Positions 1 through 64,000 of a stretch of 64,000 nucleotides of DNA are shown here, piece by piece (positions within the stretch are counted from its first letter, which is position 1; every line of letters begins with the position of its first letter). The translations under genes were made by a program, and so were the position numbers. The notes beneath the pieces were generated by a model. The model had not been told where the DNA came from and made no database searches. It saw nothing but the letters and a program-made list of their open reading frames with translations. The stretch lies in IMG/VR virus record IMGVR_UViG_3300033141_004958. One strand, written 5' to 3'. The DNA is from an uncultured virus (IMG/VR IMGVR_UViG_3300033141_004958). Lineage: Duplodnaviria > Heunggongvirae > Uroviricota > Caudoviricetes.

Positions 1-581
1 TCAACCCAAGTTCATATTATTTACCACAGGGGCTACAGGATGATGTATATGGCATACCAAAGACAGCCATAACAAGAAAGGATATAGATAAATATGCATG
101 CGATGTGTCATTTATAGGGGATATACATCAGCCCATTCATGCATTTAGACAGCCCTATATTACTGCACTTATTAAATCGAATTTAAAATTTAAAATATGG
201 GGCTCTGAAAACCAACCACAAATATACGGTGAAGATCATAATAAGGCTGTTATACTAAGCACAATTAATTTAGGATTATCTACAACTTTTAATGGTAAAG
301 CGACAGGTAGTTGTAGTGTTAGAAATTATAAGATTATGGGGACTGGTGGATTTCTACTTGAACACTACTCTAAAGCTTTAGAACAATGGTTTCCATTGGA
401 TGCGAAACATTGCATATTTGGAACCTTTACATCTCCCGCTAATATGATTAAAAAAATTGAAAGGTATATAAACAATGATGGTTTGCGACGGCAAATTGCT
501 TTGCGTGGATTGCGGTGGGCTCGACGCAATACATATACACATCGAATACAACAAATGCTGGATATAATGGGGTTGAAATGA
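1..581 (+). CDS. Glycosyltransferase (CgeB/GT1-like C-terminal domain), 5' partial
   Basis: Motifs DVSFIG, INLGLS, SVRNYKIMGTGGFLL and RRQIALRG...NTYTHRIQQML are typical of CgeB-like glycosyltransferases; the frame appears to run off the left window edge. Confidence 0.75.
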   Translation, partial: NPSSYYLPQGLQDDVYGIPKTAITRKDIDKYACDVSFIGDIHQPIHAFRQPYITALIKSNLKFKIWGSENQPQIYGEDHNKAVILSTINLGLSTTFNGKATGSCSVRNYKIMGTGGFLLEHYSKALEQWFPLDAKHCIFGTFTSPANMIKKIERYINNDGLRRQIALRGLRWARRNTYTHRIQQMLDIMGLK

Positions 582-1312
582 AAAACGCTATAGTAACATT
601 GGCTATCGGTGAATCAGAGATTTGGGATTATACGTTTCCTATTTTCAAGATGGTTTGTTGTCGACGGGGTTGGGATTTTTGTGTTATCAACAAAAGAAAA
701 TTGAACTTATTCCCTGATGCCGAAGCATATAATATTATGTTCGAAAAATTTCAGGTTGTTGACTACTTTAAAGATTATGATAGGGTGCTATTGATAGATG
801 GGGATATTTTACTCTCTCCCAAATATCCTGATATATTTGATGCTACTCCTATTGATGCGATAGGTTGCGTCTATGAAGATAAGGGCAGTAGACAGTTAAA
901 TCGCCGCGCGCGAATACAACAGATAAAATTAATTACTAACGATAGTCGCCTTAATGACTGGAACACTGGTTATATGAATGCAGGCATGTTAGTATATTCT
1001 CGAAGCCATGCAAATGCCCTAAAGATAACATCACTCGATGACATCATAAAAACCCATATATCCAGCGACCAAAACACAGTAAACTATCTATGTCATCGCT
1101 CCAATCACCCAATTTGTGACTTAGGATATAAATGGAACCATATGTCAATGTTCTCGGAAGTATGGAATGGGGCCCCAAGTCGATATGATTCATATGCAAT
1201 ACATTATGCAGGTGGGGCAAGGTTCCCTGGAACAACATCCCCAAATAGAAATGCAGAAGAACAGCGCATGTACCTACTTAGAAAAGATTATGCATATTGG
1301 TGGGGTCTATAG
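578..1312 (+). CDS. GT-A fold glycosyltransferase (GT8-like)
   Basis: DYDRVLLIDGDIL (DxD), YMNAGMLV, SDQNTVN, KWN and IHYAG motifs; ATG at 578 overlaps the upstream stop. Confidence 0.8.
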   Translation: MKNAIVTLAIGESEIWDYTFPIFKMVCCRRGWDFCVINKRKLNLFPDAEAYNIMFEKFQVVDYFKDYDRVLLIDGDILLSPKYPDIFDATPIDAIGCVYEDKGSRQLNRRARIQQIKLITNDSRLNDWNTGYMNAGMLVYSRSHANALKITSLDDIIKTHISSDQNTVNYLCHRSNHPICDLGYKWNHMSMFSEVWNGAPSRYDSYAIHYAGGARFPGTTSPNRNAEEQRMYLLRKDYAYWWGL

Positions 1313-1926
1313 CATTGAAACGAGATAGCATAACTATAACGGCCGTTCCCAAGCCAGTTCTAAAACATCAACATATTATTATGGAATTTCCACCTGAATT
1401 TAATAGCATAATAAACATTGGCTGTGGTGAATGTGCATTCGATTTATTTCTTAAGCATGACGTACCGGAAATAAACTTAATTAGTATTGATATACAACAA
1501 CCTGCCACACTTTCCATGGAACAGATATCTTACTTGGATTTTAGAGTGGGTGATATACTTGATATATCAACAATACCAGTTAGAGGTGATGTCGTTATCG
1601 CCTCAGAAGTACTAGAACATATTGCGGACTGGAAATCTGCATTTAGAAACTTACTAGAACTATTCAATAAAACTCTCATACTAACAATACCTTGGCGGAA
1701 ATCATACAATTCTCCTGGGCATATTAATTTTTGGGATGATACATGTAGCGATGGTATTATGGCAATAGATACGTTTGTGATTGTGATGAAACAATATTTA
1801 TCCAGTGCTTCAAACGTAACCCTGAAATGGAAATTCAAAAAGATATTGACTAAAGAAGAAGACCGAGAAATGCAGCAACGATGTTATTTAATAACCATAA
1901 CAAAGGAACATATATGTGACAAATAA
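1297..1926 (+). CDS. Class I SAM-dependent methyltransferase
   Basis: IINIGCGE motif I; DVVIASEVLEHI; LILTIP. Confidence 0.8.
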   Translation: MVGSIALKRDSITITAVPKPVLKHQHIIMEFPPEFNSIINIGCGECAFDLFLKHDVPEINLISIDIQQPATLSMEQISYLDFRVGDILDISTIPVRGDVVIASEVLEHIADWKSAFRNLLELFNKTLILTIPWRKSYNSPGHINFWDDTCSDGIMAIDTFVIVMKQYLSSASNVTLKWKFKKILTKEEDREMQQRCYLITITKEHICDK

Positions 1927-2515
1927 AAAAGATATTTACCGACATAGAATAGATATAGATTTAATTTCTGATGATTCTATTATACTTGATGTTGGAGTTT
2001 GCCGCGGAGAAACAACACGGGCACTACGCAACGCTGTTGGCCCTGCTGTAAAAATTTATATGTTTGAGCCCGCAAGAAACAACATTATTAATTATGTAAT
2101 ACATCTAGTAGATGAGAATACAATATTGGTGCCGTATGCTATAGTTGGTAAAAATATATGGCGAGCATCTGGATTTATTGAATACAAACATTCAATTGGA
2201 TGGAGCAATATAAATAACATGTGGGATGGAATTCGAAATGAGGAGACCACCCAATATACGGTACCAACAGTACCTATCAATTCACTTACTAATTTCTTAA
2301 ATGTAGATGTGATTGATTACATTCAATTTGATGTTGAGGGTATGGAAAAGGAAATTGTGGACAATATGACTCTTGAAACAGCGGATCACATAATTCAGTT
2401 TTCTATGGAGGTGCATAGGCTATCGCACATAACCCCTATCAGAAATAAACTCGAGACATTGGGATATCTAACCGAAGTTAATTATACAAATGAACTATAT
2501 GCAATAAAAAAGTGA
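1916..2515 (+). CDS. FkbM-family methyltransferase
   Basis: ILDVGVCRG, MFEP, IDYIQFDVEGME, SMEVH motifs. Confidence 0.8.
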   Translation: MTNKKDIYRHRIDIDLISDDSIILDVGVCRGETTRALRNAVGPAVKIYMFEPARNNIINYVIHLVDENTILVPYAIVGKNIWRASGFIEYKHSIGWSNINNMWDGIRNEETTQYTVPTVPINSLTNFLNVDVIDYIQFDVEGMEKEIVDNMTLETADHIIQFSMEVHRLSHITPIRNKLETLGYLTEVNYTNELYAIKK

Positions 2516-2522
2516 GGCAAAA

Positions 2523-3281
2523 ATGATATTTATAACAGGATCTGGCCGTTCTGGTACTACTATACATCTGGAACTATTGAGAACTTATTGCCCGGATGTG
2601 ACGGTACATAAAGATGTGGAGGATAGACAATTATTCAAACGAGACCCAACAACACTACCTCTAACATATGCGGTCAAGTTGACTACCAATTGGTATGATC
2701 TTGCGGCTATCAAAACATTTATGGCGGCGAATCCAAATATGAAAGTTATCTATACACAGCGAGACCCACGCGATATAGTTATCAGTAAAATGTATCGCGG
2801 GTTACCTCGAGATCTTGGTGGCGATGGGTCAAACCAACTTTCAGCCGATGCCACGCCCCAGGGGGCGATATCCGACATGCAGCATGCATGGGATGTATAT
2901 ACATTTCTTAGAGAGACGCATCCGACCAGATTATTAGTCGTAAAATTAGAGGACACAATTCTAAATACTGCTGCACAAATTGAACGTATCGCCAGGTTCT
3001 TGAATTTAAAGTACGTGCCATTTACGGGCGAAGTGCCGATGCGAGATAACTATAAACGAGCTCGATATGGAACAAAAATAGATAAATCCCAAGTTGGCTT
3101 ATGGCGCAGAATTGACCATATCTATAATGGTTATTTTACTGCCCCGGAATGTCGTCGGCAGCTACTTGAGGCATTGCAATCTCCCCTTATTAAAGAGGGT
3201 ATTCAAACATTTAATTATCCGGATGGGGATGTGGGGGATAAAGTGATATCAGATAAGCATCCCACACCTGGCGATGAATAA
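2523..3281 (+). CDS. Sulfotransferase
   Basis: IFITGSGRSGTT (5'-PSB), RDPRDIVIS (3'-PB), LLVVKLED, IARFL. Confidence 0.85.
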   Translation: MIFITGSGRSGTTIHLELLRTYCPDVTVHKDVEDRQLFKRDPTTLPLTYAVKLTTNWYDLAAIKTFMAANPNMKVIYTQRDPRDIVISKMYRGLPRDLGGDGSNQLSADATPQGAISDMQHAWDVYTFLRETHPTRLLVVKLEDTILNTAAQIERIARFLNLKYVPFTGEVPMRDNYKRARYGTKIDKSQVGLWRRIDHIYNGYFTAPECRRQLLEALQSPLIKEGIQTFNYPDGDVGDKVISDKHPTPGDE

Positions 3282-3319
3282 TAATATGATATCATTATAA
3301 GCAGAATTCATAGTATCAC

Positions 3320-3348
3320 TTGAGATTTCAACATTAATATATTATAAT
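3320..3348 (+). promoter_or_regulatory. Sigma70-type promoter (TTGAGA-N17-TATAAT)
   Basis: Intergenic; upstream of the AAGGAG RBS of queE. Confidence 0.5.
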
Positions 3349-3377
3349 ATTATTAAAAGGCCCAAAAGGAGAAGTTT

Positions 3378-4151
3378 ATGAGATTGGCAGAGCTCCCCTT
3401 TGTAAGCATTCAGGGTGAAGGCCCATATGTAGGTAGGCCGAGCTTGTTTATTAGACTGCAGGGATGCAATCTAAAACCACCTTGCGCATGGTGCGATACT
3501 GCATATGCATTGAGCAAAACCGCTGGGGAAGAAATAGATACTATAGACCTTTTTGGTATTTTCAAAGCGCTTCGTCCCCAATATGAAAATGTAGTGATAA
3601 CGGGCGGGGAACCATTTCTATTTCAACATGAGATAGTAGATATTCATAGATATTTTTATGAAAGATCGACGTACCTTGCACCAACATTTGAAATCGAAAC
3701 AAATGGTTCTCTAGCTCCCGATATCGGGATATTATCTGCCGCCCTGGGGCCGGGAACCGGTATACGTCTAAGCCCTAAATATGCACACCATGACGGCATA
3801 GTTCCTCGGGGGGCATCTAATATTGTTAGGATGTACCATGACATCCAGAGAGAACTTAAATGTTCTCTCATTATCAAGTTAGTTGCCGAAGTTACAGATA
3901 TATCCGATGAATCTGTAAATTGGCTTGAAACGATATTAAAGCAAAGAATTCAATTTCTGAGGAGGATATTTAGAGAATCACAAATAGGAAATCAACTACC
4001 TCAAGCCCCTATTTATATAATGCCATTGGGTGCGACACAAGAAGAGCAACTAAACGTTATGGAATTGATAGCCGATTTTTGTCTCAAAAATTCATATCGA
4101 TTTTCTCCAAGATTACATACGCTTATATGGGGAAACGTTAGAGGAAAATAA
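3378..4151 (+). CDS. queE: 7-carboxy-7-deazaguanine synthase (radical SAM)
   Basis: FVSIQGEG, FIRLQGCNLxxxCxWCDT, VITGGEP, EIETNG, LSPK, RFSPRLHTLIWG. Confidence 0.92.
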   Translation: MRLAELPFVSIQGEGPYVGRPSLFIRLQGCNLKPPCAWCDTAYALSKTAGEEIDTIDLFGIFKALRPQYENVVITGGEPFLFQHEIVDIHRYFYERSTYLAPTFEIETNGSLAPDIGILSAALGPGTGIRLSPKYAHHDGIVPRGASNIVRMYHDIQRELKCSLIIKLVAEVTDISDESVNWLETILKQRIQFLRRIFRESQIGNQLPQAPIYIMPLGATQEEQLNVMELIADFCLKNSYRFSPRLHTLIWGNVRGK

Positions 4152-4162
4152 GGAGAATACTA

Positions 4163-4759
4163 ATGAAAATTGATTCTCTTCTGGACTATGATGAAATTGC
4201 CATATTAATTGACGGGGATATTCCACCGACTACTCTATTAGCAGATCTGGTCGCACATGGTATAAAACATATAACAGCGATTAGAGTCGATGATGATGAG
4301 TTGCCTGCTGATCCGGTAAAAACACGCATGGCTGAAATTCAAAGTGCATATTATGGCGCAAATTATATTCATACTACGTCGCATGATATAACCATAGAAC
4401 CTATTGACTGCGATGCAATTGTAGCGGATGTGTTGCGCGCGGCGAGTATTGCACTTGACCGTGGCATTGGCGTACTTGTTGATGCACAGTATAACCAATT
4501 TAGTGTACCACCCGATGGAGCTCTATTTAAGAATACTGATATTGTACTTGCGCGACCATATTCAAAATTAACGCTTGATGAAATTATAAAAATAGGTGTT
4601 GCATTGGGCGTCGATTATCGTTATACTATAAGTTGTATAAAAGGAAATGATTGCGGAGAATGCAGCAAGTGCAAAGACCGTATACATGCGTTCATATTAA
4701 ATGGTTGCATAGATCCTCTTGAAAGCGAATATGGGGGTGAAATAGAATCGACTGTATAG
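4163..4759 (+). CDS. queC: QueC-like protein (degenerate PP-loop, Zn-binding C-terminus retained)
   Basis: C-terminal G..LGVDY.YT.SC....CGECSKCKDR..AF...G..DP matches QueC; follows queE; SGGxDS motif absent. Confidence 0.65.
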   Translation: MKIDSLLDYDEIAILIDGDIPPTTLLADLVAHGIKHITAIRVDDDELPADPVKTRMAEIQSAYYGANYIHTTSHDITIEPIDCDAIVADVLRAASIALDRGIGVLVDAQYNQFSVPPDGALFKNTDIVLARPYSKLTLDEIIKIGVALGVDYRYTISCIKGNDCGECSKCKDRIHAFILNGCIDPLESEYGGEIESTV

Positions 4760-5088
4760 TTGTAAGTAAAGGGTGCACAACGAGGTGTCGGATGGCCTCG
4801 TAAAACCCCGACAAACAAAATAATTGCTGACAATAGCAACTATAGAATGGCAGCTTAAAGCCATTCCGCTACATATTTTTGCCTGTTAAAATATGCAGCG
4901 ACCGGTAACAGGATAGGGCAATATTCTTAAACTCGGGAGAGTATATGCCGACAATAAACCGAGTTGCGCGTATGCTGGTCTGGTTTGGAGTCCAGTATTC
5001 GCTAAGTTTAAATCCAAACCTATTTGTGTAGACCCCTTTATAAATAAACTATAGCAGGACGTCGGGGCAGAACCGACCACCTCCACCA
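4733..5088 (+). ncRNA. ssrA: tmRNA (one-piece), tag peptide (A)ADNSNYRMAA*
   Basis: 5' GGGGGTGAAATAGAATCGAC pairs with 3' CACCTCC-A-CCA with a G3:U wobble; T-arm GTCGG-GGCAGAA-CCGAC; resume context AAAATAATT-GCT; tag ORF 4826-4858 ends in AA-stop; 356 nt. Confidence 0.95.
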
Positions 5089-5116
5089 TTTTTCTTTTTT
5101 TTTGGAGCAACATATT

Positions 5117-5707
5117 ATGAGAATCGGAGTCGATATTGATTCCGTTGTTGCAAATACTTCGCTTGCTATTAGAGATTGGTTCATATCTCATGCAGTAGAA
5201 TATGATTTCAATGAAGCAGATATTATGCTTATAATACGACTACATCACCGTGGAGTATATTTCTACGAAGATCATCATCCCAAAATTTCGAAGAAGGATA
5301 TGTATAAGATGCTGCGTACGCCAGAATTCTTCAGTGGCATCAAACCATATCGTAATATGATACGCGCATTTCGGAAGATTAAGACTGACGCCCCATATGT
5401 TAAATATATAATGGTGACTGGCAGACAGAACATTAATAATGCGGTTACAAAATCTTGGCTAACACGAGTTGGTATGCCCTGGGATGAAGTACATACGGTT
5501 GGTCGATATGATAAATCATCTAGAGTAAAAACACTAAATGGATTTGTTGAAGATTGGCCAGGCCATATTGAAGAATATCTTAAATATTGTCCGGTAGTAA
5601 TATGTGATCAACCATGGAATCAGTCTGTCAGAGTTCCCCGCGTATATCCCAATGGACCAGTAAATGCCACAGTAAAAACACTCAAGAAAACGATTGGAAT
5701 ACTATGA
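5117..5707 (+). CDS. HAD-family 5'(3')-deoxyribonucleotidase-like protein
   Basis: RIGVDIDSVVAN (DxD), VTGR, FVED, QPWN motifs. Confidence 0.8.
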   Translation: MRIGVDIDSVVANTSLAIRDWFISHAVEYDFNEADIMLIIRLHHRGVYFYEDHHPKISKKDMYKMLRTPEFFSGIKPYRNMIRAFRKIKTDAPYVKYIMVTGRQNINNAVTKSWLTRVGMPWDEVHTVGRYDKSSRVKTLNGFVEDWPGHIEEYLKYCPVVICDQPWNQSVRVPRVYPNGPVNATVKTLKKTIGIL

Positions 5708-6000
5708 CAACCGACATAGATGCACATCCACTAGATATCATTGATTCTATATTGGCTATAGCCGACGACACGCACAGCGAAGAACTACTAGTAGAGCTGG
5801 AGTCATATGCGTGGCGGTTACTGCAGGAATTTACAGAGCCACCGAAAACATTACAAAAAATGCGGAGGGCAGTTTTCATCGACCCCAAAATCGAATCCAA
5901 AACGAAGGTACCAGATAATATACTAAAGGATGCAATCAGGACTATAATATACAAGGAAATGGAATCCATCCTGGATTATTTGGTCCAGGAGATGCCCTAA
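5704..6000 (+). CDS. Hypothetical protein
   Basis: ATGA overlap with upstream gene; 98-aa ORF. Confidence 0.6.
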   Translation: MTTDIDAHPLDIIDSILAIADDTHSEELLVELESYAWRLLQEFTEPPKTLQKMRRAVFIDPKIESKTKVPDNILKDAIRTIIYKEMESILDYLVQEMP

Positions 6001-6077
6001 CTAAAAGAAATGCCAATTGTTTTAGCCTTATGCCATGCCATTTCTCCGAAAAATATAAAAAAAACTAAAAAAATGTC

Positions 6078-6105
6078 TTGATATATCATATAACTACCAT
6101 ATAAT
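6078..6105 (+). promoter_or_regulatory. Early promoter TTGATA-N16-TATAAT
   Basis: Member of a repeated 16-bp-spacer promoter family; A-tract upstream. Confidence 0.65.
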
Positions 6106-6146
6106 TATGATAATTATAAAATGGTTCTTTTTATAGGAGGCAGGGA

Positions 6147-6332
6147 ATGAGGCTTATTGACGAGCAGGCTCGAGATCGGTATGAATGTATGCTTAGAAAA
6201 AGAGAGTCGCTAATTGTCACGCTTCAATACCCAGATGGTCATCGTCGAGAAAATGTCGATATATCGGTGCTTTCTTACGATGGTCGACAGAATCTTGAGA
6301 AAGCAGGCATTGAAATTATAGTGCAGGAGTAG
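6147..6332 (+). CDS. Hypothetical protein
   Basis: GGAGG RBS directly after the promoter. Confidence 0.6.
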   Translation: MRLIDEQARDRYECMLRKRESLIVTLQYPDGHRRENVDISVLSYDGRQNLEKAGIEIIVQE

Positions 6333-6344
6333 GGGTAACCCCAA

Positions 6345-6698
6345 ATGGCATATCCAACACATGACAAAGACCTATATGATCTTACAACCAATTCGCGAGA
6401 ATATAATACTCTGAAATCCATAATGGAGGAGCTAACGAGGGCAAGAGCCATATGGCCGCGTTGGCCATCAGATATATTTGAGGCCCTTGCAATCGTAAAC
6501 GAAGAACTCGGCGAATCACAACAGGCAGCCCTTCAACTTTGCCACGAAAACGGTTCAATCGAGGCCCTTAGAACAGAACTCATTCAACTTGCTGCGATGG
6601 TCATTCGAATGATAGTCGATACACCGATGACGCCATCAGATATAGAAAAATTTAAAGCAATGCACAAACCACTTCTACCGCAAATCAATCGTTTGTAA
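6345..6698 (+). CDS. MazG-like all-alpha NTP pyrophosphohydrolase
   Basis: EELGE...ELIQLAAM motif pair. Confidence 0.6.
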   Translation: MAYPTHDKDLYDLTTNSREYNTLKSIMEELTRARAIWPRWPSDIFEALAIVNEELGESQQAALQLCHENGSIEALRTELIQLAAMVIRMIVDTPMTPSDIEKFKAMHKPLLPQINRL

Positions 6699-6720
6699 TT
6701 GTTATAGGAGAGTTTGTGGC

Positions 6721-7593
6721 GTGGGATATATGAAAATTCCCAATTTGTATAAGGACCAAACCATTTTAATGTTTAAGAAATGTTTTGCAATGGAAAAAAT
6801 CCATGGTACCAGCACGCACATTACATACACTCCTGATGCAAACACGCTTACATTCTTCTCTGGTGGCGTAAAGTATGAAGACTTTGTGAATTTGTTCGAT
6901 GTAGAAGCATTGACTCGTACCTTCGCACAGGCGAATTTTCCAACTACAACCACTATATATGGAGAAGCCTATGGTGGAAAGTGCCAAGGGATGGCACATA
7001 TATATGGAAAAGATTTGCGGTTTGTCGCATTCGAGGCACAAATAGGTAATTTGTTCTTGGCTGTTCCGCAAGCCGAAAATGTTGCTACTCGCCTTGGCTT
7101 GGATTTCGTTGACTATAAGTTGATTAATACTGATATGAATGAGATTGACGCTGAGCGTGACCGACCATCCGCACAAGCCATAAAAAATGGAATGCCGAAT
7201 GATTGCCCACGGGAAGGGATTGTATTACGCCCCCAAAAAGAATTTAGAGATAATAGCGGTAGGCGTATCATTGCCAAGCACAAGTCGGTAGATTTTTCTG
7301 AGACGGCAACACCCCGTAAGGTAACAGACCCGAGCAAGCTTAAGCGGCTGGCAGAAGCAAATGAAATTGCCGATGAATGGGTCACTGAAATGCGCATGTC
7401 ACATATCCTGGGAAAATTATCGCCAGAAAAAATTACCATCCAAAATACTGGATTGGTTGTTCAAATGATGTTGGAGGATATTTTAGTTGAGGCGGAAGGT
7501 GAAATTGAAGATTCCTCAGCCGCGAGAAAGGCAATTTGCCGCCGTGCCGCATTGATGTATAAGCGGCGTCTCAATCTCGGCCTCGTTACATAG
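6721..7593 (+). CDS. RNA ligase, Rnl2 family
   Basis: Nucleotidyltransferase motifs EKIHGT, YGEAYG, FVAFE, EGIVLRP, KHKS..F.E, plus a C-terminal VT..R...IL domain. Confidence 0.88.
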   Translation: MGYMKIPNLYKDQTILMFKKCFAMEKIHGTSTHITYTPDANTLTFFSGGVKYEDFVNLFDVEALTRTFAQANFPTTTTIYGEAYGGKCQGMAHIYGKDLRFVAFEAQIGNLFLAVPQAENVATRLGLDFVDYKLINTDMNEIDAERDRPSAQAIKNGMPNDCPREGIVLRPQKEFRDNSGRRIIAKHKSVDFSETATPRKVTDPSKLKRLAEANEIADEWVTEMRMSHILGKLSPEKITIQNTGLVVQMMLEDILVEAEGEIEDSSAARKAICRRAALMYKRRLNLGLVT

Positions 7594-7730
7594 GACTAAC
7601 AGAGGTTTCATATGAAGATAATTGTACAACGAGCTTTATATGCATAGCAAATGCCGCAATAGTAACCATCGAGACTTCCAGAGGACCAATAACACTAGAG
7701 ATCACAGAGGTACACAGGCCACCAATTGGA

Positions 7731-8111
7731 TTGCTTTTATGGCAACCACCTCGGCCAGAGATTCAAATTACTTGGTATTTTGCAATAAAAGAGGCATCCG
7801 GCCAAACCCCTATAACTGTACAAAACGCATGGCCGGGTTCACTCGCAGGGGAACGATTCTCACAGATGGTACCAATTTATGGAGAGCAATTTAATTGCCT
7901 TGAGTGGGGATTCCAGCCACGCATAACAAATACCCTTACGAGCGTTGCAGATGTTGCGGCTCTTTCCAAGTGGCCAGCGAATGTTCGTTCCATGGTAGTT
8001 AATAGCGAAGTCAAAGAACATCTCGGTGAAGGGCTATGCCGCATATCGGGAAACAGTGCCCAATCATATTATGATGGCATTTCCAGTTTGTGGGCTGGGA
8101 TAATATTGTAG
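7731..8111 (+). CDS. Hypothetical protein (start uncertain, possibly frameshifted from ATG 7612)
   Basis: The frame is open upstream of 7731; the RBS and ATG at 7612 are in another frame. Confidence 0.35.
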   Translation: MLLWQPPRPEIQITWYFAIKEASGQTPITVQNAWPGSLAGERFSQMVPIYGEQFNCLEWGFQPRITNTLTSVADVAALSKWPANVRSMVVNSEVKEHLGEGLCRISGNSAQSYYDGISSLWAGIIL

Positions 8112-8334
8112 CCTGGCCACCGGAAACCGCATATCATGTCGCGTTTGCCAAACAATTTTCGGGATATTGCAATTTATTAGTTGTATTACCGGACAATGCA
8201 AATATAATAAAAAGGCATTTTATAAGAACAGAAGTATCTTTGGCAGGTAGTTATTGAACATGGGCAAATGAAAATTATTGAAGAGAGAGGATTCCAAAAC
8301 ACATTGACATGATTGCTATAGATTGGAGGTAAAG

Positions 8335-8733
8335 ATGATTACGATTGAGGAAATACGCAAGGCGGCAAAGGCGGTGGATTGGACAGTAATAAGTCACGAT
8401 GCATGGTATGAGGATGCGGCGCCGTACAATTGTACTTCAGAAATTATCTTAGCTGCGAACGCGGCAGACTCAGATCCAGTAGTATGTATAACGCGTGATA
8501 TTGAGTTTCGCGGCTATGGCTCAGATCTGACCGCCGCTAAGGACCAAGCGCGCAAAAACGTCATGCTGTTTCTCGAGGCCGTCAGACGTATGATGGGCAA
8601 AGAGCCAATAACAACCAAATCGGAAGAAGTCAAACATCTACGGGAACGTATTGCTGCATATGATGCGGCTCTTACTGAAGCTGTTTTGGCATTTAGTCAT
8701 TTACGAGATGAATTGCATGGAGATGTAAAATGA
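8335..8733 (+). CDS. Hypothetical protein with C-terminal coiled coil
   Basis: GGAGGT RBS; EEVKHLRERI segment. Confidence 0.65.
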   Translation: MITIEEIRKAAKAVDWTVISHDAWYEDAAPYNCTSEIILAANAADSDPVVCITRDIEFRGYGSDLTAAKDQARKNVMLFLEAVRRMMGKEPITTKSEEVKHLRERIAAYDAALTEAVLAFSHLRDELHGDVK

Positions 8734-8909
8734 TGGAATTTCGAGAATGGTTTGAGCGGACATTACGAAAGCGAACTAAACCTGGCAGGGCAGAACCAAT
8801 TGAGCATCGTCCTTCGTGCGGTGGTAGAAATGGATATGATATCCTCGAGAAACGGGCTCTTGTAAAGGAAGTTAAACAGGCATTAAGAGAAATCAAAGAA
8901 ACATTATAA
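8730..8909 (+). CDS. Small hypothetical protein (59 aa)
   Basis: ATGA-coupled ORF MMEFREWFER...KETL read directly from the sequence. Confidence 0.45.
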   Translation: MMEFREWFERTLRKRTKPGRAEPIEHRPSCGGRNGYDILEKRALVKEVKQALREIKETL

Positions 8910-8923
8910 CCGCGGGAAATAAT

Positions 8924-9430
8924 ATGCAAGAAATTAATGGCCTAAAACCAGGGATATCAGATGGTTTGATTTTACCATGTGCAATTTGCCATCGCCGACT
9001 ACATTTCGATTATATTGTACGTGATGATATTTGGCGAGCCGTGGTACCAAAAGCATTGCGTCAAAATGTTATTTGCTTACCATGTCTTGACCGCCTTGCA
9101 ATAGCACTAGGATATGATATAGGATCTGCTATCCTATCAATTCAATGGACAGGAATTGGAAAAACATTAGTGCTTGATCCGATTGTACTTTACCGCTATA
9201 ATCCACGATGTACTAACAATAAGGATATTGAAGTGAATGAACTTATTAAAAAACAAGCAGCAGAGATTGAGCATCTTCGTGAGCAGCGTGATTACTATAT
9301 GGATAGATGTCGAGATTTGCGTCGGCAAGCACGGCTACAAATTCAAGTTCCATCAATTTCGAATTCAACTAAACCGCAACATATGTCGGGCGTTATTCCA
9401 ATGACCCGACGCATTTCTAGAAATGGGTAA
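8924..9430 (+). CDS. Hypothetical Zn-binding (CxxC...CLPC) protein
   Basis: CAIC, Y.V.D.IW and ICLPCL motifs typical of a phage family; AEIEHLRE coiled coil. Confidence 0.6.
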   Translation: MQEINGLKPGISDGLILPCAICHRRLHFDYIVRDDIWRAVVPKALRQNVICLPCLDRLAIALGYDIGSAILSIQWTGIGKTLVLDPIVLYRYNPRCTNNKDIEVNELIKKQAAEIEHLREQRDYYMDRCRDLRRQARLQIQVPSISNSTKPQHMSGVIPMTRRISRNG

Positions 9431-9612
9431 CGAATATGCATATTGATCAAGCTCTAAACGAAGCAAGAAAAGCACTGGCGGGAGATGAGAATGGATTGCA
9501 CCAAGCCCCAAGCCCTGACTGTATTGCATGTCTGCTATAGCAGAAATTGATAGATTGCGATATGCTAATCAATTATATCATATGGCATTGGAGATAATAA
9601 AAGGAATTAATA

Positions 9613-10149
9613 ATGAAACGAAGACAGAGACAGGCGGTAATTCTATCGCTGATGGATAGTCTTCTGGAAAAAGGAAGTTGGTGTGGAGAAATCCATATTC
9701 AGAAAGCAACCTATTTTCTGCAAAATCTCGCGGAAGTCCCATTGGATTTCAAATTCATACTATATAAGCATGGTCCCCTTTCTTTTGATTTGCGTGATGA
9801 ACTAACAGCCATGTATGCTGACGGCCTCCTTGAATTTAGAATTCAGTGTTGGCCATATGGATCCAGGTTGGTAACAACTCAAGCAGGAAAAAAACTTGAG
9901 ACCGATTGGCCAACAACTATTCAGCAATATACAAAATCAATTAGGTATATAACAGATAATCTTGCATCCTATAGAATTGCGCAATTGGAAAAATTAGCAA
10001 TGGCCCTCTATATGAAGATGAAATATCCTGATAGCGTAGATTTGTTAAGGGCAAAAGCTATTAATGAACTTAAACCATATATCTCTGAGGAAGAGGCAAT
10101 CAACGCAATTCGGATAGTGGATGAAATATCCAGCCATATGGAGATATAG
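9613..10149 (+). CDS. YwgA/SocA(Panacea)-like winged-helix protein
   Basis: HIQKATYFLQ...F..YKHGPLS..L.DEL...LEKLA pattern. Confidence 0.55.
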   Translation: MKRRQRQAVILSLMDSLLEKGSWCGEIHIQKATYFLQNLAEVPLDFKFILYKHGPLSFDLRDELTAMYADGLLEFRIQCWPYGSRLVTTQAGKKLETDWPTTIQQYTKSIRYITDNLASYRIAQLEKLAMALYMKMKYPDSVDLLRAKAINELKPYISEEEAINAIRIVDEISSHMEI

Positions 10150-10165
10150 AAAATATATAATAATG

Positions 10166-10195
10166 TTGACTTGGTGTTTATATTCCTTATATAAT
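10166..10195 (+). promoter_or_regulatory. Sigma70-type promoter TTGACT...TATAAT
   Basis: TTGACT-N18-TATAAT (or N16-TATATA) in an intergenic gap. Confidence 0.5.
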
Positions 10196-10213
10196 ACAAA
10201 AGAAGGCGCAGAA

Positions 10214-10423
10214 ATGTATTGCCAGCATTGTGTAAAACAAATTGATGAGGTAAAATCGGTTATGGATTCGTTGGGTATGGTTCAATATCTCTCGGCGATT
10301 ATTGGCACGAACATGAATGTTGGTGTCGCAATATGCGCGAGGCCGGACATACTTTATCGCTATGAACCGCGCCGGGCCGGCAGATGGAACGCGAAAGGAG
10401 CGCGAAATGAAAGTGACGGTTGA
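10214..10423 (+). CDS. Small hypothetical protein
   Basis: ATG after AGAAGG; MYCQHC. Confidence 0.45.
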   Translation: MYCQHCVKQIDEVKSVMDSLGMVQYLSAIIGTNMNVGVAICARPDILYRYEPRRAGRWNAKGARNESDG

Positions 10424-11567
10424 ACATAACGGGATGAAGTGGACAGGCACACTGACGCAGGTTGAGGCGACGCAAAAATACAACCGCTTCTGGCCCAAGG
10501 GGATATGGCCCTGGCTCTATCCGGGCGACAAGTACTGGCCGCTCATGAAGAAGACAGGTATTCACTTCGGTGGGATGCAGTTCTGGTCTATCAAGATGGA
10601 TCCGCGCAAACGTCCCTGGGCGAGGGATTCCGTGCCCTACATTTGCGAGGTCCAGACAAAGGAACGCAGGCCATGGGATGACCCGGAATCGGACGAGTTC
10701 CAGCGCATCATTTCGCTTCACGCGCAATCCCCCGCCTGCTTCGGCTTTAACGTGAACTGCGAGGTGGCGTGGACTGAAAGGGCGATGCAAATCATTGATA
10801 TAATCGACGAGACACAGAGCTCTTTGAAGGTATTCACCGGCCCCCTTCGCCATGACCCGGAAGAAAATGGCTTGATCCTGTGGGATTATGACAATTTTGA
10901 CTCGATTCTGTCGTGGGTCAACTGTTGGCACCGCGACCGGTCAGGGAACATCGGCGACGATTTCCCCGAAGGCGATCTATGGTACCTGCTCGCCGATGCC
11001 GCAAGGTGGGAGGTGCCTCTTGCCGTCTCTGTCCAGCCCTGCCGAGTGGAAGGCAATCCGGAAACCGGTGCGCCGATAATCCTCCCGCCAGTGGAGAAGT
11101 TCCACCGCGTTCTCCAGTGCGCGGCCAACTATGCCGACGGCCTCTTCTGCTGGAAGTTCGAACAACTGATGATGGCGAAGGCGGGCGAACTGCCCTTCGA
11201 AGGTGACCTGGATGGGATCCTGGGGGCTTTGCGCGATGTCCGACAGAAGCCGCTGTACCGCGAACCGCTGGCGGTTTCGTTTTCTGCACGAGATTCTGAT
11301 AGCTTCAACCGGGCTCGCGTCCTATGCCGCGCGGTTGCACGTGCAGGCTATTACCCTGAAAATTACCCTGATGATGAAAGGCTCTCGTTCACCGACCTGC
11401 CATGGACGGCGGAGGATGAGTGGATTTTTGACCGCTTTCACCATGCGAAACACGCGGACGCGGACGGCACCGAGGGCGAGCGCCTGGCCGAAATTGAAAG
11501 GCGGCTTGCAGATTGGGTGCGCGCTGAGTTTGGGACGCCGGCCGCACCGGTTGTGATGGAGGAATGA
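10407..11567 (+). CDS. GC-rich protein, possibly glycoside-hydrolase-like TIM barrel
   Basis: AAGGAG RBS; aromatic-rich; F.PKGIW, FGFNVNCE and ADGLFCW patterns resemble clan-A glycoside hydrolase folds. Confidence 0.45.
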   Translation: MKVTVEHNGMKWTGTLTQVEATQKYNRFWPKGIWPWLYPGDKYWPLMKKTGIHFGGMQFWSIKMDPRKRPWARDSVPYICEVQTKERRPWDDPESDEFQRIISLHAQSPACFGFNVNCEVAWTERAMQIIDIIDETQSSLKVFTGPLRHDPEENGLILWDYDNFDSILSWVNCWHRDRSGNIGDDFPEGDLWYLLADAARWEVPLAVSVQPCRVEGNPETGAPIILPPVEKFHRVLQCAANYADGLFCWKFEQLMMAKAGELPFEGDLDGILGALRDVRQKPLYREPLAVSFSARDSDSFNRARVLCRAVARAGYYPENYPDDERLSFTDLPWTAEDEWIFDRFHHAKHADADGTEGERLAEIERRLADWVRAEFGTPAAPVVMEE

Positions 11568-11856
11568 CGTGGTCTGCAAATCCTTGTTAATTGCCGGAGC
11601 AAATCGTGATGTGCATTGTGAACCTCGTCATGCGCAGACGGACATGGCAATCCTATAGGACCCGGCCGGTTGCGGAAAAGGGGTTAGTGAGCGGGGCGAG
11701 TGGTGAAGAATGAGCACGTGCTGAGGCGATTCAAATACCCAAGCAAGACGGGCAGGGGACTACCGTACGAATTCGGACTGGCTAAGGATGAGTGCGAATT
11801 CGGCGCACCCACGCGACTCTGGCTGAAGATGGCCGGACGCAGTAGGGAGAGATAAT

Positions 11857-12894
11857 ATGGCTATTAAAAATTTACAGATGTGCGATATATCTATGTGCGC
11901 ATGGCTTGCAGGAGAGAAAACTCAGACACGAAGACAAATATCACCAAGACCCCGACATGGAATGTATTTTGCCACGCAACCTAAGGTGGGGTGGTATCTA
12001 TTGGGCGATACTAGTGGTGATCCACATATTGAACCACCATTGGTGCCCGGGGATATTGTATATCTTAAAGAGGCACTGCTGCCAGGATCAAAATCTATTA
12101 TCTGTATTTCAGGTGTGTGGCAGGAGATCGTAACGACTATGTATAAAGCCGATTTAACGCCAGTAAAATGGCAACCAGGAATGGTCCATAATGGAAAACC
12201 ACTGGAAGAATATCAGGGGAATGTTATTTGGCCCTGGGAGGCCCAGTATACTCCATCTGCCTTGATGCCGAAATGGGCGGCTCGCGAATGGGCAATAGTC
12301 AAAGATGTTCGTGCTGAGCGGTTGCGAGATATTAGTGCACAGGATGTTTTGGCGGAGGGCGTGATACGTAGATGGTGGCCACCAAAACGACCAATGTGGA
12401 GTTATGGTGGGCGTAAAGTTGGTCGTTTCTATAAAGGGAAAAATGCCTATTTCGCTGTATGGGATATCATTAACGGTCATGGGGCTTCCGCAGAAAACCC
12501 ATACGTATGGCGTATTGTTCTAGAACGATGCGCGAAACCAGAGGAGAATGATATGGAAGATGACGATAAAGATATTACTATGAAAATTGCTAAACGCCCA
12601 GGGTTGGTTAATACGGTTCCTATTGACGTAAATGTAATATCATCATCAAAGCGGCGAAGTGCACCATGGAGCGACTGTTGTCCAGTAGGTACACATGATC
12701 ATGCTATACCTGTACCTATTGCAGGGCGAGTACAGGGGATTGATTTCTGCATTGCACATATTGTCGCGGCTCTAAATGCAGGTGGTATAGAAACGGTTGC
12801 AAGCTGCTGCGGACATGGAAAACAAAATGGCCACATTACTCTGGCAGATGGGCGTGAACTTATAATTAAGCAAAAGTCTGAGAAGAAATGTTAA
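11857..12894 (+). CDS. ASCH/PUA-like domain protein fused to a small D.CI...LN..G..T..SCCGHG domain
   Basis: GEKTQTRR, GDIVYLKE, MPKWAAR, VRAERLRDIS..D.LAEG, NPYVW; C-terminal SCCGHG. Confidence 0.65.
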   Translation: MAIKNLQMCDISMCAWLAGEKTQTRRQISPRPRHGMYFATQPKVGWYLLGDTSGDPHIEPPLVPGDIVYLKEALLPGSKSIICISGVWQEIVTTMYKADLTPVKWQPGMVHNGKPLEEYQGNVIWPWEAQYTPSALMPKWAAREWAIVKDVRAERLRDISAQDVLAEGVIRRWWPPKRPMWSYGGRKVGRFYKGKNAYFAVWDIINGHGASAENPYVWRIVLERCAKPEENDMEDDDKDITMKIAKRPGLVNTVPIDVNVISSSKRRSAPWSDCCPVGTHDHAIPVPIAGRVQGIDFCIAHIVAALNAGGIETVASCCGHGKQNGHITLADGRELIIKQKSEKKC

Positions 12895-12920
12895 CATGAC
12901 TATTTTCAAAGGAAATAAAA

Positions 12921-13322
12921 ATGGCTAAGTATCGCAAAAGACCTGTGATAGTAGAAGCGGAACAGGTACTAGAGCGTACGGTCATCAAAACGCTGGAAGG
13001 TGATATAATGGCCGAGGCTGGCGATTGGATCGTGACTGGTATTAAAGGCGAGAAGTATCCTGTTCGCGTAGATATCTTCGAAGAGACATATGATGAGGTT
13101 GGATCTGAGATACAAGACGATGATACATCATCCGCGGAAGTTAAGCGCTTACGTAAAATTATACTTTGGGCCGCGGATTTTCTGGAAAATATGCAAAAGG
13201 CTTTTGCATTGCAAAAGGAATATTCTAGATACCATCCCGATGTTCAACTTACTCTAGATATTGAATATGTAATCAAACAATTGCGCGAATGCGGTAATGA
13301 AGGAACTAATGAGGAGACATAA
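12921..13322 (+). CDS. PGDYG-like phage protein
   Basis: KYRKRPVIVEA...TLEG...AEAGDWIVTGIKGEKYP...DIFEETY. Confidence 0.7.
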   Translation: MAKYRKRPVIVEAEQVLERTVIKTLEGDIMAEAGDWIVTGIKGEKYPVRVDIFEETYDEVGSEIQDDDTSSAEVKRLRKIILWAADFLENMQKAFALQKEYSRYHPDVQLTLDIEYVIKQLRECGNEGTNEET

Positions 13323-13348
13323 GATAGTAACGTGGTAAATGGAGGGCG

Positions 13349-13615
13349 ATGGTGAAAGACACAGCAGAAATTAAATGGCTCGACGCTACTACTCCCGCCT
13401 TGGCATCAACAAAAGTTTGTGGTATTTATAGAATTACTACTAAATTGACGGAAGATCCACATCATCCAAATACACACTCATTTACCACAGAGGTATGGCT
13501 ACGCAATAATGTGCTAATAGAATGTGCCCGAACCAATAATAATATATATGCTGCCATGGAAAATCATTTAGCACTATGTAGTAAGTATTTGGATATCGCA
13601 ACAGATGTCTACTAA
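13349..13615 (+). CDS. Hypothetical protein
   Basis: GGAGG RBS, 88-aa ORF. Confidence 0.55.
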   Translation: MVKDTAEIKWLDATTPALASTKVCGIYRITTKLTEDPHHPNTHSFTTEVWLRNNVLIECARTNNNIYAAMENHLALCSKYLDIATDVY

Positions 13616-13633
13616 AAAAATAGTATTTTTTTC

Positions 13634-13661
13634 TTGACCGGATAATAATATCCCCTATAAT
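13634..13661 (+). promoter_or_regulatory. Early promoter TTGACC-N16-TATAAT
   Basis: Exact family consensus in an intergenic gap. Confidence 0.75.
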
Positions 13662-13703
13662 ACCTATAATATCTACTTGTTTCCTTTTAAAAGGGGATAT
13701 TAA

Positions 13704-14696
13704 ATGAAGCCTTCAGCGTTGGCAAATGTTCTTCGGCGAACAATTCCAATGCACGCACCAATACTTATTAAAGGCGCTCCCGGAACCGGCAAAACCGATA
13801 TTGTAAGTCAAGCGGCCAAAGAACAAGGCGCGGATCTTATTACGATGCATCCTGTCGTAAGTGACCCAACAGACTTCAAGGGTATGCCGGCGATTGTTAA
13901 TGACCATGCTGTATTCCTTCCCTTCGGTGACCTTAAGCGTTTGTTAGACGCCAACAAACCCACTGTTTGTTTTCTTGACGATCTCGGGCAGGCCCCCGCA
14001 GTCGTACAGGCCGCGGCGATGCAACTTCTTCTGGCGAGACAAATAAACGACCACAAAATAAGCGATCATGTGACGTTTATAGCGGCTACAAATCGAAGAG
14101 AAGATAGAGCCGGGGTCTCCACAATACTCGAACCGGTAAAATCCAGGTTTATGACTATACTTGAATTAACAGTTGATGTAGATGACTGGATTGAATGGGC
14201 ATTGCAAAATGACATTCCTACTGAAGTTATCGCACTCATACGATTCAAACCTGAACTACTAATGGATACCGAAAAACCAACAGCAGATATTGTTAATCGG
14301 CCATCACCAAGAACGGTAGCACATGCAGGGCGGCTTTACTCTTATGGACTTCGCGATCTAGAGGTTTTCGCGGGCGCATGTGGCGAAGGCTGGGCAATCG
14401 AATTCAAAGGGTTTTTGGATGTCTGGCAAAAACTTCCAACAATCGAAAGCATTTTGGCTGATCCGGAAAATGCATGGATACCCAAAACAGAAGAAACTGC
14501 CGCGCAGATTGCTATAGCAATGGCAATCTCAAGGATTATAACGGTAGAAAATATAAAGCCCGCGATAACTTACCTGGATCGGATGCCAACAGAATTCGCA
14601 GTAATGGCACTTAAAGGCGTCGTTACACGTGATTGGAAAATTTGCGAATGTTCAGCATTTACAAATTGGGCACGTAAACATGGAGATTTGTTCTAA
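13704..14696 (+). CDS. MoxR-like AAA+ ATPase
   Basis: Walker A GAPGTGKT, Walker B FLDDL, sensor AATNR, SRF, PSPRT. Confidence 0.88.
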   Translation: MKPSALANVLRRTIPMHAPILIKGAPGTGKTDIVSQAAKEQGADLITMHPVVSDPTDFKGMPAIVNDHAVFLPFGDLKRLLDANKPTVCFLDDLGQAPAVVQAAAMQLLLARQINDHKISDHVTFIAATNRREDRAGVSTILEPVKSRFMTILELTVDVDDWIEWALQNDIPTEVIALIRFKPELLMDTEKPTADIVNRPSPRTVAHAGRLYSYGLRDLEVFAGACGEGWAIEFKGFLDVWQKLPTIESILADPENAWIPKTEETAAQIAIAMAISRIITVENIKPAITYLDRMPTEFAVMALKGVVTRDWKICECSAFTNWARKHGDLF

Positions 14697-14707
14697 GGAA
14701 AAATATT

Positions 14708-15574
14708 ATGAGTAGTACTAATTTGGTAGAACGCGCAATACTCGTCGATCTTGACATATCTAATTGGTCAGGAACGAAGAGAGACCCTCGTCTTTCTCGT
14801 GATATTGTGAAACAGAAAAAGGCAGAGAGAGGAGCGGGATATTGGTGGACGCGCATCGTGCCGGCAAGTAGCCTTCGGCCCGTTCACTCAGCCTGCACTA
14901 ATGCCAGAAAAATCCATGCAGAACTAACATTACCATGGAATGATATGGGCGCGAGACTTCTTCCGTCGAAGATGTTCTTTCAGTATATGGAGAAAATGCA
15001 GAAGGCGAAGGATCGGTTTACAACGGCTGTAGCCAACTTCATTGACGAATATCCATCGTTGCTCGAAGCGGCTGAACAATATCTTGGTGAACTTTTTGAT
15101 CCGAATATGCTTCCATCAGTCGAGGAAGTTAAACACAAGTTTACCTGGAATATAAGAACTTATCCGATACCAACTGCCGGAGATTTCAGGGTAGATCTTA
15201 GCAACGAGGTTGTAGAGGCTATACAGAAAAGCATTGAGGATCGGGTCAAGGCATCATATAATGCAGCAATGGAAGCGCTGTGGCAACGCGTTTATGACAT
15301 TGTGCACCATGTAGCCGAAAGGCTTAGTAATCCAGATAATCAATTTAGGAAAAGCCTTATAACTAACGCTAAGGAACTTTGTGACCTACTCCCCAAATTG
15401 AATGTAGCCAATGATGTCCATCTTGAAAAAATGCGGCGGCAAATTGAAATACAGATTGCTAACAAGAAAGCGGAGGAACTTAGGAATAATCCAATAGAGC
15501 GTAAAAATACGGCAAATGCGGCAAATGATATTCTCAATAAAGTCGATGGATATATCAAGGCATGGCAAAAATAA
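14708..15574 (+). CDS. DUF3150-like helical protein
   Basis: LV.L.IS.W.G, TLPW...G.RLLP, F...YP, L..LNV..D; sits between AAA and VWA genes. Confidence 0.6.
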   Translation: MSSTNLVERAILVDLDISNWSGTKRDPRLSRDIVKQKKAERGAGYWWTRIVPASSLRPVHSACTNARKIHAELTLPWNDMGARLLPSKMFFQYMEKMQKAKDRFTTAVANFIDEYPSLLEAAEQYLGELFDPNMLPSVEEVKHKFTWNIRTYPIPTAGDFRVDLSNEVVEAIQKSIEDRVKASYNAAMEALWQRVYDIVHHVAERLSNPDNQFRKSLITNAKELCDLLPKLNVANDVHLEKMRRQIEIQIANKKAEELRNNPIERKNTANAANDILNKVDGYIKAWQK

Positions 15575-15606
15575 ATACTAGATCCTATAATGAATTTCCA
15601 TATAAA

Positions 15607-15634
15607 TATGGATATTTATTAATAAATATCCATA
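15607..15634. repeat. Perfect 28-bp palindrome
   Basis: TATGGATATTTATT/AATAAATATCCATA. Confidence 0.85.
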
Positions 15635-15655
15635 CAATCTTAGGGAAAATAGAAT

Positions 15656-16846
15656 ATGAAGATATCTAGTTCAAATATCCATAGTCCAACACCGGAGATG
15701 CAATTACGCATTAGCAGAGCGCGAACATCTCTATTATTGAATCATCCATTTTATGGTGTCTTGGCGATGCGACTTGTTATACAACAAGGCCCCGTACCTA
15801 CCGCGGCTACCGATGGACGATATATCTTATATAATCCAACTTGGTTTGAATCGTTAACTGATGCGGAAATAATAGGCGTTATAGCGCATGAGATAATGCA
15901 TTTGGCATGTGGACATATGTGGCGAAAACAATCCAGAGACCTATACCGTTGGAATATTGCCTGTGATATCGCAATAAACAATGTCCTGGAAGATAGCGGG
16001 TTTACACTTCCAGGTAAAGCACTCGTGAATAAAGAATATTATAATATGGCAGCAGAAGCCATATACAATAAAATTAAAGACAGTATAGAAGGTACGGGCA
16101 ATCTTCCCGGCGGTGCGGGCGATTTTATGAAGCCTGGAGAAGTTAACCAGGTACCTGGTGGAAAGGATGGCATTAGCGAAAGCGAATCAAATATCACAGC
16201 ATCGAATCAGTCTCTTGAAAAAGAATGGCAAATTGCTACAGCTCAGGCTGCGCAGGTTACACGAAACAAAGGCGATCTACCTGGCAATATCAAACAAATG
16301 ATAGGTGAGTTTATTAATCCATCAATACCCTGGACCACCTTGCTACGAGACTTTGTTATGCGTTGTGCCAGGAACGATTATAATTGGTCGAGGCCAAATA
16401 GACGTTACTTGTCAAGTGGATTTGTTCTACCGGGTCTTATATCAGACGAACTCCCAGAAGTCATAATGGCCATAGATACTTCGGGAAGTATAAGTAACGA
16501 GGAACTCAAGGCGTTCGCCGACGAAGTATCTGGCATACTAATGGCATTTGATACGACTACTACGGTAATCTGGATAGATAGTCGCGTATGTGGCGTAGAA
16601 AAGTATACTCGAGCTGACCTTCCCCTTAAACTTACTGCCAAGGGACGAGGCGGTACTGATTTTCGACCAGCGTTTAAGTGGGTTGATAAGGAAGGTATAA
16701 CTCCCACATGCTTTATATACTTGACTGATATGGAAGGGATATTTCCCAATGATGCACCAGATTATCCAGTACTATGGATATCCGTCAACCAGAATGATAT
16801 ATGCAATAAGGCTCCATTTGGCGATGTAGTTAAAATGACTATATAA
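15656..16846 (+). CDS. DUF2201-type metallopeptidase-VWA protein
   Basis: PFYG, TAATDG, HEIMH (HExxH), WNIACDIAIN, IDTSGSIS (MIDAS), GRGGTDF, YLTD. Confidence 0.88.
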   Translation: MKISSSNIHSPTPEMQLRISRARTSLLLNHPFYGVLAMRLVIQQGPVPTAATDGRYILYNPTWFESLTDAEIIGVIAHEIMHLACGHMWRKQSRDLYRWNIACDIAINNVLEDSGFTLPGKALVNKEYYNMAAEAIYNKIKDSIEGTGNLPGGAGDFMKPGEVNQVPGGKDGISESESNITASNQSLEKEWQIATAQAAQVTRNKGDLPGNIKQMIGEFINPSIPWTTLLRDFVMRCARNDYNWSRPNRRYLSSGFVLPGLISDELPEVIMAIDTSGSISNEELKAFADEVSGILMAFDTTTTVIWIDSRVCGVEKYTRADLPLKLTAKGRGGTDFRPAFKWVDKEGITPTCFIYLTDMEGIFPNDAPDYPVLWISVNQNDICNKAPFGDVVKMTI

Positions 16847-16872
16847 GAAGTATCTTATGGAAGGAGCGTAGT

Positions 16873-17034
16873 ATGAGTAATAAGATACGCACGATGAAGA
16901 GGCGTAGTCTGAGGCGATCTGGAGCAAAGACCCTTAAGGATGGTAGGTATAAAATACTCAAAGCGGCCATTATATCAGATGGTCTGATTATCACAGGCAT
17001 TAAAGAGCTGCCGGAAGAATCTACTACAAAATAG
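16873..17034 (+). CDS. Small basic hypothetical protein
   Basis: AAGGAG RBS; MSNKIRTMKRRS... Confidence 0.45.
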   Translation: MSNKIRTMKRRSLRRSGAKTLKDGRYKILKAAIISDGLIITGIKELPEESTTK

Positions 17035-17055
17035 TTAAATTCTGGCATTTTTTTC

Positions 17056-17083
17056 TTGACCCTTCCTAAATACTAGATATAAT
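17056..17083 (+). promoter_or_regulatory. Early promoter TTGACC-N16-TATAAT
   Basis: Exact family consensus. Confidence 0.75.
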
Positions 17084-17128
17084 AATGGGATAATAGTATA
17101 TCTATTAATGGTGAAAGGGAGGTAAAAA

Positions 17129-17749
17129 ATGAGCGCTGATAATGATAGTCAGCATGATGATCGGTGGTATGCCGCGCTTGACCGATATATATGGGAAAAG
17201 CGCAGCCGCACCACCAACAAGAAATACCGGGAGTATGTTTTGGCGCATGCCCGGAAACTGTTTGGAGATGAAGTACCCAAGAGCGTTAGTGCTCAGCATC
17301 TGTCACTGCTCGACCTCGCCAACATGCTTAAGTACCAGTCAATGTGCAGGGAGATAGGGGAAAAGCCGCAGGTAGAATACGTAGAAGAGAATATAGCCGC
17401 GTGTCTTGCTGGCAACCCGGATGCCCTTAAAGGGGAAGTTGGAAGACTTAAGCAGATGCTTGTATCCTCGTACGATACGGATCCGATAGAACATGATACG
17501 TGGGCCGACGAAGAGGTAGAACAGGCTCTTAAAGAATCTGGCAAGCCTAAGCGATCGAATAAGAGGCGCGGAAGAAGGTCTCCGATAAGCGATCGAATAT
17601 TTGACCTTATCCGCGCGGGGCATGACGATCAGACTGTTTATGATATGGTGCTTAAGGAGTTCGAGGGGCAAAATCTCCCGGCCTACCTTAAGTCGATAAA
17701 GGGGGTTGTTGCAAAGCGAAAGTACCTTAAGAAAATTGGAGAGATTTGA
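17129..17749 (+). CDS. Hypothetical protein (possible C-terminal DNA-binding domain)
   Basis: GGAGGT RBS; own promoter and terminator. Confidence 0.7.
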   Translation: MSADNDSQHDDRWYAALDRYIWEKRSRTTNKKYREYVLAHARKLFGDEVPKSVSAQHLSLLDLANMLKYQSMCREIGEKPQVEYVEENIAACLAGNPDALKGEVGRLKQMLVSSYDTDPIEHDTWADEEVEQALKESGKPKRSNKRRGRRSPISDRIFDLIRAGHDDQTVYDMVLKEFEGQNLPAYLKSIKGVVAKRKYLKKIGEI

Positions 17750-17772
17750 TTAGATATATCCACAAGCGTGGG

Positions 17773-17803
17773 AAAGGGGCATTAAATATTTAATGCCCCT
17801 TTT
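17773..17803 (+). terminator. Rho-independent terminator (perfect 30-bp palindrome)
   Basis: AAAGGGGCATTAAAT/ATTTAATGCCCCTTT followed by T. Confidence 0.75.
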
Positions 17804-17874
17804 CAATATATGACGCAAAACTTATATATATATACTATAAATTCTTTAGTTACATTTATAATAGGAGATATAAA

Positions 17875-18270
17875 ATGAGTAGACAACGGAAACTTGTTGA
17901 TCATATCAGACATGCAATGAGAGAACAAGTTGAAGGTGGTGGTTTGCGACCTATTATTAACCAGCATAACCTGACAGACCTACTGGACGAAATCGAATAT
18001 ATATGCAACAGCCCCATACTAGATCTATGTCGTAAAAATAAACTACAGAGTATAGCAGATATCATCGATGCCCTCAATGAACTACTAGTTGACATGGATA
18101 CTGCAGGATATGAACGCAGTGATATATATGATGTTCTGTCGCAATTGCATAGCCATATAAGTCGTCTCGACAAACATATACGCACTGCCCCATTGGAAGA
18201 GTTGAGTTTTGCAGCAAACGATGCACTGAATATGATATATATTGTTAACAAGCTTATACGTGAAATATAG
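17875..18270 (+). CDS. Helical hypothetical protein, paralog 1
   Basis: RQRKLVDHIR...EQVEGGGL shared with the next ORF. Confidence 0.75.
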   Translation: MSRQRKLVDHIRHAMREQVEGGGLRPIINQHNLTDLLDEIEYICNSPILDLCRKNKLQSIADIIDALNELLVDMDTAGYERSDIYDVLSQLHSHISRLDKHIRTAPLEELSFAANDALNMIYIVNKLIREI

Positions 18271-18298
18271 ATTAAATAGTGACTTTATAGGAAGCAAT

Positions 18299-18721
18299 AT
18301 GGATAGACAAAAGAGACTTATCGATCATATTAGACTAATAATGGGCGAACAAGTTGAAGGTGGTGGTTTGCAGGAGATTATTGAGAAACACAATCTCCAA
18401 AAAATTCTCCGCGATCTTGAATATATTACAAATTCCAGTATAGCCGATCTATGGCGCCAAAAGAAGGTTGTAGATCTAGATGGTCTTGTCGCGGCCGTTG
18501 ACGATATACTAACTGAACTAGATAGGGAAGGACACAAGCACAGCGATATAGCCCATCTCATCGCACAACTACTTGATTATCTAGATAGCCTTGTCGCAAT
18601 AATAAACAATAGTTCAATTAGTGGATTGATTTTCGCGGGAGAAGATGTATTGAATACGGTATATGCGATACAAAGCGCCCTGGAAACCCCCACGCACGAA
18701 TATGGCCAAGACCGTATATAA
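18299..18721 (+). CDS. Helical hypothetical protein, paralog 2
   Basis: RQKRLIDHIR...EQVEGGGL; tandem duplicate. Confidence 0.75.
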   Translation: MDRQKRLIDHIRLIMGEQVEGGGLQEIIEKHNLQKILRDLEYITNSSIADLWRQKKVVDLDGLVAAVDDILTELDREGHKHSDIAHLIAQLLDYLDSLVAIINNSSISGLIFAGEDVLNTVYAIQSALETPTHEYGQDRI

Positions 18722-18753
18722 CAATTGTTGATATAAGGTGAAAGGAGCCGTTT

Positions 18754-19182
18754 GTGGTTGCAGAAAATGTTCGTCATCAAATTACATCTAAGTTCAAGCC
18801 CGGGGATATAGTCTTTTATATAGCTATAGAACCCAAGCGTAAGACCTGTTCATATTGCAATGGCGGTGGAGAAATGATCCGGCCCGCAGTCAACGATTGC
18901 CTCGACGACGAAACTGTAGTGCCATGCGTAGTTTGTAACGGAAGTGGAGAAGTAGATGTATATTATCCCTATGTTGACAAGGGGGAAATCACTGCGGTTT
19001 CGTTTGTACAATCCGACCTCAACACTCTAGTACCATACTACCATATCAATGATGGTAAATATCCGGCAGATGTATTGTATCTCGACGCCGACATAGCTCA
19101 ACAAGAAGTAATAAGACAAATAGAAGACCTAGAATATCAAGACGAAGAGAGATATGGTGGTTATCGTAGAGGGCGCGAATAG
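18754..19182 (+). CDS. DnaJ-type zinc-finger phage protein
   Basis: KFKPGDIV; CSYCNGGG...CVVCNGSG. Confidence 0.7.
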   Translation: MVAENVRHQITSKFKPGDIVFYIAIEPKRKTCSYCNGGGEMIRPAVNDCLDDETVVPCVVCNGSGEVDVYYPYVDKGEITAVSFVQSDLNTLVPYYHINDGKYPADVLYLDADIAQQEVIRQIEDLEYQDEERYGGYRRGRE

Positions 19183-19621
19183 TACGTTGCAAGTATCCCA
19201 TGCCGATAAGGCTAAGATACATCTACTCTATGGCATAGGCCGCGATATGTTTTCAAGTTCGCAATCCCACGAAGTATTTGTGTATTCGATGCTGGAGATG
19301 ATAAAGTTTATTTTGCATGATTCAGACCGAGTAAGAGATTATATACGTCAATGTATACAGGCAATTAGCAAAACCAATTCTACTATATATGTAGAGAATC
19401 GTAGTAATAATCGGCATATGTATATTCGAAAATCCTTACCATTGCCACGACCAGTGGCAAATGCACCGGAGTTAAGTATCACTGAATGGTCTGAGTGGAG
19501 CATTTACGCCGATAAGAATATCCATGTTGAAATATGTAATAGAACCCGCTTACGTGGAACAATGCATCGTGTGTTCTCAAATCCAGTACCTGTTTATTTA
19601 ACACTAAAATATAGTAAATAA
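19154..19621 (+). CDS. Hypothetical protein
   Basis: 155-aa ORF overlapping the upstream gene. Confidence 0.55.
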   Translation: MVVIVEGANSTLQVSHADKAKIHLLYGIGRDMFSSSQSHEVFVYSMLEMIKFILHDSDRVRDYIRQCIQAISKTNSTIYVENRSNNRHMYIRKSLPLPRPVANAPELSITEWSEWSIYADKNIHVEICNRTRLRGTMHRVFSNPVPVYLTLKYSK

Positions 19622-19701
19622 TTCTAGACCTGGAGATCATTTTTTGTATAATATATACAGGCAATATATATAACCCTTGCTTATGAGACGTATATACTTC
19701 G

Positions 19702-20127
19702 GTGCCTATCACTGATGATGAACTACTTGCCTGTTTGCGGACATATGATTATTTTATCGAAATGGTTTATAGACCTTGCAAAGGGAGGTACAAAATGAAA
19801 GTATGGATCCAGCGTGACTGCCCGCACTGTCATGGTAATGGTACCATATATTGCCCGGATACATCTCGCATAGACAAGTGCCAGGATTGTGAGGGCAAAG
19901 GACATGTCACCGAGTTTATCTCCATTGATCGAATCCGCGATGCCATCCATATAATCGATGCCCTTGAAGGCGACCAAATATCTCTGAGGGACTATCTTGC
20001 TGGTAAGGCGCTTGCGGCAATTGGCGAATTCGGAATTCGCCAACGGGATGCCCTGGCCCGGTGGTGTTATGAAGTTGCCGACGCTATGCTGGAAGTACGG
20101 AAATCTCCAAATCAAAAGGATAAATGA
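19702..20127 (+). CDS. Zinc-finger protein fused to an LRDY.A..A...Y..ADAML phage module
   Basis: CPHCHGNG...CQDCEGKG; LRDYLAGKAL...YEVADAMLE. Confidence 0.65.
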   Translation: MPITDDELLACLRTYDYFIEMVYRPCKGRYKMKVWIQRDCPHCHGNGTIYCPDTSRIDKCQDCEGKGHVTEFISIDRIRDAIHIIDALEGDQISLRDYLAGKALAAIGEFGIRQRDALARWCYEVADAMLEVRKSPNQKDK

Positions 20128-20140
20128 AGGAAAATCATTT

Positions 20141-20317
20141 ATGGGTAGATTTCGTGACTTTCATGGGCGTATAATGAGTGTTCCTGGCAGTGGATGTGCT
20201 GTACATCATATGCTCGCTGACGATAAGAACTATATGGAAGTGCATTTCTACCGATGCACTTCCACCTGTAAACACTGCAATCCTTGCCCTGAGGAAAAGA
20301 AGGAAAACGAACAATGA
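20141..20317 (+). CDS. Small Cys-rich hypothetical protein
   Basis: AAGGA RBS; CTSTCKHCNPC. Confidence 0.45.
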   Translation: MGRFRDFHGRIMSVPGSGCAVHHMLADDKNYMEVHFYRCTSTCKHCNPCPEEKKENEQ

Positions 20318-20393
20318 AAAATAATGGCTATATTGACACTATATATTACGGCTATTGTATGGCTGCTTATTACTATGGGTTAAGTTAGTAGTC

Positions 20394-20516
20394 AGGGGCT
20401 GCGTGGAAAATCAAAGCCGGCGGTTGTGACGCTTACCCGCCATCGCGTATATCGCGAAAACCAAATAGCGCCCCTCCAGTAAGGCACTGGTGACCGCCAC
20501 GCAGCCCCTTTTTTTT
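20394..20516 (+). ncRNA. Candidate structured RNA closed by a 13-bp stem and ending in a U-tract
   Basis: AGGGGCTGCGTGG...CCACGCAGCCCCT enclosing three internal hairpins, followed by T8. Confidence 0.4.
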
Positions 20517-20527
20517 CAAAATTTCTC

Positions 20528-20555
20528 TTGACCTTACATATGCACCACGTATAAT
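20528..20555 (+). promoter_or_regulatory. Early promoter TTGACC-N16-TATAAT upstream of the repeat-gene array
   Basis: Exact family consensus. Confidence 0.75.
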
Positions 20556-20690
20556 ACATTATAAAATGATATTTACTAAAGCCAAATCACCAGTGAAGGA
20601 AGTAAGATTAAAAACTCAAAGAACAGAAAGGGAATGAAAACAAGAGTAGGACTGATTCCCTTGGGACACTTTATTTTAAAGGAGACGTAA

Positions 20691-21404
20691 ATGCGTAAGT
20701 CATTTATCACCAACGGCGTGCCCAGAAAGGGCCTTTCTAGACGCGACGAGCAGTACATTGTGGCCGACAAGCGGAAGACACTCAAAGACGGTCCGTGGAT
20801 TCTGGTCGATGGCGCCGAAATAGAATGTGCGGTCAATGCCCGCATTATAGGTATGTATGGTTCAGCCTGCATCAAGGTCATGCGTGGTTCGACCTGCGTT
20901 GAAGATATGTACGATGAGGCCCATGTCGATGTCATGCGTGATTCCGCCCGCATCGACTGCATGTTCGAATCGGCCTACGTTGGCAGGATGTACGATTCCG
21001 CCAGCATCAAGATCATGCATGATTCGACCTGCGTCGAAAGCATGTACGATTCGGCCTACATCGGCAACATGGTCGATGAGGCTCGTGTCGATGACATGTA
21101 CGGCGAGGCTCGCGTCGAAACCATGCACGAGGAGGCCCACATCGACATCATGTACGATGATGCCCGTGTCGATGCCATGTACGAGGAGGCCCACATCGGC
21201 ACCATGTGCGATAAGGCTCGCGTCGATGTCATGCGCCATATGGCCAGCGTTGGTATCATGCGCGATTCGGCCTATGTCGGTGCCATGTACGATTCAACCC
21301 GAGTCGATGTTATGCGTGATTCAGCCTGCGTCGAAGACATGTACGAGCAGGTCAGCGTCGGTGCCATAGGTGGTTCGGCGCGCATTGTGCATGACCACCG
21401 ATAG
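20691..21404 (+). CDS. Nonapeptide-repeat beta-solenoid protein 1 (short N-terminus, 20 repeats)
   Basis: M[YHRC]DSA[RCHY][VI]xx repeats after GPWILVDGAEIECAVNARIIG. Confidence 0.85.
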   Translation: MRKSFITNGVPRKGLSRRDEQYIVADKRKTLKDGPWILVDGAEIECAVNARIIGMYGSACIKVMRGSTCVEDMYDEAHVDVMRDSARIDCMFESAYVGRMYDSASIKIMHDSTCVESMYDSAYIGNMVDEARVDDMYGEARVETMHEEAHIDIMYDDARVDAMYEEAHIGTMCDKARVDVMRHMASVGIMRDSAYVGAMYDSTRVDVMRDSACVEDMYEQVSVGAIGGSARIVHDHR

Positions 21405-21435
21405 AGGACTCTATCGCCGATAGAGGAGGTATGAA

Positions 21436-22131
21436 ATGTGTAGATCGTTTTCAGGGATCGCGTCGAGGCACGAAACTTACCATCTCGACTGGAGTGACCG
21501 CTATGAGGACATTATCGAATGGTTCAATCTTCCCGACGACCCCGACGAAATCGTTCGCTATGAATACAGCCCCTATAACGATAAATACGACGACTTGACG
21601 GCTTACCTATTGACAGTAGATCAGGACATTCTGCCCGACTGGTGGCATGACCGCAAGGTTGAAATCGAGGCGCAGATGGCCGGATATGTCGAGCGTTGCA
21701 TTGTGGCCGATAGGCGGAAGATACTCGGCGGAGGCCCCTGGATTCTGGCGGATGGTGCGGAAATAGACTGTGCGGTCAATGCCCGTATCATCGGCATGTA
21801 CGGTTCGGCCTGCATCAAGGTCATGCGTGGTTCGACCTACGTCGGCACGATGTGTGGTTCAGCATGCGTCCGTGCTATGTGCGATTTGGCCCACATCAGC
21901 ACCATACGCGAATTGGCCCACATCAACATCATGCGCGATTCGGCCTGCGTCGAAACCATGCGCGATTCGGCCCGCATCAACAGCATGCACGATTTGGCTC
22001 GTGTCGAAGGCATGTATGATTCAGCCTGCGTCGGCATCATGTACGATTCAGCCCGCGTCGAGGCCATGTACGATTCGGCCTACGTCGAAATCAGAAACGG
22101 CGCGGCCGCCATTGCGCATGACCGCCGATAG
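21436..22131 (+). CDS. Nonapeptide-repeat protein 2 (long N-terminus, 12 repeats)
   Basis: MCxxFSGIA...DQDILPDWWHDR domain plus repeats. Confidence 0.85.
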   Translation: MCRSFSGIASRHETYHLDWSDRYEDIIEWFNLPDDPDEIVRYEYSPYNDKYDDLTAYLLTVDQDILPDWWHDRKVEIEAQMAGYVERCIVADRRKILGGGPWILADGAEIDCAVNARIIGMYGSACIKVMRGSTYVGTMCGSACVRAMCDLAHISTIRELAHINIMRDSACVETMRDSARINSMHDLARVEGMYDSACVGIMYDSARVEAMYDSAYVEIRNGAAAIAHDRR

Positions 22132-22179
22132 AATCGGTGTGAAATGTGTAAACGTAATCTTAAAGGAAAGGAGATGTAA

Positions 22180-23295
22180 ATGCGTAAGTCATTTATCGCC
22201 AGCGGCGCGTCCAGAAAGCTTTCTGGACGCGACGAGCGGTACATTGTGGCCGACAAGCGGAAGACACTCGAAGGCGGTCCGTGGATTCTGGTCGATGGCG
22301 CCGAAATAGAATGTGCGGTCAATGCCCGCATTATAGGTATGTATGGCTCAGCCTGCATCAAGGTCATGCGTGGTTCGACCTGCGTTGAAGATATGTATGA
22401 TTCGGCCCGCATCGGTACCATGCGCGATTCCGCCGGCGTTGGCACCATACGCGATTCGGCCTGCGTCGAAAGCATGCACGACTCGACCCGCGTCGAAGGC
22501 ATGTACGGTTCGACCCACATCGCCGTCATGTACGATTCGGCCCAGATTGGCACAATGTACGGGTCGGCCTGCATCGGCACCATGCGCGATTCGGCTCGTG
22601 TCGATGTTATGCGCGATTCAGCCCATATCGCTGCCATGTACGGTAAGGCTCGCGTCGAAACCATGCGCGATTCAGCTAGCATCAAGATCATGTGGGATTC
22701 GGCCCGCATCGAAAGCGTGTATGATTCGGCTCGCGCTGATGTCATGCACGATTCGGCTCGCGTCGGTGTCATGCGCGAATTCGCCCAGGTCGAGGCCGTG
22801 TGTGATTCGGCCTGCATCGAAAGCATGTACGACTCGGCCTATATCGTTGCCATGCGTGATTCGGCCTGCATCGAAAGCATGCACGATTCGGCCCGCGTCG
22901 AAGCCATGTACGGTTCGGCTCGTGTCGATGTTGTGCGCGATTCAGCCTGCATCGGCACCATACGCGATTCGGCCTGCGTCGAAACCATGCGCGATTCGGC
23001 CTACGTCGAAGACATGTACGGTTCGACCCGCATCGCCGTCATGTACGATTCGACCCAGATTGGCACGATGTACGGGTCGGCCTGCATCAGCACCATGCGC
23101 GATTCGGCTCGTGTCGATGTTATGCGCGATTCAGCCCGCGTTGATGCCATGTACGAGTCGGCTTATGTCGGCACCATGCGCGATTCAGCTAGCATCAAGA
23201 TCATGTGGGATTCGGCCCGCATCGAAAGCGTGTATGATTCGGCTCGCGTTGATGTCATGCACGATTCGGCCGCCATTGCGCATGACCGCCGATAG
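22180..23295 (+). CDS. Nonapeptide-repeat protein 3 (short N-terminus, 35 repeats)
   Basis: Same N-terminus type as 20691; internal block duplication. Confidence 0.85.
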   Translation: MRKSFIASGASRKLSGRDERYIVADKRKTLEGGPWILVDGAEIECAVNARIIGMYGSACIKVMRGSTCVEDMYDSARIGTMRDSAGVGTIRDSACVESMHDSTRVEGMYGSTHIAVMYDSAQIGTMYGSACIGTMRDSARVDVMRDSAHIAAMYGKARVETMRDSASIKIMWDSARIESVYDSARADVMHDSARVGVMREFAQVEAVCDSACIESMYDSAYIVAMRDSACIESMHDSARVEAMYGSARVDVVRDSACIGTIRDSACVETMRDSAYVEDMYGSTRIAVMYDSTQIGTMYGSACISTMRDSARVDVMRDSARVDAMYESAYVGTMRDSASIKIMWDSARIESVYDSARVDVMHDSAAIAHDRR

Positions 23296-23307
23296 AAGAG
23301 GGGTGAA

Positions 23308-24066
23308 ATGTATAAGTCATTCAGCGGCATCGCGCTTAAGCGCGACAATCGCTATCTCGACTGGAGTGACCGCTACGAGGACATTATCGAGTGGTTCAAT
23401 CTTCCCGATGATCCGGAGAAAATCGTCTGCTATGAGTATGTCCCGCGCGAGTGGCGTTACGATGACCCGGAGGCGTACGAGTTGCGCGTCGCTCAGGACA
23501 TTCTGCCCGACTGGTGGCATGACCGCAAGGTTGAAATCGAGTCGCAAATGGCCGGGTATGTGAAGCGCTGCATTGTCTCGGACAAGCAGGAGATTCTCGG
23601 CGGTGGCCCGTGGATTCTTGCGGACGGTGCGGAAATAGAATGTGCGGTCAATGCCCGCATTATAGGTATGTATGGCTCGGCTCGGATCAGTGCCATGCAC
23701 GATTCCGCCCGAGTCGATGTTATGCGTGATTCAGCCTGCGTCCGTGCCATAGGTGACTCGGCCAGCGTGGGCGCCATGTACGATTCGGCCTGTGTCCGTG
23801 CCATAGGCGATTCGGCCCACGTTGGCGCAATGTACGATTCAGCCTATGTCGGTACGATGCGCGACTTGGCCCACATCGGCACGATGTACGAGTCGGCCCG
23901 TGTCAACATCATGCACGATTCAGCCCGAATCGGTGTCATGTGTGAGTCGGCCTACATCGGTACTATGTATGACTCGGCCCGCATTGAAAGCATGTATGAT
24001 TCTGCGCATATCGCTGCCATACACAATTCGGCCGGTATTGCGCATGACCATCGTAAGGAGAAGTGA
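23308..24066 (+). CDS. Nonapeptide-repeat protein 4 (14 repeats)
   Basis: Paralogous N-terminal domain plus repeats. Confidence 0.85.
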   Translation: MYKSFSGIALKRDNRYLDWSDRYEDIIEWFNLPDDPEKIVCYEYVPREWRYDDPEAYELRVAQDILPDWWHDRKVEIESQMAGYVKRCIVSDKQEILGGGPWILADGAEIECAVNARIIGMYGSARISAMHDSARVDVMRDSACVRAIGDSASVGAMYDSACVRAIGDSAHVGAMYDSAYVGTMRDLAHIGTMYESARVNIMHDSARIGVMCESAYIGTMYDSARIESMYDSAHIAAIHNSAGIAHDHRKEK

Positions 24067-24067
24067 A

Positions 24068-24898
24068 ATGTGTAGACCGTTTTCAGGAATTGCTTTGATA
24101 CGGGAGATCCGCCGTCTCGACTGGTCAGACAGCCACGAGGATATTATCGAGTGGTTCGATCTCCTCGATGACCCGGAGAAAATCGTTCGCTATGAGTATG
24201 CTCCGCGCGAGGGTCGCTACGACGACTTGGCGTCATACGAGTTGCGCGTCGATCAGGATATTCTGCCCGACTGGTGGCATGACCGGGCGAAGGAACTCCA
24301 GTGGCAGTTGGCCAGGTATGTGAAGCGCTGCATCATCTCGGACAAGCGCAAGATTCTCGGCGGTGGCCCGTGGATTCTTGCGGACGGTGCGGAAATAGAA
24401 TGTGCGGTCAATGCCCGTATCATCGGCATGTATGGTTCGGCCCGCATCAAGGTCATGCGTGGTTCAGCCCGCGTCGGCAGGATGTGTGGTTCCTCCCGCA
24501 TCGGTGTCATGGACAGTTCAACCTACGTCGATGCCATGCACGATTCGGCCCAGATAGCTATCATGCGCAATTCGGCTCATGTCGGCACCATGTGCGATTC
24601 GGCCTACGTAGAGGCCATGCACCATTCGGCCCACGTCGAAGGCATGTATGATTCTGCCCGCATCAAGGTCATGCACGATTCAGCCCGCGTTGATGCTATG
24701 CGCGACCTGGCCCACATCGGCATGATGCGCGATTCAGCCCGCGTTGATGCCATGTACGAGAAGGCGCGCATCAACATCATGCGCGATTCAGCCCGCGTTG
24801 ATGCCATGTACGAGGAGGCCCGCATCAACATCATGCGCGATTCAGCCCACGTCGAATACATGTACGGGGCGGCCGCCATTGCGCATGACCGCCGATAG
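24068..24898 (+). CDS. Nonapeptide-repeat protein 5 (17 repeats)
   Basis: Start MCRPFSG at 24068 after AAGGAG; the ORF-track extension upstream is a shadow frame. Confidence 0.85.
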   Translation: MCRPFSGIALIREIRRLDWSDSHEDIIEWFDLLDDPEKIVRYEYAPREGRYDDLASYELRVDQDILPDWWHDRAKELQWQLARYVKRCIISDKRKILGGGPWILADGAEIECAVNARIIGMYGSARIKVMRGSARVGRMCGSSRIGVMDSSTYVDAMHDSAQIAIMRNSAHVGTMCDSAYVEAMHHSAHVEGMYDSARIKVMHDSARVDAMRDLAHIGMMRDSARVDAMYEKARINIMRDSARVDAMYEEARINIMRDSAHVEYMYGAAAIAHDRR

Positions 24899-24910
24899 AG
24901 GAGGGGTGAA

Positions 24911-25903
24911 ATGTGTAAGTCATTCAGTGGCGTCGCGCTTCGACGCCACAATCGCTATCTCGATTGGTCAGACAGCCACGAGGATATTATCGAGTATTTC
25001 GGGTTGCCCGATGATCCGGAGAAAATCGTCCGCTATGAGTATGCTCCGCGCGAGGATCGTTACGACGACTTGGCCTCATACGAATTGCGCGTCGATCAGG
25101 ACATTCTGCCCGGCTGGTGGCACGACCGCAAGGTTGAAATCGAGTCGCAAATGGCCGAACGCGCCCGCCGCTGCATTGTGGCCGATAGGCGGAAGATGCT
25201 CAAAGGCGGCCCCTGGATTCTGGTGGACGGTGCGGAAATAGAATGTGCGGTCAATGCCCGCATTATAGGTATGTATGGTTCGGCCCGGATCAGTGCCATG
25301 TGGGGTTCGGCCTGCGTCGAAAGCATGTACGATTCGGCCTGCGTCAGCGCCATGCACGAGGAGGCCCGTGTCGATGCCATGCGTGAATCAGCCCACGTCG
25401 ATGCCATGCACGATTCAGCCCACGTCGAAGGCATGTATGATTCAGCCCGCATCGGGGTCATGCACGAGTCGGCCCACGTCGAAGGCATGTACGATTCGGC
25501 TCACGTCGAAGGCATGTATGATTCGGCCCACGTCGAAACCATGTACGATTCGGCCAGCGTCAAAACCATGTACGAGTCGGCCTACGTCGATGCCATGTGG
25601 GATTCGGCCCAGATCGCTACCATGCGCAATTCGGCGCGCGTCGGTGTCATGTGCGAGACGGCCCACGTCGATGCCATGTACAATTCGGCTCACGTCGAAG
25701 GCATGTACGATTCGGCCTGCGTCGAAGGCATGTACGATTCGGCCTGCGTCGAAGATATGTACGATTCGGCCAGCGTCAACACCATGCGCGATTCGGCTCG
25801 CGTTGATAACATGTACGAGTCGTCGCGCATCAACATCATGCGCGATTCAGCCCGCGTTGATGCCATATACGAGTCGGCCGGTATTGCACATGACTGCCGA
25901 TAG
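24911..25903 (+). CDS. Nonapeptide-repeat protein 6 (23 repeats)
   Basis: Paralogous N-terminal domain plus repeats. Confidence 0.85.
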   Translation: MCKSFSGVALRRHNRYLDWSDSHEDIIEYFGLPDDPEKIVRYEYAPREDRYDDLASYELRVDQDILPGWWHDRKVEIESQMAERARRCIVADRRKMLKGGPWILVDGAEIECAVNARIIGMYGSARISAMWGSACVESMYDSACVSAMHEEARVDAMRESAHVDAMHDSAHVEGMYDSARIGVMHESAHVEGMYDSAHVEGMYDSAHVETMYDSASVKTMYESAYVDAMWDSAQIATMRNSARVGVMCETAHVDAMYNSAHVEGMYDSACVEGMYDSACVEDMYDSASVNTMRDSARVDNMYESSRINIMRDSARVDAIYESAGIAHDCR

Positions 25904-25915
25904 AGGAGATGTGAA

Positions 25916-26719
25916 ATGTGTAGATCGTTTTCGGGAATTGCTTTGAAACGGGAAATCCGCCGCCTCGATTGGAGCGACAGCCACGAGGATATTATCGAGT
26001 GGTTCGGTTTACCCGATGACCCGGAACAAATCGTCCGCTATGAATATAGCCCCTATAACGGCGAATACGACAACTTGGCGTCATACGAGTTGCGCGTCGA
26101 TCAGGACGTTCTGCCCGACTGGTGGCATGACCGGGCGGACGAAATCCGGTCGGAGATGGCCGGGTATGTCGAGCGCTGCATTGTGGCCGATAGGCGGAAG
26201 ATACTCGGCGGTGGTCCGTGGATTCTGGTGGACGGTGCGGAAATAGACTGTGCGATCAATGCCCGCATTATAGGTATGTATGGTTCAGCTCGGATCAACA
26301 GCATGTACCGTTCGGCCTGCGTCGGCAGGATGTGCGATTCGGCCTGCATCAACATCATGCAGGAGGCGGCTTGCGTCACCTTTATGTATGGTTCGGCTCA
26401 CATCGGCACCATGCACGATTCGGCCGGTGTCGGCGAAATGCGCGAATCGGCTCGCGTTGATACCATGCACGATTCGGCCAGCATCAAGATCATGCGCGAT
26501 TCGACCCGCGTCGAAACCATGCGCGATTCGGCCCGTGTCCGTGCCATGTATGAGTTGGCCTACGTCGGCACCATGCACGACTCGGCTCGCGTTGATGCCA
26601 TGTACGATTCAGCCCATATCGCTGCCATGTATGAGTCGGCCTACGTAGAGGCTATGCACCATTCGACCTACATCAGTGCCATATATGATTCGGCGCGCAT
26701 TGCACATGATTACCGATAG
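25916..26719 (+). CDS. Nonapeptide-repeat protein 7 (16 repeats)
   Basis: Paralogous N-terminal domain plus repeats. Confidence 0.85.
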   Translation: MCRSFSGIALKREIRRLDWSDSHEDIIEWFGLPDDPEQIVRYEYSPYNGEYDNLASYELRVDQDVLPDWWHDRADEIRSEMAGYVERCIVADRRKILGGGPWILVDGAEIDCAINARIIGMYGSARINSMYRSACVGRMCDSACINIMQEAACVTFMYGSAHIGTMHDSAGVGEMRESARVDTMHDSASIKIMRDSTRVETMRDSARVRAMYELAYVGTMHDSARVDAMYDSAHIAAMYESAYVEAMHHSTYISAIYDSARIAHDYR

Positions 26720-26731
26720 AAGAGGGGTGAA

Positions 26732-27469
26732 ATGTGTAAACAACCATTCAGCGGCATCGCGCTTAAGCGCGACAATCGCTATCTCGACTGGAGCGACCGC
26801 TACGAGGACATTATCGAATGGTTCAATCTTCCCGACAACCCCGACGAAATCGTCCGCTATGAGTATGCCCCGCGCGAGGGTCGCTACGACGACTTGGCGG
26901 CTTACCGATTGAAGGTGAAGCAGGACATCGTGCCCGACTGGTGGCATGACCGCGCGGACGAAATCCGGTCGCAAATGGCCAAACGCGTCAGCCGTTGCAT
27001 TGTGGCCGATAGGCGGAAGATACTCGGCGGTGGTCCGTGGATTCTGGTCGATGGCGCCGAAATAGAATGTGCGGTTAATGCCCGTATCATCGGCATGTAC
27101 GGTTCAGCGCGCGTCGATGTTATGCGTGATTCAGCCCGCGTCGATGTTATGCGTGATTCAGCCTGCGTCGGCATCATGTACGGTTTAACCTACATCGGTA
27201 CCATATACAACCTGACTCACATCATTGTCATGCACGATTCGACCCAGATCGGCACGATGTACGGTTCGGCCCATGTCGATGTCATGCGCGACTCGACCCG
27301 CATCAACACCATGCACGATTCAGCCCATATCGCTGCCATGTATGAGTCGGCTTACGTAGAGGCCATGTACAATTCGGCCTACATCAGTGCCATGTATGAT
27401 TCGGCCCGAGTCGGTGCTATGTACGACTCAACCCGCATCGCGCATGACTACCGGATAGAGGAAGACTAA
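26732..27469 (+). CDS. Nonapeptide-repeat protein 8 (13 repeats)
   Basis: Paralogous N-terminal domain plus repeats. Confidence 0.85.
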   Translation: MCKQPFSGIALKRDNRYLDWSDRYEDIIEWFNLPDNPDEIVRYEYAPREGRYDDLAAYRLKVKQDIVPDWWHDRADEIRSQMAKRVSRCIVADRRKILGGGPWILVDGAEIECAVNARIIGMYGSARVDVMRDSARVDVMRDSACVGIMYGLTYIGTIYNLTHIIVMHDSTQIGTMYGSAHVDVMRDSTRINTMHDSAHIAAMYESAYVEAMYNSAYISAMYDSARVGAMYDSTRIAHDYRIEED

Positions 27470-27472
27470 TAA

Positions 27473-27769
27473 ATGCGCCGAAACTTAGAGCACTTGAATA
27501 AAAGTCAGGGAGGCTATGATGCCTTCGACCGCTTGTCCAGCATGAAGAAGTACTACAGCCGGAGGCGCACGGTGCAATTTTTCCTCCTCACCGACAAAGG
27601 CATCAAGTTCCATCGTCCCATATGTGCAGTATGTGGGGAACCAATCACCGTTGAGAGCGGGAATCGAGGCCAGTACCATCCGAAACGTCGTCAGCACATC
27701 CTAATGCACTATAAGTGCGCTTGGAGTGCTCTGGCAAAAGACTGGTTTGGGGCAGTAGATAGAAAGTGA
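27473..27769 (+). CDS. Small Zn-binding hypothetical protein
   Basis: CAVC...HYKC. Confidence 0.55.
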   Translation: MRRNLEHLNKSQGGYDAFDRLSSMKKYYSRRRTVQFFLLTDKGIKFHRPICAVCGEPITVESGNRGQYHPKRRQHILMHYKCAWSALAKDWFGAVDRK

Positions 27770-28209
27770 CAAAGATGACAAAGGCTGAAATCCAAAAACA
27801 TATCTACCAATTTGGAGTGCCCCTGGCACTCGACAAGTTTGATTGGAACGATAAAGAGAAACGATTTCAAACGCAAGAATCAAACCTCCAAATCCAATGC
27901 GAAGACATAGACAACATGAACATCTCCGTCCAGCACAATTGTTCCATTAGCGTTGGAGCAGGCTGTACCATCATAGGAGGACGTAGATGTGATGTCCTTG
28001 CAAATAAGGATTGCCGAATCATTTTGCTTGATGAGGCCAGGATAAAGGCAGGAGAGGGTTGTTCTATTGATGTCGGGAAAGATTCCTTTATCACGGCTGG
28101 GAATGGATCGTCAATCCGAGCTCGAACTAACGGAACAATTTTGACAGGGCCAAATAGTAAGGTAGATGCCGAACGAGGATGCACAGTTGGACGAATGGTC
28201 CCTATATAG
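27766..28209 (+). CDS. Octapeptide-repeat beta-helix protein
   Basis: N-terminal EIQK...G.PLAL.KF.W; G..C.I.. repeats of period 8; paralog of 28972. Confidence 0.7.
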   Translation: MTKMTKAEIQKHIYQFGVPLALDKFDWNDKEKRFQTQESNLQIQCEDIDNMNISVQHNCSISVGAGCTIIGGRRCDVLANKDCRIILLDEARIKAGEGCSIDVGKDSFITAGNGSSIRARTNGTILTGPNSKVDAERGCTVGRMVPI

Positions 28210-28215
28210 TAGGAG

Positions 28216-28431
28216 ATGAACATCCCCTTGAATCGGGAAGCGATTGACTTGATTAACCGCATTTGGGGGGAAGAGGATCTGCACAAACCAATAGTCGATA
28301 TAACGGATCTGGAGGGCCCCGCCTCTATGCGACGCCGAAGAATAAAGGAAACCGACAGGGTTGCTTTGTCCATGAAGCCAATACAATCCAGGAACTGCGT
28401 ACGTTGGCAAATCAAATATCGGGTGCATTGA
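28216..28431 (+). CDS. Hypothetical protein
   Basis: AGGAG RBS. Confidence 0.4.
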   Translation: MNIPLNREAIDLINRIWGEEDLHKPIVDITDLEGPASMRRRRIKETDRVALSMKPIQSRNCVRWQIKYRVH

Positions 28432-28462
28432 AACATTGAATACAAAGAAAAGGAGCATAGGC

Positions 28463-28615
28463 ATGGCAGAACCGCTAAATGTTGGGGTTGAGCAGGATGC
28501 AGAGGGGCGTTGGTATGTAGAATTTCCAATCGATTGCGGCACTGCTTGGCTGCTATGCAAAAATGAAAAAGCAGCCAGACACCTGGCAAACGTCATGAAG
28601 GAATGTGTAAAATAA
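28463..28615 (+). CDS. Small hypothetical protein (50 aa)
   Basis: AAGGAG RBS; MAEPLNVGVEQDAEGRWYVEF... Confidence 0.5.
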   Translation: MAEPLNVGVEQDAEGRWYVEFPIDCGTAWLLCKNEKAARHLANVMKECVK

Positions 28616-28828
28616 TACTGGAAGATATCATAAATGTAGCGCTAACTCGAGCAGTTTCCGGCAGCGGAAGGGTTTGGCTTCTTGAGCAGAATTCCAATTT
28701 GACAAGTGGATATGAAAATTGCGTTGTTGGTGGTGGGATGGATGTTCTGGCCTGTCATATATAGTGCTTACCAAGATTGTCTATAGGGGCGGGGAGGAAC
28801 GATACACCGCCGATTGATCAAAAAGAAA

Positions 28829-28887
28829 CTTGACCTGGTCTTGAGAAACCATATAATAATTATATGGTTTCATTAGATCAGGTCAAG
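28829..28887. promoter_or_regulatory. Palindromic pair of face-to-face CTTGACC-N16-TATAAT promoters
   Basis: + strand TTGACC 28830-28835 and TATAAT 28852-28857; the - strand reads CTTGACC-TGATCTAATGAAACCA-TATAAT. Confidence 0.7.
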
Positions 28888-28971
28888 CACTAGCCCCGGT
28901 CTCATGGATCCATATAATATATCATATCCGAAAAGATGAAAGGCCACTTACTCTAGTTGGAAAGGATTGAG

Positions 28972-29600
28972 ATGAATAAGTACGAAGTCCAAAAGCGGGT
29001 GTTGCAAGATGGTAAGCCGCTTGCACTCGCGAAATTCACGTGGGATGCGAGAGCCCGCGTGTTCAGTACAACGGAGGACAATCTGACGCTCCACTTTAAG
29101 GATATACATAGTCTATCATTCATAGCCGGGTATAAATGTACATTCATAACCGGTGATGGCTGTACGTTCCAGACAGGCGCGGATTGCACGTTCAAAACTG
29201 GTTGCGACTGTGTATTCATAACCGGTTGGGGATGTACATTCAAGACCGATACGCGGTGCATGTTCCTGACAGGCCCGGAGTGTAAATTCATAACGGGCAG
29301 TCACTGCACATTCGAGACGGGGGATGACTGTACGTTCCAGACAGGCTCGGAATGTATATTCAAGACCACCAGTGGTTGCAAGTTCGAAACCGGCGATGAC
29401 TGCACGTTCCAGACAGGCTCGGAATGTACATTCAAGACCGAGTATGACTGCATGTTTAAGACGGGCAGTCATTGTACATTTGAAACTGGCGCAAGGAGCA
29501 CATTCCAGACGGGTAGACATTTAAACCCGGCGCTGATTGCATATTCAAAACCGACGTAGACTGCGCATATATCTCAAATGGGGTCGGACCGTCGTCATGA
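28972..29600 (+). CDS. Octapeptide-repeat (C.F.TG..) beta-helix protein, frameshifted near 29517
   Basis: Many period-8 repeats; the repeat continues (TFKPGADCIFKTDVDC) in another frame to TGA at 29600. Confidence 0.7.
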
Positions 29601-29719
29601 ATATGACACTTTAAATCCATGGTAGGATAAACAACAATCACTGATAAAGCCATATTCGCTCGCGATATGTTTCTGACAGAACAGATATACTATACGAGGC
29701 ATTTATCGCGATAATCAAG

Positions 29720-29971
29720 ATGATAGAGGAAAATTATGATTTTGGGAAATTTGAAACCAACTCACCTAATACGTTAAGGAGCATGATATACCAATTTGGC
29801 CGACCCGAAACGATCTGGGGCAATGCAGGAAAGATTCGGCCATATTGTATTAATCGGGATATTTCCGCAAGGCATCACAATGTACCAAACCGGGCCTATG
29901 ATTGTTTTGCTGGATATATACTTATAAAGACATTATGTGTTCATTTCTCGGAATCAACAGTGATATTTTAA
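29720..29971 (+). CDS. Hypothetical protein
   Basis: 83-aa ORF, weak support. Confidence 0.3.
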   Translation: MIEENYDFGKFETNSPNTLRSMIYQFGRPETIWGNAGKIRPYCINRDISARHHNVPNRAYDCFAGYILIKTLCVHFSESTVIF

Positions 29972-30410
29972 AGGATGAGGCGACGTGGCCACTTGATAGG
30001 TTCATATTATCTTAAGCGTCTTATAAGATGTGGAATTTCTATCATTGATCCACAGATTTTCTCTTTTGAAATAGAGTTATGTGAGGGGTGGCCTGGATTC
30101 CGAATCAACGGACAAAACATATATGACAACAGATTACTATTTCCACTGGCCCCGTGGATTATCGGCTAAGCCCGGTTCAACATCAACTAGTAATACTGGA
30201 TCATTCTCAACTCAAACTACTCAACGGAAACATTGTGGATCTTTATGTTCATCATCTATACCCCCCATTTTACTACTTGCTTATAAATTTATCAATACAA
30301 CGTCATATGATCTATATAAATATATAGTGAATTTGCTCGGATTTGAGTGTTTTTATTACTATACCGTTGTATGAATCGATTTCTATTATAGAAGGGGAGA
30401 GAATAAACAC

Positions 30411-31301
30411 ATGATCTCCGACGACATAATTAACTTCTATACCTATTTGGCTATTCGTAATAAAAACTTAGCTCCAGATAATTTTATATACAATGCGGAA
30501 AAGGCTTTCGAGAAAATTAAAGAGCGGATAAAAGATAGTTTAATTGTCGAAGGATATTGCGCGATAGCAGATGAACTATCATATTATCCAATGCCAAAGA
30601 AGGGCAAAGATACCACTTATTTTCCTATAGATGAGATGGAAATATTATGTGAAAAGGGGAAAAACTTTCGGGACTTATTACATGGTTATATTATAGGGAT
30701 GTGGGCGGATTACATTTATAAAACTATAGATAGGGAATATAAACGCAAGGCATCAGCGATACCGAAACTACAAAGCGTTACTAAGGCAGCGTTTGTCGAT
30801 GCGTTGGATTTTGTGTATAATAATATTGATAAGTATAAAGATTATGTGGAGCTCCACATATTCTTTAAAGAATATGTGGAGGAGGCGCGTAGATATTCGT
30901 CGGATGCATTGGCGTGTATTGATAGAATTGCGCAGGATGCAATAGAATTTGAGCAAGATAATTTTCCTTCAATAGAGCTTTTTATCGCCTACGCTATTAA
31001 GACTTTTAAGCGAGGTAAGTATTGGGCGGCGGAATATGGCGGCGCGTCATGGGCCAGAATTGCCCATGATTTCTTGGCATTTTATAAATCGCGTGCCCCT
31101 TCTATAACAGACATCGACCACATGTTGGATTTGGTACATAATACTGATACGTGGCTTGATAAATTTGTGTATGCTGATGATCTATCGGATGCGCTTTATC
31201 TCAAATTTGTCCTTTCACCGGAAAAGCTTGCGGATAAATGCACCGATAAAGATATTAAGAGGTTGGCAAAATACACTCAAATCCGGTTTGAATCACTATA
31301 G
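30411..31301 (+). CDS. Conserved-looking phage hypothetical protein (W...YGG..W..IA...IDH..DL.HN motif)
   Basis: 296-aa ORF with RBS and a distinctive C-terminal motif; TATAAATA upstream at 30315. Confidence 0.7.
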   Translation: MISDDIINFYTYLAIRNKNLAPDNFIYNAEKAFEKIKERIKDSLIVEGYCAIADELSYYPMPKKGKDTTYFPIDEMEILCEKGKNFRDLLHGYIIGMWADYIYKTIDREYKRKASAIPKLQSVTKAAFVDALDFVYNNIDKYKDYVELHIFFKEYVEEARRYSSDALACIDRIAQDAIEFEQDNFPSIELFIAYAIKTFKRGKYWAAEYGGASWARIAHDFLAFYKSRAPSITDIDHMLDLVHNTDTWLDKFVYADDLSDALYLKFVLSPEKLADKCTDKDIKRLAKYTQIRFESL

Positions 31302-31531
31302 CGATTATGCTTTGACTATTGGTTGTTGAATAGGATGCGCAGCAAAGAGGTGTTACATGGTTTTGGCTAAGTCGACTCAATGCGTGTTTCAATACAACGT
31401 TGTGTTTGACGTGTTTGTATCAAAAACAGAACAATACAATTCTATTGGTGGTATTGACTCTCCCTTGCGCAAAATATAGCACTACAATTACAAGTGATTA
31501 AGTTCCCTTTGGTTGCTGTCCTAAGGAGGGC

Positions 31532-31843
31532 CATGAAAATGAAAATTACAGTAGTTGGATCGGATTTGTATATTGTACATACTGGTGACACTAGTTATAG
31601 TCTAATATAGGAGTATGACAAAGGGTGGGTGGTATTTCAGTAGAAATATTGCAGATTTCAGTACTATATCGGGAAAGGGCGTTTGCTTTAGTATCGTCTA
31701 TGGTACTTTGGAGCAAGCGATAAACGCGGCTATAGACAATAGTATTCAATGGAAAGCCAGTGATAAATAAGGGGGGTGATTATGGATGAAAATGCTGAGG
31801 TCGCCCCCCATACCTTCGAAGTACTGTCGATATTATTAATATA
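31532..31843 (+). pseudogene. Decayed small ORFs
   Basis: AAGGAGG RBS plus ATG followed by early stops and protein-like fragments in shifting frames. Confidence 0.35.
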
Positions 31844-32095
31844 ACATACTGTGACCAATTACGACCAAAATCATATTATACCATACCACTCTGGAAACAT
31901 GGAATAATAGAACAATGTACAAATCCATTCCAATATATTCAAATTTGGCTAAGATAGTACTAATGGGCACAGGCAGACGTAGTCAATCCCATATTATGGA
32001 TAAAGGTATCGCGTGTAATAACCCGTGGTACCGCATTATAAAATACTATAATAATAAGTAGTGTTTTTTAGTTATAGAAAAATAAAAAAATTCTT

Positions 32096-32123
32096 TTGAC
32101 TTAATACTCATATTGTATATAAT
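32096..32123 (+). promoter_or_regulatory. Early promoter TTGACT-N16-TATAAT
   Basis: Family consensus with upstream A-tract; lies upstream of the tRNA cluster. Confidence 0.7.
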
Positions 32124-32664
32124 TATAGCGTGCATAAAGAAGATTTGGTCGGAGAGATTTGGATATAGCGGAATATAAAGTAAAAGTACTGTCGAAATAA
32201 AGCAACTCGACTATGATGAATGGTGCGAGATGAAATAAGTTTATTATAGTACAAATTTACACAAATGCCATCTACAAATTGATAGAAAATTGAGTAAATA
32301 AAAAACTATATTGGGCGTAAGATCTCTTAATACACGAGATTGTAACGGCCCACAAGGTATGATGTATATAAGGAATATATCCATATGGTTGCATTTTCCA
32401 ACCAAAAGGAACTTTGCAATGACTGAACGTGAAAAGTTTATTGAGCGATGGAAAACATGGTACCATGCGATTTCGCGGTAAAATATCAAGAGGATATACG
32501 CGGGCATGTCGTGTTTGTCGGGGTTACCCCCACCAAACACTTGATAATATTGGGCGTAACGAAACCGAATTGAATACTCGCGAGGGCGCCTGGGAACTTG
32601 CCGATACGGTTATAGCAAGATGCTTCGGGGCGCCGCATGGTAGCTTTCTTTGTCGGATCAAAGT

Positions 32665-32741
32665 GGGCTCGTAGCTCAGCTGGTCAGAGCGCGCCCCTGA
32701 TAAGGGCGAGGTCGGTAGTTCGAATCTACCCGGGCTCACCA
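32665..32741 (+). tRNA. trnI: tRNA-Ile(GAT)
   Basis: GGGCTCG acceptor, D-arm AGCTCAGCTGGTCAGAGC, anticodon arm CGCCC-CTGATAA-GGGCG, T-loop TTCGAAT, encoded CCA. Confidence 0.93.
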
Positions 32742-32777
32742 GGGATAAACCGGCCCGGGCCGGAGATCTTTGAAAGC

Positions 32778-32841
32778 GGGGACGTAGCTCAAGGGGAGAG
32801 CACCTGGTTTGCAACCAGGGGGTTGGCGGTTCGAATCCGCA
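32778..32841 (+). pseudogene. tRNA-Ala(TGC) lacking the 3' acceptor strand
   Basis: GGGGACG, D-arm, CCTGG-TTTGCAA-CCAGG and GGCGG-TTCGAAT-CCGC are present; then CGCGGCTGCA instead of CGTCTCCACCA. Confidence 0.8.
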
Positions 32842-33143
32842 CGCGGCTGCAGTATTGAGGCGCTTTGCAGCAAGGGCATATAAGACCAAAACCCGCGGCT
32901 GGGGTATCGATCTATATTGCATGGACACGGGGTATGAGGCCCAGTGCGTCTGCGCAAATGCCAAAACACGTGTGTTTACCGACTGGGCCGATGCAGTACT
33001 TACAATCGGGGATGAGGCAGAAAAGCAATAGAAAATCTGGTATCCCAATGGTTCATTTTAATACTATAAGGAGGTATATATAGGGGACATATTGGTCTAG
33101 TGCATCATGTTTTATCATATCTCCACGTCTATTAGACGTGATG

Positions 33144-33181
33144 GTAATGGGATGTAGCCCACCTACATCCCATTACTTTTT
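33144..33181. terminator. Terminator hairpin at the convergence of + and - transcription
   Basis: 14-bp perfect stem GTAATGGGATGTAG/CTACATCCCATTAC, 5-nt loop, T-tract; a second hairpin lies at 33124-33140. Confidence 0.8.
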
Positions 33182-33545
33182 ACCTCAATTCCTTCTTGAT
33201 AATTCTTAGGGCTCGTTGCATTTCACGATCAACCTTAAATACTGATGCAACTGGTTCATATAATCCATTGGCAATAGTCTTTATTGCATCATTTAGTTGC
33301 CGTATTGCTTCTATTTCTTTTGAATCCGCAAGTGGATGAATATTGCTCACCATATCATCCAATTGATATGACACTTCGGCAAGGTTATCATCAAAATTTC
33401 GGGCAACATCTAGTACTGTAGCATCTTCGGCTATATAAATAAGATAATCTATTATTTTTTCCAGTACCTGCTGATGGCTTGGTAGTAGTGCTTCGGAAAT
33501 ACGGGTCAACAATGCTCTACTTACTCGTTCCTTTATTCTAGACAT
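33180..33545 (-). CDS. Small helical protein, putative internal head protein
   Basis: Basic leader MSRIKERVSRALLTRISEA followed by an acidic helical body. Confidence 0.6.
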   Translation of the reverse strand: MSRIKERVSRALLTRISEALLPSHQQVLEKIIDYLIYIAEDATVLDVARNFDDNLAEVSYQLDDMVSNIHPLADSKEIEAIRQLNDAIKTIANGLYEPVASVFKVDREMQRALRIIKKELR

Positions 33546-33573
33546 AATATTTCCTCGCTATGGGATTGGATAT

Positions 33574-33711
33574 CTATTGCCGGTTCTTTCTCCATTTTGT
33601 AAGTTTAATAACCCTCATTACGCAATCATCGGCTATTTCGACCACATCATCATCTATATCAACATTAAGAGCATGAATAATCTTATCTTGTAGGTCCATT
33701 TCCAAATCCAT
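33574..33711 (-). CDS. Internally deleted paralog of 33729-34046
   Basis: MDLQDKIIHALN...DDVVEIADDC matches the N- and C-termini of its neighbour. Confidence 0.45.
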   Translation of the reverse strand: MDLEMDLQDKIIHALNVDIDDDVVEIADDCVMRVIKLTKWRKNRQ

Positions 33712-33728
33712 TATTTGGAATAATATCT

Positions 33729-34046
33729 TTATCGCGCTTCCACAATATTTAGAAGTTTTTCTGCACAGGAACTGGCCACTTTATATGCATCATCCAGGGC
33801 TCGACCCTTTAGTATTTTTACTAATTCATCAAGGTCATCTGCAACCTCATCCCATCCTTCTGCATCGAAATCCTCTCCTGCTTTCTCATCGGCCCATTTA
33901 TATAAATCGCTGAGCTCCCATTTACATTGAGAAAGGAAATCACATTCTTTAGCTATTTCCATTAAAAAATTTATAGATTCATAAATCTCTGAATTTTCGT
34001 CCCGTGCTTCAGTAATTGCATGGGCAATTTTATCGTATAGATTCAT
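33729..34046 (-). CDS. Small acidic helical protein, paralog
   Basis: EARD...IYESINFL...KWEL..LY...WDEVA..LDE shared with 34170. Confidence 0.75.
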   Translation of the reverse strand: MNLYDKIAHAITEARDENSEIYESINFLMEIAKECDFLSQCKWELSDLYKWADEKAGEDFDAEGWDEVADDLDELVKILKGRALDDAYKVASSCAEKLLNIVEAR

Positions 34047-34127
34047 TCTTTACCTCCTCTGGTATAATAATTATGGAAGTATAATTTCTATTTATTTTCC
34101 ATCTTAGCATATAATATCATTTATAAT

Positions 34128-34155
34128 TGGGGATATTTACCGGTAAGTATCCCCA
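34128..34155. repeat. Near-perfect 28-bp palindrome
   Basis: TGGGGATATTTACC/GGTAAGTATCCCCA, one mismatch. Confidence 0.7.
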
Positions 34156-34169
34156 TATATCATCCATTT

Positions 34170-34502
34170 TTAGCGTCGCTTTTCTATTTTTTTTGCAATG
34201 GCTAACATCTCTTCTGCGACCTCATTTGTTAATTCGTATAAGTCTTTCATATCGACGCTTTCCATGGATACCAATATTTCGTCGAGATAATGTGCAACTT
34301 CATCCCAGGATAGCGCATCTACGTTCGTTTTTGAAAAATCAACAGCCAAATCATATAATTGTTCAAGCTCCCATTTAGAATTTAAAAGACGATCAAATAA
34401 ATCGGCAACGGTCTGCAGAAAATCTACCGAATCATAGATTCTTTCAACACTAACTTCCATATCCCGTGCTTCGTTAAAAGCGCGATTTCTTTTGTATTTC
34501 AT
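34170..34502 (-). CDS. Small acidic helical protein, paralog
   Basis: FNEARD...IYDSVDFL...KWEL..LY...WDEVA. Confidence 0.75.
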   Translation of the reverse strand: MKYKRNRAFNEARDMEVSVERIYDSVDFLQTVADLFDRLLNSKWELEQLYDLAVDFSKTNVDALSWDEVAHYLDEILVSMESVDMKDLYELTNEVAEEMLAIAKKIEKRR

Positions 34503-34516
34503 TTTCGTTATGCTCC

Positions 34517-34945
34517 TCATCCTCTTGGGTATTCGCGATCCAGTTTCCGCCTTAGATCTTTTCGTATTTTATATTGATATCTATCAATATATGCTTGTGA
34601 TGGACGTTCTGCATCAATGTCATTATGAATTTCGTTTATAAGGTTTGCTATATCGAATAGATAATCCATTACCTTGATGCCTAACCGTCGTTGTTCTTCA
34701 GTATCACCACTACGGTTATGTGGTATATTCGCGATTGTGGATATACTACTCACAACATTTTTATTATACGAAGCCATTTTCTCTGCTCCATCTCTAATCG
34801 TATCACTAAGATCGATCAACATCTCAATAAGTACATTGGTATCACGTGCAACTTCATCCACCGCTTCCCAAAATGTATCTCCATTTGCTTCGTTTAGTTT
34901 ACCTCGTATTGCGGTTCGTATTGCACGTTCAATTTTTTTCATCAT
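34517..34945 (-). CDS. Small helical protein, putative internal head protein
   Basis: Leader KKIERAIRTAIRGKLNEA; GGAGG RBS; TATAAATA upstream. Confidence 0.65.
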   Translation of the reverse strand: MMKKIERAIRTAIRGKLNEANGDTFWEAVDEVARDTNVLIEMLIDLSDTIRDGAEKMASYNKNVVSSISTIANIPHNRSGDTEEQRRLGIKVMDYLFDIANLINEIHNDIDAERPSQAYIDRYQYKIRKDLRRKLDREYPRG

Positions 34946-34955
34946 AACCTCCAAA

Positions 34956-34963
34956 TATTTATA
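34956..34963 (-). promoter_or_regulatory. T4-like late promoter TATAAATA
   Basis: Exact T4 late consensus immediately upstream of an RBS. Confidence 0.4.
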
Positions 34964-35146
34964 GTCCTGATAAGATCTTTATGCTCTAATGTTGTAGTTT
35001 TTCGACTTTGGCGCGTAGCAACTCAGATGACCGGACAGCATCTTCGAATCGCCCAGTAACGATATCTGCTGCATCATTTATAATGCATCTTTCATATTCA
35101 TAATGGTTAACCCGTAATGCCGCTTCCTGTCCCATATCTTTCCTTT

Positions 35147-35338
35147 CTATTTTGCTAAGCGCGATAGTAATGGATATCGCCTATTTAATTCATCGATATT
35201 ACGACGAATACCATCGATATAAACTTCTATTTCTCGTTCAGTTGGATTCTTCGCGAGAATTTGTTCACTGCGCCATACAATTTGACTGGCTTGGTCATAT
35301 ATATCTTCTAATGCCGATATGGCTTTTGGTGGTAGCAT
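35147..35338 (-). CDS. Small helical hypothetical protein
   Basis: GGAG RBS; resembles the C-terminus of 34517 (P....I..Y...IR...). Confidence 0.55.
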   Translation of the reverse strand: MLPPKAISALEDIYDQASQIVWRSEQILAKNPTEREIEVYIDGIRRNIDELNRRYPLLSRLAK

Positions 35339-35346
35339 AACACTCC

Positions 35347-35403
35347 CCCCGGATCACTCCAACTATAGTTGGAGTGATCCGGGGCCCCGGATCACTCCAA
35401 CTA
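35347..35403. repeat. A-A'-A inverted triplication of a 19-bp unit
   Basis: CCCCGGATCACTCCAACTA / TAGTTGGAGTGATCCGGGG / CCCCGGATCACTCCAACTA, perfect, no spacers. Confidence 0.95.
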
Positions 35404-35461
35404 CATAATTATGCTTATTATTAAATCATTGATAAATTTTGGCACCAAATGATTTTGTTTA

Positions 35462-35842
35462 CTATCGATACTCATTTGTAACTATATGATCAAGTGTGGA
35501 TTTTATATATTCAAGCTGCGTCATTAGACTTTCACTATTATGAATAATCTCTCTCACATATGTATTTGCACTAAGCAATTCGCTTATTACATCTTCAACA
35601 TCGTCACACATACGTGATGGCTCCATTTGACGTACAATTGCCTCGGCAAAGTCGATGTATCCATCGATGGTATTTGCATTTGTATAAAATGGATCAAAAA
35701 TTCTATCCAGCAATCGTTGATATCCCCTAATTTCATCCGATATTTTTTCCAAATCTTTGCGGGGGTCAGCAGATACCGTTTGCCACTTCTTTTCCATTAA
35801 TGCTCTTCTTATTCTTTTATTTAGAGATAAATCTTTTTTCAT
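35462..35842 (-). CDS. Small helical protein, putative internal head protein
   Basis: Leader LNKRIRRALMEKK; AAGGAGGAG RBS. Confidence 0.65.
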   Translation of the reverse strand: MKKDLSLNKRIRRALMEKKWQTVSADPRKDLEKISDEIRGYQRLLDRIFDPFYTNANTIDGYIDFAEAIVRQMEPSRMCDDVEDVISELLSANTYVREIIHNSESLMTQLEYIKSTLDHIVTNEYR

Positions 35843-35909
35843 ATGTACTCCTCCTTGTCTCCTTGTTAGTTTTCATATATATATATATATTACTCCGTTA
35901 TTTACATTA

Positions 35910-36239
35910 TCATTTGGGAATTTGATTGGCAATAGCGATTTTGGCTGTACTACCATGTATTGCTGCCTCATATTCTTGCCTGGCTGTTGGAGTAAACGGC
36001 CCATAATCAATATATTCAATGGCAGAGGGCTGAATATGTACTTCGCCATCATGTTCCATACCATTTAATGTATTTAATGGTATAATTCGGTAACCAAATC
36101 GACCATCTGGAGTTTGGCCCATTATTTTAAGTATAGGATTCTTAAGTACTATTCGTCCAGCTGGATTAGTATCTAAACTTCCCATTCCCATGATAGCTTG
36201 CCCGGTAGTAAGATGTACTACTAATAACCGACTTTCCAT
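35910..36239 (-). CDS. Sm-like phage protein
   Basis: VVHLTTGQAIMG...IVLKNP...Y pattern of T4-like Sm-fold proteins. Confidence 0.55.
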   Translation of the reverse strand: MESRLLVVHLTTGQAIMGMGSLDTNPAGRIVLKNPILKIMGQTPDGRFGYRIIPLNTLNGMEHDGEVHIQPSAIEYIDYGPFTPTARQEYEAAIHGSTAKIAIANQIPK

Positions 36240-36466
36240 TACTGTTCCTCGTTTTCTTTGTCATTATATTCCAAGTCGGTTCCACACTCCGGGCATTTTT
36301 TGGGATATCGGCCAGGGTATAAAGGAATTGGGAACCCACAGTCTTTGCATATAGTTACCGTAGTAGTTTTAGAAAATGCTTTCTTTAGCCCAGCAGATAT
36401 ACCTTTGGTAGATTTGTCTATTTTATCTTTAATCTTCTTTTTTAGATCGTCTTTTTCCATAAGCAT
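36239..36466 (-). CDS. Zinc-ribbon protein
   Basis: CKDCG...YPGRYPKKCPECG; start uncertain. Confidence 0.6.
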   Translation of the reverse strand: MLMEKDDLKKKIKDKIDKSTKGISAGLKKAFSKTTTVTICKDCGFPIPLYPGRYPKKCPECGTDLEYNDKENEEQ

Positions 36467-36494
36467 CCCATAATCATAAATAGTACAAGTAAAT

Positions 36495-36713
36495 TTATTC
36501 ACTCCATGGTGATAGTGGCACATCCGGATTGTTGTATTCAGGCCATGTCCTATATCTCCGATTTCTACGACCACCAAAGAAAGGATACATTTTTCCATTA
36601 GATTTATATATACCGGAATTTCGTTCTCGTTTATATTGTTTGTTAAAATCGGGATGGGATATATCGCTCATCTTTGTCATCTTTGTCACTCCTCTATTTT
36701 CAATACGAAACAT
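36495..36713 (-). CDS. Small hypothetical protein
   Basis: ORF fills a gap in the co-oriented run. Confidence 0.4.
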   Translation of the reverse strand: MFRIENRGVTKMTKMSDISHPDFNKQYKRERNSGIYKSNGKMYPFFGGRRNRRYRTWPEYNNPDVPLSPWSE

Positions 36714-36736
36714 ATTATAAATAGATCTCGTATTTT

Positions 36737-37189
36737 CTATCTCTTTGACATTGGTTTAAGTGTCATATTAATTGCTTTGCCGCCCCTATTTTTAATTTTA
36801 ACTGAGTCCTCATGGTAGCATATGCCACCAGGCATAACAACCACGTTGGCGCCATCATAGGCATAACATTGTCCGCCGTCTTCTACCGTAACTTTTGCGC
36901 CACGATATGCCCGGCATAATCCCCCATCTTTAACTGTTACAATTGCCCCATCCGAGGCAATACATGTTCCCTGATTTGTAACAGTAACGCGTGCACCCTT
37001 TCTTGCTTCGACGATGCTACCTGCACCAGCCTCAATAATGGCATTTCCGGTCGCCACGACATGAATCTGTTTGCTGGAAGAAATTGATTCTTGGTGATAT
37101 GACCGGTGTTTAGTGTAGTCCTTAATACCATTCAGCTTCTTCTTAATCGATGATTTAATATGTTCCGTACTACTTTTCATATAACGCAT
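36737..37189 (-). CDS. Beta-solenoid protein with 16-aa (2x8) repeats
   Basis: GARVTVTNQGTCIASD / GAIVTVKDGGLCRAYR / GAKVTVEDGGQCYAYD / GANVVVMPGGICYHED. Confidence 0.65.
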   Translation of the reverse strand: MRYMKSSTEHIKSSIKKKLNGIKDYTKHRSYHQESISSSKQIHVVATGNAIIEAGAGSIVEARKGARVTVTNQGTCIASDGAIVTVKDGGLCRAYRGAKVTVEDGGQCYAYDGANVVVMPGGICYHEDSVKIKNRGGKAINMTLKPMSKR

Positions 37190-37421
37190 TTTCTACCTCT
37201 TTTTTGCTCCAATATTTTGGTGTAATACGCACACTCATATCAACAACTATATCAATGGGCACATCAAACTTTTCTTTATCGTGTACATCCCATAATGTTA
37301 CATTTCTTCGGGTTATTTGCAAAACAATATAATAATCACCGGCTTCATCTTCAATTCTATCTCCAACATTAATATCTCTCACATTGAGTATTTGTCTTTC
37401 TCTTTCTCTTCCTCTCAGCAT
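37170..37421 (-). CDS. Small beta-barrel (SH3/KOW-like) hypothetical protein
   Basis: DINVGDRI...Y.V..I....VTL. Confidence 0.5.
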   Translation of the reverse strand: MLRGRERERQILNVRDINVGDRIEDEAGDYYIVLQITRRNVTLWDVHDKEKFDVPIDIVVDMSVRITPKYWSKKEVENALYEK

Positions 37422-37444
37422 ATTTCACCTATAAGATGTCTATA

Positions 37445-37840
37445 TTATTTTCCGTTTTCCTTTTTATCCGATGATTTGTCTACTTTTTCTTTTTCCTTTT
37501 CCTTTTCCTTTTCCTTTTTCTTAGCATCATTGAAAGCGGCAGTTATTTTGTCGGCAATATCTGACATCTTTCTTGCCCCGGCATTATTTTCTCCACCCGC
37601 CTTCTTAAGTGTCTTAACTATTTTCATATATTTCTCTTCATCTTCATCCGACATTGCAGCAATTAATTGGCCAATCTTTATACAATCCGCGTCGGTCAGC
37701 TTATCATCCACGGGTTTTCCAATTAAGTTCTTAAGTTCTCCTTTTTCAAGAATAACATCTGCGCAATGCGCGGGGTCGAAAACAGGCGCATAGACATCAA
37801 GTTTTTCTCTAATCCTCTTCTTTATCTGCTCTACATTCAT
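37445..37840 (-). CDS. Hypothetical protein with KE-repeat tail
   Basis: AAGGAG RBS; MNVEQIKKRIREKL; KEKEKEKEK. Confidence 0.65.
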   Translation of the reverse strand: MNVEQIKKRIREKLDVYAPVFDPAHCADVILEKGELKNLIGKPVDDKLTDADCIKIGQLIAAMSDEDEEKYMKIVKTLKKAGGENNAGARKMSDIADKITAAFNDAKKKEKEKEKEKEKVDKSSDKKENGK

Positions 37841-38039
37841 TATCTTTCTCCTTCGACCTTTTATAGTCTGTCTGATAAAATCCACTACCTCTAAAGATAA
37901 TACCGGCTGGGCATGCAATTAGCCGATGAAGGGCATCAGCATGACACCGTGGGCATATGGTCAATCTTTCATCATACATAGATTGAACCACTTCAAATAC
38001 ATAACCACAATTATTACATTCATAATCATATGTAGGCAT
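37809..38039 (-). CDS. FmdB-family zinc-ribbon protein
   Basis: MPTYDYECNNCG..FE...CPRC...L.RLI...GIIFRGSGFYQTDY. Confidence 0.9.
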   Translation of the reverse strand: MPTYDYECNNCGYVFEVVQSMYDERLTICPRCHADALHRLIACPAGIIFRGSGFYQTDYKRSKEKDNECRADKEED

Positions 38040-38072
38040 TATTGACTCTCTATTTAGCGCGTTTAAGATCTT

Positions 38073-38348
38073 CTAATATATATATATAACATCAAGAATA
38101 TCGCGCCGCCTCGCGCTTATATTATTTACTATGCCAACTGTTTCTTCGTTAATTGTATTAGTGGTAGTGTCCAAATCTAATATAAGTTGTCTAAGTTGTG
38201 TAGAAATTGTTGTTAATATATCTATACTATTTTGTAACTTCTCGGTGAAATTTTTGTTTTTGCTGCGTGCAAACACTTCTTCGGCTGCATCGATGCGAGA
38301 TTCGGCTGCGGCTACGGCCTCCAGTATATTTTTGACATGGTCAACCAT
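38073..38348 (-). CDS. Coiled-coil hypothetical protein
   Basis: AAGGAG RBS; KNILEA. Confidence 0.55.
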   Translation of the reverse strand: MVDHVKNILEAVAAAESRIDAAEEVFARSKNKNFTEKLQNSIDILTTISTQLRQLILDLDTTTNTINEETVGIVNNISARRRDILDVIYIY

Positions 38349-38962
38349 TATATTCTCCTTATAGGCGGCAACACATCTGGTGGTTCTTCATCACAATGTT
38401 GACGAGTAATTATGTGATTTTCTGCAGCAAATGGCAATTTTGCCAATACTTGTTTGGTCTTGGCATCTAATGCTATGACCATGACTGCCTGTTTGAGGGT
38501 GTTGGCATGGTAAATAGCGCTAACGGGTTCATTGCTATTGGCCAGGATTTCTTGCCCATTGCCAAAGATCCAAAAGATCTTCTCGGGAAGATTTGAGCCG
38601 GATAACATAAAGCGAACTCCATATCTCCTCGAATCATTATAGAAGCGAGGATCATGCATAATTATCGGACCAACCAATTTAATCTCGACATCTCCAGTTA
38701 CAGTATCTCCAGATATGATTGATTGATTGGGTTGTGTTTCGGGAATTGTTATTTCACCCAATTCGGCTTTTACTTCTTCCATAAGTTCTTCATTAATATC
38801 TGTGGGTGGATTATAGGCATCGTTTGGTGCTAATGTCGTTGTTGTACAATTTATTTCACTATCGATCTGTTTCGATGCCGAATCATCTTCTGGAAATAAT
38901 ATATCTTTGATGAATATGGCCCCATTACCATCAATGTGTATCACAATATCAATTGGCTTCAT
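38348..38962 (-). CDS. Hypothetical protein with PKD-like C-terminal segment
   Basis: FWIFGNG......EP..A.Y. Confidence 0.5.
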   Translation of the reverse strand: MKPIDIVIHIDGNGAIFIKDILFPEDDSASKQIDSEINCTTTTLAPNDAYNPPTDINEELMEEVKAELGEITIPETQPNQSIISGDTVTGDVEIKLVGPIIMHDPRFYNDSRRYGVRFMLSGSNLPEKIFWIFGNGQEILANSNEPVSAIYHANTLKQAVMVIALDAKTKQVLAKLPFAAENHIITRQHCDEEPPDVLPPIRRI

Positions 38963-39450
38963 GCAAAACTCCTCTCTAAAATAATTTTTCGATTCCAATG
39001 AAAATCATATATAACAACGACGTCATCTGCCGAATCATCTATATAATAATCTGAACTCAATGCCGGTATTGCGGATTCATCAATAAGATATGAAATAAGT
39101 TGAGATGTAGTTTTATATGGTGGAACAGGTATAGACGCTAACTTAATATCATTTACACTTGTAGAAATATACATTTGTTGAGAATCTTTATATCCCAAAT
39201 CTTGAAGTTTTTCTATATACCTATCTATTTCTTTTTGTGGTATTGGTTTTTGATATATCATCTTCTTTATCGACCTAAGAAAATCAATCTTACATGAATC
39301 GGGAAAATTAACACTATCCCACCACTTTTCAATCAACTTGACATAAGACATATTTTCGCGCAAAGATCCCAAATTAGATACCCATCGTAGGAATTTACGT
39401 GGGTGTTGTCCTATAGTATTTGTATCAGAAATAAATGCCTTCGCGGACAT
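38959..39450 (-). CDS. Hypothetical protein
   Basis: GAGG RBS, 163-aa ORF. Confidence 0.6.
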   Translation of the reverse strand: MSAKAFISDTNTIGQHPRKFLRWVSNLGSLRENMSYVKLIEKWWDSVNFPDSCKIDFLRSIKKMIYQKPIPQKEIDRYIEKLQDLGYKDSQQMYISTSVNDIKLASIPVPPYKTTSQLISYLIDESAIPALSSDYYIDDSADDVVVIYDFHWNRKIILERSFA

Positions 39451-39466
39451 TGTTATTTCCTCAATT

Positions 39467-39712
39467 TTATTCTTGATTATTTCCTAACATTTCGTTTGCT
39501 ATTTCGGTAGTAGCGGCATCGAGTTTTTTCATAAATTCATTAGCAATATCAGAATCCGAGACTGCCAGTCCCTTTAGCAATTGAACTGCTTTCATTTGTT
39601 CTTCATTTGAACCGCTAAAGCTATTGGCTAAATCTGATATTATTTTTTTAACATCGACATCATCCTCTTGCTCAAATAATTTTCTTCTAATTCTTTCTGC
39701 TATTATATTCAT
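39467..39712 (-). CDS. Small acidic protein, putative internal head protein
   Basis: AAGGAGG RBS; leader IAERIRRKLFEQ. Confidence 0.6.
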   Translation of the reverse strand: MNIIAERIRRKLFEQEDDVDVKKIISDLANSFSGSNEEQMKAVQLLKGLAVSDSDIANEFMKKLDAATTEIANEMLGNNQE

Positions 39713-39725
39713 TTGTTGCCTCCTT

Positions 39726-40859
39726 TTATTCACATCGCCAATAATCTATTAGAAATCCCTGGTCATATCTTGGAATTTTCCCCCTAACCCCAATACCCCC
39801 AGGGTCGTGTTGTGATGTATCCGTTATCGATAACGTTACGCCTCTCCAGTTAGCCGATATCGTATTACCTGATATTGATATTGTTAATGTTCGCCATGTA
39901 TTATCTGGGATCTGAACATCCCATTGAGAATCGGATAAAACAACTGCGCCGTTTTCATATTTGCCAAGAGAAGCTGACGTTCGGTTTCCCAAATCCAAAC
40001 TTACTCTAAAATAATAATAATCCATAAATGTACTATCTTGCAATGCGAAATATATAAATAAATCGCTATCGCGTGAATATCCATATTCCTTTGGATTACG
40101 GATATCAACCTTTAAATCGCCATCACTTGGTGTCCATATCAACGTTGGCGCATATGCCCGAACCATTATCGAATCGGTTGTGGGAGAGGGCGCTTCAAGA
40201 TATCTTGAACCATCACTGGCCGTTAATGAGCTACCCAAACTCCAGCCTGCAGATTCTTTATCTCCAGTCCATTCAACACCATCATGGTATTCACCATACC
40301 AGGCCAGATCCCAGTACGTACTTCCCAATTCATAGCTTTCAGGTAATGAATATGTTGGATCTGTTGGTTCATCGGGGTTATCTACATCATCATATGGGAA
40401 GGTATGCCCGGGTTCATCGGTAAATATAAATGACCATTGACCGGTGACGGTGATTCCAGCAGTTTTATAAAATACCTCATTCGAATTAAGCGTATACCTG
40501 GAAAATAGTGTGCCATCTGAGAAATATAATCCAAACTCTTTTACCCAAGTATTTATGTGTTCATTTGGTGGTATTTGAAAATAAAATGTGCATGACCGTG
40601 GGTTTTTTATAAATTTTCTGGTATCTATCCTGTGTTTAGTAATATTTGATCCACGCAATTCAGTCATTGAGATGTTTGTTGGGTTGTTATTATCACCCAC
40701 TCCAAACGTAGATATACTTTCCGTACCAAATACAGATTGCCAGAATTTATTAATACCACAGATCAATATTGTATTTGGTCGCTTTGATATATAATTAAAC
40801 AATTTTCCATTTTTATATATATATAACTCAAGTGCACCAGAAACTAAACCTGCAGCCAT
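39726..40859 (-). CDS. Tail/baseplate fibre protein (collar-like N-terminus plus ConA/LamG-like C-terminus)
   Basis: KEFGLY..DGTLFSR N-terminal domain; W..L.I.I.G..I....G.....I.D......GGIG. Confidence 0.6.
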   Translation of the reverse strand: MAAGLVSGALELYIYKNGKLFNYISKRPNTILICGINKFWQSVFGTESISTFGVGDNNNPTNISMTELRGSNITKHRIDTRKFIKNPRSCTFYFQIPPNEHINTWVKEFGLYFSDGTLFSRYTLNSNEVFYKTAGITVTGQWSFIFTDEPGHTFPYDDVDNPDEPTDPTYSLPESYELGSTYWDLAWYGEYHDGVEWTGDKESAGWSLGSSLTASDGSRYLEAPSPTTDSIMVRAYAPTLIWTPSDGDLKVDIRNPKEYGYSRDSDLFIYFALQDSTFMDYYYFRVSLDLGNRTSASLGKYENGAVVLSDSQWDVQIPDNTWRTLTISISGNTISANWRGVTLSITDTSQHDPGGIGVRGKIPRYDQGFLIDYWRCE

Positions 40860-40873
40860 ATTTATCTCTCTAA

Positions 40874-41077
40874 TTAAAAGCCTTGGCCATATGAACCCCT
40901 GCCGAATCCTCTGCCGAATCCTCTACCGAAGCCTCTACCAAGACCTCTACCAAAACCGCGACTGAAACCTCTACCGAGTCCGGGACGCAATGTTGTGTTA
41001 GTCCCGCGGCAGAAACCCATGCCACGGCCAGTTCTTGGCCCTTGCCCGTTTGGCCCAGTTCCATCAAATGCTGGCAT
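40874..41077 (-). CDS. DUF5320-family Gly/Arg-rich protein
   Basis: MPAFDGTGPNGQGPRTGRGMGFC followed by (GRGF)n. Confidence 0.8.
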   Translation of the reverse strand: MPAFDGTGPNGQGPRTGRGMGFCRGTNTTLRPGLGRGFSRGFGRGLGRGFGRGFGRGFGRGSYGQGF

Positions 41078-41081
41078 TGTA

Positions 41082-42287
41082 TTATCCTTTCTTTTCTGTA
41101 GTTCGAGAAATGGTTGTTACCTTAACATCCTCAATAGGCATATTTTCTATAAGTTCATTTTCGGCTTCACTGCTCCATGGTCTATTAACACCCGCTCGAG
41201 CATTTTTTATAATCTTATCTCTTTCATTCTTCGATACTGCACGGGTTCGGTAGCAAAAGCCATGACACCACTTATTCCATGTCTTTGGCGAAAATACGCT
41301 TGACGTACCGAAAATGATATTCTTTATCTTCTCTTTATGCGCCGGATACCGTTGCTTTTTAGGTCGTTTCTCATTTACAGGTCGATAATAATGTTGAGTT
41401 ACACAATCCCTTGATACGTAAATTGGAATATTTAGCAACCAAGCCTTAATTGAAAATGGTTCTAGTAGGAATCCCCATCGCCCAACTGGAGTTTCCCATA
41501 AGCGCTTTGTTGGTGATTTGAGTTGTTTGATGGTATTGGCAGAATATGCATAAAATGCACCAAGTGGTACTTGAACCTTGCCCCACGGGCCGTCGGGGCC
41601 AATACCATTTTTCCACTTCGTTCCCATCCATTTAGCAGCAAATAAATTATTATCAGATCGAACTAAATATGCCCCAAATTGTTTGAATTTGGAATTACTA
41701 TTTAAATTAGTAGAACCAGAACAAACTACACAAGTCTCAGATAGTGCCTTATCAGATAAATATTCAATACTCCCTTCAGGAATTTGCATATGTGCATCGG
41801 CTACACCAACAACATCAGCGCCCAATTCTAGTGCCATATCCGTGGCCATGTTTATATTATAACCAATTCCCATTGGTTTTTTATTATGAATAACAATAAT
41901 ATTTTTGGCTATTTGATCTAAATCCTCTGCAGAGTCATCTGCAGAGGCATCATCTACAACTATACATCTAAAATCCAATAAGGGATCTACTATGGATTTA
42001 TATAAACTATCAATAGTATTTATAAGCATTTCTCCTTCATTCCACGAAGAAATTACCCAAACAACAGTAATAGGTTTAGCTGGTATCCATTTTGGTGGAT
42101 CTGCCGGACAACACATATTTATTCGGCGCAATCTGGCGGTTCGTTCACATGGTGAACATTGCATAAGTGCGCATGTATTTTTATATTCACAATTATCACA
42201 TATTTTTTGTCTACGAGCGGCTATTGGTGGCCATAATGGCAAAGTAGAATCAGAAAACCGACGCTTTATATTATCATATCGACCCAC
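41082..42287 (-). CDS. GT-A glycosyltransferase (GT2/GT27 ppGalNAc-T-like) with N-terminal Cys-rich domain
   Basis: WNEG..L..TI.SL, IVVDDAS, ADAH (DxH), GAFY, WG...EPFSIKAW, V.QHYYR; N-terminal C..C...C...C..C...CCP...KW. Confidence 0.8.
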   Translation of the reverse strand: MGRYDNIKRRFSDSTLPLWPPIAARRQKICDNCEYKNTCALMQCSPCERTARLRRINMCCPADPPKWIPAKPITVVWVISSWNEGEMLINTIDSLYKSIVDPLLDFRCIVVDDASADDSAEDLDQIAKNIIVIHNKKPMGIGYNINMATDMALELGADVVGVADAHMQIPEGSIEYLSDKALSETCVVCSGSTNLNSNSKFKQFGAYLVRSDNNLFAAKWMGTKWKNGIGPDGPWGKVQVPLGAFYAYSANTIKQLKSPTKRLWETPVGRWGFLLEPFSIKAWLLNIPIYVSRDCVTQHYYRPVNEKRPKKQRYPAHKEKIKNIIFGTSSVFSPKTWNKWCHGFCYRTRAVSKNERDKIIKNARAGVNRPWSSEAENELIENMPIEDVKVTTISRTTEKKG

Positions 42288-42784
42288 TATAAAGTCTCCT
42301 CATCTACGCGGCTTAGATTCTTTTTTTCTATAAGGGATTCGGCAGTTGGTATATCTATAGATTCATTATAAACTAAGGAATCTATAAAACGAAGTGCGAC
42401 TTCATCATCGGCAAACTTTTTAATATTATCTATGGCTATAGATACTTCTTCAGCCGATGGATGTTTGGCCTCTTTCTCATAATATCCTGCAATACACGAA
42501 GAATATGCTACTTGAAGAACATGCTTTTGTAATGCTTTATTTGTCATTACATTAGGTTCGCCATTACACATACATACCTTACATGTATCAGCATCGACAG
42601 CCACACTTCGCCCACAGATGGCCGAAAGAACACCACATTCCGCAAAAGGTATACCAGATTTTTTTGTTGTAGCCTCTACGCCCCGCGCTGGGCAAGATGC
42701 TGGATTTTTTGATCTTATTTCTGCGGGCCCTGGCTTAATATAATTACTTTTCTCGCCCAACTCTTTGAAACTTATTGGTTTCAT
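42287..42784 (-). CDS. Cys-rich hypothetical protein
   Basis: CP...C...C...C..C.C pattern; translationally coupled to the glycosyltransferase. Confidence 0.6.
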   Translation of the reverse strand: MKPISFKELGEKSNYIKPGPAEIRSKNPASCPARGVEATTKKSGIPFAECGVLSAICGRSVAVDADTCKVCMCNGEPNVMTNKALQKHVLQVAYSSCIAGYYEKEAKHPSAEEVSIAIDNIKKFADDEVALRFIDSLVYNESIDIPTAESLIEKKNLSRVDEETL

Positions 42785-42798
42785 ATATCATTCTCCTC

Positions 42799-43629
42799 TT
42801 ATGCGGCTTGATATGGGATACAATCACTGCTATTATACATATATCTTGAATCTGGACTACATGTATGAACGGGATCTGTTATCCTATCATAATGGCAACT
42901 GCCAGTTTTGGTGGCACATGCCGCTTCTTCGCCATCACTACAAGCCCTAATAACGGTGGACGCAGTACCCGCTGCACAGATACAACAACCATTATTACAA
43001 GGCGGCGCAGAAAAGCCACTATCACAACAACATTCATCTGCAGCTGGATTATTGGTTGTTGTCGTTGGAGCTGCTGTAGTTGTCGTAGTTGGAGCTGCTG
43101 TAGTTGTCGTCGTTGGAGCTGCTGTAGTTGTTGTCGTTGGAGCTGCTGTAGTTGTTGTCGTTGGAGCTGCTGTAGTTGTCGTAGTTGGAGCTGCTGTAGT
43201 TGTCGTAGTTGGAGCCGCTGTAGTTGTCGTTGTCGTGCTTCCAATAAAGAAATCAAATTCCCATTCATATTCTACATATGTTGCTCCCTTAATACCAGGG
43301 GCAACCACTGCACGGGCAAACAAAATATCATTTTCGGAAAACAGGCCGATTTCTGCTATAGTACCATCTATCAATTCTGATTCATCTAAATGAAACTTAA
43401 CTTTGGCGCGTGTATTGTTTATATATTCAATACTGTCAATGTTCTTAGTATATAGAACATTTCCCTCAAGCTTTTCGGGAGTTGCATTAGCCGCATTACT
43501 ATCCCCGAATTTTACTTTGGTAACCTGATAATTTGTACTTAAACCTGCTAAATTATATAATATTATATCACCTACATATTTACCATATGCATTTAATATA
43601 TTGCTATCTTTAAATTTCAATATGCCCAC
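42799..43629 (-). CDS. Tail-collar-like fibre protein with mucin-like (T5AAP)7 stalk and Cys-rich tip
   Basis: IAEIGLFS....LFAR N-terminal domain; seven TTTTTAAP repeats; Cys-rich C-terminus. Confidence 0.75.
   Translation of the reverse strand: MGILKFKDSNILNAYGKYVGDIILYNLAGLSTNYQVTKVKFGDSNAANATPEKLEGNVLYTKNIDSIEYINNTRAKVKFHLDESELIDGTIAEIGLFSENDILFARAVVAPGIKGATYVEYEWEFDFFIGSTTTTTTAAPTTTTTAAPTTTTTAAPTTTTTAAPTTTTTAAPTTTTTAAPTTTTTAAPTTTTNNPAADECCCDSGFSAPPCNNGCCICAAGTASTVIRACSDGEEAACATKTGSCHYDRITDPVHTCSPDSRYMYNSSDCIPYQAA
43054..43236. repeat. 24-bp tandem repeat encoding TTTTTAAP
   Basis: Unit GTTGGAGCTGCTGTAGTTGT(C/T)GT(A/C), seven copies. Confidence 0.95.
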
Positions 43630-43632
43630 AAA

Positions 43633-46600
43633 CTACTCCTTATATATATATGTTTCGCCAGTCCGAATATTAACTATCCAAATATACCAAGTATTATGCA
43701 TCCAGAACCGTCGTGCAACATGATCGAGATTATATGATATTGGCATTATTCCATGAGCTTCCATTTTGCTCTGGTAATCTCTAATTATCGGAACTATACG
43801 TTGTTCATATGAAAATAGATTTCCAGTCTGGGGGTCTTCTGCTAATGGAACCTGTGATAAGCTGGCTGTTGGATATCGAGGATATCCTCTTGGTAGAAAA
43901 TCATATGACTGTTCACCATCTCCCGTCCAATACCACCGACCGCTAAGAAATAAGTTTTCATAATTATTTAATTCATCCGCCTCGCCCTTAATCCAATCAG
44001 GGATATATGATGCAACACCATCGCCTTCTTCCGTCATTATGGTTCCACCATTAGAAACATAATCTTGCAATATGGTTTGCTGATCTTCTGTTAGATAACT
44101 AAGAGTTGTATAGTTTGCCCTTGGTATTACAAGTACAGTATAGTTGTTAAGCTTGGTCGCTAAATCCCCAATCCTTATTATATCAAAATCGACGTTGGAT
44201 CGACACATCATTTCATAAATCACCCTATTATATGCCCCATTCATTGGATCAAATCTAAGCAATGCTACCTTCGGTTGTTCAGCACGGGCTGTAGGTGATA
44301 TATCTAAATCAGTAATGGCCTCATATGCATCATCGACTATAGGTAATAATCTATCAATATCACTATATTTATCCAGTCCCCAATGCAATCCGGTAAATTT
44401 ATTGAGGGTAAACATACCAACAAGTGCAACCGAAGCCCTAATATTTGCCTCGGTTTCATATTGATATTCTGTATTATATGTTCTATTTACCAATTGACAT
44501 CCAGCATATATTCGAGTTTTGCCTGCCGCCTGCATTTCCTTTACCCGCGCTACAATTGTATATAGACGTCTATTCAATGATCCTGTAGAATCATTTCCAG
44601 CAACTCGACACCATATATAACCAGCCTCATGGTAAAGCGGATCTGGGTCATTGGTAAAATATGTTTGTGGAACTTCCGGTAGTACTTTTATAACCGAGTC
44701 TGGAATTCGTAGGGCATATGCTTCATAAACGGTATCATCTTTTGGATTTTCAGAATCCGCCATAAATAATGTTGGCCAATCATTATCATCAATTTGCTCC
44801 AATGATTCCGGAGTAGTATATTCCGTTTGAATATATGAATGAAAATCTATACCGGTTTCATTTGCTATTTGTTTAAATGTATGCATCATTTGCCTAATTC
44901 TATGTGAATCAAACCAATGTGGCCATCCAGGCGATACAAAGGAAACATTTGTATCATTGGCTAACTTGGTCATCGCGGTTCTTATTTGAGATATATTAGC
45001 ACTATCACTATTATCAGGTTCAGCAGGAATTTGCCATAAACCATACGTAACTGTTATAGTATCTAGATATAATCCAAATGAATCACCAATGCTTATTGTA
45101 CTATTTTCTGAAACTTTAGTAGCATTAAATTCAAAATCATCGAAAACCTCTATAGTTTCCAACCAATTCTGTATTAAGTTAGTTGCTCCAACCGAAATAG
45201 AATCGGTCATGGAAATGCTTTCACCAAATATTAAATATACATTTTCAAAGACCGATAGCGTTACGGTATCGTTTATTGAAATATCTTCGGTTCCTATATA
45301 TTTGAATGTTGCCGTTAGGGATTCAGATAGATCGTCTTCATAAATTATATCTATAGGCTGAAAATTTTCGGTTCCAATCTTGAATGTACTTATATCTATC
45401 CTATGCCAATCGGTATAAGCTGGTTTAACGGAATCAACATAGCGATCAAGGATATCATGAATGTTTTGTATAGATGCGGTTTCGGTTAAATTAGAAGCAT
45501 CTATTTCTGCTATAAATTTATTTGATTTTAATGGTGGAGTATGTCCATAGAAAATAAAATCATCTATGGAATATAATTTTTGTATTGTAGCCGAACTACC
45601 AACCGTTGTAATTCGGTTATCAATATATATTGTATTATTTACATCTATTAATGACGATGTTACAATATTTTCAGTAACATGATTATATTCTGAAGGAGAA
45701 AAGAAAGAAGTTATATCATATCCAAGTAAATCCCTATACAATGAATAATATGAATATATGTCATCATCATCTAATCCTGTATTAAAATTCCCACCATAAT
45801 ATCCCCATATATAATTATGTGTAGGTGATAGATTTGGCACCCTAACAAAGAATTTTTGTGAAGATTCTGTAGTTACCAAATATGGTAAATAACTATAACT
45901 ACCTCGCTCTTTTACAAATCTAACATTTGTCCCATCTAAAAATTTGAATGAATCTACATCTGACATATCAACATATACCAAACTATCATCTACTTCGGTT
46001 GATGGCATACCAATATCAAATTGCTGACAATATGCAAATAATCCATGGTTTAACCCATCATTGGTTGAATCGGTAGAAATTTCCCCCGATACCGAACTGG
46101 CAGGAGTATATAATGTTCCTTGAAGTAATATATCTTCTGGTAAATTACCATGCCCTAATATCAAGGCCCCCTGGTATACATTATAGAAAGAACCATTTAT
46201 TCTTTCAGTTATATATTTCGAATCCGCCATCATAATATTACTAAGATATGTAGCATATTGGTAGTTGGTTTCTAGTAATGCACCAAGAGATGGCTTTATT
46301 GTAAATACATCAGATGATACTATGGTACCATCTACAATTAACGAACAGGTATAATTATTAAACGCATTACCTGACGTTGCAGATATGGTCGTAAGACGAC
46401 CATTAAACCCAATTGTATGAACATCTAGATCTGACAACCCAACTGCTGATGCTGATATAGATGGTGATTCTGTTAGAATATTGCTATACACTGGTAATTC
46501 AACTTTAAGTGCATCATCGCTTGGCCGATAGTATACACCTAATACCGAACCAAAGCTATAGAGTTCTTGCCAATCGGCTATAGACACGTCATGAGATGAT

Positions 46601-47955
46601 AATTGTAATTCATCTGAAAACATTAAATTAACATCATCAAATGTCGTTTCATATGATGTTAATGATTTATTCACCAAATCTACAGCTACATCATGTGACC
46701 ATGCATCTCCTGTTATAAACGGGCTTGACGCGCTGGTAGACCCGCTAATAGTCCATGTTTTTGTAGAAGTTCGATCTACAATTTTCTTATTGTAGTAGTC
46801 TGTTATATCCGGTAAATTAAATGGTTGTAACCGAACATTGTAAAATTCATCCGAATATTTATAGCTATTAACAATGTCACCTTCAGTTAGTAGAAATCCT
46901 CGCGTAAGGCCATCATAATCATTTGCTATAAAGATAAAAGCATCTTCGAGCTGAAATACCTTTGTAGCACATATAGTAGGTGCTAATTTAATTTGTTCGG
47001 TTATATCTCCAGTATCCGCATCATATATGGTAACATGGGTTTCGTTGTCAATATTATGAAATATAAAGGCATAGTTACCAATATTACTGCTCTGGAAAAT
47101 AGCTGATGGAGCAGAATCACCATATGCAGAATGCGTTGCCAGTAAATCAATACTATCTACTATATTAGTACTCAAATATAATTCATATGGGTCTATATTT
47201 GAGCTTGATGTAGCATATGTTTTGGCGCATGCTGAAGAGCCCTTAGTATATAGGAATGTAGTTAAATCACCATGTTCCATTATACATTGAAGTGATTTAT
47301 GTTCATATATTTCGGTAGGTGGATCAAATTCACTGGTGATTAGAACTTGATAATTGCCTATACTTTTAAGAAAATGGATATTATCGGTTGCAATATCATT
47401 TCGATCTCCATATTCCCATCCGGAACCATCAGATGCTATATATATTTCAACGGTATCTGTTATTTTTATGGTATCATCATTTTCGCTCTGGTAACCTCCA
47501 GAAACTTCTGTTTCCTTACTTGTAGATGTTAATACAAAATATGGAAGTCCCGTTGAGGATTCTATGAAAATACCATCGACTTGAACCCCACATGAGCTTA
47601 GATATTCATTATATTCCATATTTCCTTCTAAAGGACTATAGAATACAGGTGTTATTTCATTTTGTAGTCCATCTATAAATACTCTCAATTCCCCATCTAC
47701 GGTCCGAGCAAAAATAACATTTTCGTAAATTTCAAATTCAGATATATTAGTAACACCCTTAAAATATTCGCTTCCCATATGAGAGGCATAGAGAGTATCA
47801 TCAATTTGAACTATGATAGCATTATCAACGGTGTGCCTAATTTTTATGATATCTACAGAGGTAGTTCCCGTCAATGTATGTAGTTCTGATAAGAACATAG
47901 ATTCTTCAGTACTATGATAGGGTTTACCATATGTTTTGTTTAACTGGTTGGTCAT
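43633..47955 (-). CDS. Large tail/baseplate protein with DUF2341-like domain and C-terminal glycoside-hydrolase-like module
   Basis: VDSVKPAYT (baseplate-wedge-like); RF...LPY...FVRVPNL...IWGYYG; KVALL...VDFDII...L..Y.VLVIP...L..YV..GG.I (GH42 trimerisation-like). Confidence 0.6.
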   Translation of the reverse strand: MTNQLNKTYGKPYHSTEESMFLSELHTLTGTTSVDIIKIRHTVDNAIIVQIDDTLYASHMGSEYFKGVTNISEFEIYENVIFARTVDGELRVFIDGLQNEITPVFYSPLEGNMEYNEYLSSCGVQVDGIFIESSTGLPYFVLTSTSKETEVSGGYQSENDDTIKITDTVEIYIASDGSGWEYGDRNDIATDNIHFLKSIGNYQVLITSEFDPPTEIYEHKSLQCIMEHGDLTTFLYTKGSSACAKTYATSSSNIDPYELYLSTNIVDSIDLLATHSAYGDSAPSAIFQSSNIGNYAFIFHNIDNETHVTIYDADTGDITEQIKLAPTICATKVFQLEDAFIFIANDYDGLTRGFLLTEGDIVNSYKYSDEFYNVRLQPFNLPDITDYYNKKIVDRTSTKTWTISGSTSASSPFITGDAWSHDVAVDLVNKSLTSYETTFDDVNLMFSDELQLSSHDVSIADWQELYSFGSVLGVYYRPSDDALKVELPVYSNILTESPSISASAVGLSDLDVHTIGFNGRLTTISATSGNAFNNYTCSLIVDGTIVSSDVFTIKPSLGALLETNYQYATYLSNIMMADSKYITERINGSFYNVYQGALILGHGNLPEDILLQGTLYTPASSVSGEISTDSTNDGLNHGLFAYCQQFDIGMPSTEVDDSLVYVDMSDVDSFKFLDGTNVRFVKERGSYSYLPYLVTTESSQKFFVRVPNLSPTHNYIWGYYGGNFNTGLDDDDIYSYYSLYRDLLGYDITSFFSPSEYNHVTENIVTSSLIDVNNTIYIDNRITTVGSSATIQKLYSIDDFIFYGHTPPLKSNKFIAEIDASNLTETASIQNIHDILDRYVDSVKPAYTDWHRIDISTFKIGTENFQPIDIIYEDDLSESLTATFKYIGTEDISINDTVTLSVFENVYLIFGESISMTDSISVGATNLIQNWLETIEVFDDFEFNATKVSENSTISIGDSFGLYLDTITVTYGLWQIPAEPDNSDSANISQIRTAMTKLANDTNVSFVSPGWPHWFDSHRIRQMMHTFKQIANETGIDFHSYIQTEYTTPESLEQIDDNDWPTLFMADSENPKDDTVYEAYALRIPDSVIKVLPEVPQTYFTNDPDPLYHEAGYIWCRVAGNDSTGSLNRRLYTIVARVKEMQAAGKTRIYAGCQLVNRTYNTEYQYETEANIRASVALVGMFTLNKFTGLHWGLDKYSDIDRLLPIVDDAYEAITDLDISPTARAEQPKVALLRFDPMNGAYNRVIYEMMCRSNVDFDIIRIGDLATKLNNYTVLVIPRANYTTLSYLTEDQQTILQDYVSNGGTIMTEEGDGVASYIPDWIKGEADELNNYENLFLSGRWYWTGDGEQSYDFLPRGYPRYPTASLSQVPLAEDPQTGNLFSYEQRIVPIIRDYQSKMEAHGIMPISYNLDHVARRFWMHNTWYIWIVNIRTGETYIYKE

Positions 47956-50018
47956 ATAATAGTCCCATTTATAGCCACATCTGATATAGTAGTGCCCAGA
48001 TCCCCGAAACTAAATCCAATTCGCAACGACGATATCTCAGGTAATGGTTCATTTAATATAGTGGAGTGTACATTGCGTTCATAATTCCATACATCGGCAA
48101 GAATTGGAGGTATGCCTAATAATATTCCTCTCGACGTTGATGATGTCGATGTGCTATCATATACTATTATGGGCGTCCAACTACTCGAGTCGCTTTCGCG
48201 AATATATAGATAAAAAACACCTGATGCATATGATAGTTTAATATCGTAAGAGGTGCCGGCTACTATATGATTAATAATATTTGCACCTCCGAGAAAGCTT
48301 TTTGAGTTTTCGCTCGATTCTCTACTATATTTATATAATACGACATCATACCCTATTCGATTTGTTTCATATGATAGAAATGTTCCATTATAGTGCCACT
48401 CACCCATGCACTTATCAAATTTTGGTGCAGCGAGTGCAATACCAACTTTTGGATCACTTTCGTTATTAATAAATGAAAATGTCATTTCCATATATGCGGG
48501 AATTTCGAAGTCACTTATTAGAAATGCGGATTCGTCTGAACTTAGCGTACCAAGATCAGAAACTACTATGGTGTTTGTATCGTCATCGGCCGATATTATC
48601 AAAGAAGAATTACGCTTGAGAATATATGCAGAAGTGGCACAAGACGTACTATTTAGCTCATGTGTTGCTGTGAAAAAATTAAGGTCACTAACATCATATG
48701 TTTTACTAAGAGCATTGTTATAAGAAATTTCTGGTGCCCCATATCGTTCCGATATTTTGGACTTTACCGAATTCCTATAATCTGACTCAGTAAAGTAATT
48801 GGGTTCTGCGCGACCTTGTGGCCTTACTGATAAATACTTAACATTTACAATGGCATCTTTAACTCTAAATCCATATGCACCACCAATATTATAGTAATCA
48901 TAACGTCTATTAGTAGGAAATGCGGTTCCATCATAATGGAATTTCTCTATATTAGTCCCAGTATCCACAACATTTAGGTCAGTGGTCATTGCAAGGGTAG
49001 TAATTCCTGCAACACTTAGCGATGACTGGACTATGGAACCTGCTATATTTATTGAAAGCTCCATTGGAATATCAGTAGGTATTTTTCCATCCATCACTAC
49101 TTCATCGCCATCAGTTAAATAATCAATTATCGAATAATAATATTCATCAAAATTTGAATTGTAAGTAAATTTTCCTATTACCATTGCAAATCCAAACATA
49201 CCAAGCCCAACAAAGTAATAATCATCTATATCATAAGTTGTGCTATCCGTTCGTTTATTGCCCCTAAATATAAATGCAAAATTCTTAGTGTTTGAACTAG
49301 AATCTATATCTAATTGAATTAAGCACTCTGCATCATTAAACGAATTGCCTACTTCTGATGGCCGTTGGGCTACCACTAAAATAGTATCGGGCGCGGATAT
49401 AACTAATTTATTGTCATCATCATCCACATATATATTACCGGAATCATTGGGATTATATTCCACGGTTTCTGGTGTTCTAACATATTGGTTAAGTTGAGAT
49501 ACCGAATGGACGAGTGAAGTGTCAAAAATATCTATTAGGGCATCTCTTTCCTCAAATCCCCATGAATCAGTCCAGAGGTCTTTAACATTAGACGTAAAAT
49601 TGAAATTCTTAAATGCTCGATTTATAGATCCGGGTGTTCCTTTAATTCGAAATTGGTGTGCCAAGCCAAAAACATATGCTTTTAGTTGCTGTTTTTCAGC
49701 GTTGCTGGCTATACCCCGTGATATTCGTTCAAAAATATTATAATCATCATATTGGTCATATGCCAACCCGGATTGTCCAAATCCTATTTTTTGGGCTGCA
49801 CGATATGAACCACCGAACGTTCTAATTACATATGGAATTAAATCTATAGAATCATCATCAAGAGCAAAAGTTTCTGTCACTTTGCCTGTATTAGAATATA
49901 AATCATATAGGAAGTCTGCTATCGCCTCTAAAATCTGAGTAGCTTCCAATGTTTGGTATTCACTAATTGGGGGTGCTATATCTTTAACCCAACTCTTAAA
50001 TTGTTCCCGAGTTATCAT
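47952..50018 (-). CDS. Baseplate wedge subunit (gp7/P2 gpI-like N-terminus) with ConA-like domains
   Basis: FRIKGTPGSI..AF motif; position in the baseplate cluster. Confidence 0.55.
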   Translation of the reverse strand: MITREQFKSWVKDIAPPISEYQTLEATQILEAIADFLYDLYSNTGKVTETFALDDDSIDLIPYVIRTFGGSYRAAQKIGFGQSGLAYDQYDDYNIFERISRGIASNAEKQQLKAYVFGLAHQFRIKGTPGSINRAFKNFNFTSNVKDLWTDSWGFEERDALIDIFDTSLVHSVSQLNQYVRTPETVEYNPNDSGNIYVDDDDNKLVISAPDTILVVAQRPSEVGNSFNDAECLIQLDIDSSSNTKNFAFIFRGNKRTDSTTYDIDDYYFVGLGMFGFAMVIGKFTYNSNFDEYYYSIIDYLTDGDEVVMDGKIPTDIPMELSINIAGSIVQSSLSVAGITTLAMTTDLNVVDTGTNIEKFHYDGTAFPTNRRYDYYNIGGAYGFRVKDAIVNVKYLSVRPQGRAEPNYFTESDYRNSVKSKISERYGAPEISYNNALSKTYDVSDLNFFTATHELNSTSCATSAYILKRNSSLIISADDDTNTIVVSDLGTLSSDESAFLISDFEIPAYMEMTFSFINNESDPKVGIALAAPKFDKCMGEWHYNGTFLSYETNRIGYDVVLYKYSRESSENSKSFLGGANIINHIVAGTSYDIKLSYASGVFYLYIRESDSSSWTPIIVYDSTSTSSTSRGILLGIPPILADVWNYERNVHSTILNEPLPEISSLRIGFSFGDLGTTISDVAINGTII

Positions 50019-50022
50019 TCCA

Positions 50023-51585
50023 TTACCACCTTCTACCCGAAGAACCCGCATTCCCCTCTTCAGCTTTGGCTTGTTTCACTCGTTCTTTCTCTTGTTCTAG
50101 AAGTCTATTATTTTCGGCCAATTCTTCTTGGGTAAGTCCCATAAAATGCTTAAGAGCAAATTCTTGTGAAATTGGGCCCTGCTCATTATCTGCCGTATAT
50201 ATTATTCTATCGGCCGATGAGTATGTATCTAACCGCGCGTTATTAATCTCTATTTGTTTAAGCAGGTGGATCTCATTATTATATTTTAGCCGCAGCCTTA
50301 TTGCCCCGTTATCAGCTTCTTCCTGCGTAATAATTTCTTGTAGTACTAAATGATCTAAGAAAACTTTATTAATTAGACGAGTGAACTTCTCAGATTCGCG
50401 ACTAACCATTCTCGCAAAATTTATTTCCTGTTGTTCAATACTTCCAGCCAATCTAACTTCATGTTGATAATCTGGTTCCAGCCGAGATACTGGTACTCGA
50501 AGCGCTCGATATAATTTTCTAAGGAAATACATTACATCTTCAACTTCTCCAAGATTCTCACCACCGCTAAGCGTATCGACTTCTGTACCACCTCTCGAGG
50601 TTTTGGCAAAATAGAAATCTTCAGTCATTGCCATTGCATCGGGACTCGTTTCTACAGTTCCAGTCTGAGGATTGTAATATAATCTATTTCTATACCGACG
50701 CATTAAATCATTTAGATATGCTTCCGCGCGATTTGGTGGTAACATGCCCGTATCGATATTAAATATTCTACGCTCCGGCGCTCGCGCAATTCGGTATATT
50801 ATGAGACTGTCTTCAAGCTGCTTTAATTGATAGAAAATTCGCTTCGCGCGCTCTAGATAACTAACAACTACTTTAGCATATGTCGTAGCCGTTAATCCAC
50901 GCATCCTGGTTCTTACTTGAATTAATTTATATCGGTCTGATGATGTATAAGAAATTTCATCTAAACTGAGTTGTTCTTGTATCGTTTGTAGCCCCGGAGA
51001 CATAATATATATACATTCCAATGGCCCTATACCATTTTCAAAAACAGGAAGCATCAATTCATTATGTATTTTTTCTACCGAAGTTATACCTTTATCCGAT
51101 CCGGAAGTTATCCGATTAATTCTATAAGCAATCTCACCGTAAATTAGAAATTCTCTAAATATATCCCATGCATATTCTTGTAACTTAAACATTGTTACTA
51201 TTTCGCGTCGCGCTTGATCAATTATTTTCCGAGTGCTTTTATTTGGAGTATAAAATGGAGCATAGACTATTTCTGTAATCTCACCATCTGGACCAGGACA
51301 TATAGCTTCATCGCATATTGCATCTATGGCACTTCCAATTTCTGGAAACATTGACATCTCATGATATAGTGATAGTCGCTGGCTCTTACTATTTTCCAGG
51401 GTATCGATAAATACGCCACGTGAATTAAATCCACCAATATTCCAATTTGGCGCAAGAATACCACCAGTCGCCACAGCAGCCGGCCCGGATTCAACAATAA
51501 TATCTCCACTGCTGCTATCTTCTGAGGTATTTTTCGCCGCAGAGTGAATAGCATTAACAAGACGTATTTTTTTATTTTGCGTCAT
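50023..51585 (-). CDS. gp20: T4-like portal protein
   Basis: YHEM..FPEI.SAID.I.DEA; SYLERA....QL..LEDSLIIYRIARAPERRIFNIDTG.LP..RAE.YL; MTEDF; RGGTEV.TL.GG.NLGE.EDV.YF..KLY.AL.VP.SR. Confidence 0.97.
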   Translation of the reverse strand: MTQNKKIRLVNAIHSAAKNTSEDSSSGDIIVESGPAAVATGGILAPNWNIGGFNSRGVFIDTLENSKSQRLSLYHEMSMFPEIGSAIDAICDEAICPGPDGEITEIVYAPFYTPNKSTRKIIDQARREIVTMFKLQEYAWDIFREFLIYGEIAYRINRITSGSDKGITSVEKIHNELMLPVFENGIGPLECIYIMSPGLQTIQEQLSLDEISYTSSDRYKLIQVRTRMRGLTATTYAKVVVSYLERAKRIFYQLKQLEDSLIIYRIARAPERRIFNIDTGMLPPNRAEAYLNDLMRRYRNRLYYNPQTGTVETSPDAMAMTEDFYFAKTSRGGTEVDTLSGGENLGEVEDVMYFLRKLYRALRVPVSRLEPDYQHEVRLAGSIEQQEINFARMVSRESEKFTRLINKVFLDHLVLQEIITQEEADNGAIRLRLKYNNEIHLLKQIEINNARLDTYSSADRIIYTADNEQGPISQEFALKHFMGLTQEELAENNRLLEQEKERVKQAKAEEGNAGSSGRRW

Positions 51586-51597
51586 TTTTACTCCCTA

Positions 51598-54138
51598 TCA
51601 AATTTCTTCTTCCTCAAAATAAACATCTCTTAGTATTGGAAATTCGTTAAATTCCAATATTATATCGAGTGGCATGCTCCAAACACGCTTAGTTGTTCCC
51701 GTTAGTGGATCTTTGATTACCTCATAATCAAATAATGGTTGATGTTTCTTTATCAATCCTTTATGCTCTAATTCAGCGATTTTGCGTTCTTGTAAAGCAG
51801 CCAAATCTTCACTTCCGGTATAGTCTCCTACCTTAATATCAATGTCATACTCCGACGCTGTATAAATATCTGACGCATCTCCTTTTATCAACATAAGTTC
51901 AACGGAAGATGTACCACTAACTTCGCATTCATCTAAAACTTCTGGATAGCGTATTGCTTGTCCTATACTAATATTATCTCTTCTAAAATATATTTGTAGT
52001 GCATTTCTAATAGCCGCTTCAATCGTCGATTTTAATTTTACATTATTTGTATCGATAACATATCTAACCAATACATCCAGATATACTGGTGTTGCCGATT
52101 CTATAATGTAAGAAGTTGTTAGCAATTTTGTATATTCATCTGATAGTGCATCTCTGATTAATGACTTTTGATAATTCGATATTGATGTTCCTATCATCGG
52201 TACTACGTAAATCCATACTGAATTAAAGAATTCTTGAACATAGTTTTGTGACGTTATTAAGCCTAATTTGGTAAGATCCGTATAATTAACAACTTTAACA
52301 TCCGCTACAAATGATGAAAACTTTTGTTTTATATATGCCTCATGGTCGCTTTTGCTAACAATGCGTTTTTGCGTTGCATACATCGCCGGCGCATTTACTC
52401 TAATCTCATCAACTGTTTCAGGATCTCTACCACCAGAGGCTGCCGATTTCTGGTTTAAGGTATATTCGACATCGGCACCACTATTATCTGTTATATTATT
52501 TGTTGTATCTCCAGTAGAAATGAACGCAGAAAATTGAAGGGCTTGTAAGTCACTGCCCAATGTAGATGGTATTATAGTATCGCCTATAGAATCCGCGGGA
52601 ATATTACCTTCTTCCCCATCACATTGGATGCCTAATATCAATATTTTTGAACCTGATGGATCTAGCCCATAATCATTTTGCCCAAATCTAATCTCTATCC
52701 GTTGGTCTTGATTAACCCGAACGAAAAATACTTTGGATGTAGATGTAATATTAGCAGTATATTCATCGCTTGCTCGTTCCCATTCTTCTATGCCATCATC
52801 GGTTTCTACAAATACCCGAATAGAATTCGTAGATATCTTTTCAGTGCCTACCGTATATGTATTTGTGGTACTGTCATATGATAAATTCATATAGTTAGTA
52901 GCACTATTTGGATTCATATCAGCCTTGGCAATTAAACTATATGTAGGGATGCCTTGTTGTAAATCTGATATTTTTACGCTTTCCGATAAATGTTGCCATG
53001 ATAAATTTGCATTAAATAATGACCATGTAATATTTCCAGAAGAATCGATAACCGAACTATCTAATGTTGCAATGGTCACTTGGTTTGCCGTTGGTGAAGA
53101 TTCGGTTACCAACAATTGCGCATCAACCACTGAGCTTGGTGGACTACTTACCGATAAAATGATATTGAGATCGCCGGTCACATCCGCAAAATGTCCATCT
53201 GAAAATACCGATGAGCTAATAGTAGCACCATCGCTAAAAGAATATATGAGACCATCAATCAACACCCTATATGTTTTGCCATCATCTACCGTCAATGTAA
53301 TTTGATTTGTCTCCGAATCCGTTCGTGCTAACGTTACATGTGAAAGACCGATTTGGCCAACGCGACCCAAATAAAATTTTTGATAAGCATTATTCTGGGT
53401 TATAGTTATACTGTCCGTTGAACTACTATATGTAAATTGTGCAATCTCATTTGCATCTCCCGTAGGAGAATCAATCGTTATAGCAGCAGGCGAACTACTA
53501 AAAAACAATCCATAAGTAGTTCCATCAACCAAGCTCGATGCATCCACTGTCAAATTATTTGTTACCGTAGTTTCGGGTTGATAATTGGAATCTAGCGCTG
53601 TAAATGGGTTTTTATCGGAGCAATAAATTGTTATGGCACCATTTGCATAAGTAATTTCCGAATCTTCTATGGGATGGATTCCATATCCCTTAACAGTGTA
53701 TATAAAATCATCAACATTAGTAAACATGATAGTTTTTCCATCGGATGTCGCTTTAGTAGTTGGAAACTTAGAATAACTTGGAATTTCAAAATATAACCCT
53801 TCACTTCCAAAAACATACTCCGGCGCTAATTCTAAAATAACATCTACTAAAGCAACATCATATCCAGCTGGCGCATACCCCAACATCTTTGCTATTTTAT
53901 TTGCATTTTTATATAGACGAGTGGCAGGCAAAAATGATTCATTAGCTGTTGCGTTTATATAGAATCCCAATATCGAACCAATATATGCCACCATCTCTGC
54001 TAATGTTGTAATATTACTCGAGTCAAAATCAATATCAACAAACGTATCTTTACTCTTAATATAATCCTTAACAGCTTCGGTAAGCTCATCAAAATCATAT
54101 GATGTATAGTCTATAATTTTCGCAGGCGTCTTAGCCAT
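51598..54138 (-). CDS. gp6: T4-like baseplate wedge subunit
   Basis: DFD.L......YI.....F.D.DF..SN...L..M.AY; ANESFL..; LGY.P; I.FG...G; GG.DPE..DEIR.NAP..YA.Q.R.V...D. Confidence 0.92.
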   Translation of the reverse strand: MAKTPAKIIDYTSYDFDELTEAVKDYIKSKDTFVDIDFDSSNITTLAEMVAYIGSILGFYINATANESFLPATRLYKNANKIAKMLGYAPAGYDVALVDVILELAPEYVFGSEGLYFEIPSYSKFPTTKATSDGKTIMFTNVDDFIYTVKGYGIHPIEDSEITYANGAITIYCSDKNPFTALDSNYQPETTVTNNLTVDASSLVDGTTYGLFFSSSPAAITIDSPTGDANEIAQFTYSSSTDSITITQNNAYQKFYLGRVGQIGLSHVTLARTDSETNQITLTVDDGKTYRVLIDGLIYSFSDGATISSSVFSDGHFADVTGDLNIILSVSSPPSSVVDAQLLVTESSPTANQVTIATLDSSVIDSSGNITWSLFNANLSWQHLSESVKISDLQQGIPTYSLIAKADMNPNSATNYMNLSYDSTTNTYTVGTEKISTNSIRVFVETDDGIEEWERASDEYTANITSTSKVFFVRVNQDQRIEIRFGQNDYGLDPSGSKILILGIQCDGEEGNIPADSIGDTIIPSTLGSDLQALQFSAFISTGDTTNNITDNSGADVEYTLNQKSAASGGRDPETVDEIRVNAPAMYATQKRIVSKSDHEAYIKQKFSSFVADVKVVNYTDLTKLGLITSQNYVQEFFNSVWIYVVPMIGTSISNYQKSLIRDALSDEYTKLLTTSYIIESATPVYLDVLVRYVIDTNNVKLKSTIEAAIRNALQIYFRRDNISIGQAIRYPEVLDECEVSGTSSVELMLIKGDASDIYTASEYDIDIKVGDYTGSEDLAALQERKIAELEHKGLIKKHQPLFDYEVIKDPLTGTTKRVWSMPLDIILEFNEFPILRDVYFEEEEI

Positions 54139-54141
54139 ATC

Positions 54142-54522
54142 TTATATTTTCCTTAGAGCCAAATTTAATGAATCCACCATTTGCGTTGTAACAATTCGAT
54201 ATAATATCTCAATATCATATTGTCCGTTATCTGGGTCGTTGGTTACTATTATTTGCTGTACATCAATACGTGGTTCAAACAATTCAATTGCCTCTAAAAT
54301 TTCTTCGCCTATTTGTTGACTTGTTATTTCATCCATTGGATGGAAAAGGTATTCGCGTAAGAAGCATCCATAATCTGGACGCATAACACGTTCACCGGGG
54401 GTTGTATTTAATAATAGACGAAGAGCTTGTTTTATGGCATCTCTATCAACTTCTCTCTTAATATCCTTATCAGTTGCAATAGAAAAATCTAAATCGAGAT
54501 CTGAATATAGAATATTACTCAT
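54142..54522 (-). CDS. gp25: Baseplate wedge subunit
   Basis: YSDLDL.F; AIKQ.L..LL.T.PGER.M.PDYG; I..FEPRI. Confidence 0.92.
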   Translation of the reverse strand: MSNILYSDLDLDFSIATDKDIKREVDRDAIKQALRLLLNTTPGERVMRPDYGCFLREYLFHPMDEITSQQIGEEILEAIELFEPRIDVQQIIVTNDPDNGQYDIEILYRIVTTQMVDSLNLALRKI

Positions 54523-54523
54523 A

Positions 54524-55282
54524 CTATTCCCCTAGTACGCCTATATCAGCTGTAGTTGATACCATGCCAGTAGCCAACTTTTCTCCCGTAATTGTTATGG
54601 TATTGCCTTCCGTAGATGATGTTGAATGACAATATACATTTGTAGTAATCGATGTAATTGGATATACCGTTTTCAGTGGTTTATATAGAACAATATCCAT
54701 CGTAAAATCTAATGACCACCAAGCGAACAATCGTTGATCTTCCGGAGAAAATTCTTCTGGTACTTCTATATTTACACTTTCCAATACTATATTGCAATCA
54801 CGCTCAAGGTTGAAGGTTCTTTCCTTTATACGCTTCGATGCACATGGTGTAAAATTAGGTAAAATATTTTCTAGAATTTGAAACATATTAGTAATATATC
54901 GGCCACCAATATTCAAAGTTAAATTTAATTTATATGGTATTGGGTTATAGTCTACACTATATGATGTAGCAACATCATTTTCGTAAGTTATATTCAATAC
55001 TCTACGTTCAAATCTACCCGCCATTTTCTCAGTATCCAATTCGATTCCCTGTAATGTCGTTACGAGTACAGGAAAAAGTGGTTGTGTTGCATTAGCATCC
55101 GCCTGAAGTTGTTTAATTCGTTGATATGCCTTTTCTTTAGTACCAAACATAATAGGTACCGAGATAGTATCGACAACATTATCATTAGAATCGTATTGTT
55201 TGATTTGGATATCATTAAAGATATCCATAAACGCAGCTAAATATGTCTTCAGGCTATTTCCGAAATAATATGTAAATGCCAT
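54524..55282 (-). CDS. gp15: Tail sheath stabiliser/completion protein
   Basis: YY...SLK.Y..AF.D.FNDI; VPI.FG.KEK; P.PY....L; QILENILP.F.P. Confidence 0.88.
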   Translation of the reverse strand: MAFTYYFGNSLKTYLAAFMDIFNDIQIKQYDSNDNVVDTISVPIMFGTKEKAYQRIKQLQADANATQPLFPVLVTTLQGIELDTEKMAGRFERRVLNITYENDVATSYSVDYNPIPYKLNLTLNIGGRYITNMFQILENILPNFTPCASKRIKERTFNLERDCNIVLESVNIEVPEEFSPEDQRLFAWWSLDFTMDIVLYKPLKTVYPITSITTNVYCHSTSSTEGNTITITGEKLATGMVSTTADIGVLGE

Positions 55283-55285
55283 ATA

Positions 55286-56005
55286 CTATCCCGTTTCGTT
55301 AATTACCACCTGGGCTCCAGTTAATGTTAGAATACCTTGTGTTGTTATATTGAGATTGCCGGTAGAACTAATATTTAATATTGTGCCGCTTTCAATATCT
55401 CCTTGCCCCGTTGAACTAATATCAAAGGTTCCACCGGATATAGAGATTTTACTACTTCCACTTATATTTATATCGCTACTACCGGAAATATTAATTTTAC
55501 CCTGATTGTTTTTTATTGTTATTTCATTATTTTTACTAAAACAAATAACACTACCATCATGTCCCAATGCCATCCACTCTGAACCATGATGAAACATTAA
55601 AAATGCATGTCCATCAGATAGTAATGTCATATTATCAAGTGGCCGTTTATTTGCCTCTGTATATTGTCCTGATACCGCTGCATTAACTTTGGCTCCTATG
55701 GCATCTACATCCTCTTTCCAATTATCCGCGCCAGGGCAAATAGCAAAATATACCGGTGTAGCAATATTACCATTTTCAAAAAATACCCACACCGTGGAAT
55801 TTACCTCAGGTACTGCAAGGTTACCATTATGGTGCTGTATGGGCAAAGCTGGTTCTGCTATCGGCCATGCATTTTCATATTTTTGTTCTGCATCGGCATC
55901 ATCATAGAGCTGTGGTATAAATATTCTAATTCGTCCATCTCCCAATGATGATTTGACGACAGCCCTATAAAATCCAAATATATTTCGTTGTTTAGTAAGT
56001 TTCAT
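55286..56005 (-). CDS. gp5: Baseplate spike protein (OB-fold plus beta-helix, no lysozyme domain)
   Basis: GFYRAVV...GRIRI.IP..; WP.A.P; VP...S.VWVFFENG...PVY. Confidence 0.8.
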   Translation of the reverse strand: MKLTKQRNIFGFYRAVVKSSLGDGRIRIFIPQLYDDADAEQKYENAWPIAEPALPIQHHNGNLAVPEVNSTVWVFFENGNIATPVYFAICPGADNWKEDVDAIGAKVNAAVSGQYTEANKRPLDNMTLLSDGHAFLMFHHGSEWMALGHDGSVICFSKNNEITIKNNQGKINISGSSDINISGSSKISISGGTFDISSTGQGDIESGTILNISSTGNLNITTQGILTLTGAQVVINETG

Positions 56006-57254
56006 TGTTATAACAATTCTTTATAAAAGTAATATAGTTTAGATATGTACCATCAATATCAATATTGTGCTCTACACTTGCAACTATCCATTGTCCCGAA
56101 TATTGCGAATCTTCATCCGGAACAATTGACATTGTAGTTTGTGTATTACGTTTAGATTGAAATATAATTTTGGCCTGTTGTCCCAAGGATCGGATTTGAT
56201 GTCCATATACTACCGCATGTAATATAATATTATCTGCATTTGCCATAGCCATTGAGTTTTTATCAATATTGATATTCTCTTGCTCATCTCTACTATTTGC
56301 TGCTGATAACCGTTTGGTTTTTTTAACAATTTCTTCATCTGATAAATTATCATTATAATAATATACAGGATAATTATCGGAGGTCATATATGGTGTTGGT
56401 TTAAATGTAGAAGATAGTCGATGAAATGAATTTGTCGTATAATCATAAACAACCGATTCCCTGGCCCATGCTGAATGTGGCCAAATTGCTCCCGCCTTCG
56501 AGTATAGTTCATAGTTCAATATTAAGTTGTAGTTTTCCACATTGGCTAATTCCGTTGAAGTAATTGGTTGCACTATATAATATTCTTTACTAAATTCATT
56601 AGCCATTGAAGTTAATGATTGTAATCTAATTTCTTTTCTCATATATGGTTCGGCTTCTTCAATAGCACTATCAGCCCATAAAAAATATGGTCCATCAGCA
56701 GCTGCTCCCAGTGCATATTCAATAATGTCAATAGCAAACCAATTTCGTGGAAATCCGATACGAACATTTTCATTGGATGAAAAATTTCCGTTTAGTGTAT
56801 ACTCCGGAACAACTCGTCGCATGCAGGTTTCTACAATTTGTAAATATGAATGTTGGGTGAAAAACATCCGGGACGGCGAATCCAAGTATGCGTATAAATT
56901 CCTATATAGTGGATATTCAACAAGCCGCAATGATATAGTATTACCATATATTGCCGTTGGCGCTTCACGATTGAAAATCTCTGCCATATTTATCGGTTCA
57001 AAGTAAATTTCAAGAGCAGGAAACTCATCTCGTAGCTTAATATTTTGAATACGCAAAACAAAAATTTCATTCCCAGTTAATTGCGATAGCTCGCGATGTG
57101 CATCCACATCTACAAAGGTTACTGTTGCTGTTCTATAAAATTGATTAATACCCGTACATAGCTTTAAATTAAACTTATAATTCATAATAACTTCTTCACT
57201 ACCTTTAATATACGCCAACTGAGCAACACCGCCCCGACCATGATTAATCACCAT
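55992..57254 (-). CDS. Baseplate hub protein (gp27/late control D-like)
   Basis: Located between gp53-like and gp5-like genes; YSGQWIV..V.H C-terminus. Confidence 0.6.
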   Translation of the reverse strand: MVINHGRGGVAQLAYIKGSEEVIMNYKFNLKLCTGINQFYRTATVTFVDVDAHRELSQLTGNEIFVLRIQNIKLRDEFPALEIYFEPINMAEIFNREAPTAIYGNTISLRLVEYPLYRNLYAYLDSPSRMFFTQHSYLQIVETCMRRVVPEYTLNGNFSSNENVRIGFPRNWFAIDIIEYALGAAADGPYFLWADSAIEEAEPYMRKEIRLQSLTSMANEFSKEYYIVQPITSTELANVENYNLILNYELYSKAGAIWPHSAWARESVVYDYTTNSFHRLSSTFKPTPYMTSDNYPVYYYNDNLSDEEIVKKTKRLSAANSRDEQENINIDKNSMAMANADNIILHAVVYGHQIRSLGQQAKIIFQSKRNTQTTMSIVPDEDSQYSGQWIVASVEHNIDIDGTYLNYITFIKNCYNNETY

Positions 57255-57256
57255 AC

Positions 57257-57619
57257 TTATTCCTCATGAGATTGTTTTTGCTCTTTAATAATTTTGAATA
57301 TTTCAGCTAAGTATACAGGCTTAATAATTTTTATAACCCGGTCTTCGTCATATGCCAATTCGAATGGATCAATAATTGAATTAAATAGATAAATGAACCA
57401 CCAGAGGTTTGGCGTACCATAATATTCATTTGCTATTAAATCCCATCGTTTTGCAAGATGTGTCGGCACAACAAATTCATCATAGTATTTAATATCTCCG
57501 ACATATCGTTCAATAACTTCATATACATTCCATATATCATAGATTTTTATATCATCATAGGATATTACCGGAAATAAATTACTCATCTTGGTGGTGTTTG
57601 CCACTTTTATGTACCTCAC
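57257..57619 (-). CDS. gp53: Baseplate wedge LysM-like subunit
   Basis: RWDLIA..YYG...LWW.I...N.I.DPF; I....P.Y. Confidence 0.85.
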   Translation of the reverse strand: MRYIKVANTTKMSNLFPVISYDDIKIYDIWNVYEVIERYVGDIKYYDEFVVPTHLAKRWDLIANEYYGTPNLWWFIYLFNSIIDPFELAYDEDRVIKIIKPVYLAEIFKIIKEQKQSHEE

Positions 57620-58953
57620 CTATAATGATCAAATCCTCGATCCGTCGGCATTGGCTCAGTGCCGGACCTCACCTCGACTGGCTTTGGTCGTTCTATTTGT
57701 CTAATTTGAACTTTGCTTTCCTTTGATTGTACGCTCTTCAAAATATCATCTCTAAACATTGGTACCAGACTTGTAAACGTAACATTCACCTCTGCCCATA
57801 ATGGATATCCAGCCAACACCATATTTTCTTTATCAAATACCGAAATTCGTTTGCGTTTGTCCTGTTGATTAAGTGCGCGCTCGATAAGTTTAGATCCCAG
57901 TCTGCCCGCAGTACCCGCATATTTATTAATTTCTTCAAGATATCGAGTTCCGATGCGTTCGGCTCCTCGTATTAAAGTCCGTTTACTTCGCTTTGATGAT
58001 GTATGTGACATGGCATTTGCATAGGCGCGCCAAGGACCATGATATGTAGTTTCAATTGCCGTAATCGCGCAACGTTCTAAATCTAAAATTTGGTTTGAAA
58101 AACTAATTGACCAATAACATGGTGCAACCCAAGATACGAAACTGTAAGTATCGATGGATGCTGCGGCAGAACGCCTAAGAAAATTATATATTACTTGAAG
58201 ATTAGATTTTGTTCCATCCGAATCCGTTGAACCCAGTGCGGATTCTATGGAATCCATAATATCTTGCATTTTGTTTTTGATGGTATTTATAATTTGATAA
58301 TCTATTTTAGATGGATATGACAATGCACTCAATATAGTTGCCGGAACAACAACATCAAAAAGTGGATCCGATGTAGCAATTAGAACCAATGGAACTGTAA
58401 TTTCTATTGGTTCACTTTCCGAATATGCTTTTGGTCTTACAATTCTACCGCCTCTAACATCCGATGTTATACCGTTTGCAATAGCAAGGCCCCAATGCCC
58501 CCAACCTATTAATTTATCTAGAATTGCCATTCCCATCGAATCTTTATCTTCCCAAGAATGCGAATGTGATATTGCAATTTCTGCTGCATTTACTAAACAA
58601 ATATAAGTTCCTATAGATCGCTTTTTATTATAAACCGTATTAAGCATTGATTGACTGGTAACATTTTCTTTAGTAGAGCTGCGTTCGGCTTCTAGATTTT
58701 CTATATTAATTTGTCGCCATGCAGAAACTGATGTTGCTGGATCATATACTTTTCCTCGTAGCCAACAAAACGAATCTTCACCATATTCCCTATATAGTTT
58801 ATCAACCAAACCATTGTTTTGTGGAATTTTGAAGAAGAATCCTTTATCTTGTCCTGTTAGATCAAAGGTTTTGATAGATTCCCCACTACTTGTTGTTTGT
58901 TCTGATGTGGTAACTCCAATTGCACCACCAGGGGATATTGTTGGTAATAACAT
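57616..58953 (-). CDS. Tail tube initiator/cap (gp48/gp54-like)
   Basis: P.YW.I.F....L..CAIT.I...Y and GYP....V..TF; position after the tape measure. Confidence 0.55.
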   Translation of the reverse strand: MLLPTISPGGAIGVTTSEQTTSSGESIKTFDLTGQDKGFFFKIPQNNGLVDKLYREYGEDSFCWLRGKVYDPATSVSAWRQINIENLEAERSSTKENVTSQSMLNTVYNKKRSIGTYICLVNAAEIAISHSHSWEDKDSMGMAILDKLIGWGHWGLAIANGITSDVRGGRIVRPKAYSESEPIEITVPLVLIATSDPLFDVVVPATILSALSYPSKIDYQIINTIKNKMQDIMDSIESALGSTDSDGTKSNLQVIYNFLRRSAAASIDTYSFVSWVAPCYWSISFSNQILDLERCAITAIETTYHGPWRAYANAMSHTSSKRSKRTLIRGAERIGTRYLEEINKYAGTAGRLGSKLIERALNQQDKRKRISVFDKENMVLAGYPLWAEVNVTFTSLVPMFRDDILKSVQSKESKVQIRQIERPKPVEVRSGTEPMPTDRGFDHYR

Positions 58954-58964
58954 CTATATCTCCA

Positions 58965-60476
58965 TTATCGATTCGAGTCTAATATTGGCAATTGCCTACC
59001 AATATATATTGAATTATTGTCGGTTAAATTATTACCAACTGGTACTGGTACAACTAATGGATGAAATGTCCCGGCCTCTTTCGCGCCTTCTCGTGCGCCA
59101 TTTCGGGCAGATTCCGCTACACTATTAGCCAATTCCTCTGGAGAAATATGCAGAGTTTGAATAGCCTCCAATATAGCTTCCCGGTCTTCCGGAGAAAGTT
59201 GCATATAATTTCGGCCGCGGCCTTCTTTAAGATATACCCAATAATTGGGTCGTATGCCCCATTCCTTTGGTACTCCAGGTATTAGATTTTCTGATAACAT
59301 ACGTACAAGGGATTGGTCCAGGGGCTCGCCTGGCTTGATGTTTAATGACTCAAGTATTTCTTGACCTTGCCTGTCGGCTATTAAGCCTCTTGTGGCTTGT
59401 CTATTTAAATTGAGAGCTGTCTGTATAGCACTAAATTTTGATAAACCACTCTCCATCAGGGCATAGACGAGCATATTTAAAAAATCTTCATCTTTAAATA
59501 AACGTGGATTCTCTCTATATGTACGATGGGCAATAGCCAGCGCCTTTGATGGTGTTTCGGCTCTTCTTATTCTATTAAGCGGTTTCTTAATTTCTATAGC
59601 TTGAATACCAGGTATCATTAAAGCTATATTATATAAAGCGGCATCAATGCCAGAAATAATATTATACATGCGCGAGAAAAAAGATATTAGTACTGGAACA
59701 GTCTCCTTAAGAATATCCCACCCTTGAGTAAGAGCCCATTTCCCAAAGTCAGCTATATCGGCTGCTATAGGCTTTATATATTGATTCCAAAATTTAGGAA
59801 TATCCTCTTCGATAAACTTTACTATCCGATTTGTAATGTCTTCCCAATTAAGTTCATTAAGATATTTCACCATACCATGGAATTTTTTGCTAAAGAACTC
59901 ACTAATTTTATCCCAATATGTATATATAGTTGCGGCCACTAACCCCAATGCAAAGAGTGTTAGAGTTCCTATTACTAGTATAGGAATAAGTGCTACAGTT
60001 AGCGTGGCAACCGCCGATGCAATAGTAGTAATGATAAGCGGTATCATTGTAACCAAATATGTAAATATGCTACCAATTCTCGCAAAAATGCCACGTTTTT
60101 TATCATTTATATCAGACTTAATACCCGCAATCTCTAATTTCAATTTAGCTACAACTCCACCAAATACTTTATCATTGCTTTCTTTAATAACAGTGGTTAC
60201 TTTCTCAGTGGCTTCATAGAGGGATTTGGTATCATCGGCCATCTTTGATAATACTTTATCTATTTCCATAGCAAGATTGGCCTTATCCTCGGCTTCTAAT
60301 TTCTGCACCCATTTTGGCATTTCGGTATCTTTAACAGCATCGATTGCAGCTTGATGAACGCTCTCCGCAAGTTGTTTGGCAAGAGCCTCTTGCTCCTCTT
60401 TTGATGGCCCTTTAAATATATCTACAAGAGCTGCAAAGGCTTCTTTGGTTTCATTTTGTTCATCGCGTTTTAGCAT
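58965..60476 (-). CDS. Tape measure protein (gp29-like)
   Basis: Helical, central hydrophobic TM-like segment followed by W-spaced repeats; located after the gp26/gp51 genes. Confidence 0.65.
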   Translation of the reverse strand: MLKRDEQNETKEAFAALVDIFKGPSKEEQEALAKQLAESVHQAAIDAVKDTEMPKWVQKLEAEDKANLAMEIDKVLSKMADDTKSLYEATEKVTTVIKESNDKVFGGVVAKLKLEIAGIKSDINDKKRGIFARIGSIFTYLVTMIPLIITTIASAVATLTVALIPILVIGTLTLFALGLVAATIYTYWDKISEFFSKKFHGMVKYLNELNWEDITNRIVKFIEEDIPKFWNQYIKPIAADIADFGKWALTQGWDILKETVPVLISFFSRMYNIISGIDAALYNIALMIPGIQAIEIKKPLNRIRRAETPSKALAIAHRTYRENPRLFKDEDFLNMLVYALMESGLSKFSAIQTALNLNRQATRGLIADRQGQEILESLNIKPGEPLDQSLVRMLSENLIPGVPKEWGIRPNYWVYLKEGRGRNYMQLSPEDREAILEAIQTLHISPEELANSVAESARNGAREGAKEAGTFHPLVVPVPVGNNLTDNNSIYIGRQLPILDSNR

Positions 60477-60489
60477 TATATATTATATC

Positions 60490-60708
60490 CTATTTGAGAC
60501 GATATATAGTTCCCAAAGATGGAATTTTACTACGACGCTTTATTGTAGATATTTTATTATCCATATTTTTTGTAGCCTTCTCTAATTCACGTTTCTCATT
60601 TGCTATTTCCATCAATATCAATTCATACAAACTAAACGCCTCATATACCGGCATATTATCAATCTCATTGAACGATATATTTCGAGTAGATGAAATAAAG
60701 TACTTCAT
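60490..60708 (-). CDS. gp51: Baseplate hub assembly protein (gp51-like)
   Basis: SFNEIDNMPVYE...Y..L; overlaps the gp26 3' end in the +1 frame. Confidence 0.7.
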   Translation of the reverse strand: MKYFISSTRNISFNEIDNMPVYEAFSLYELILMEIANEKRELEKATKNMDNKISTIKRRSKIPSLGTIYRLK

Positions 60709-60775
60709 CTTAAATATATCTGAAGCCCGAATACCGGCTGAAATAATATCATATATATTAAGAGATGAACTATTA

Positions 60776-61594
60776 TCAAACGGCCGAACGAAAAAAGCGC
60801 GATAAGTCCTGTGTAAAGCGCACATCGACTTCTATTTCATTACCGCATGACTTACATAATGTATTTACTTTTGTTCGAATGCCATATTCCCGTAAGTCAA
60901 GAATATATTGTTCAAGCGCTTCTCTCGCATCACCGCTTAAAACATCTAATAGTTTGATTTTTTGTTGGAGTGTAAATGGGATATACTCTTCACTATCTTT
61001 TGGTTTCCACCCTTCTAATACAGACAGATATCCTGCAAATAAGATATCAAACATAGAGCGTGCTGCTCCGGTTTCGAGTTTAGGGTTCTGATATAGAAAT
61101 TGTTCTATTTCCACTTCTTTTCGTCGGGTGGGTGGAGTGAGTATAATAGTAGTATCGACAGACCTCAGAGGCAATTCCCGCATAAATATATCCGTCGTTC
61201 CTTCAGGTGATTTTGTCGATAGTTCTAAGATTGATAATTTAATTTCATTATCTGTTTGACATTGTGAACAAACCCCACGCAATACTATATCATCTGATTT
61301 TGAATATGCCTTTAACATTAATAATAAATACTCTCTATCAAAAATATACATATCCAAAACATCATCACAACCTTCAATTATACATTTTCGGAAAAGAGCA
61401 TCAATCGCTTTATTCGCAACCCTAATATCACCATCTTCAAACGCTTTTATTATAGACATAAAATCCTTAGTGGTCATAGCCTTAATTGTAATTGATTCGC
61501 CGCTGAATGGCAATGTTATAATATGTTCAGGATACTCTACCTCGGTATATTGCTTCAAAATTTTATCAAACGCACCATTGGTATTTTGTTGCAT
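60776..61594 (-). CDS. gp26: Baseplate hub assembly chaperone
   Basis: ITLP.SG..I.....T.KD; FDREYL.L.L...S; C..C; C..CG; terminal FF. Confidence 0.88.
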   Translation of the reverse strand: MQQNTNGAFDKILKQYTEVEYPEHIITLPFSGESITIKAMTTKDFMSIIKAFEDGDIRVANKAIDALFRKCIIEGCDDVLDMYIFDREYLLLMLKAYSKSDDIVLRGVCSQCQTDNEIKLSILELSTKSPEGTTDIFMRELPLRSVDTTIILTPPTRRKEVEIEQFLYQNPKLETGAARSMFDILFAGYLSVLEGWKPKDSEEYIPFTLQQKIKLLDVLSGDAREALEQYILDLREYGIRTKVNTLCKSCGNEIEVDVRFTQDLSRFFRSAV

Positions 61595-61639
61595 ATCAAT
61601 GCCTTTCTAATATAGGTTAACAAAAACGTTAATTGGATA

Positions 61640-62212
61640 TTATATGCTTACCGATGCAGCTGCAGCAAAACCCGTATCATCTTGAGCTGTCCAATATGCA
61701 TATGAAAATGTTACATCAAATTCCTCAGGACCGGTCTCTTCTTGGCTTAATGCAATTTCACCCACTGTTGCGGGCCATGCTTGCACCAACCGAATCGAAG
61801 TAATAAAAGTACCATCTCTATGCAATTGATGAACTTTAACATTATCTGATAGATATTGCGATGGAGATCCATATTCCAATTCAGCTGGATTATAACAACG
61901 GTCTTGCCATTCTAATAACGCATTGCGCAATGCATGTGCGGCATCCGCCATAAGCGTAACTGTCCAATCATCATATGTTGGATTGCCTGGTAATCTAAGC
62001 CTTAATCCTTGAAATGGTATTTCAACTAATTCTAAAGTTCTTGGTGGTAGTGTTGTTGCACGCGCATATATACTCTGTGATATAGCATCCCATTCACCAC
62101 CTAATCCTTCAGGCGGAGCAATCTCAATCAAAAATAAATTTGGTCGAGCAAAATCCTTAACTTCATCCGAAAATCGTTTTGGCGTAAAACCTGCAATGCC
62201 TGCCATTGGCAC
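61640..62212 (-). CDS. gp19: Tail tube protein
   Basis: ARPNLF.IEI; A..LP......EIPF.G....LPG..TY.DWTVT; AWP..VGEI.L; EEFDVTF.Y.YW. Confidence 0.95.
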   Translation of the reverse strand: MPMAGIAGFTPKRFSDEVKDFARPNLFLIEIAPPEGLGGEWDAISQSIYARATTLPPRTLELVEIPFQGLRLRLPGNPTYDDWTVTLMADAAHALRNALLEWQDRCYNPAELEYGSPSQYLSDNVKVHQLHRDGTFITSIRLVQAWPATVGEIALSQEETGPEEFDVTFSYAYWTAQDDTGFAAAASVSI

Positions 62213-62226
62213 TATCCTCCTAAATT

Positions 62227-64000
62227 TTAATCTGTCACAATTTCTGAGAATTCAATACCAGTTGCCGTGGCAATAAAAGTCAGATTGATTATCTTAATGG
62301 CATGAACTGGTTTAATATAAATATCTACAACTAATTCACCATTATCTACGACGGATGCTGGATTATTTGTTTCATTACAAATAACATTATAGTCGGTGAT
62401 TCCTCGCTTACCCTGAATTAATGATAGATAGTGATCTATTTGCGTTACCAGTCGGGAGCGAGTAAATACATCGTTTAGCAAAAATAGAAAATCTTCAGCA
62501 AAATCGCGAATGGATTTTTCTATTTCGATAAATAGACGTCGAATATTAATCTCTCTGAAAGCACCATATGATGTTGACATTGTCCTAAAGCCATATATCA
62601 TTACGCCCTTATCATTCTTAATAATAGGATTAATTCTATTTTGATATAGAGCATCACGTCTCGTTAGTTTAGGATTAACTTTAACATCTACTACATTTTC
62701 TATGATACCTCGAGGATTGCCCGCAGGTGCCCACCATAGAGATTCAAGTCTATCATTTTTAACATAAGCGCCGGCCACATAACCAGCAACAGGCACCCAC
62801 TTATATTCATTTATATAGATATCATATATCTTAAAATAGTTACCATATATGGCAGCATAATTTGAATTAATATTTAATGTATTAGATACATAATCGCTCA
62901 TTGATGAAATTGGATATGCTGCTTCGGTATATGTTTTGGGCATCGACAATATAACAAACATATCTTTTCTTTCTTCAGCGATTGACACCAATTGTTGTTT
63001 CATAACATCGGCCAATCCTGGATCAATTAAGAGATCTACATCAAAATCTTCATTATTTGCTATTTCAGAATCAGATACCGAAATCATATTCGCTGTTGGT
63101 AGTGTATTTCGGTCATCAAGGCCGCCGCCCAGAGCAGTTTTAGGGAATGATACCGCATTTACACCAGTAGCAACATCATCACCTGCTATAAATACATTGA
63201 TGTAGTTTGAACTATCATTAACTACATTCTTCGCAAATAAACTTTCGTTTCTCCAATCCTTTTCATTGGGATCTGTGGAGCATAGAAAATGCTCGGCTAA
63301 ATTATCATTTTCATCGTATACCAAAAGAACAAATTGTGTTGTTGTTTCCGGACCTGGTTCCCTTGTATATTCACCTAATCGCGTAATATCAACATCATAT
63401 GTAGAACTATTGATAACATCATCTTTTAGTAATGAACTACTAAGATCACCGCTTGTTGACCAGGTATAAGTATTTCCATCGGTTCCTATTCCAGATGTTG
63501 ATGCACTACCGGTATAGAAAGCTTCGCCTATTAATTTTTCATGTGCGGTGCTTGTAGCTTCTGATATCGACGTGCGAAGGGCATTCAATGTATCCCAATC
63601 TGTTTTGTTTATTCCCACAACGTCAATATCATTATAGAATGACCCGGTGCCTATGGCTGAGATATATAATAATTCTTCGACACCCGTCAAATCATCCATA
63701 TCGGAATATTCTAGCGGAAAATCATCCGGTTCGATTAGGAGGTGGGTTCCGGCTACTGCACCCGCTGATGTTGGAACGGTTGTTGACCCGCTTGTATCAA
63801 CAACCATGGTTGCGGCGCGGGCATTATCCCCTTCGCAACGGATGAAATATAATGTATTACCGTGATTGAAATATCCCTTGGCCGAATAATATGAATTTGA
63901 TGTAGTTTCAATAGAAGTGCCACCGCCGGCTGACGGCGACGCCGAATTCGTGGTTGTATCGGGTTTACCAAAGGTATCAACAAAATCTTGTTCATTAGTA
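62227..64000 (-). CDS. gp18: Tail sheath protein, 5' partial
   Basis: WWAPAG..RG.I; RD.LY...INPI; G.RT; INIRRLF; ICNETNNP..V.D; IYIKP...I..I.L.F; the frame continues to the right edge (FVDTFGKP). Confidence 0.96.
   Translation of the reverse strand, partial: TNEQDFVDTFGKPDTTTNSASPSAGGGTSIETTSNSYYSAKGYFNHGNTLYFIRCEGDNARAATMVVDTSGSTTVPTSAGAVAGTHLLIEPDDFPLEYSDMDDLTGVEELLYISAIGTGSFYNDIDVVGINKTDWDTLNALRTSISEATSTAHEKLIGEAFYTGSASTSGIGTDGNTYTWSTSGDLSSSLLKDDVINSSTYDVDITRLGEYTREPGPETTTQFVLLVYDENDNLAEHFLCSTDPNEKDWRNESLFAKNVVNDSSNYINVFIAGDDVATGVNAVSFPKTALGGGLDDRNTLPTANMISVSDSEIANNEDFDVDLLIDPGLADVMKQQLVSIAEERKDMFVILSMPKTYTEAAYPISSMSDYVSNTLNINSNYAAIYGNYFKIYDIYINEYKWVPVAGYVAGAYVKNDRLESLWWAPAGNPRGIIENVVDVKVNPKLTRRDALYQNRINPIIKNDKGVMIYGFRTMSTSYGAFREINIRRLFIEIEKSIRDFAEDFLFLLNDVFTRSRLVTQIDHYLSLIQGKRGITDYNVICNETNNPASVVDNGELVVDIYIKPVHAIKIINLTFIATATGIEFSEIVTD

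Follow-up and report, generated by a model that had tools for sequence, protein, structure and literature searches.

Gene content and signals of the array

ORF analysis of the window (the whole 64,000-nucleotide stretch of viral DNA considered here) revealed eight intact paralogs at positions 20691-27469, all on the + strand and free of internal stops. Six have long heads: g2 (21436-22131; 231 aa, 12 units), g4 (23308-24066; 252 aa, 14 units), g5 (24068-24898; 276 aa, 17 units), g6 (24911-25903; 330 aa, 23 units), g7 (25916-26719; 267 aa, 16 units) and g8 (26732-27469; 245 aa, 13 units). The short-head paralogs are g1 (20691-21404; 237 aa, 20 units) and g3 (22180-23295; 371 aa, 35 units, with a duplication inside); the N-terminal part measures 120-121 aa in the other six, 54 aa in g1 and 53 aa in g3. 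The array covers ~6.8 kb and carries 150 in-frame units, with one frame continuing from the head and ribosome-binding site. An earlier note on this DNA had listed eight genes with 20, 12, 35, 14, 17, 23, 16 and 13 units and six long and two short N-terminal domains; the count is exactly the same here, and its single upstream promoter and conserved junction at most gene boundaries are likewise recovered.

The promoter-like site, TTGACC-N16-TATAAT (20528-20555, + strand), looks like a strong sigma-70 promoter and agrees with the consensus at 11 of 12 positions; its hexamer pair is found again at +28830. A GC-rich structured element on the same strand (20394-20517) has a 13-bp stem that closes off ~90 nt, and then T8. 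Its predicted RNA fold has an energy of -52.4 kcal/mol (z -3.28), as stable a fold arises in 2 of 200 shuffles, and no Rfam family matches; this element, directly before the array promoter, probably terminates the upstream unit. No terminator-like sites were found on the + strand between 20366 and 28654. The junction CGATAGA[GA]GAG..TGAAATG occurs at five of the seven gene boundaries, with the upstream TAG stop inside the Shine-Dalgarno sequence and 12-31 nt separating the genes. The g4/g5 junction is a variant in which the g5 ATG lies one base past the g4 TGA, and the 48-nt g2/g3 spacer contains a relic of the long-form start. The junctions look translationally coupled, and the eight paralogs, members of a widespread phage protein family without a name, make up a single operon. 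Within this large myovirus-type phage the operon is in the non-structural + strand half, early or middle; portal, sheath and baseplate genes occupy the - strand at 43-64 kb. A 98-aa Cys-rich gene (27473-27769, + strand) starts 3 nt past g8, is as GC-rich as the array (GC3 0.60) and had no match in family searches.

Repeat units and predicted fold

Full 9-aa units were counted downstream of the motif NARIIG, and the consensus of all 150 is M-[YRHC]-D-S-A-[RCHY]-[VI]-x-x. Position 1 is M in 135 units, position 4 S in 124, position 5 A in 130, and position 7 V in 85 and I in 64; position 2 is divided among Y (66), R (41), H (22) and C (9), position 3 among D (88), G (28) and E (23), and position 6 among R (56), C (27), H (26) and Y (19). 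Tandem Repeats Finder periods of 27, 54, 81 and 108 run throughout the array, and mean identity between units is only 64%, with 135 distinct units as peptides and 143 as 27-nt sequences. Every gene ends in a short C-terminal cap, I-[AV]-H-D-x-R, as the earlier note had stated. The regular Met that it considered unusual is simply a core-facing hydrophobic position, which is M, V, I or L in relatives. Position 7 agrees in 0.60 of unit pairs at lag 2 vs. 0.44 at lags 1 and 3, and two nonapeptide units probably form one 18-residue coil.

The beta-solenoid proposed previously is borne out by modeling. An AF2 model of g2 (pLDDT 93.2, pTM 0.84) has one 5-residue strand per unit, and an ESM Atlas model of the same sequence has a pLDDT of 0.88. 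Residues 85-231 of g2 align with many generic beta-solenoids (Z 10-11.6, rmsd ~3 A over ~145 residues); the matched chains span ~1.12-1.2x longer stretches, as expected if the coil here has 18 residues vs. their 19-20. The g7 head folded alone is also modeled confidently (pLDDT 93.4) and resembles no solved structure: the best Z is 4.9, Foldseek finds nothing at E<=0.001, and no PDB sequence matches. The architecture predicted with high confidence is thus a ~90-residue alpha/beta head followed by a capped, rigid beta-solenoid rod, with g1 and g3 lacking the head. Conservation of Met1, Ala5, Val/Ile7 and position 9 implies that these residues are probably buried, while positions 2, 6 and 8 (Tyr/Arg/His/Cys, Gly/Asp/Glu) vary most and are probably exposed as ladders. 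The proteins are also predicted with high confidence to be soluble and to lack a membrane segment (highest Kyte-Doolittle 19-residue mean <=1.19).

Relatives, origin and diversification

A search with a family profile made from the window genes plus five relatives retrieved 2515 clusters at E<=1e-3, of which 1261 reach E<=1e-10 and 330 reach E<=1e-30. Most matches are 200-350 aa long and align from residue 1, covering head, first coil, rod and cap, and all eight window genes score against a 62-member HMM. For the array proteins there was no match above cut-off in Pfam, PHROGs or NCBIfam; the family is common in phages yet unstudied and without a name. That the genes belong to so large a phage family, one whose head domain is conserved, was overlooked in the earlier reading. 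In 60-62 diverse relatives, M1, C2, S6, D21, H23, E43, D62, P67 and W69 vary little or not at all, and 106 of 148 relatives start with MC. Among the long-head paralogs, g5, g6 and g7 carry the whole head motif (C2, D21, H23, E43, D62, P67, W69), and g2, g4 and g8 have Y instead of H23; C2 is kept in g2 and g8 and is Y in g4, and D62 is lost in g4 (A) and g8 (K). Elsewhere among phages the head is joined to pentapeptide, 8-aa, 7-8-aa, 20-aa or 4-aa repeat rods, including a true pentapeptide rod in relative L043. At unit position 2 the 148 relatives mainly have R (331), Y (311) and W (220), residues that are enriched at binding interfaces. Two C-terminal fusion domains occur among these relatives and have no match in the window proteins: ArdA (PF07275) in a single relative (P0025, residues 408-593, E 2e-14) and DUF7666 (PF24703) in two.

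The earlier note had proposed comparing array size among related phages. Of 39 viral loci, 37 have one copy of the family, a figure that undercounts copies, as 13 of the 39 loci end (contig end) inside the gene; the eight-gene array is therefore unusual. The 35 units of g3 also exceed those of all 148 relatives, whose maximum is 25 by a regex count that undercounts. A PHROG scan of 120 neighbor proteins at 22 loci from 21 phage or metagenome contigs places the family in early recombination/replication regions of other phages: exonuclease/RecE at 6 loci, helicase or primase at 5, Erf/RecT at 4, DNA methyltransferase at 3, integrase or excisionase at 2 and Mu Gam at 1. No head or tail modules were found near relatives at these 22 loci, save a weak tail-fiber PHROG match on a repeat protein (L034).

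The array is compositionally foreign to its phage, a feature also missed previously. GC is 0.51-0.57 in the array vs. 0.34-0.45 over most of the window, and GC3 is 0.66-0.71 vs. 0.23-0.38 in four core phage genes. Such a composition suggests that the array came from a GC-rich phage lineage. A GC-rich phage contig (G002) shares the array at 72-74% nt identity with the g5-to-g6 order kept; its copies show frame breaks, and g5 is collinear with a gene pair at the end of L002. The 98-aa gene flanking g8 is common to G002 (85.6% nt identity to L002 5912-6188), as is another gene (86% aa identity); the lower identity of the array is counted as fast evolution. On a shorter time scale diversification has not been rapid: counterparts of g2, g4 and g8 on a separate 8594-bp contig have the same protein lengths and 95-99.6% identity, the number of units is the same in all three comparable genes, and the g8-like protein (P0160) differs from g8 by one residue. 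For g4, five of the seven differences from the close relative are in the head rather than the rod. This second contig, together with a longest exact internal repeat of only 76 bp, makes the assembly artefact considered in the earlier note unlikely, and with all eight frames intact it upholds the view that the array is maintained.

The paralogs are recombinant mosaics, and diversification has combined point substitution with block duplication of units and gene conversion among the paralogs. The PHI test on the head domain gave 0.399 vs. 0.512 +/- 0.016 (0 of 2000 permutations). From the ribosome-binding site to unit 2 (leader and first ~235 nt) g1 and g3 are ~95-98% identical, after which identity falls to ~65%; the paralogs outside this pair share 69-86% nt identity. 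Diagonal runs of units number 25, compared with a mean of 6.2 and a maximum of 12 in 100 shuffles, and within g3 units 7-10 match 26-29 and units 13-15 match 32-34. These mosaic analyses, which the earlier note had proposed, sustain its idea of recombination between 27-bp units as far as the head signal, the g1/g3 breakpoint and the g3 block duplication go; active shuffling of units is not evident, given their 64% identity and unchanged numbers in three genes. Unit variation consists of transitions at purines and pyrimidines alike, with ts/tv of 3.3 and 2.4 at the variable codon positions vs. 1.4 in the head. A target gene of a diversity-generating retroelement would be expected to have a reverse transcriptase and a template repeat nearby and to vary specifically at adenines. 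Pfam scans of 48 window ORFs and of 12 array or adjacent proteins, covering all but ~18 ORFs of the window (mainly in the structural block from ~50 kb on) in a genome of ~126 kb, found no reverse transcriptase.

Candidate functions and comparison with known systems

Early expression of the array is plausible, as it fits the promoter and the genomic context of the family. We tentatively read the array as a set of early, cytoplasmic binder or decoy rods, to which the heads add a common partner or activity; this seems quite possible, if a little short of probable. The rods would be produced early in infection and act as non-enzymatic binders or decoys occupying host proteins, most likely defense or DNA-metabolism factors. 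Eight lengths and surfaces would broaden the target range, the conserved head would bring the common partner or activity, and the head-less and motif-degenerate copies would function as rods alone. The anti-defense role proposed in the earlier note draws on the genomic context and on the one ArdA fusion among 148 relatives, which hints at an anti-restriction role; PADLOC defense/anti-defense models had 0 matches among window proteins.

The near-invariance of C2, D21, H23, E43 and D62 means that the head could be an enzyme or a metal site, in which case ‘non-enzymatic binder’ would be incomplete. Taken further, the head might be the center of an enzyme or adaptor, with a Cys-His(-Asp/Glu) catalytic or metal site using Cys2, a solenoid serving as ruler or targeting rod, and copies without C2, H23, D62 or the head as regulators or dominant-negative partners. 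The conserved residues and MC start, retention of the head while the rod type changes, and its confident fold in isolation all favor this proposal. We nevertheless consider it unlikely, as the head has only ~90 residues and no close structural counterpart, three of the six long paralogs have Y for H23, g4 lacks C2 and D62, and g8 lacks D62, all in intact genes, and two paralogs have no head at all. Somewhat less likely still is a DNA mimic like ArdA or the pentapeptide-repeat proteins Qnr, MfpA and AlbG, in which the rod would imitate duplex DNA and block gyrase or restriction enzymes. Fold matches do include Np275/276 (Z 11.6), EfsQnr (11.1), MfpA (11.0), AhQnr (9.7) and AlbG (9.1), and the L043 rod, the ArdA fusion and an overall negative net charge point the same way. 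These Z scores, however, are tied with those of TibA (11.5), Ag43 (10.6) and an antifreeze protein (10.1) and reflect the general fold only. Mimicry of the Qnr or ArdA type requires dimerization. DNA mimicry, also raised in the earlier note, is weakened by proteins that are only moderately acidic (pI 4.7-6.1; 7.9 for the g5 repeat part), unlike typical DNA mimics, and by a modest, uneven charge (~-28 in the 330-aa g6 vs. -5 in the 276-aa g5).

Function might also be largely absent: amplification, through unequal recombination, of a repeat-rich gene gained by horizontal transfer would account for the foreign composition, the motif loss in some heads and the frame breaks in G002, and an open frame by itself says little where every frame of the repeats is open. 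Neutral or selfish expansion is nonetheless very unlikely, because all eight genes stay intact over ~6.8 kb and 150 units in the frame that runs from head and ribosome-binding site, three genes of the related contig are unchanged in length and 95-99.6% identical, and g5-to-g6 order persists in a phage of only 72% nt identity. Least credible are virion or surface fiber parts, i.e., variable-length solenoids as structural fibers or decoration proteins. Tailspike solenoids are among the fold matches (Z 8-9.4), but the array is in the non-structural half, away from the portal, sheath and baseplate genes, its relatives at the 22 scanned loci adjoin recombination/replication genes rather than head/tail modules, and the proteins are small (231-371 aa), without recognizable trimerization or attachment domains.

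A more specific version of the binder reading is decidedly speculative, and we think it improbable. The array would be a recombination-diversified repertoire of rod binders in which the Cys/His head supplies a common activity or partner, the Tyr/Arg/His/Cys ladders (transition-linked YRC codons) and rod length choose the target, and head-less or motif-dead copies act as competing decoys. If so, viruses would have their own version of variable repeat-based recognition systems, here aimed at host defenses, and selection alone would not explain the transition excess at variable codons, which would reflect an input of mutations that is dedicated or biased.

The closest known proteins belong to the unnamed family of MCxF head plus repeat rod, such as Dulem virus 35 XCD05138.1 (annotated as a hypothetical protein). 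They share with the array M1, C2, S6, D21-x-H23, E43, D62, P67 and W69 in the head, the first coil, the nonapeptide rod and an [IV]-x-x-D-x-R cap, with full-length matches to E 1e-40 and beyond; unlike them, the array has eight tandem copies, two of them head-less. E. coli YdhT (NF007410) and the YdcK repeat (PF18836) have a similar nine-residue pattern, x-[DNG]-[SN]-[SA]-x-[IV]-x-x plus one hydrophobic/Gly position (YdhT sequence). The YdhT profile scores g3 at 23.9 bits (E 2.7e-5) and g5 at 17.5 bits; equivalog identity was rejected (23.9 bits vs. a 300-bit cut-off, hhalign probability 2.4%), the repeat pattern alone being alike, and YdhT has no MCxF head and resides in a redox operon. PF18836 has no window match; relative P0007 scores 24.7 bits (E 1.8e-5), below the 30-bit gathering threshold, and 1 of 148 relatives matches at E<=1e-4.

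Pentapeptide repeat proteins (Qnr, MfpA, AlbG, Np275/276) resemble the array in being right-sized, capped, rod-like beta-solenoids and give the best fold matches (Z 9.1-11.6), no better than unrelated solenoids; their period is 5, not 9, and the array lacks the A(D/N)LXX motif as well as any Pfam match to PF00805 at E<=1. The RTX beta-roll, built of GGxGxDxUx nonapeptides, shares the nine-residue period and probably two units per 18-residue coil. The array unit, M-[YRHC]-D-S-A-[RCHY]-[VI]-x-x, has no GGxGxD calcium-binding motif and no Pfam match to RTX/HemolysinCabind, and the array proteins, unlike RTX, are cytoplasmic, with no secretion signal seen. Expansion of counter-defense genes into tandem copies by phages is the subject of one report (PMC13096335, Nat Commun 2026). 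The array differs in that its copies, with 69-86% nt identity outside g1/g3, diverged long ago and are not recent, identical amplicons, and their anti-defense role is putative.

Gene array and repeat units

The array at 20691-27469 is an intact, operon-like set of eight genes with mosaic paralogs and a foreign base composition. ORF analysis of the window places all eight genes on the plus strand, each with an undisrupted frame. Genes g1 (20691-21404, 237 aa) and g3 (22180-23295, 371 aa) have short N-terminal parts of 54 and 53 aa, followed by 20 and 35 full 9-aa units, respectively. The other six have long N-terminal parts of 120-121 aa: g2 (21436-22131, 231 aa, 12 units), g4 (23308-24066, 252 aa, 14 units), g5 (24068-24898, 276 aa, 17 units), g6 (24911-25903, 330 aa, 23 units), g7 (25916-26719, 267 aa, 16 units) and g8 (26732-27469, 245 aa, 13 units). 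All eight proteins keep their units in register downstream of a common NARIIG motif and carry a C-terminal cap, I-[AV]-H-D-x-R. Our recount gave the same unit numbers, gene by gene and in sum (150), as the earlier note. Tandem Repeats Finder detected periods of 27, 54, 81 and 108 across the whole array.

A promoter-like TTGACC-N16-TATAAT sequence (20528-20555) matches 11 of 12 consensus positions, and the plus strand of the array showed no terminator-like site. Five of the seven junctions have the form CGATAGA[GA]GAG..TGAAATG, in which the stop codon of the upstream gene falls within the Shine-Dalgarno sequence. The g4-g5 gap is a single nucleotide, and the g2/g3 spacer holds a relic of the long-form start and then the leader common to g1. 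Immediately 5' of the array promoter lies a GC-rich element (20394-20517, plus strand) in which a 13-bp stem closes ~90 structured nt and a T8 run follows (fold energy -52.4 kcal/mol, z -3.3). It has no Rfam match, and a large terminator and a small RNA are both possible identities; an Rfam scan of 19000-31500 returned just two eukaryotic matches, at chance level.

The array is unlikely to be an assembly artefact, because its longest exact repeat is 76 bp and a separate 8594-bp contig from a close relative encodes counterparts of g2, g4 and g8 with unchanged lengths. Several other frames are also open in the repeat DNA at 20576-27177 on both strands, e.g., 22343-23563 (406 aa) and 22080-22826 on the minus strand (248 aa). 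The exact sequences of five of the eight array proteins are absent from the protein collection, so gene callers probably took other starts or frames.

Across the 150 units, position 1 is M in 135, position 4 is S in 124 and position 5 is A in 130. Position 2 is occupied by Y (66), R (41), H (22) or C (9), position 3 by D (88), G (28) or E (23), position 6 by R (56), C (27), H (26) or Y (19) and position 7 by V (85) or I (64); positions 8 and 9 are variable. The variable positions are nearly two-state, with states linked by transitions: codons are YRC at positions 2 and 6 and RTC at 7, and the first base is R in codons 8 and 9. Transition/transversion ratios between units are 3.3, 2.4 and 1.6 at codon positions 1, 2 and 3, compared with 1.4 for the head regions of these genes as a whole. 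This pattern could come from a few old polymorphisms spread by unit duplication, from selection or from biased mutation. The units comprise 143 distinct 27-nt sequences and 135 distinct peptides, with a mean pairwise identity of 0.64; most are old.

Recombination, origin and genomic setting

A mosaic analysis, proposed in the earlier note, revealed exchange among the heads, a breakpoint shared by g1 and g3 and a block duplication inside g3. The six heads are block-wise mosaics whose groupings conflict along the alignment (PHI 0.399 vs. 0.512±0.016 when permuted; equally low in 0 of 2000 permutations). Genes g1 and g3 share ~95-98% identity between the ribosome-binding site and the end of unit 2, and ~65% beyond. 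Within g3, units 7-10 resemble units 26-29 and units 13-15 resemble units 32-34, and the array holds 25 runs of similar adjacent units (shuffle mean 6.2, shuffle maximum 12). Recombination, as proposed in the earlier note, is supported by the mosaic paralogs and the excess of unit runs, but active shuffling of 27-bp units is not evident. In the relative on the 8594-bp contig, unit numbers are the same in g2, g4 and g8. Residue differences from this relative number 12 in g2, 7 in g4 and 1 in g8; the rod holds 10 of the 12 changes in g2, and the head 5 of the 7 in g4.

GC3 of the array genes is 0.66-0.71 vs. 0.23-0.38 in four core phage genes, composition that marks the array as foreign to the AT-rich host phage genome. 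Family genes also occur at either end of G002, a 44.5-kb viral contig (GC 0.60) on which the array is broken by assembly; both contig ends fall within it. A small gene 3' of the window array has an 85.6% nucleotide homolog on G002. A second GC-rich island (10317-11567, plus strand; GC 0.58, GC3 0.69) encodes a 416-aa protein with an 86% amino acid homolog on G002 and no Pfam, PHROG or PADLOC family. The presence of both this island and array genes on G002 suggests repeated transfer from one donor lineage. One array end on G002 (locus L002) is collinear with the g5-g6 junction of the window at just 72% nucleotide identity, so the array was in place before the split, at least as regards part of the gene order. 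The array appears to have diverged more than the co-shared genes, a comparison in which paralogs may be confounded.

The window is phage DNA. Genes for the portal, tail sheath and baseplate wedge and hub lie on the minus strand at ~50-64 kb, and the plus-strand half (1-31 kb) encodes glycosyl-, methyl- and sulfotransferases, QueE/QueC-like proteins, an RNA ligase, an AAA ATPase and a DUF2201 metallopeptidase/VWA protein. A cluster of modification-type genes at 515-4759 (plus strand) encodes a GT8 glycosyltransferase, a sulfotransferase, two methyltransferases and two Que-type proteins, one a QueE-like radical SAM protein and the other QueC-like; it may serve to modify DNA or surface sugars and include a 7-deazaguanine pathway. 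Consecutive genes at 13704-16846 (plus strand) for an AAA (MoxR-like) ATPase, a DUF3150 protein and the DUF2201 protein look like a chaperone-like trio, and a lone tRNA-Ile (GAT) at 32665-32741 (plus strand) sits where the plus and minus gene blocks switch. The phage collection, searched at both nucleotide and protein level, had no near match to the array or the structural block, the sole match being Dulem virus 35 (24% identity). The nearest record, the 38-kb fragment G001, is without a family gene; the window's proteins are catalogued on one contig of 126,449 bp.

Two more repeat proteins lie 3' of the array (27766-28209 and 28957-29559, both plus strand), sharing the N-terminal pattern ..G.PLAL.KF.W.. 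and having no family match. The rod of the former has irregular Gly/Cys-rich units and that of the latter strict 8-residue CTFxTGxx units, both unlike the array rods. A second TTGACC-N16-TATAAT promoter (28830-28857) precedes 28957-29559, and an identical one opposes it at 28886-28859 (minus strand).

Structure and distribution of the family

The earlier note had predicted a beta-solenoid, and AlphaFold2 returned a confident head-plus-solenoid model for g2 from a 13-sequence alignment (pLDDT 93.2, pTM 0.84); a separate ESM Atlas model of this sequence is likewise confident. The modelled solenoid is regular from ~residue 94, with one 5-residue strand per unit that runs from position 6 to position 9 and on into position 1 of the following unit, and a turn at positions 2-5. 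In a VIA structure search this part matched many unrelated beta-solenoids (Z 10-11.6, ~145 residues, rmsd ~3 Å), e.g., pentapeptide-repeat proteins, the TibA and Ag43 autotransporters and a Ca-dependent antifreeze protein, matches that show the general fold and nothing further. Foldseek against the PDB gave no match to the whole g2 protein at E≤0.001.

The matched chains have ~1.12-1.2 times the residue span of the g2 model, and the residue at unit position 7 is shared by 0.60 of unit pairs at lag 2 and by 0.44 at lags 1 and 3. Both the span ratio and the lag-2 signal fit a putative 18-residue coil of two units, in favour of which a triangular 27-residue coil, prompted by the 81-bp period, was dropped. 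The usual rise of a beta-solenoid is ~4.8 Å per coil; this value would put the length of the array rods at roughly 3 to 8.5 nm. No membrane-like segment was found in the array proteins.

In the g2 model the head comprises a strand (5-10), a helix (23-30), two strands (39-46 and 57-61) and a long helix (68-88); modelled on its own from 62 sequences it reached pLDDT 93.4. Against solved structures its best VIA score was Z 4.9, Foldseek against the PDB found no match at E≤0.001, and a PDB sequence-profile search gave nothing under E 0.49.

None of the eight proteins has an above-threshold Pfam, PHROG, NCBIfam or PADLOC match. A profile built from the window genes and five relatives, searched against 1.84 billion representatives, matched 2515 clusters at E≤1e-3, 1261 at ≤1e-10 and 330 at ≤1e-30, most of 200-350 aa with alignments beginning at residue 1; by these matches the array belongs to a very large family that has no Pfam, PHROG or NCBIfam model. 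In the Atlas, an array protein falls among several viral clusters of 50-130 members. Relatives share the first coil LLGG.WIL, units of the form M-x-[GDE]-S-[SA]-x-V-x-x and the D-x-R cap. Among 148 of the best 150 matches (the very long, repeat-only P0072 and P0111 being omitted), 106 have MC as their first residues, unit position 1 is taken by M, V, I or L and position 2 is mostly R, Y or W; the only Pfam matches at E≤1e-4 are DUF7666 (2), ArdA (1) and the YdcK solenoid repeat (1).

A head-motif search yielded 39 viral contigs, 37 with a single copy within the contig sequence and two (L031, L046) with two copies. Thirteen of the 39 (L009-L047) terminate within the family gene; repeat genes are thus frequent assembly break points, and copy numbers in public contigs are underestimated. 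The head is also joined to true pentapeptide repeats (L043) and to units of 8 (L021, L031, L036, L041), 7-8 (L039), 20 (L045) and 4 residues (L046), and because the same head occurs on different rods, it is the constant part and the solenoid a swappable module. Elsewhere, a scan of genome contigs found nine loci of an MCRFKSGI subgroup in Bacillota MAGs, and one further such scan found no family locus. A metagenome alignment scan gave five loci (36-41% identity); none of the 132 pattern matches from a metagenome scan with g2 alone was confirmed.

The neighbour survey covered 120 proteins at 22 loci on 21 phage or metagenome contigs. Family genes lie near exonuclease/RecE (L003, L010, L021, L023, L024, L039), Erf/RecT (L003, L023, L034, L039), Mu Gam (L023) and DNA methyltransferases (L003, L013, L015), with helicases, primases, an integrase and an excisionase also among the neighbours, a setting of the temperate-phage early recombination/replication type. 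Two loci (L015, 9425-9997; L034, 6590-7402) have a different repeat protein near the family gene, with several stretches matching PHROGs 7713, 923 and 31265; repeat-rod genes of differing kinds seem to cluster in such early regions.

Possible functions and relation to known systems

Position, promoter and the constant early-region context of the family lead us to infer that the array is expressed early and that its products would be cytoplasmic rods that bind host factors or act as decoys for them, the head providing a common partner or activity. The exchangeable rods, the probably exposed Arg/Tyr/Trp-rich ladders, divergence faster than that of neighbouring shared genes and the one ArdA fusion point the same way. 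A Cys/His enzyme or metal site in the head would account for residues conserved family-wide: the relatives' consensus is MCxFxSAIV..G...TDSHEDL...FVRVEF.P...Y.L..DE..P.WF, with M1, C2, S6, D21, H23, E43, D62, P67 and W69 invariant or nearly so. This reading is weakened by the loss of conserved residues in three of the six long array copies and of the entire head in two copies.

The rods might instead mimic DNA, for which the support is limited to generic fold similarity and modest acidity (pI 4.7-6.1). A role as virion fibres runs against the genomic context, no head or tail module being adjacent to family genes at the 22 loci, and near-neutral expansion of the array against its intact frames and conserved lengths. 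If, as the binder or decoy reading has it, the rods bind host factors, the array would be a ready panel for target finding and for a specificity code of solenoid surfaces, and would add a new class to the phage counter-defence proteins. It is a rich natural experiment, with eight presumably co-expressed copies whose rods range from 12 to 35 units and which also vary in surface and in how intact the head is.

The family comprises thousands of clusters at 50% identity and is one of the larger groups of phage proteins that have neither model nor name, and it is located where phages keep host-takeover and counter-defence genes; the array is a good entry point into this large uncharacterised family, whose function we infer. 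In the paper titles and abstract openings covered, no account of the family appeared, and no paper on DUF7666 was found. Escherichia coli YdhT has a unit pattern similar to that of the array, a resemblance that is statistically weak (NCBIfam 23.9 bits vs. a cut-off of 300; hhalign probability 2.4%). As kinds, neither beta-solenoid repeat proteins nor tandem paralog arrays are new; what is new is the eightfold, recombination-mosaic array of an unstudied family, together with its members that lack a head or have a degenerate head motif, the record number of units in g3 and the array's clear horizontal origin.
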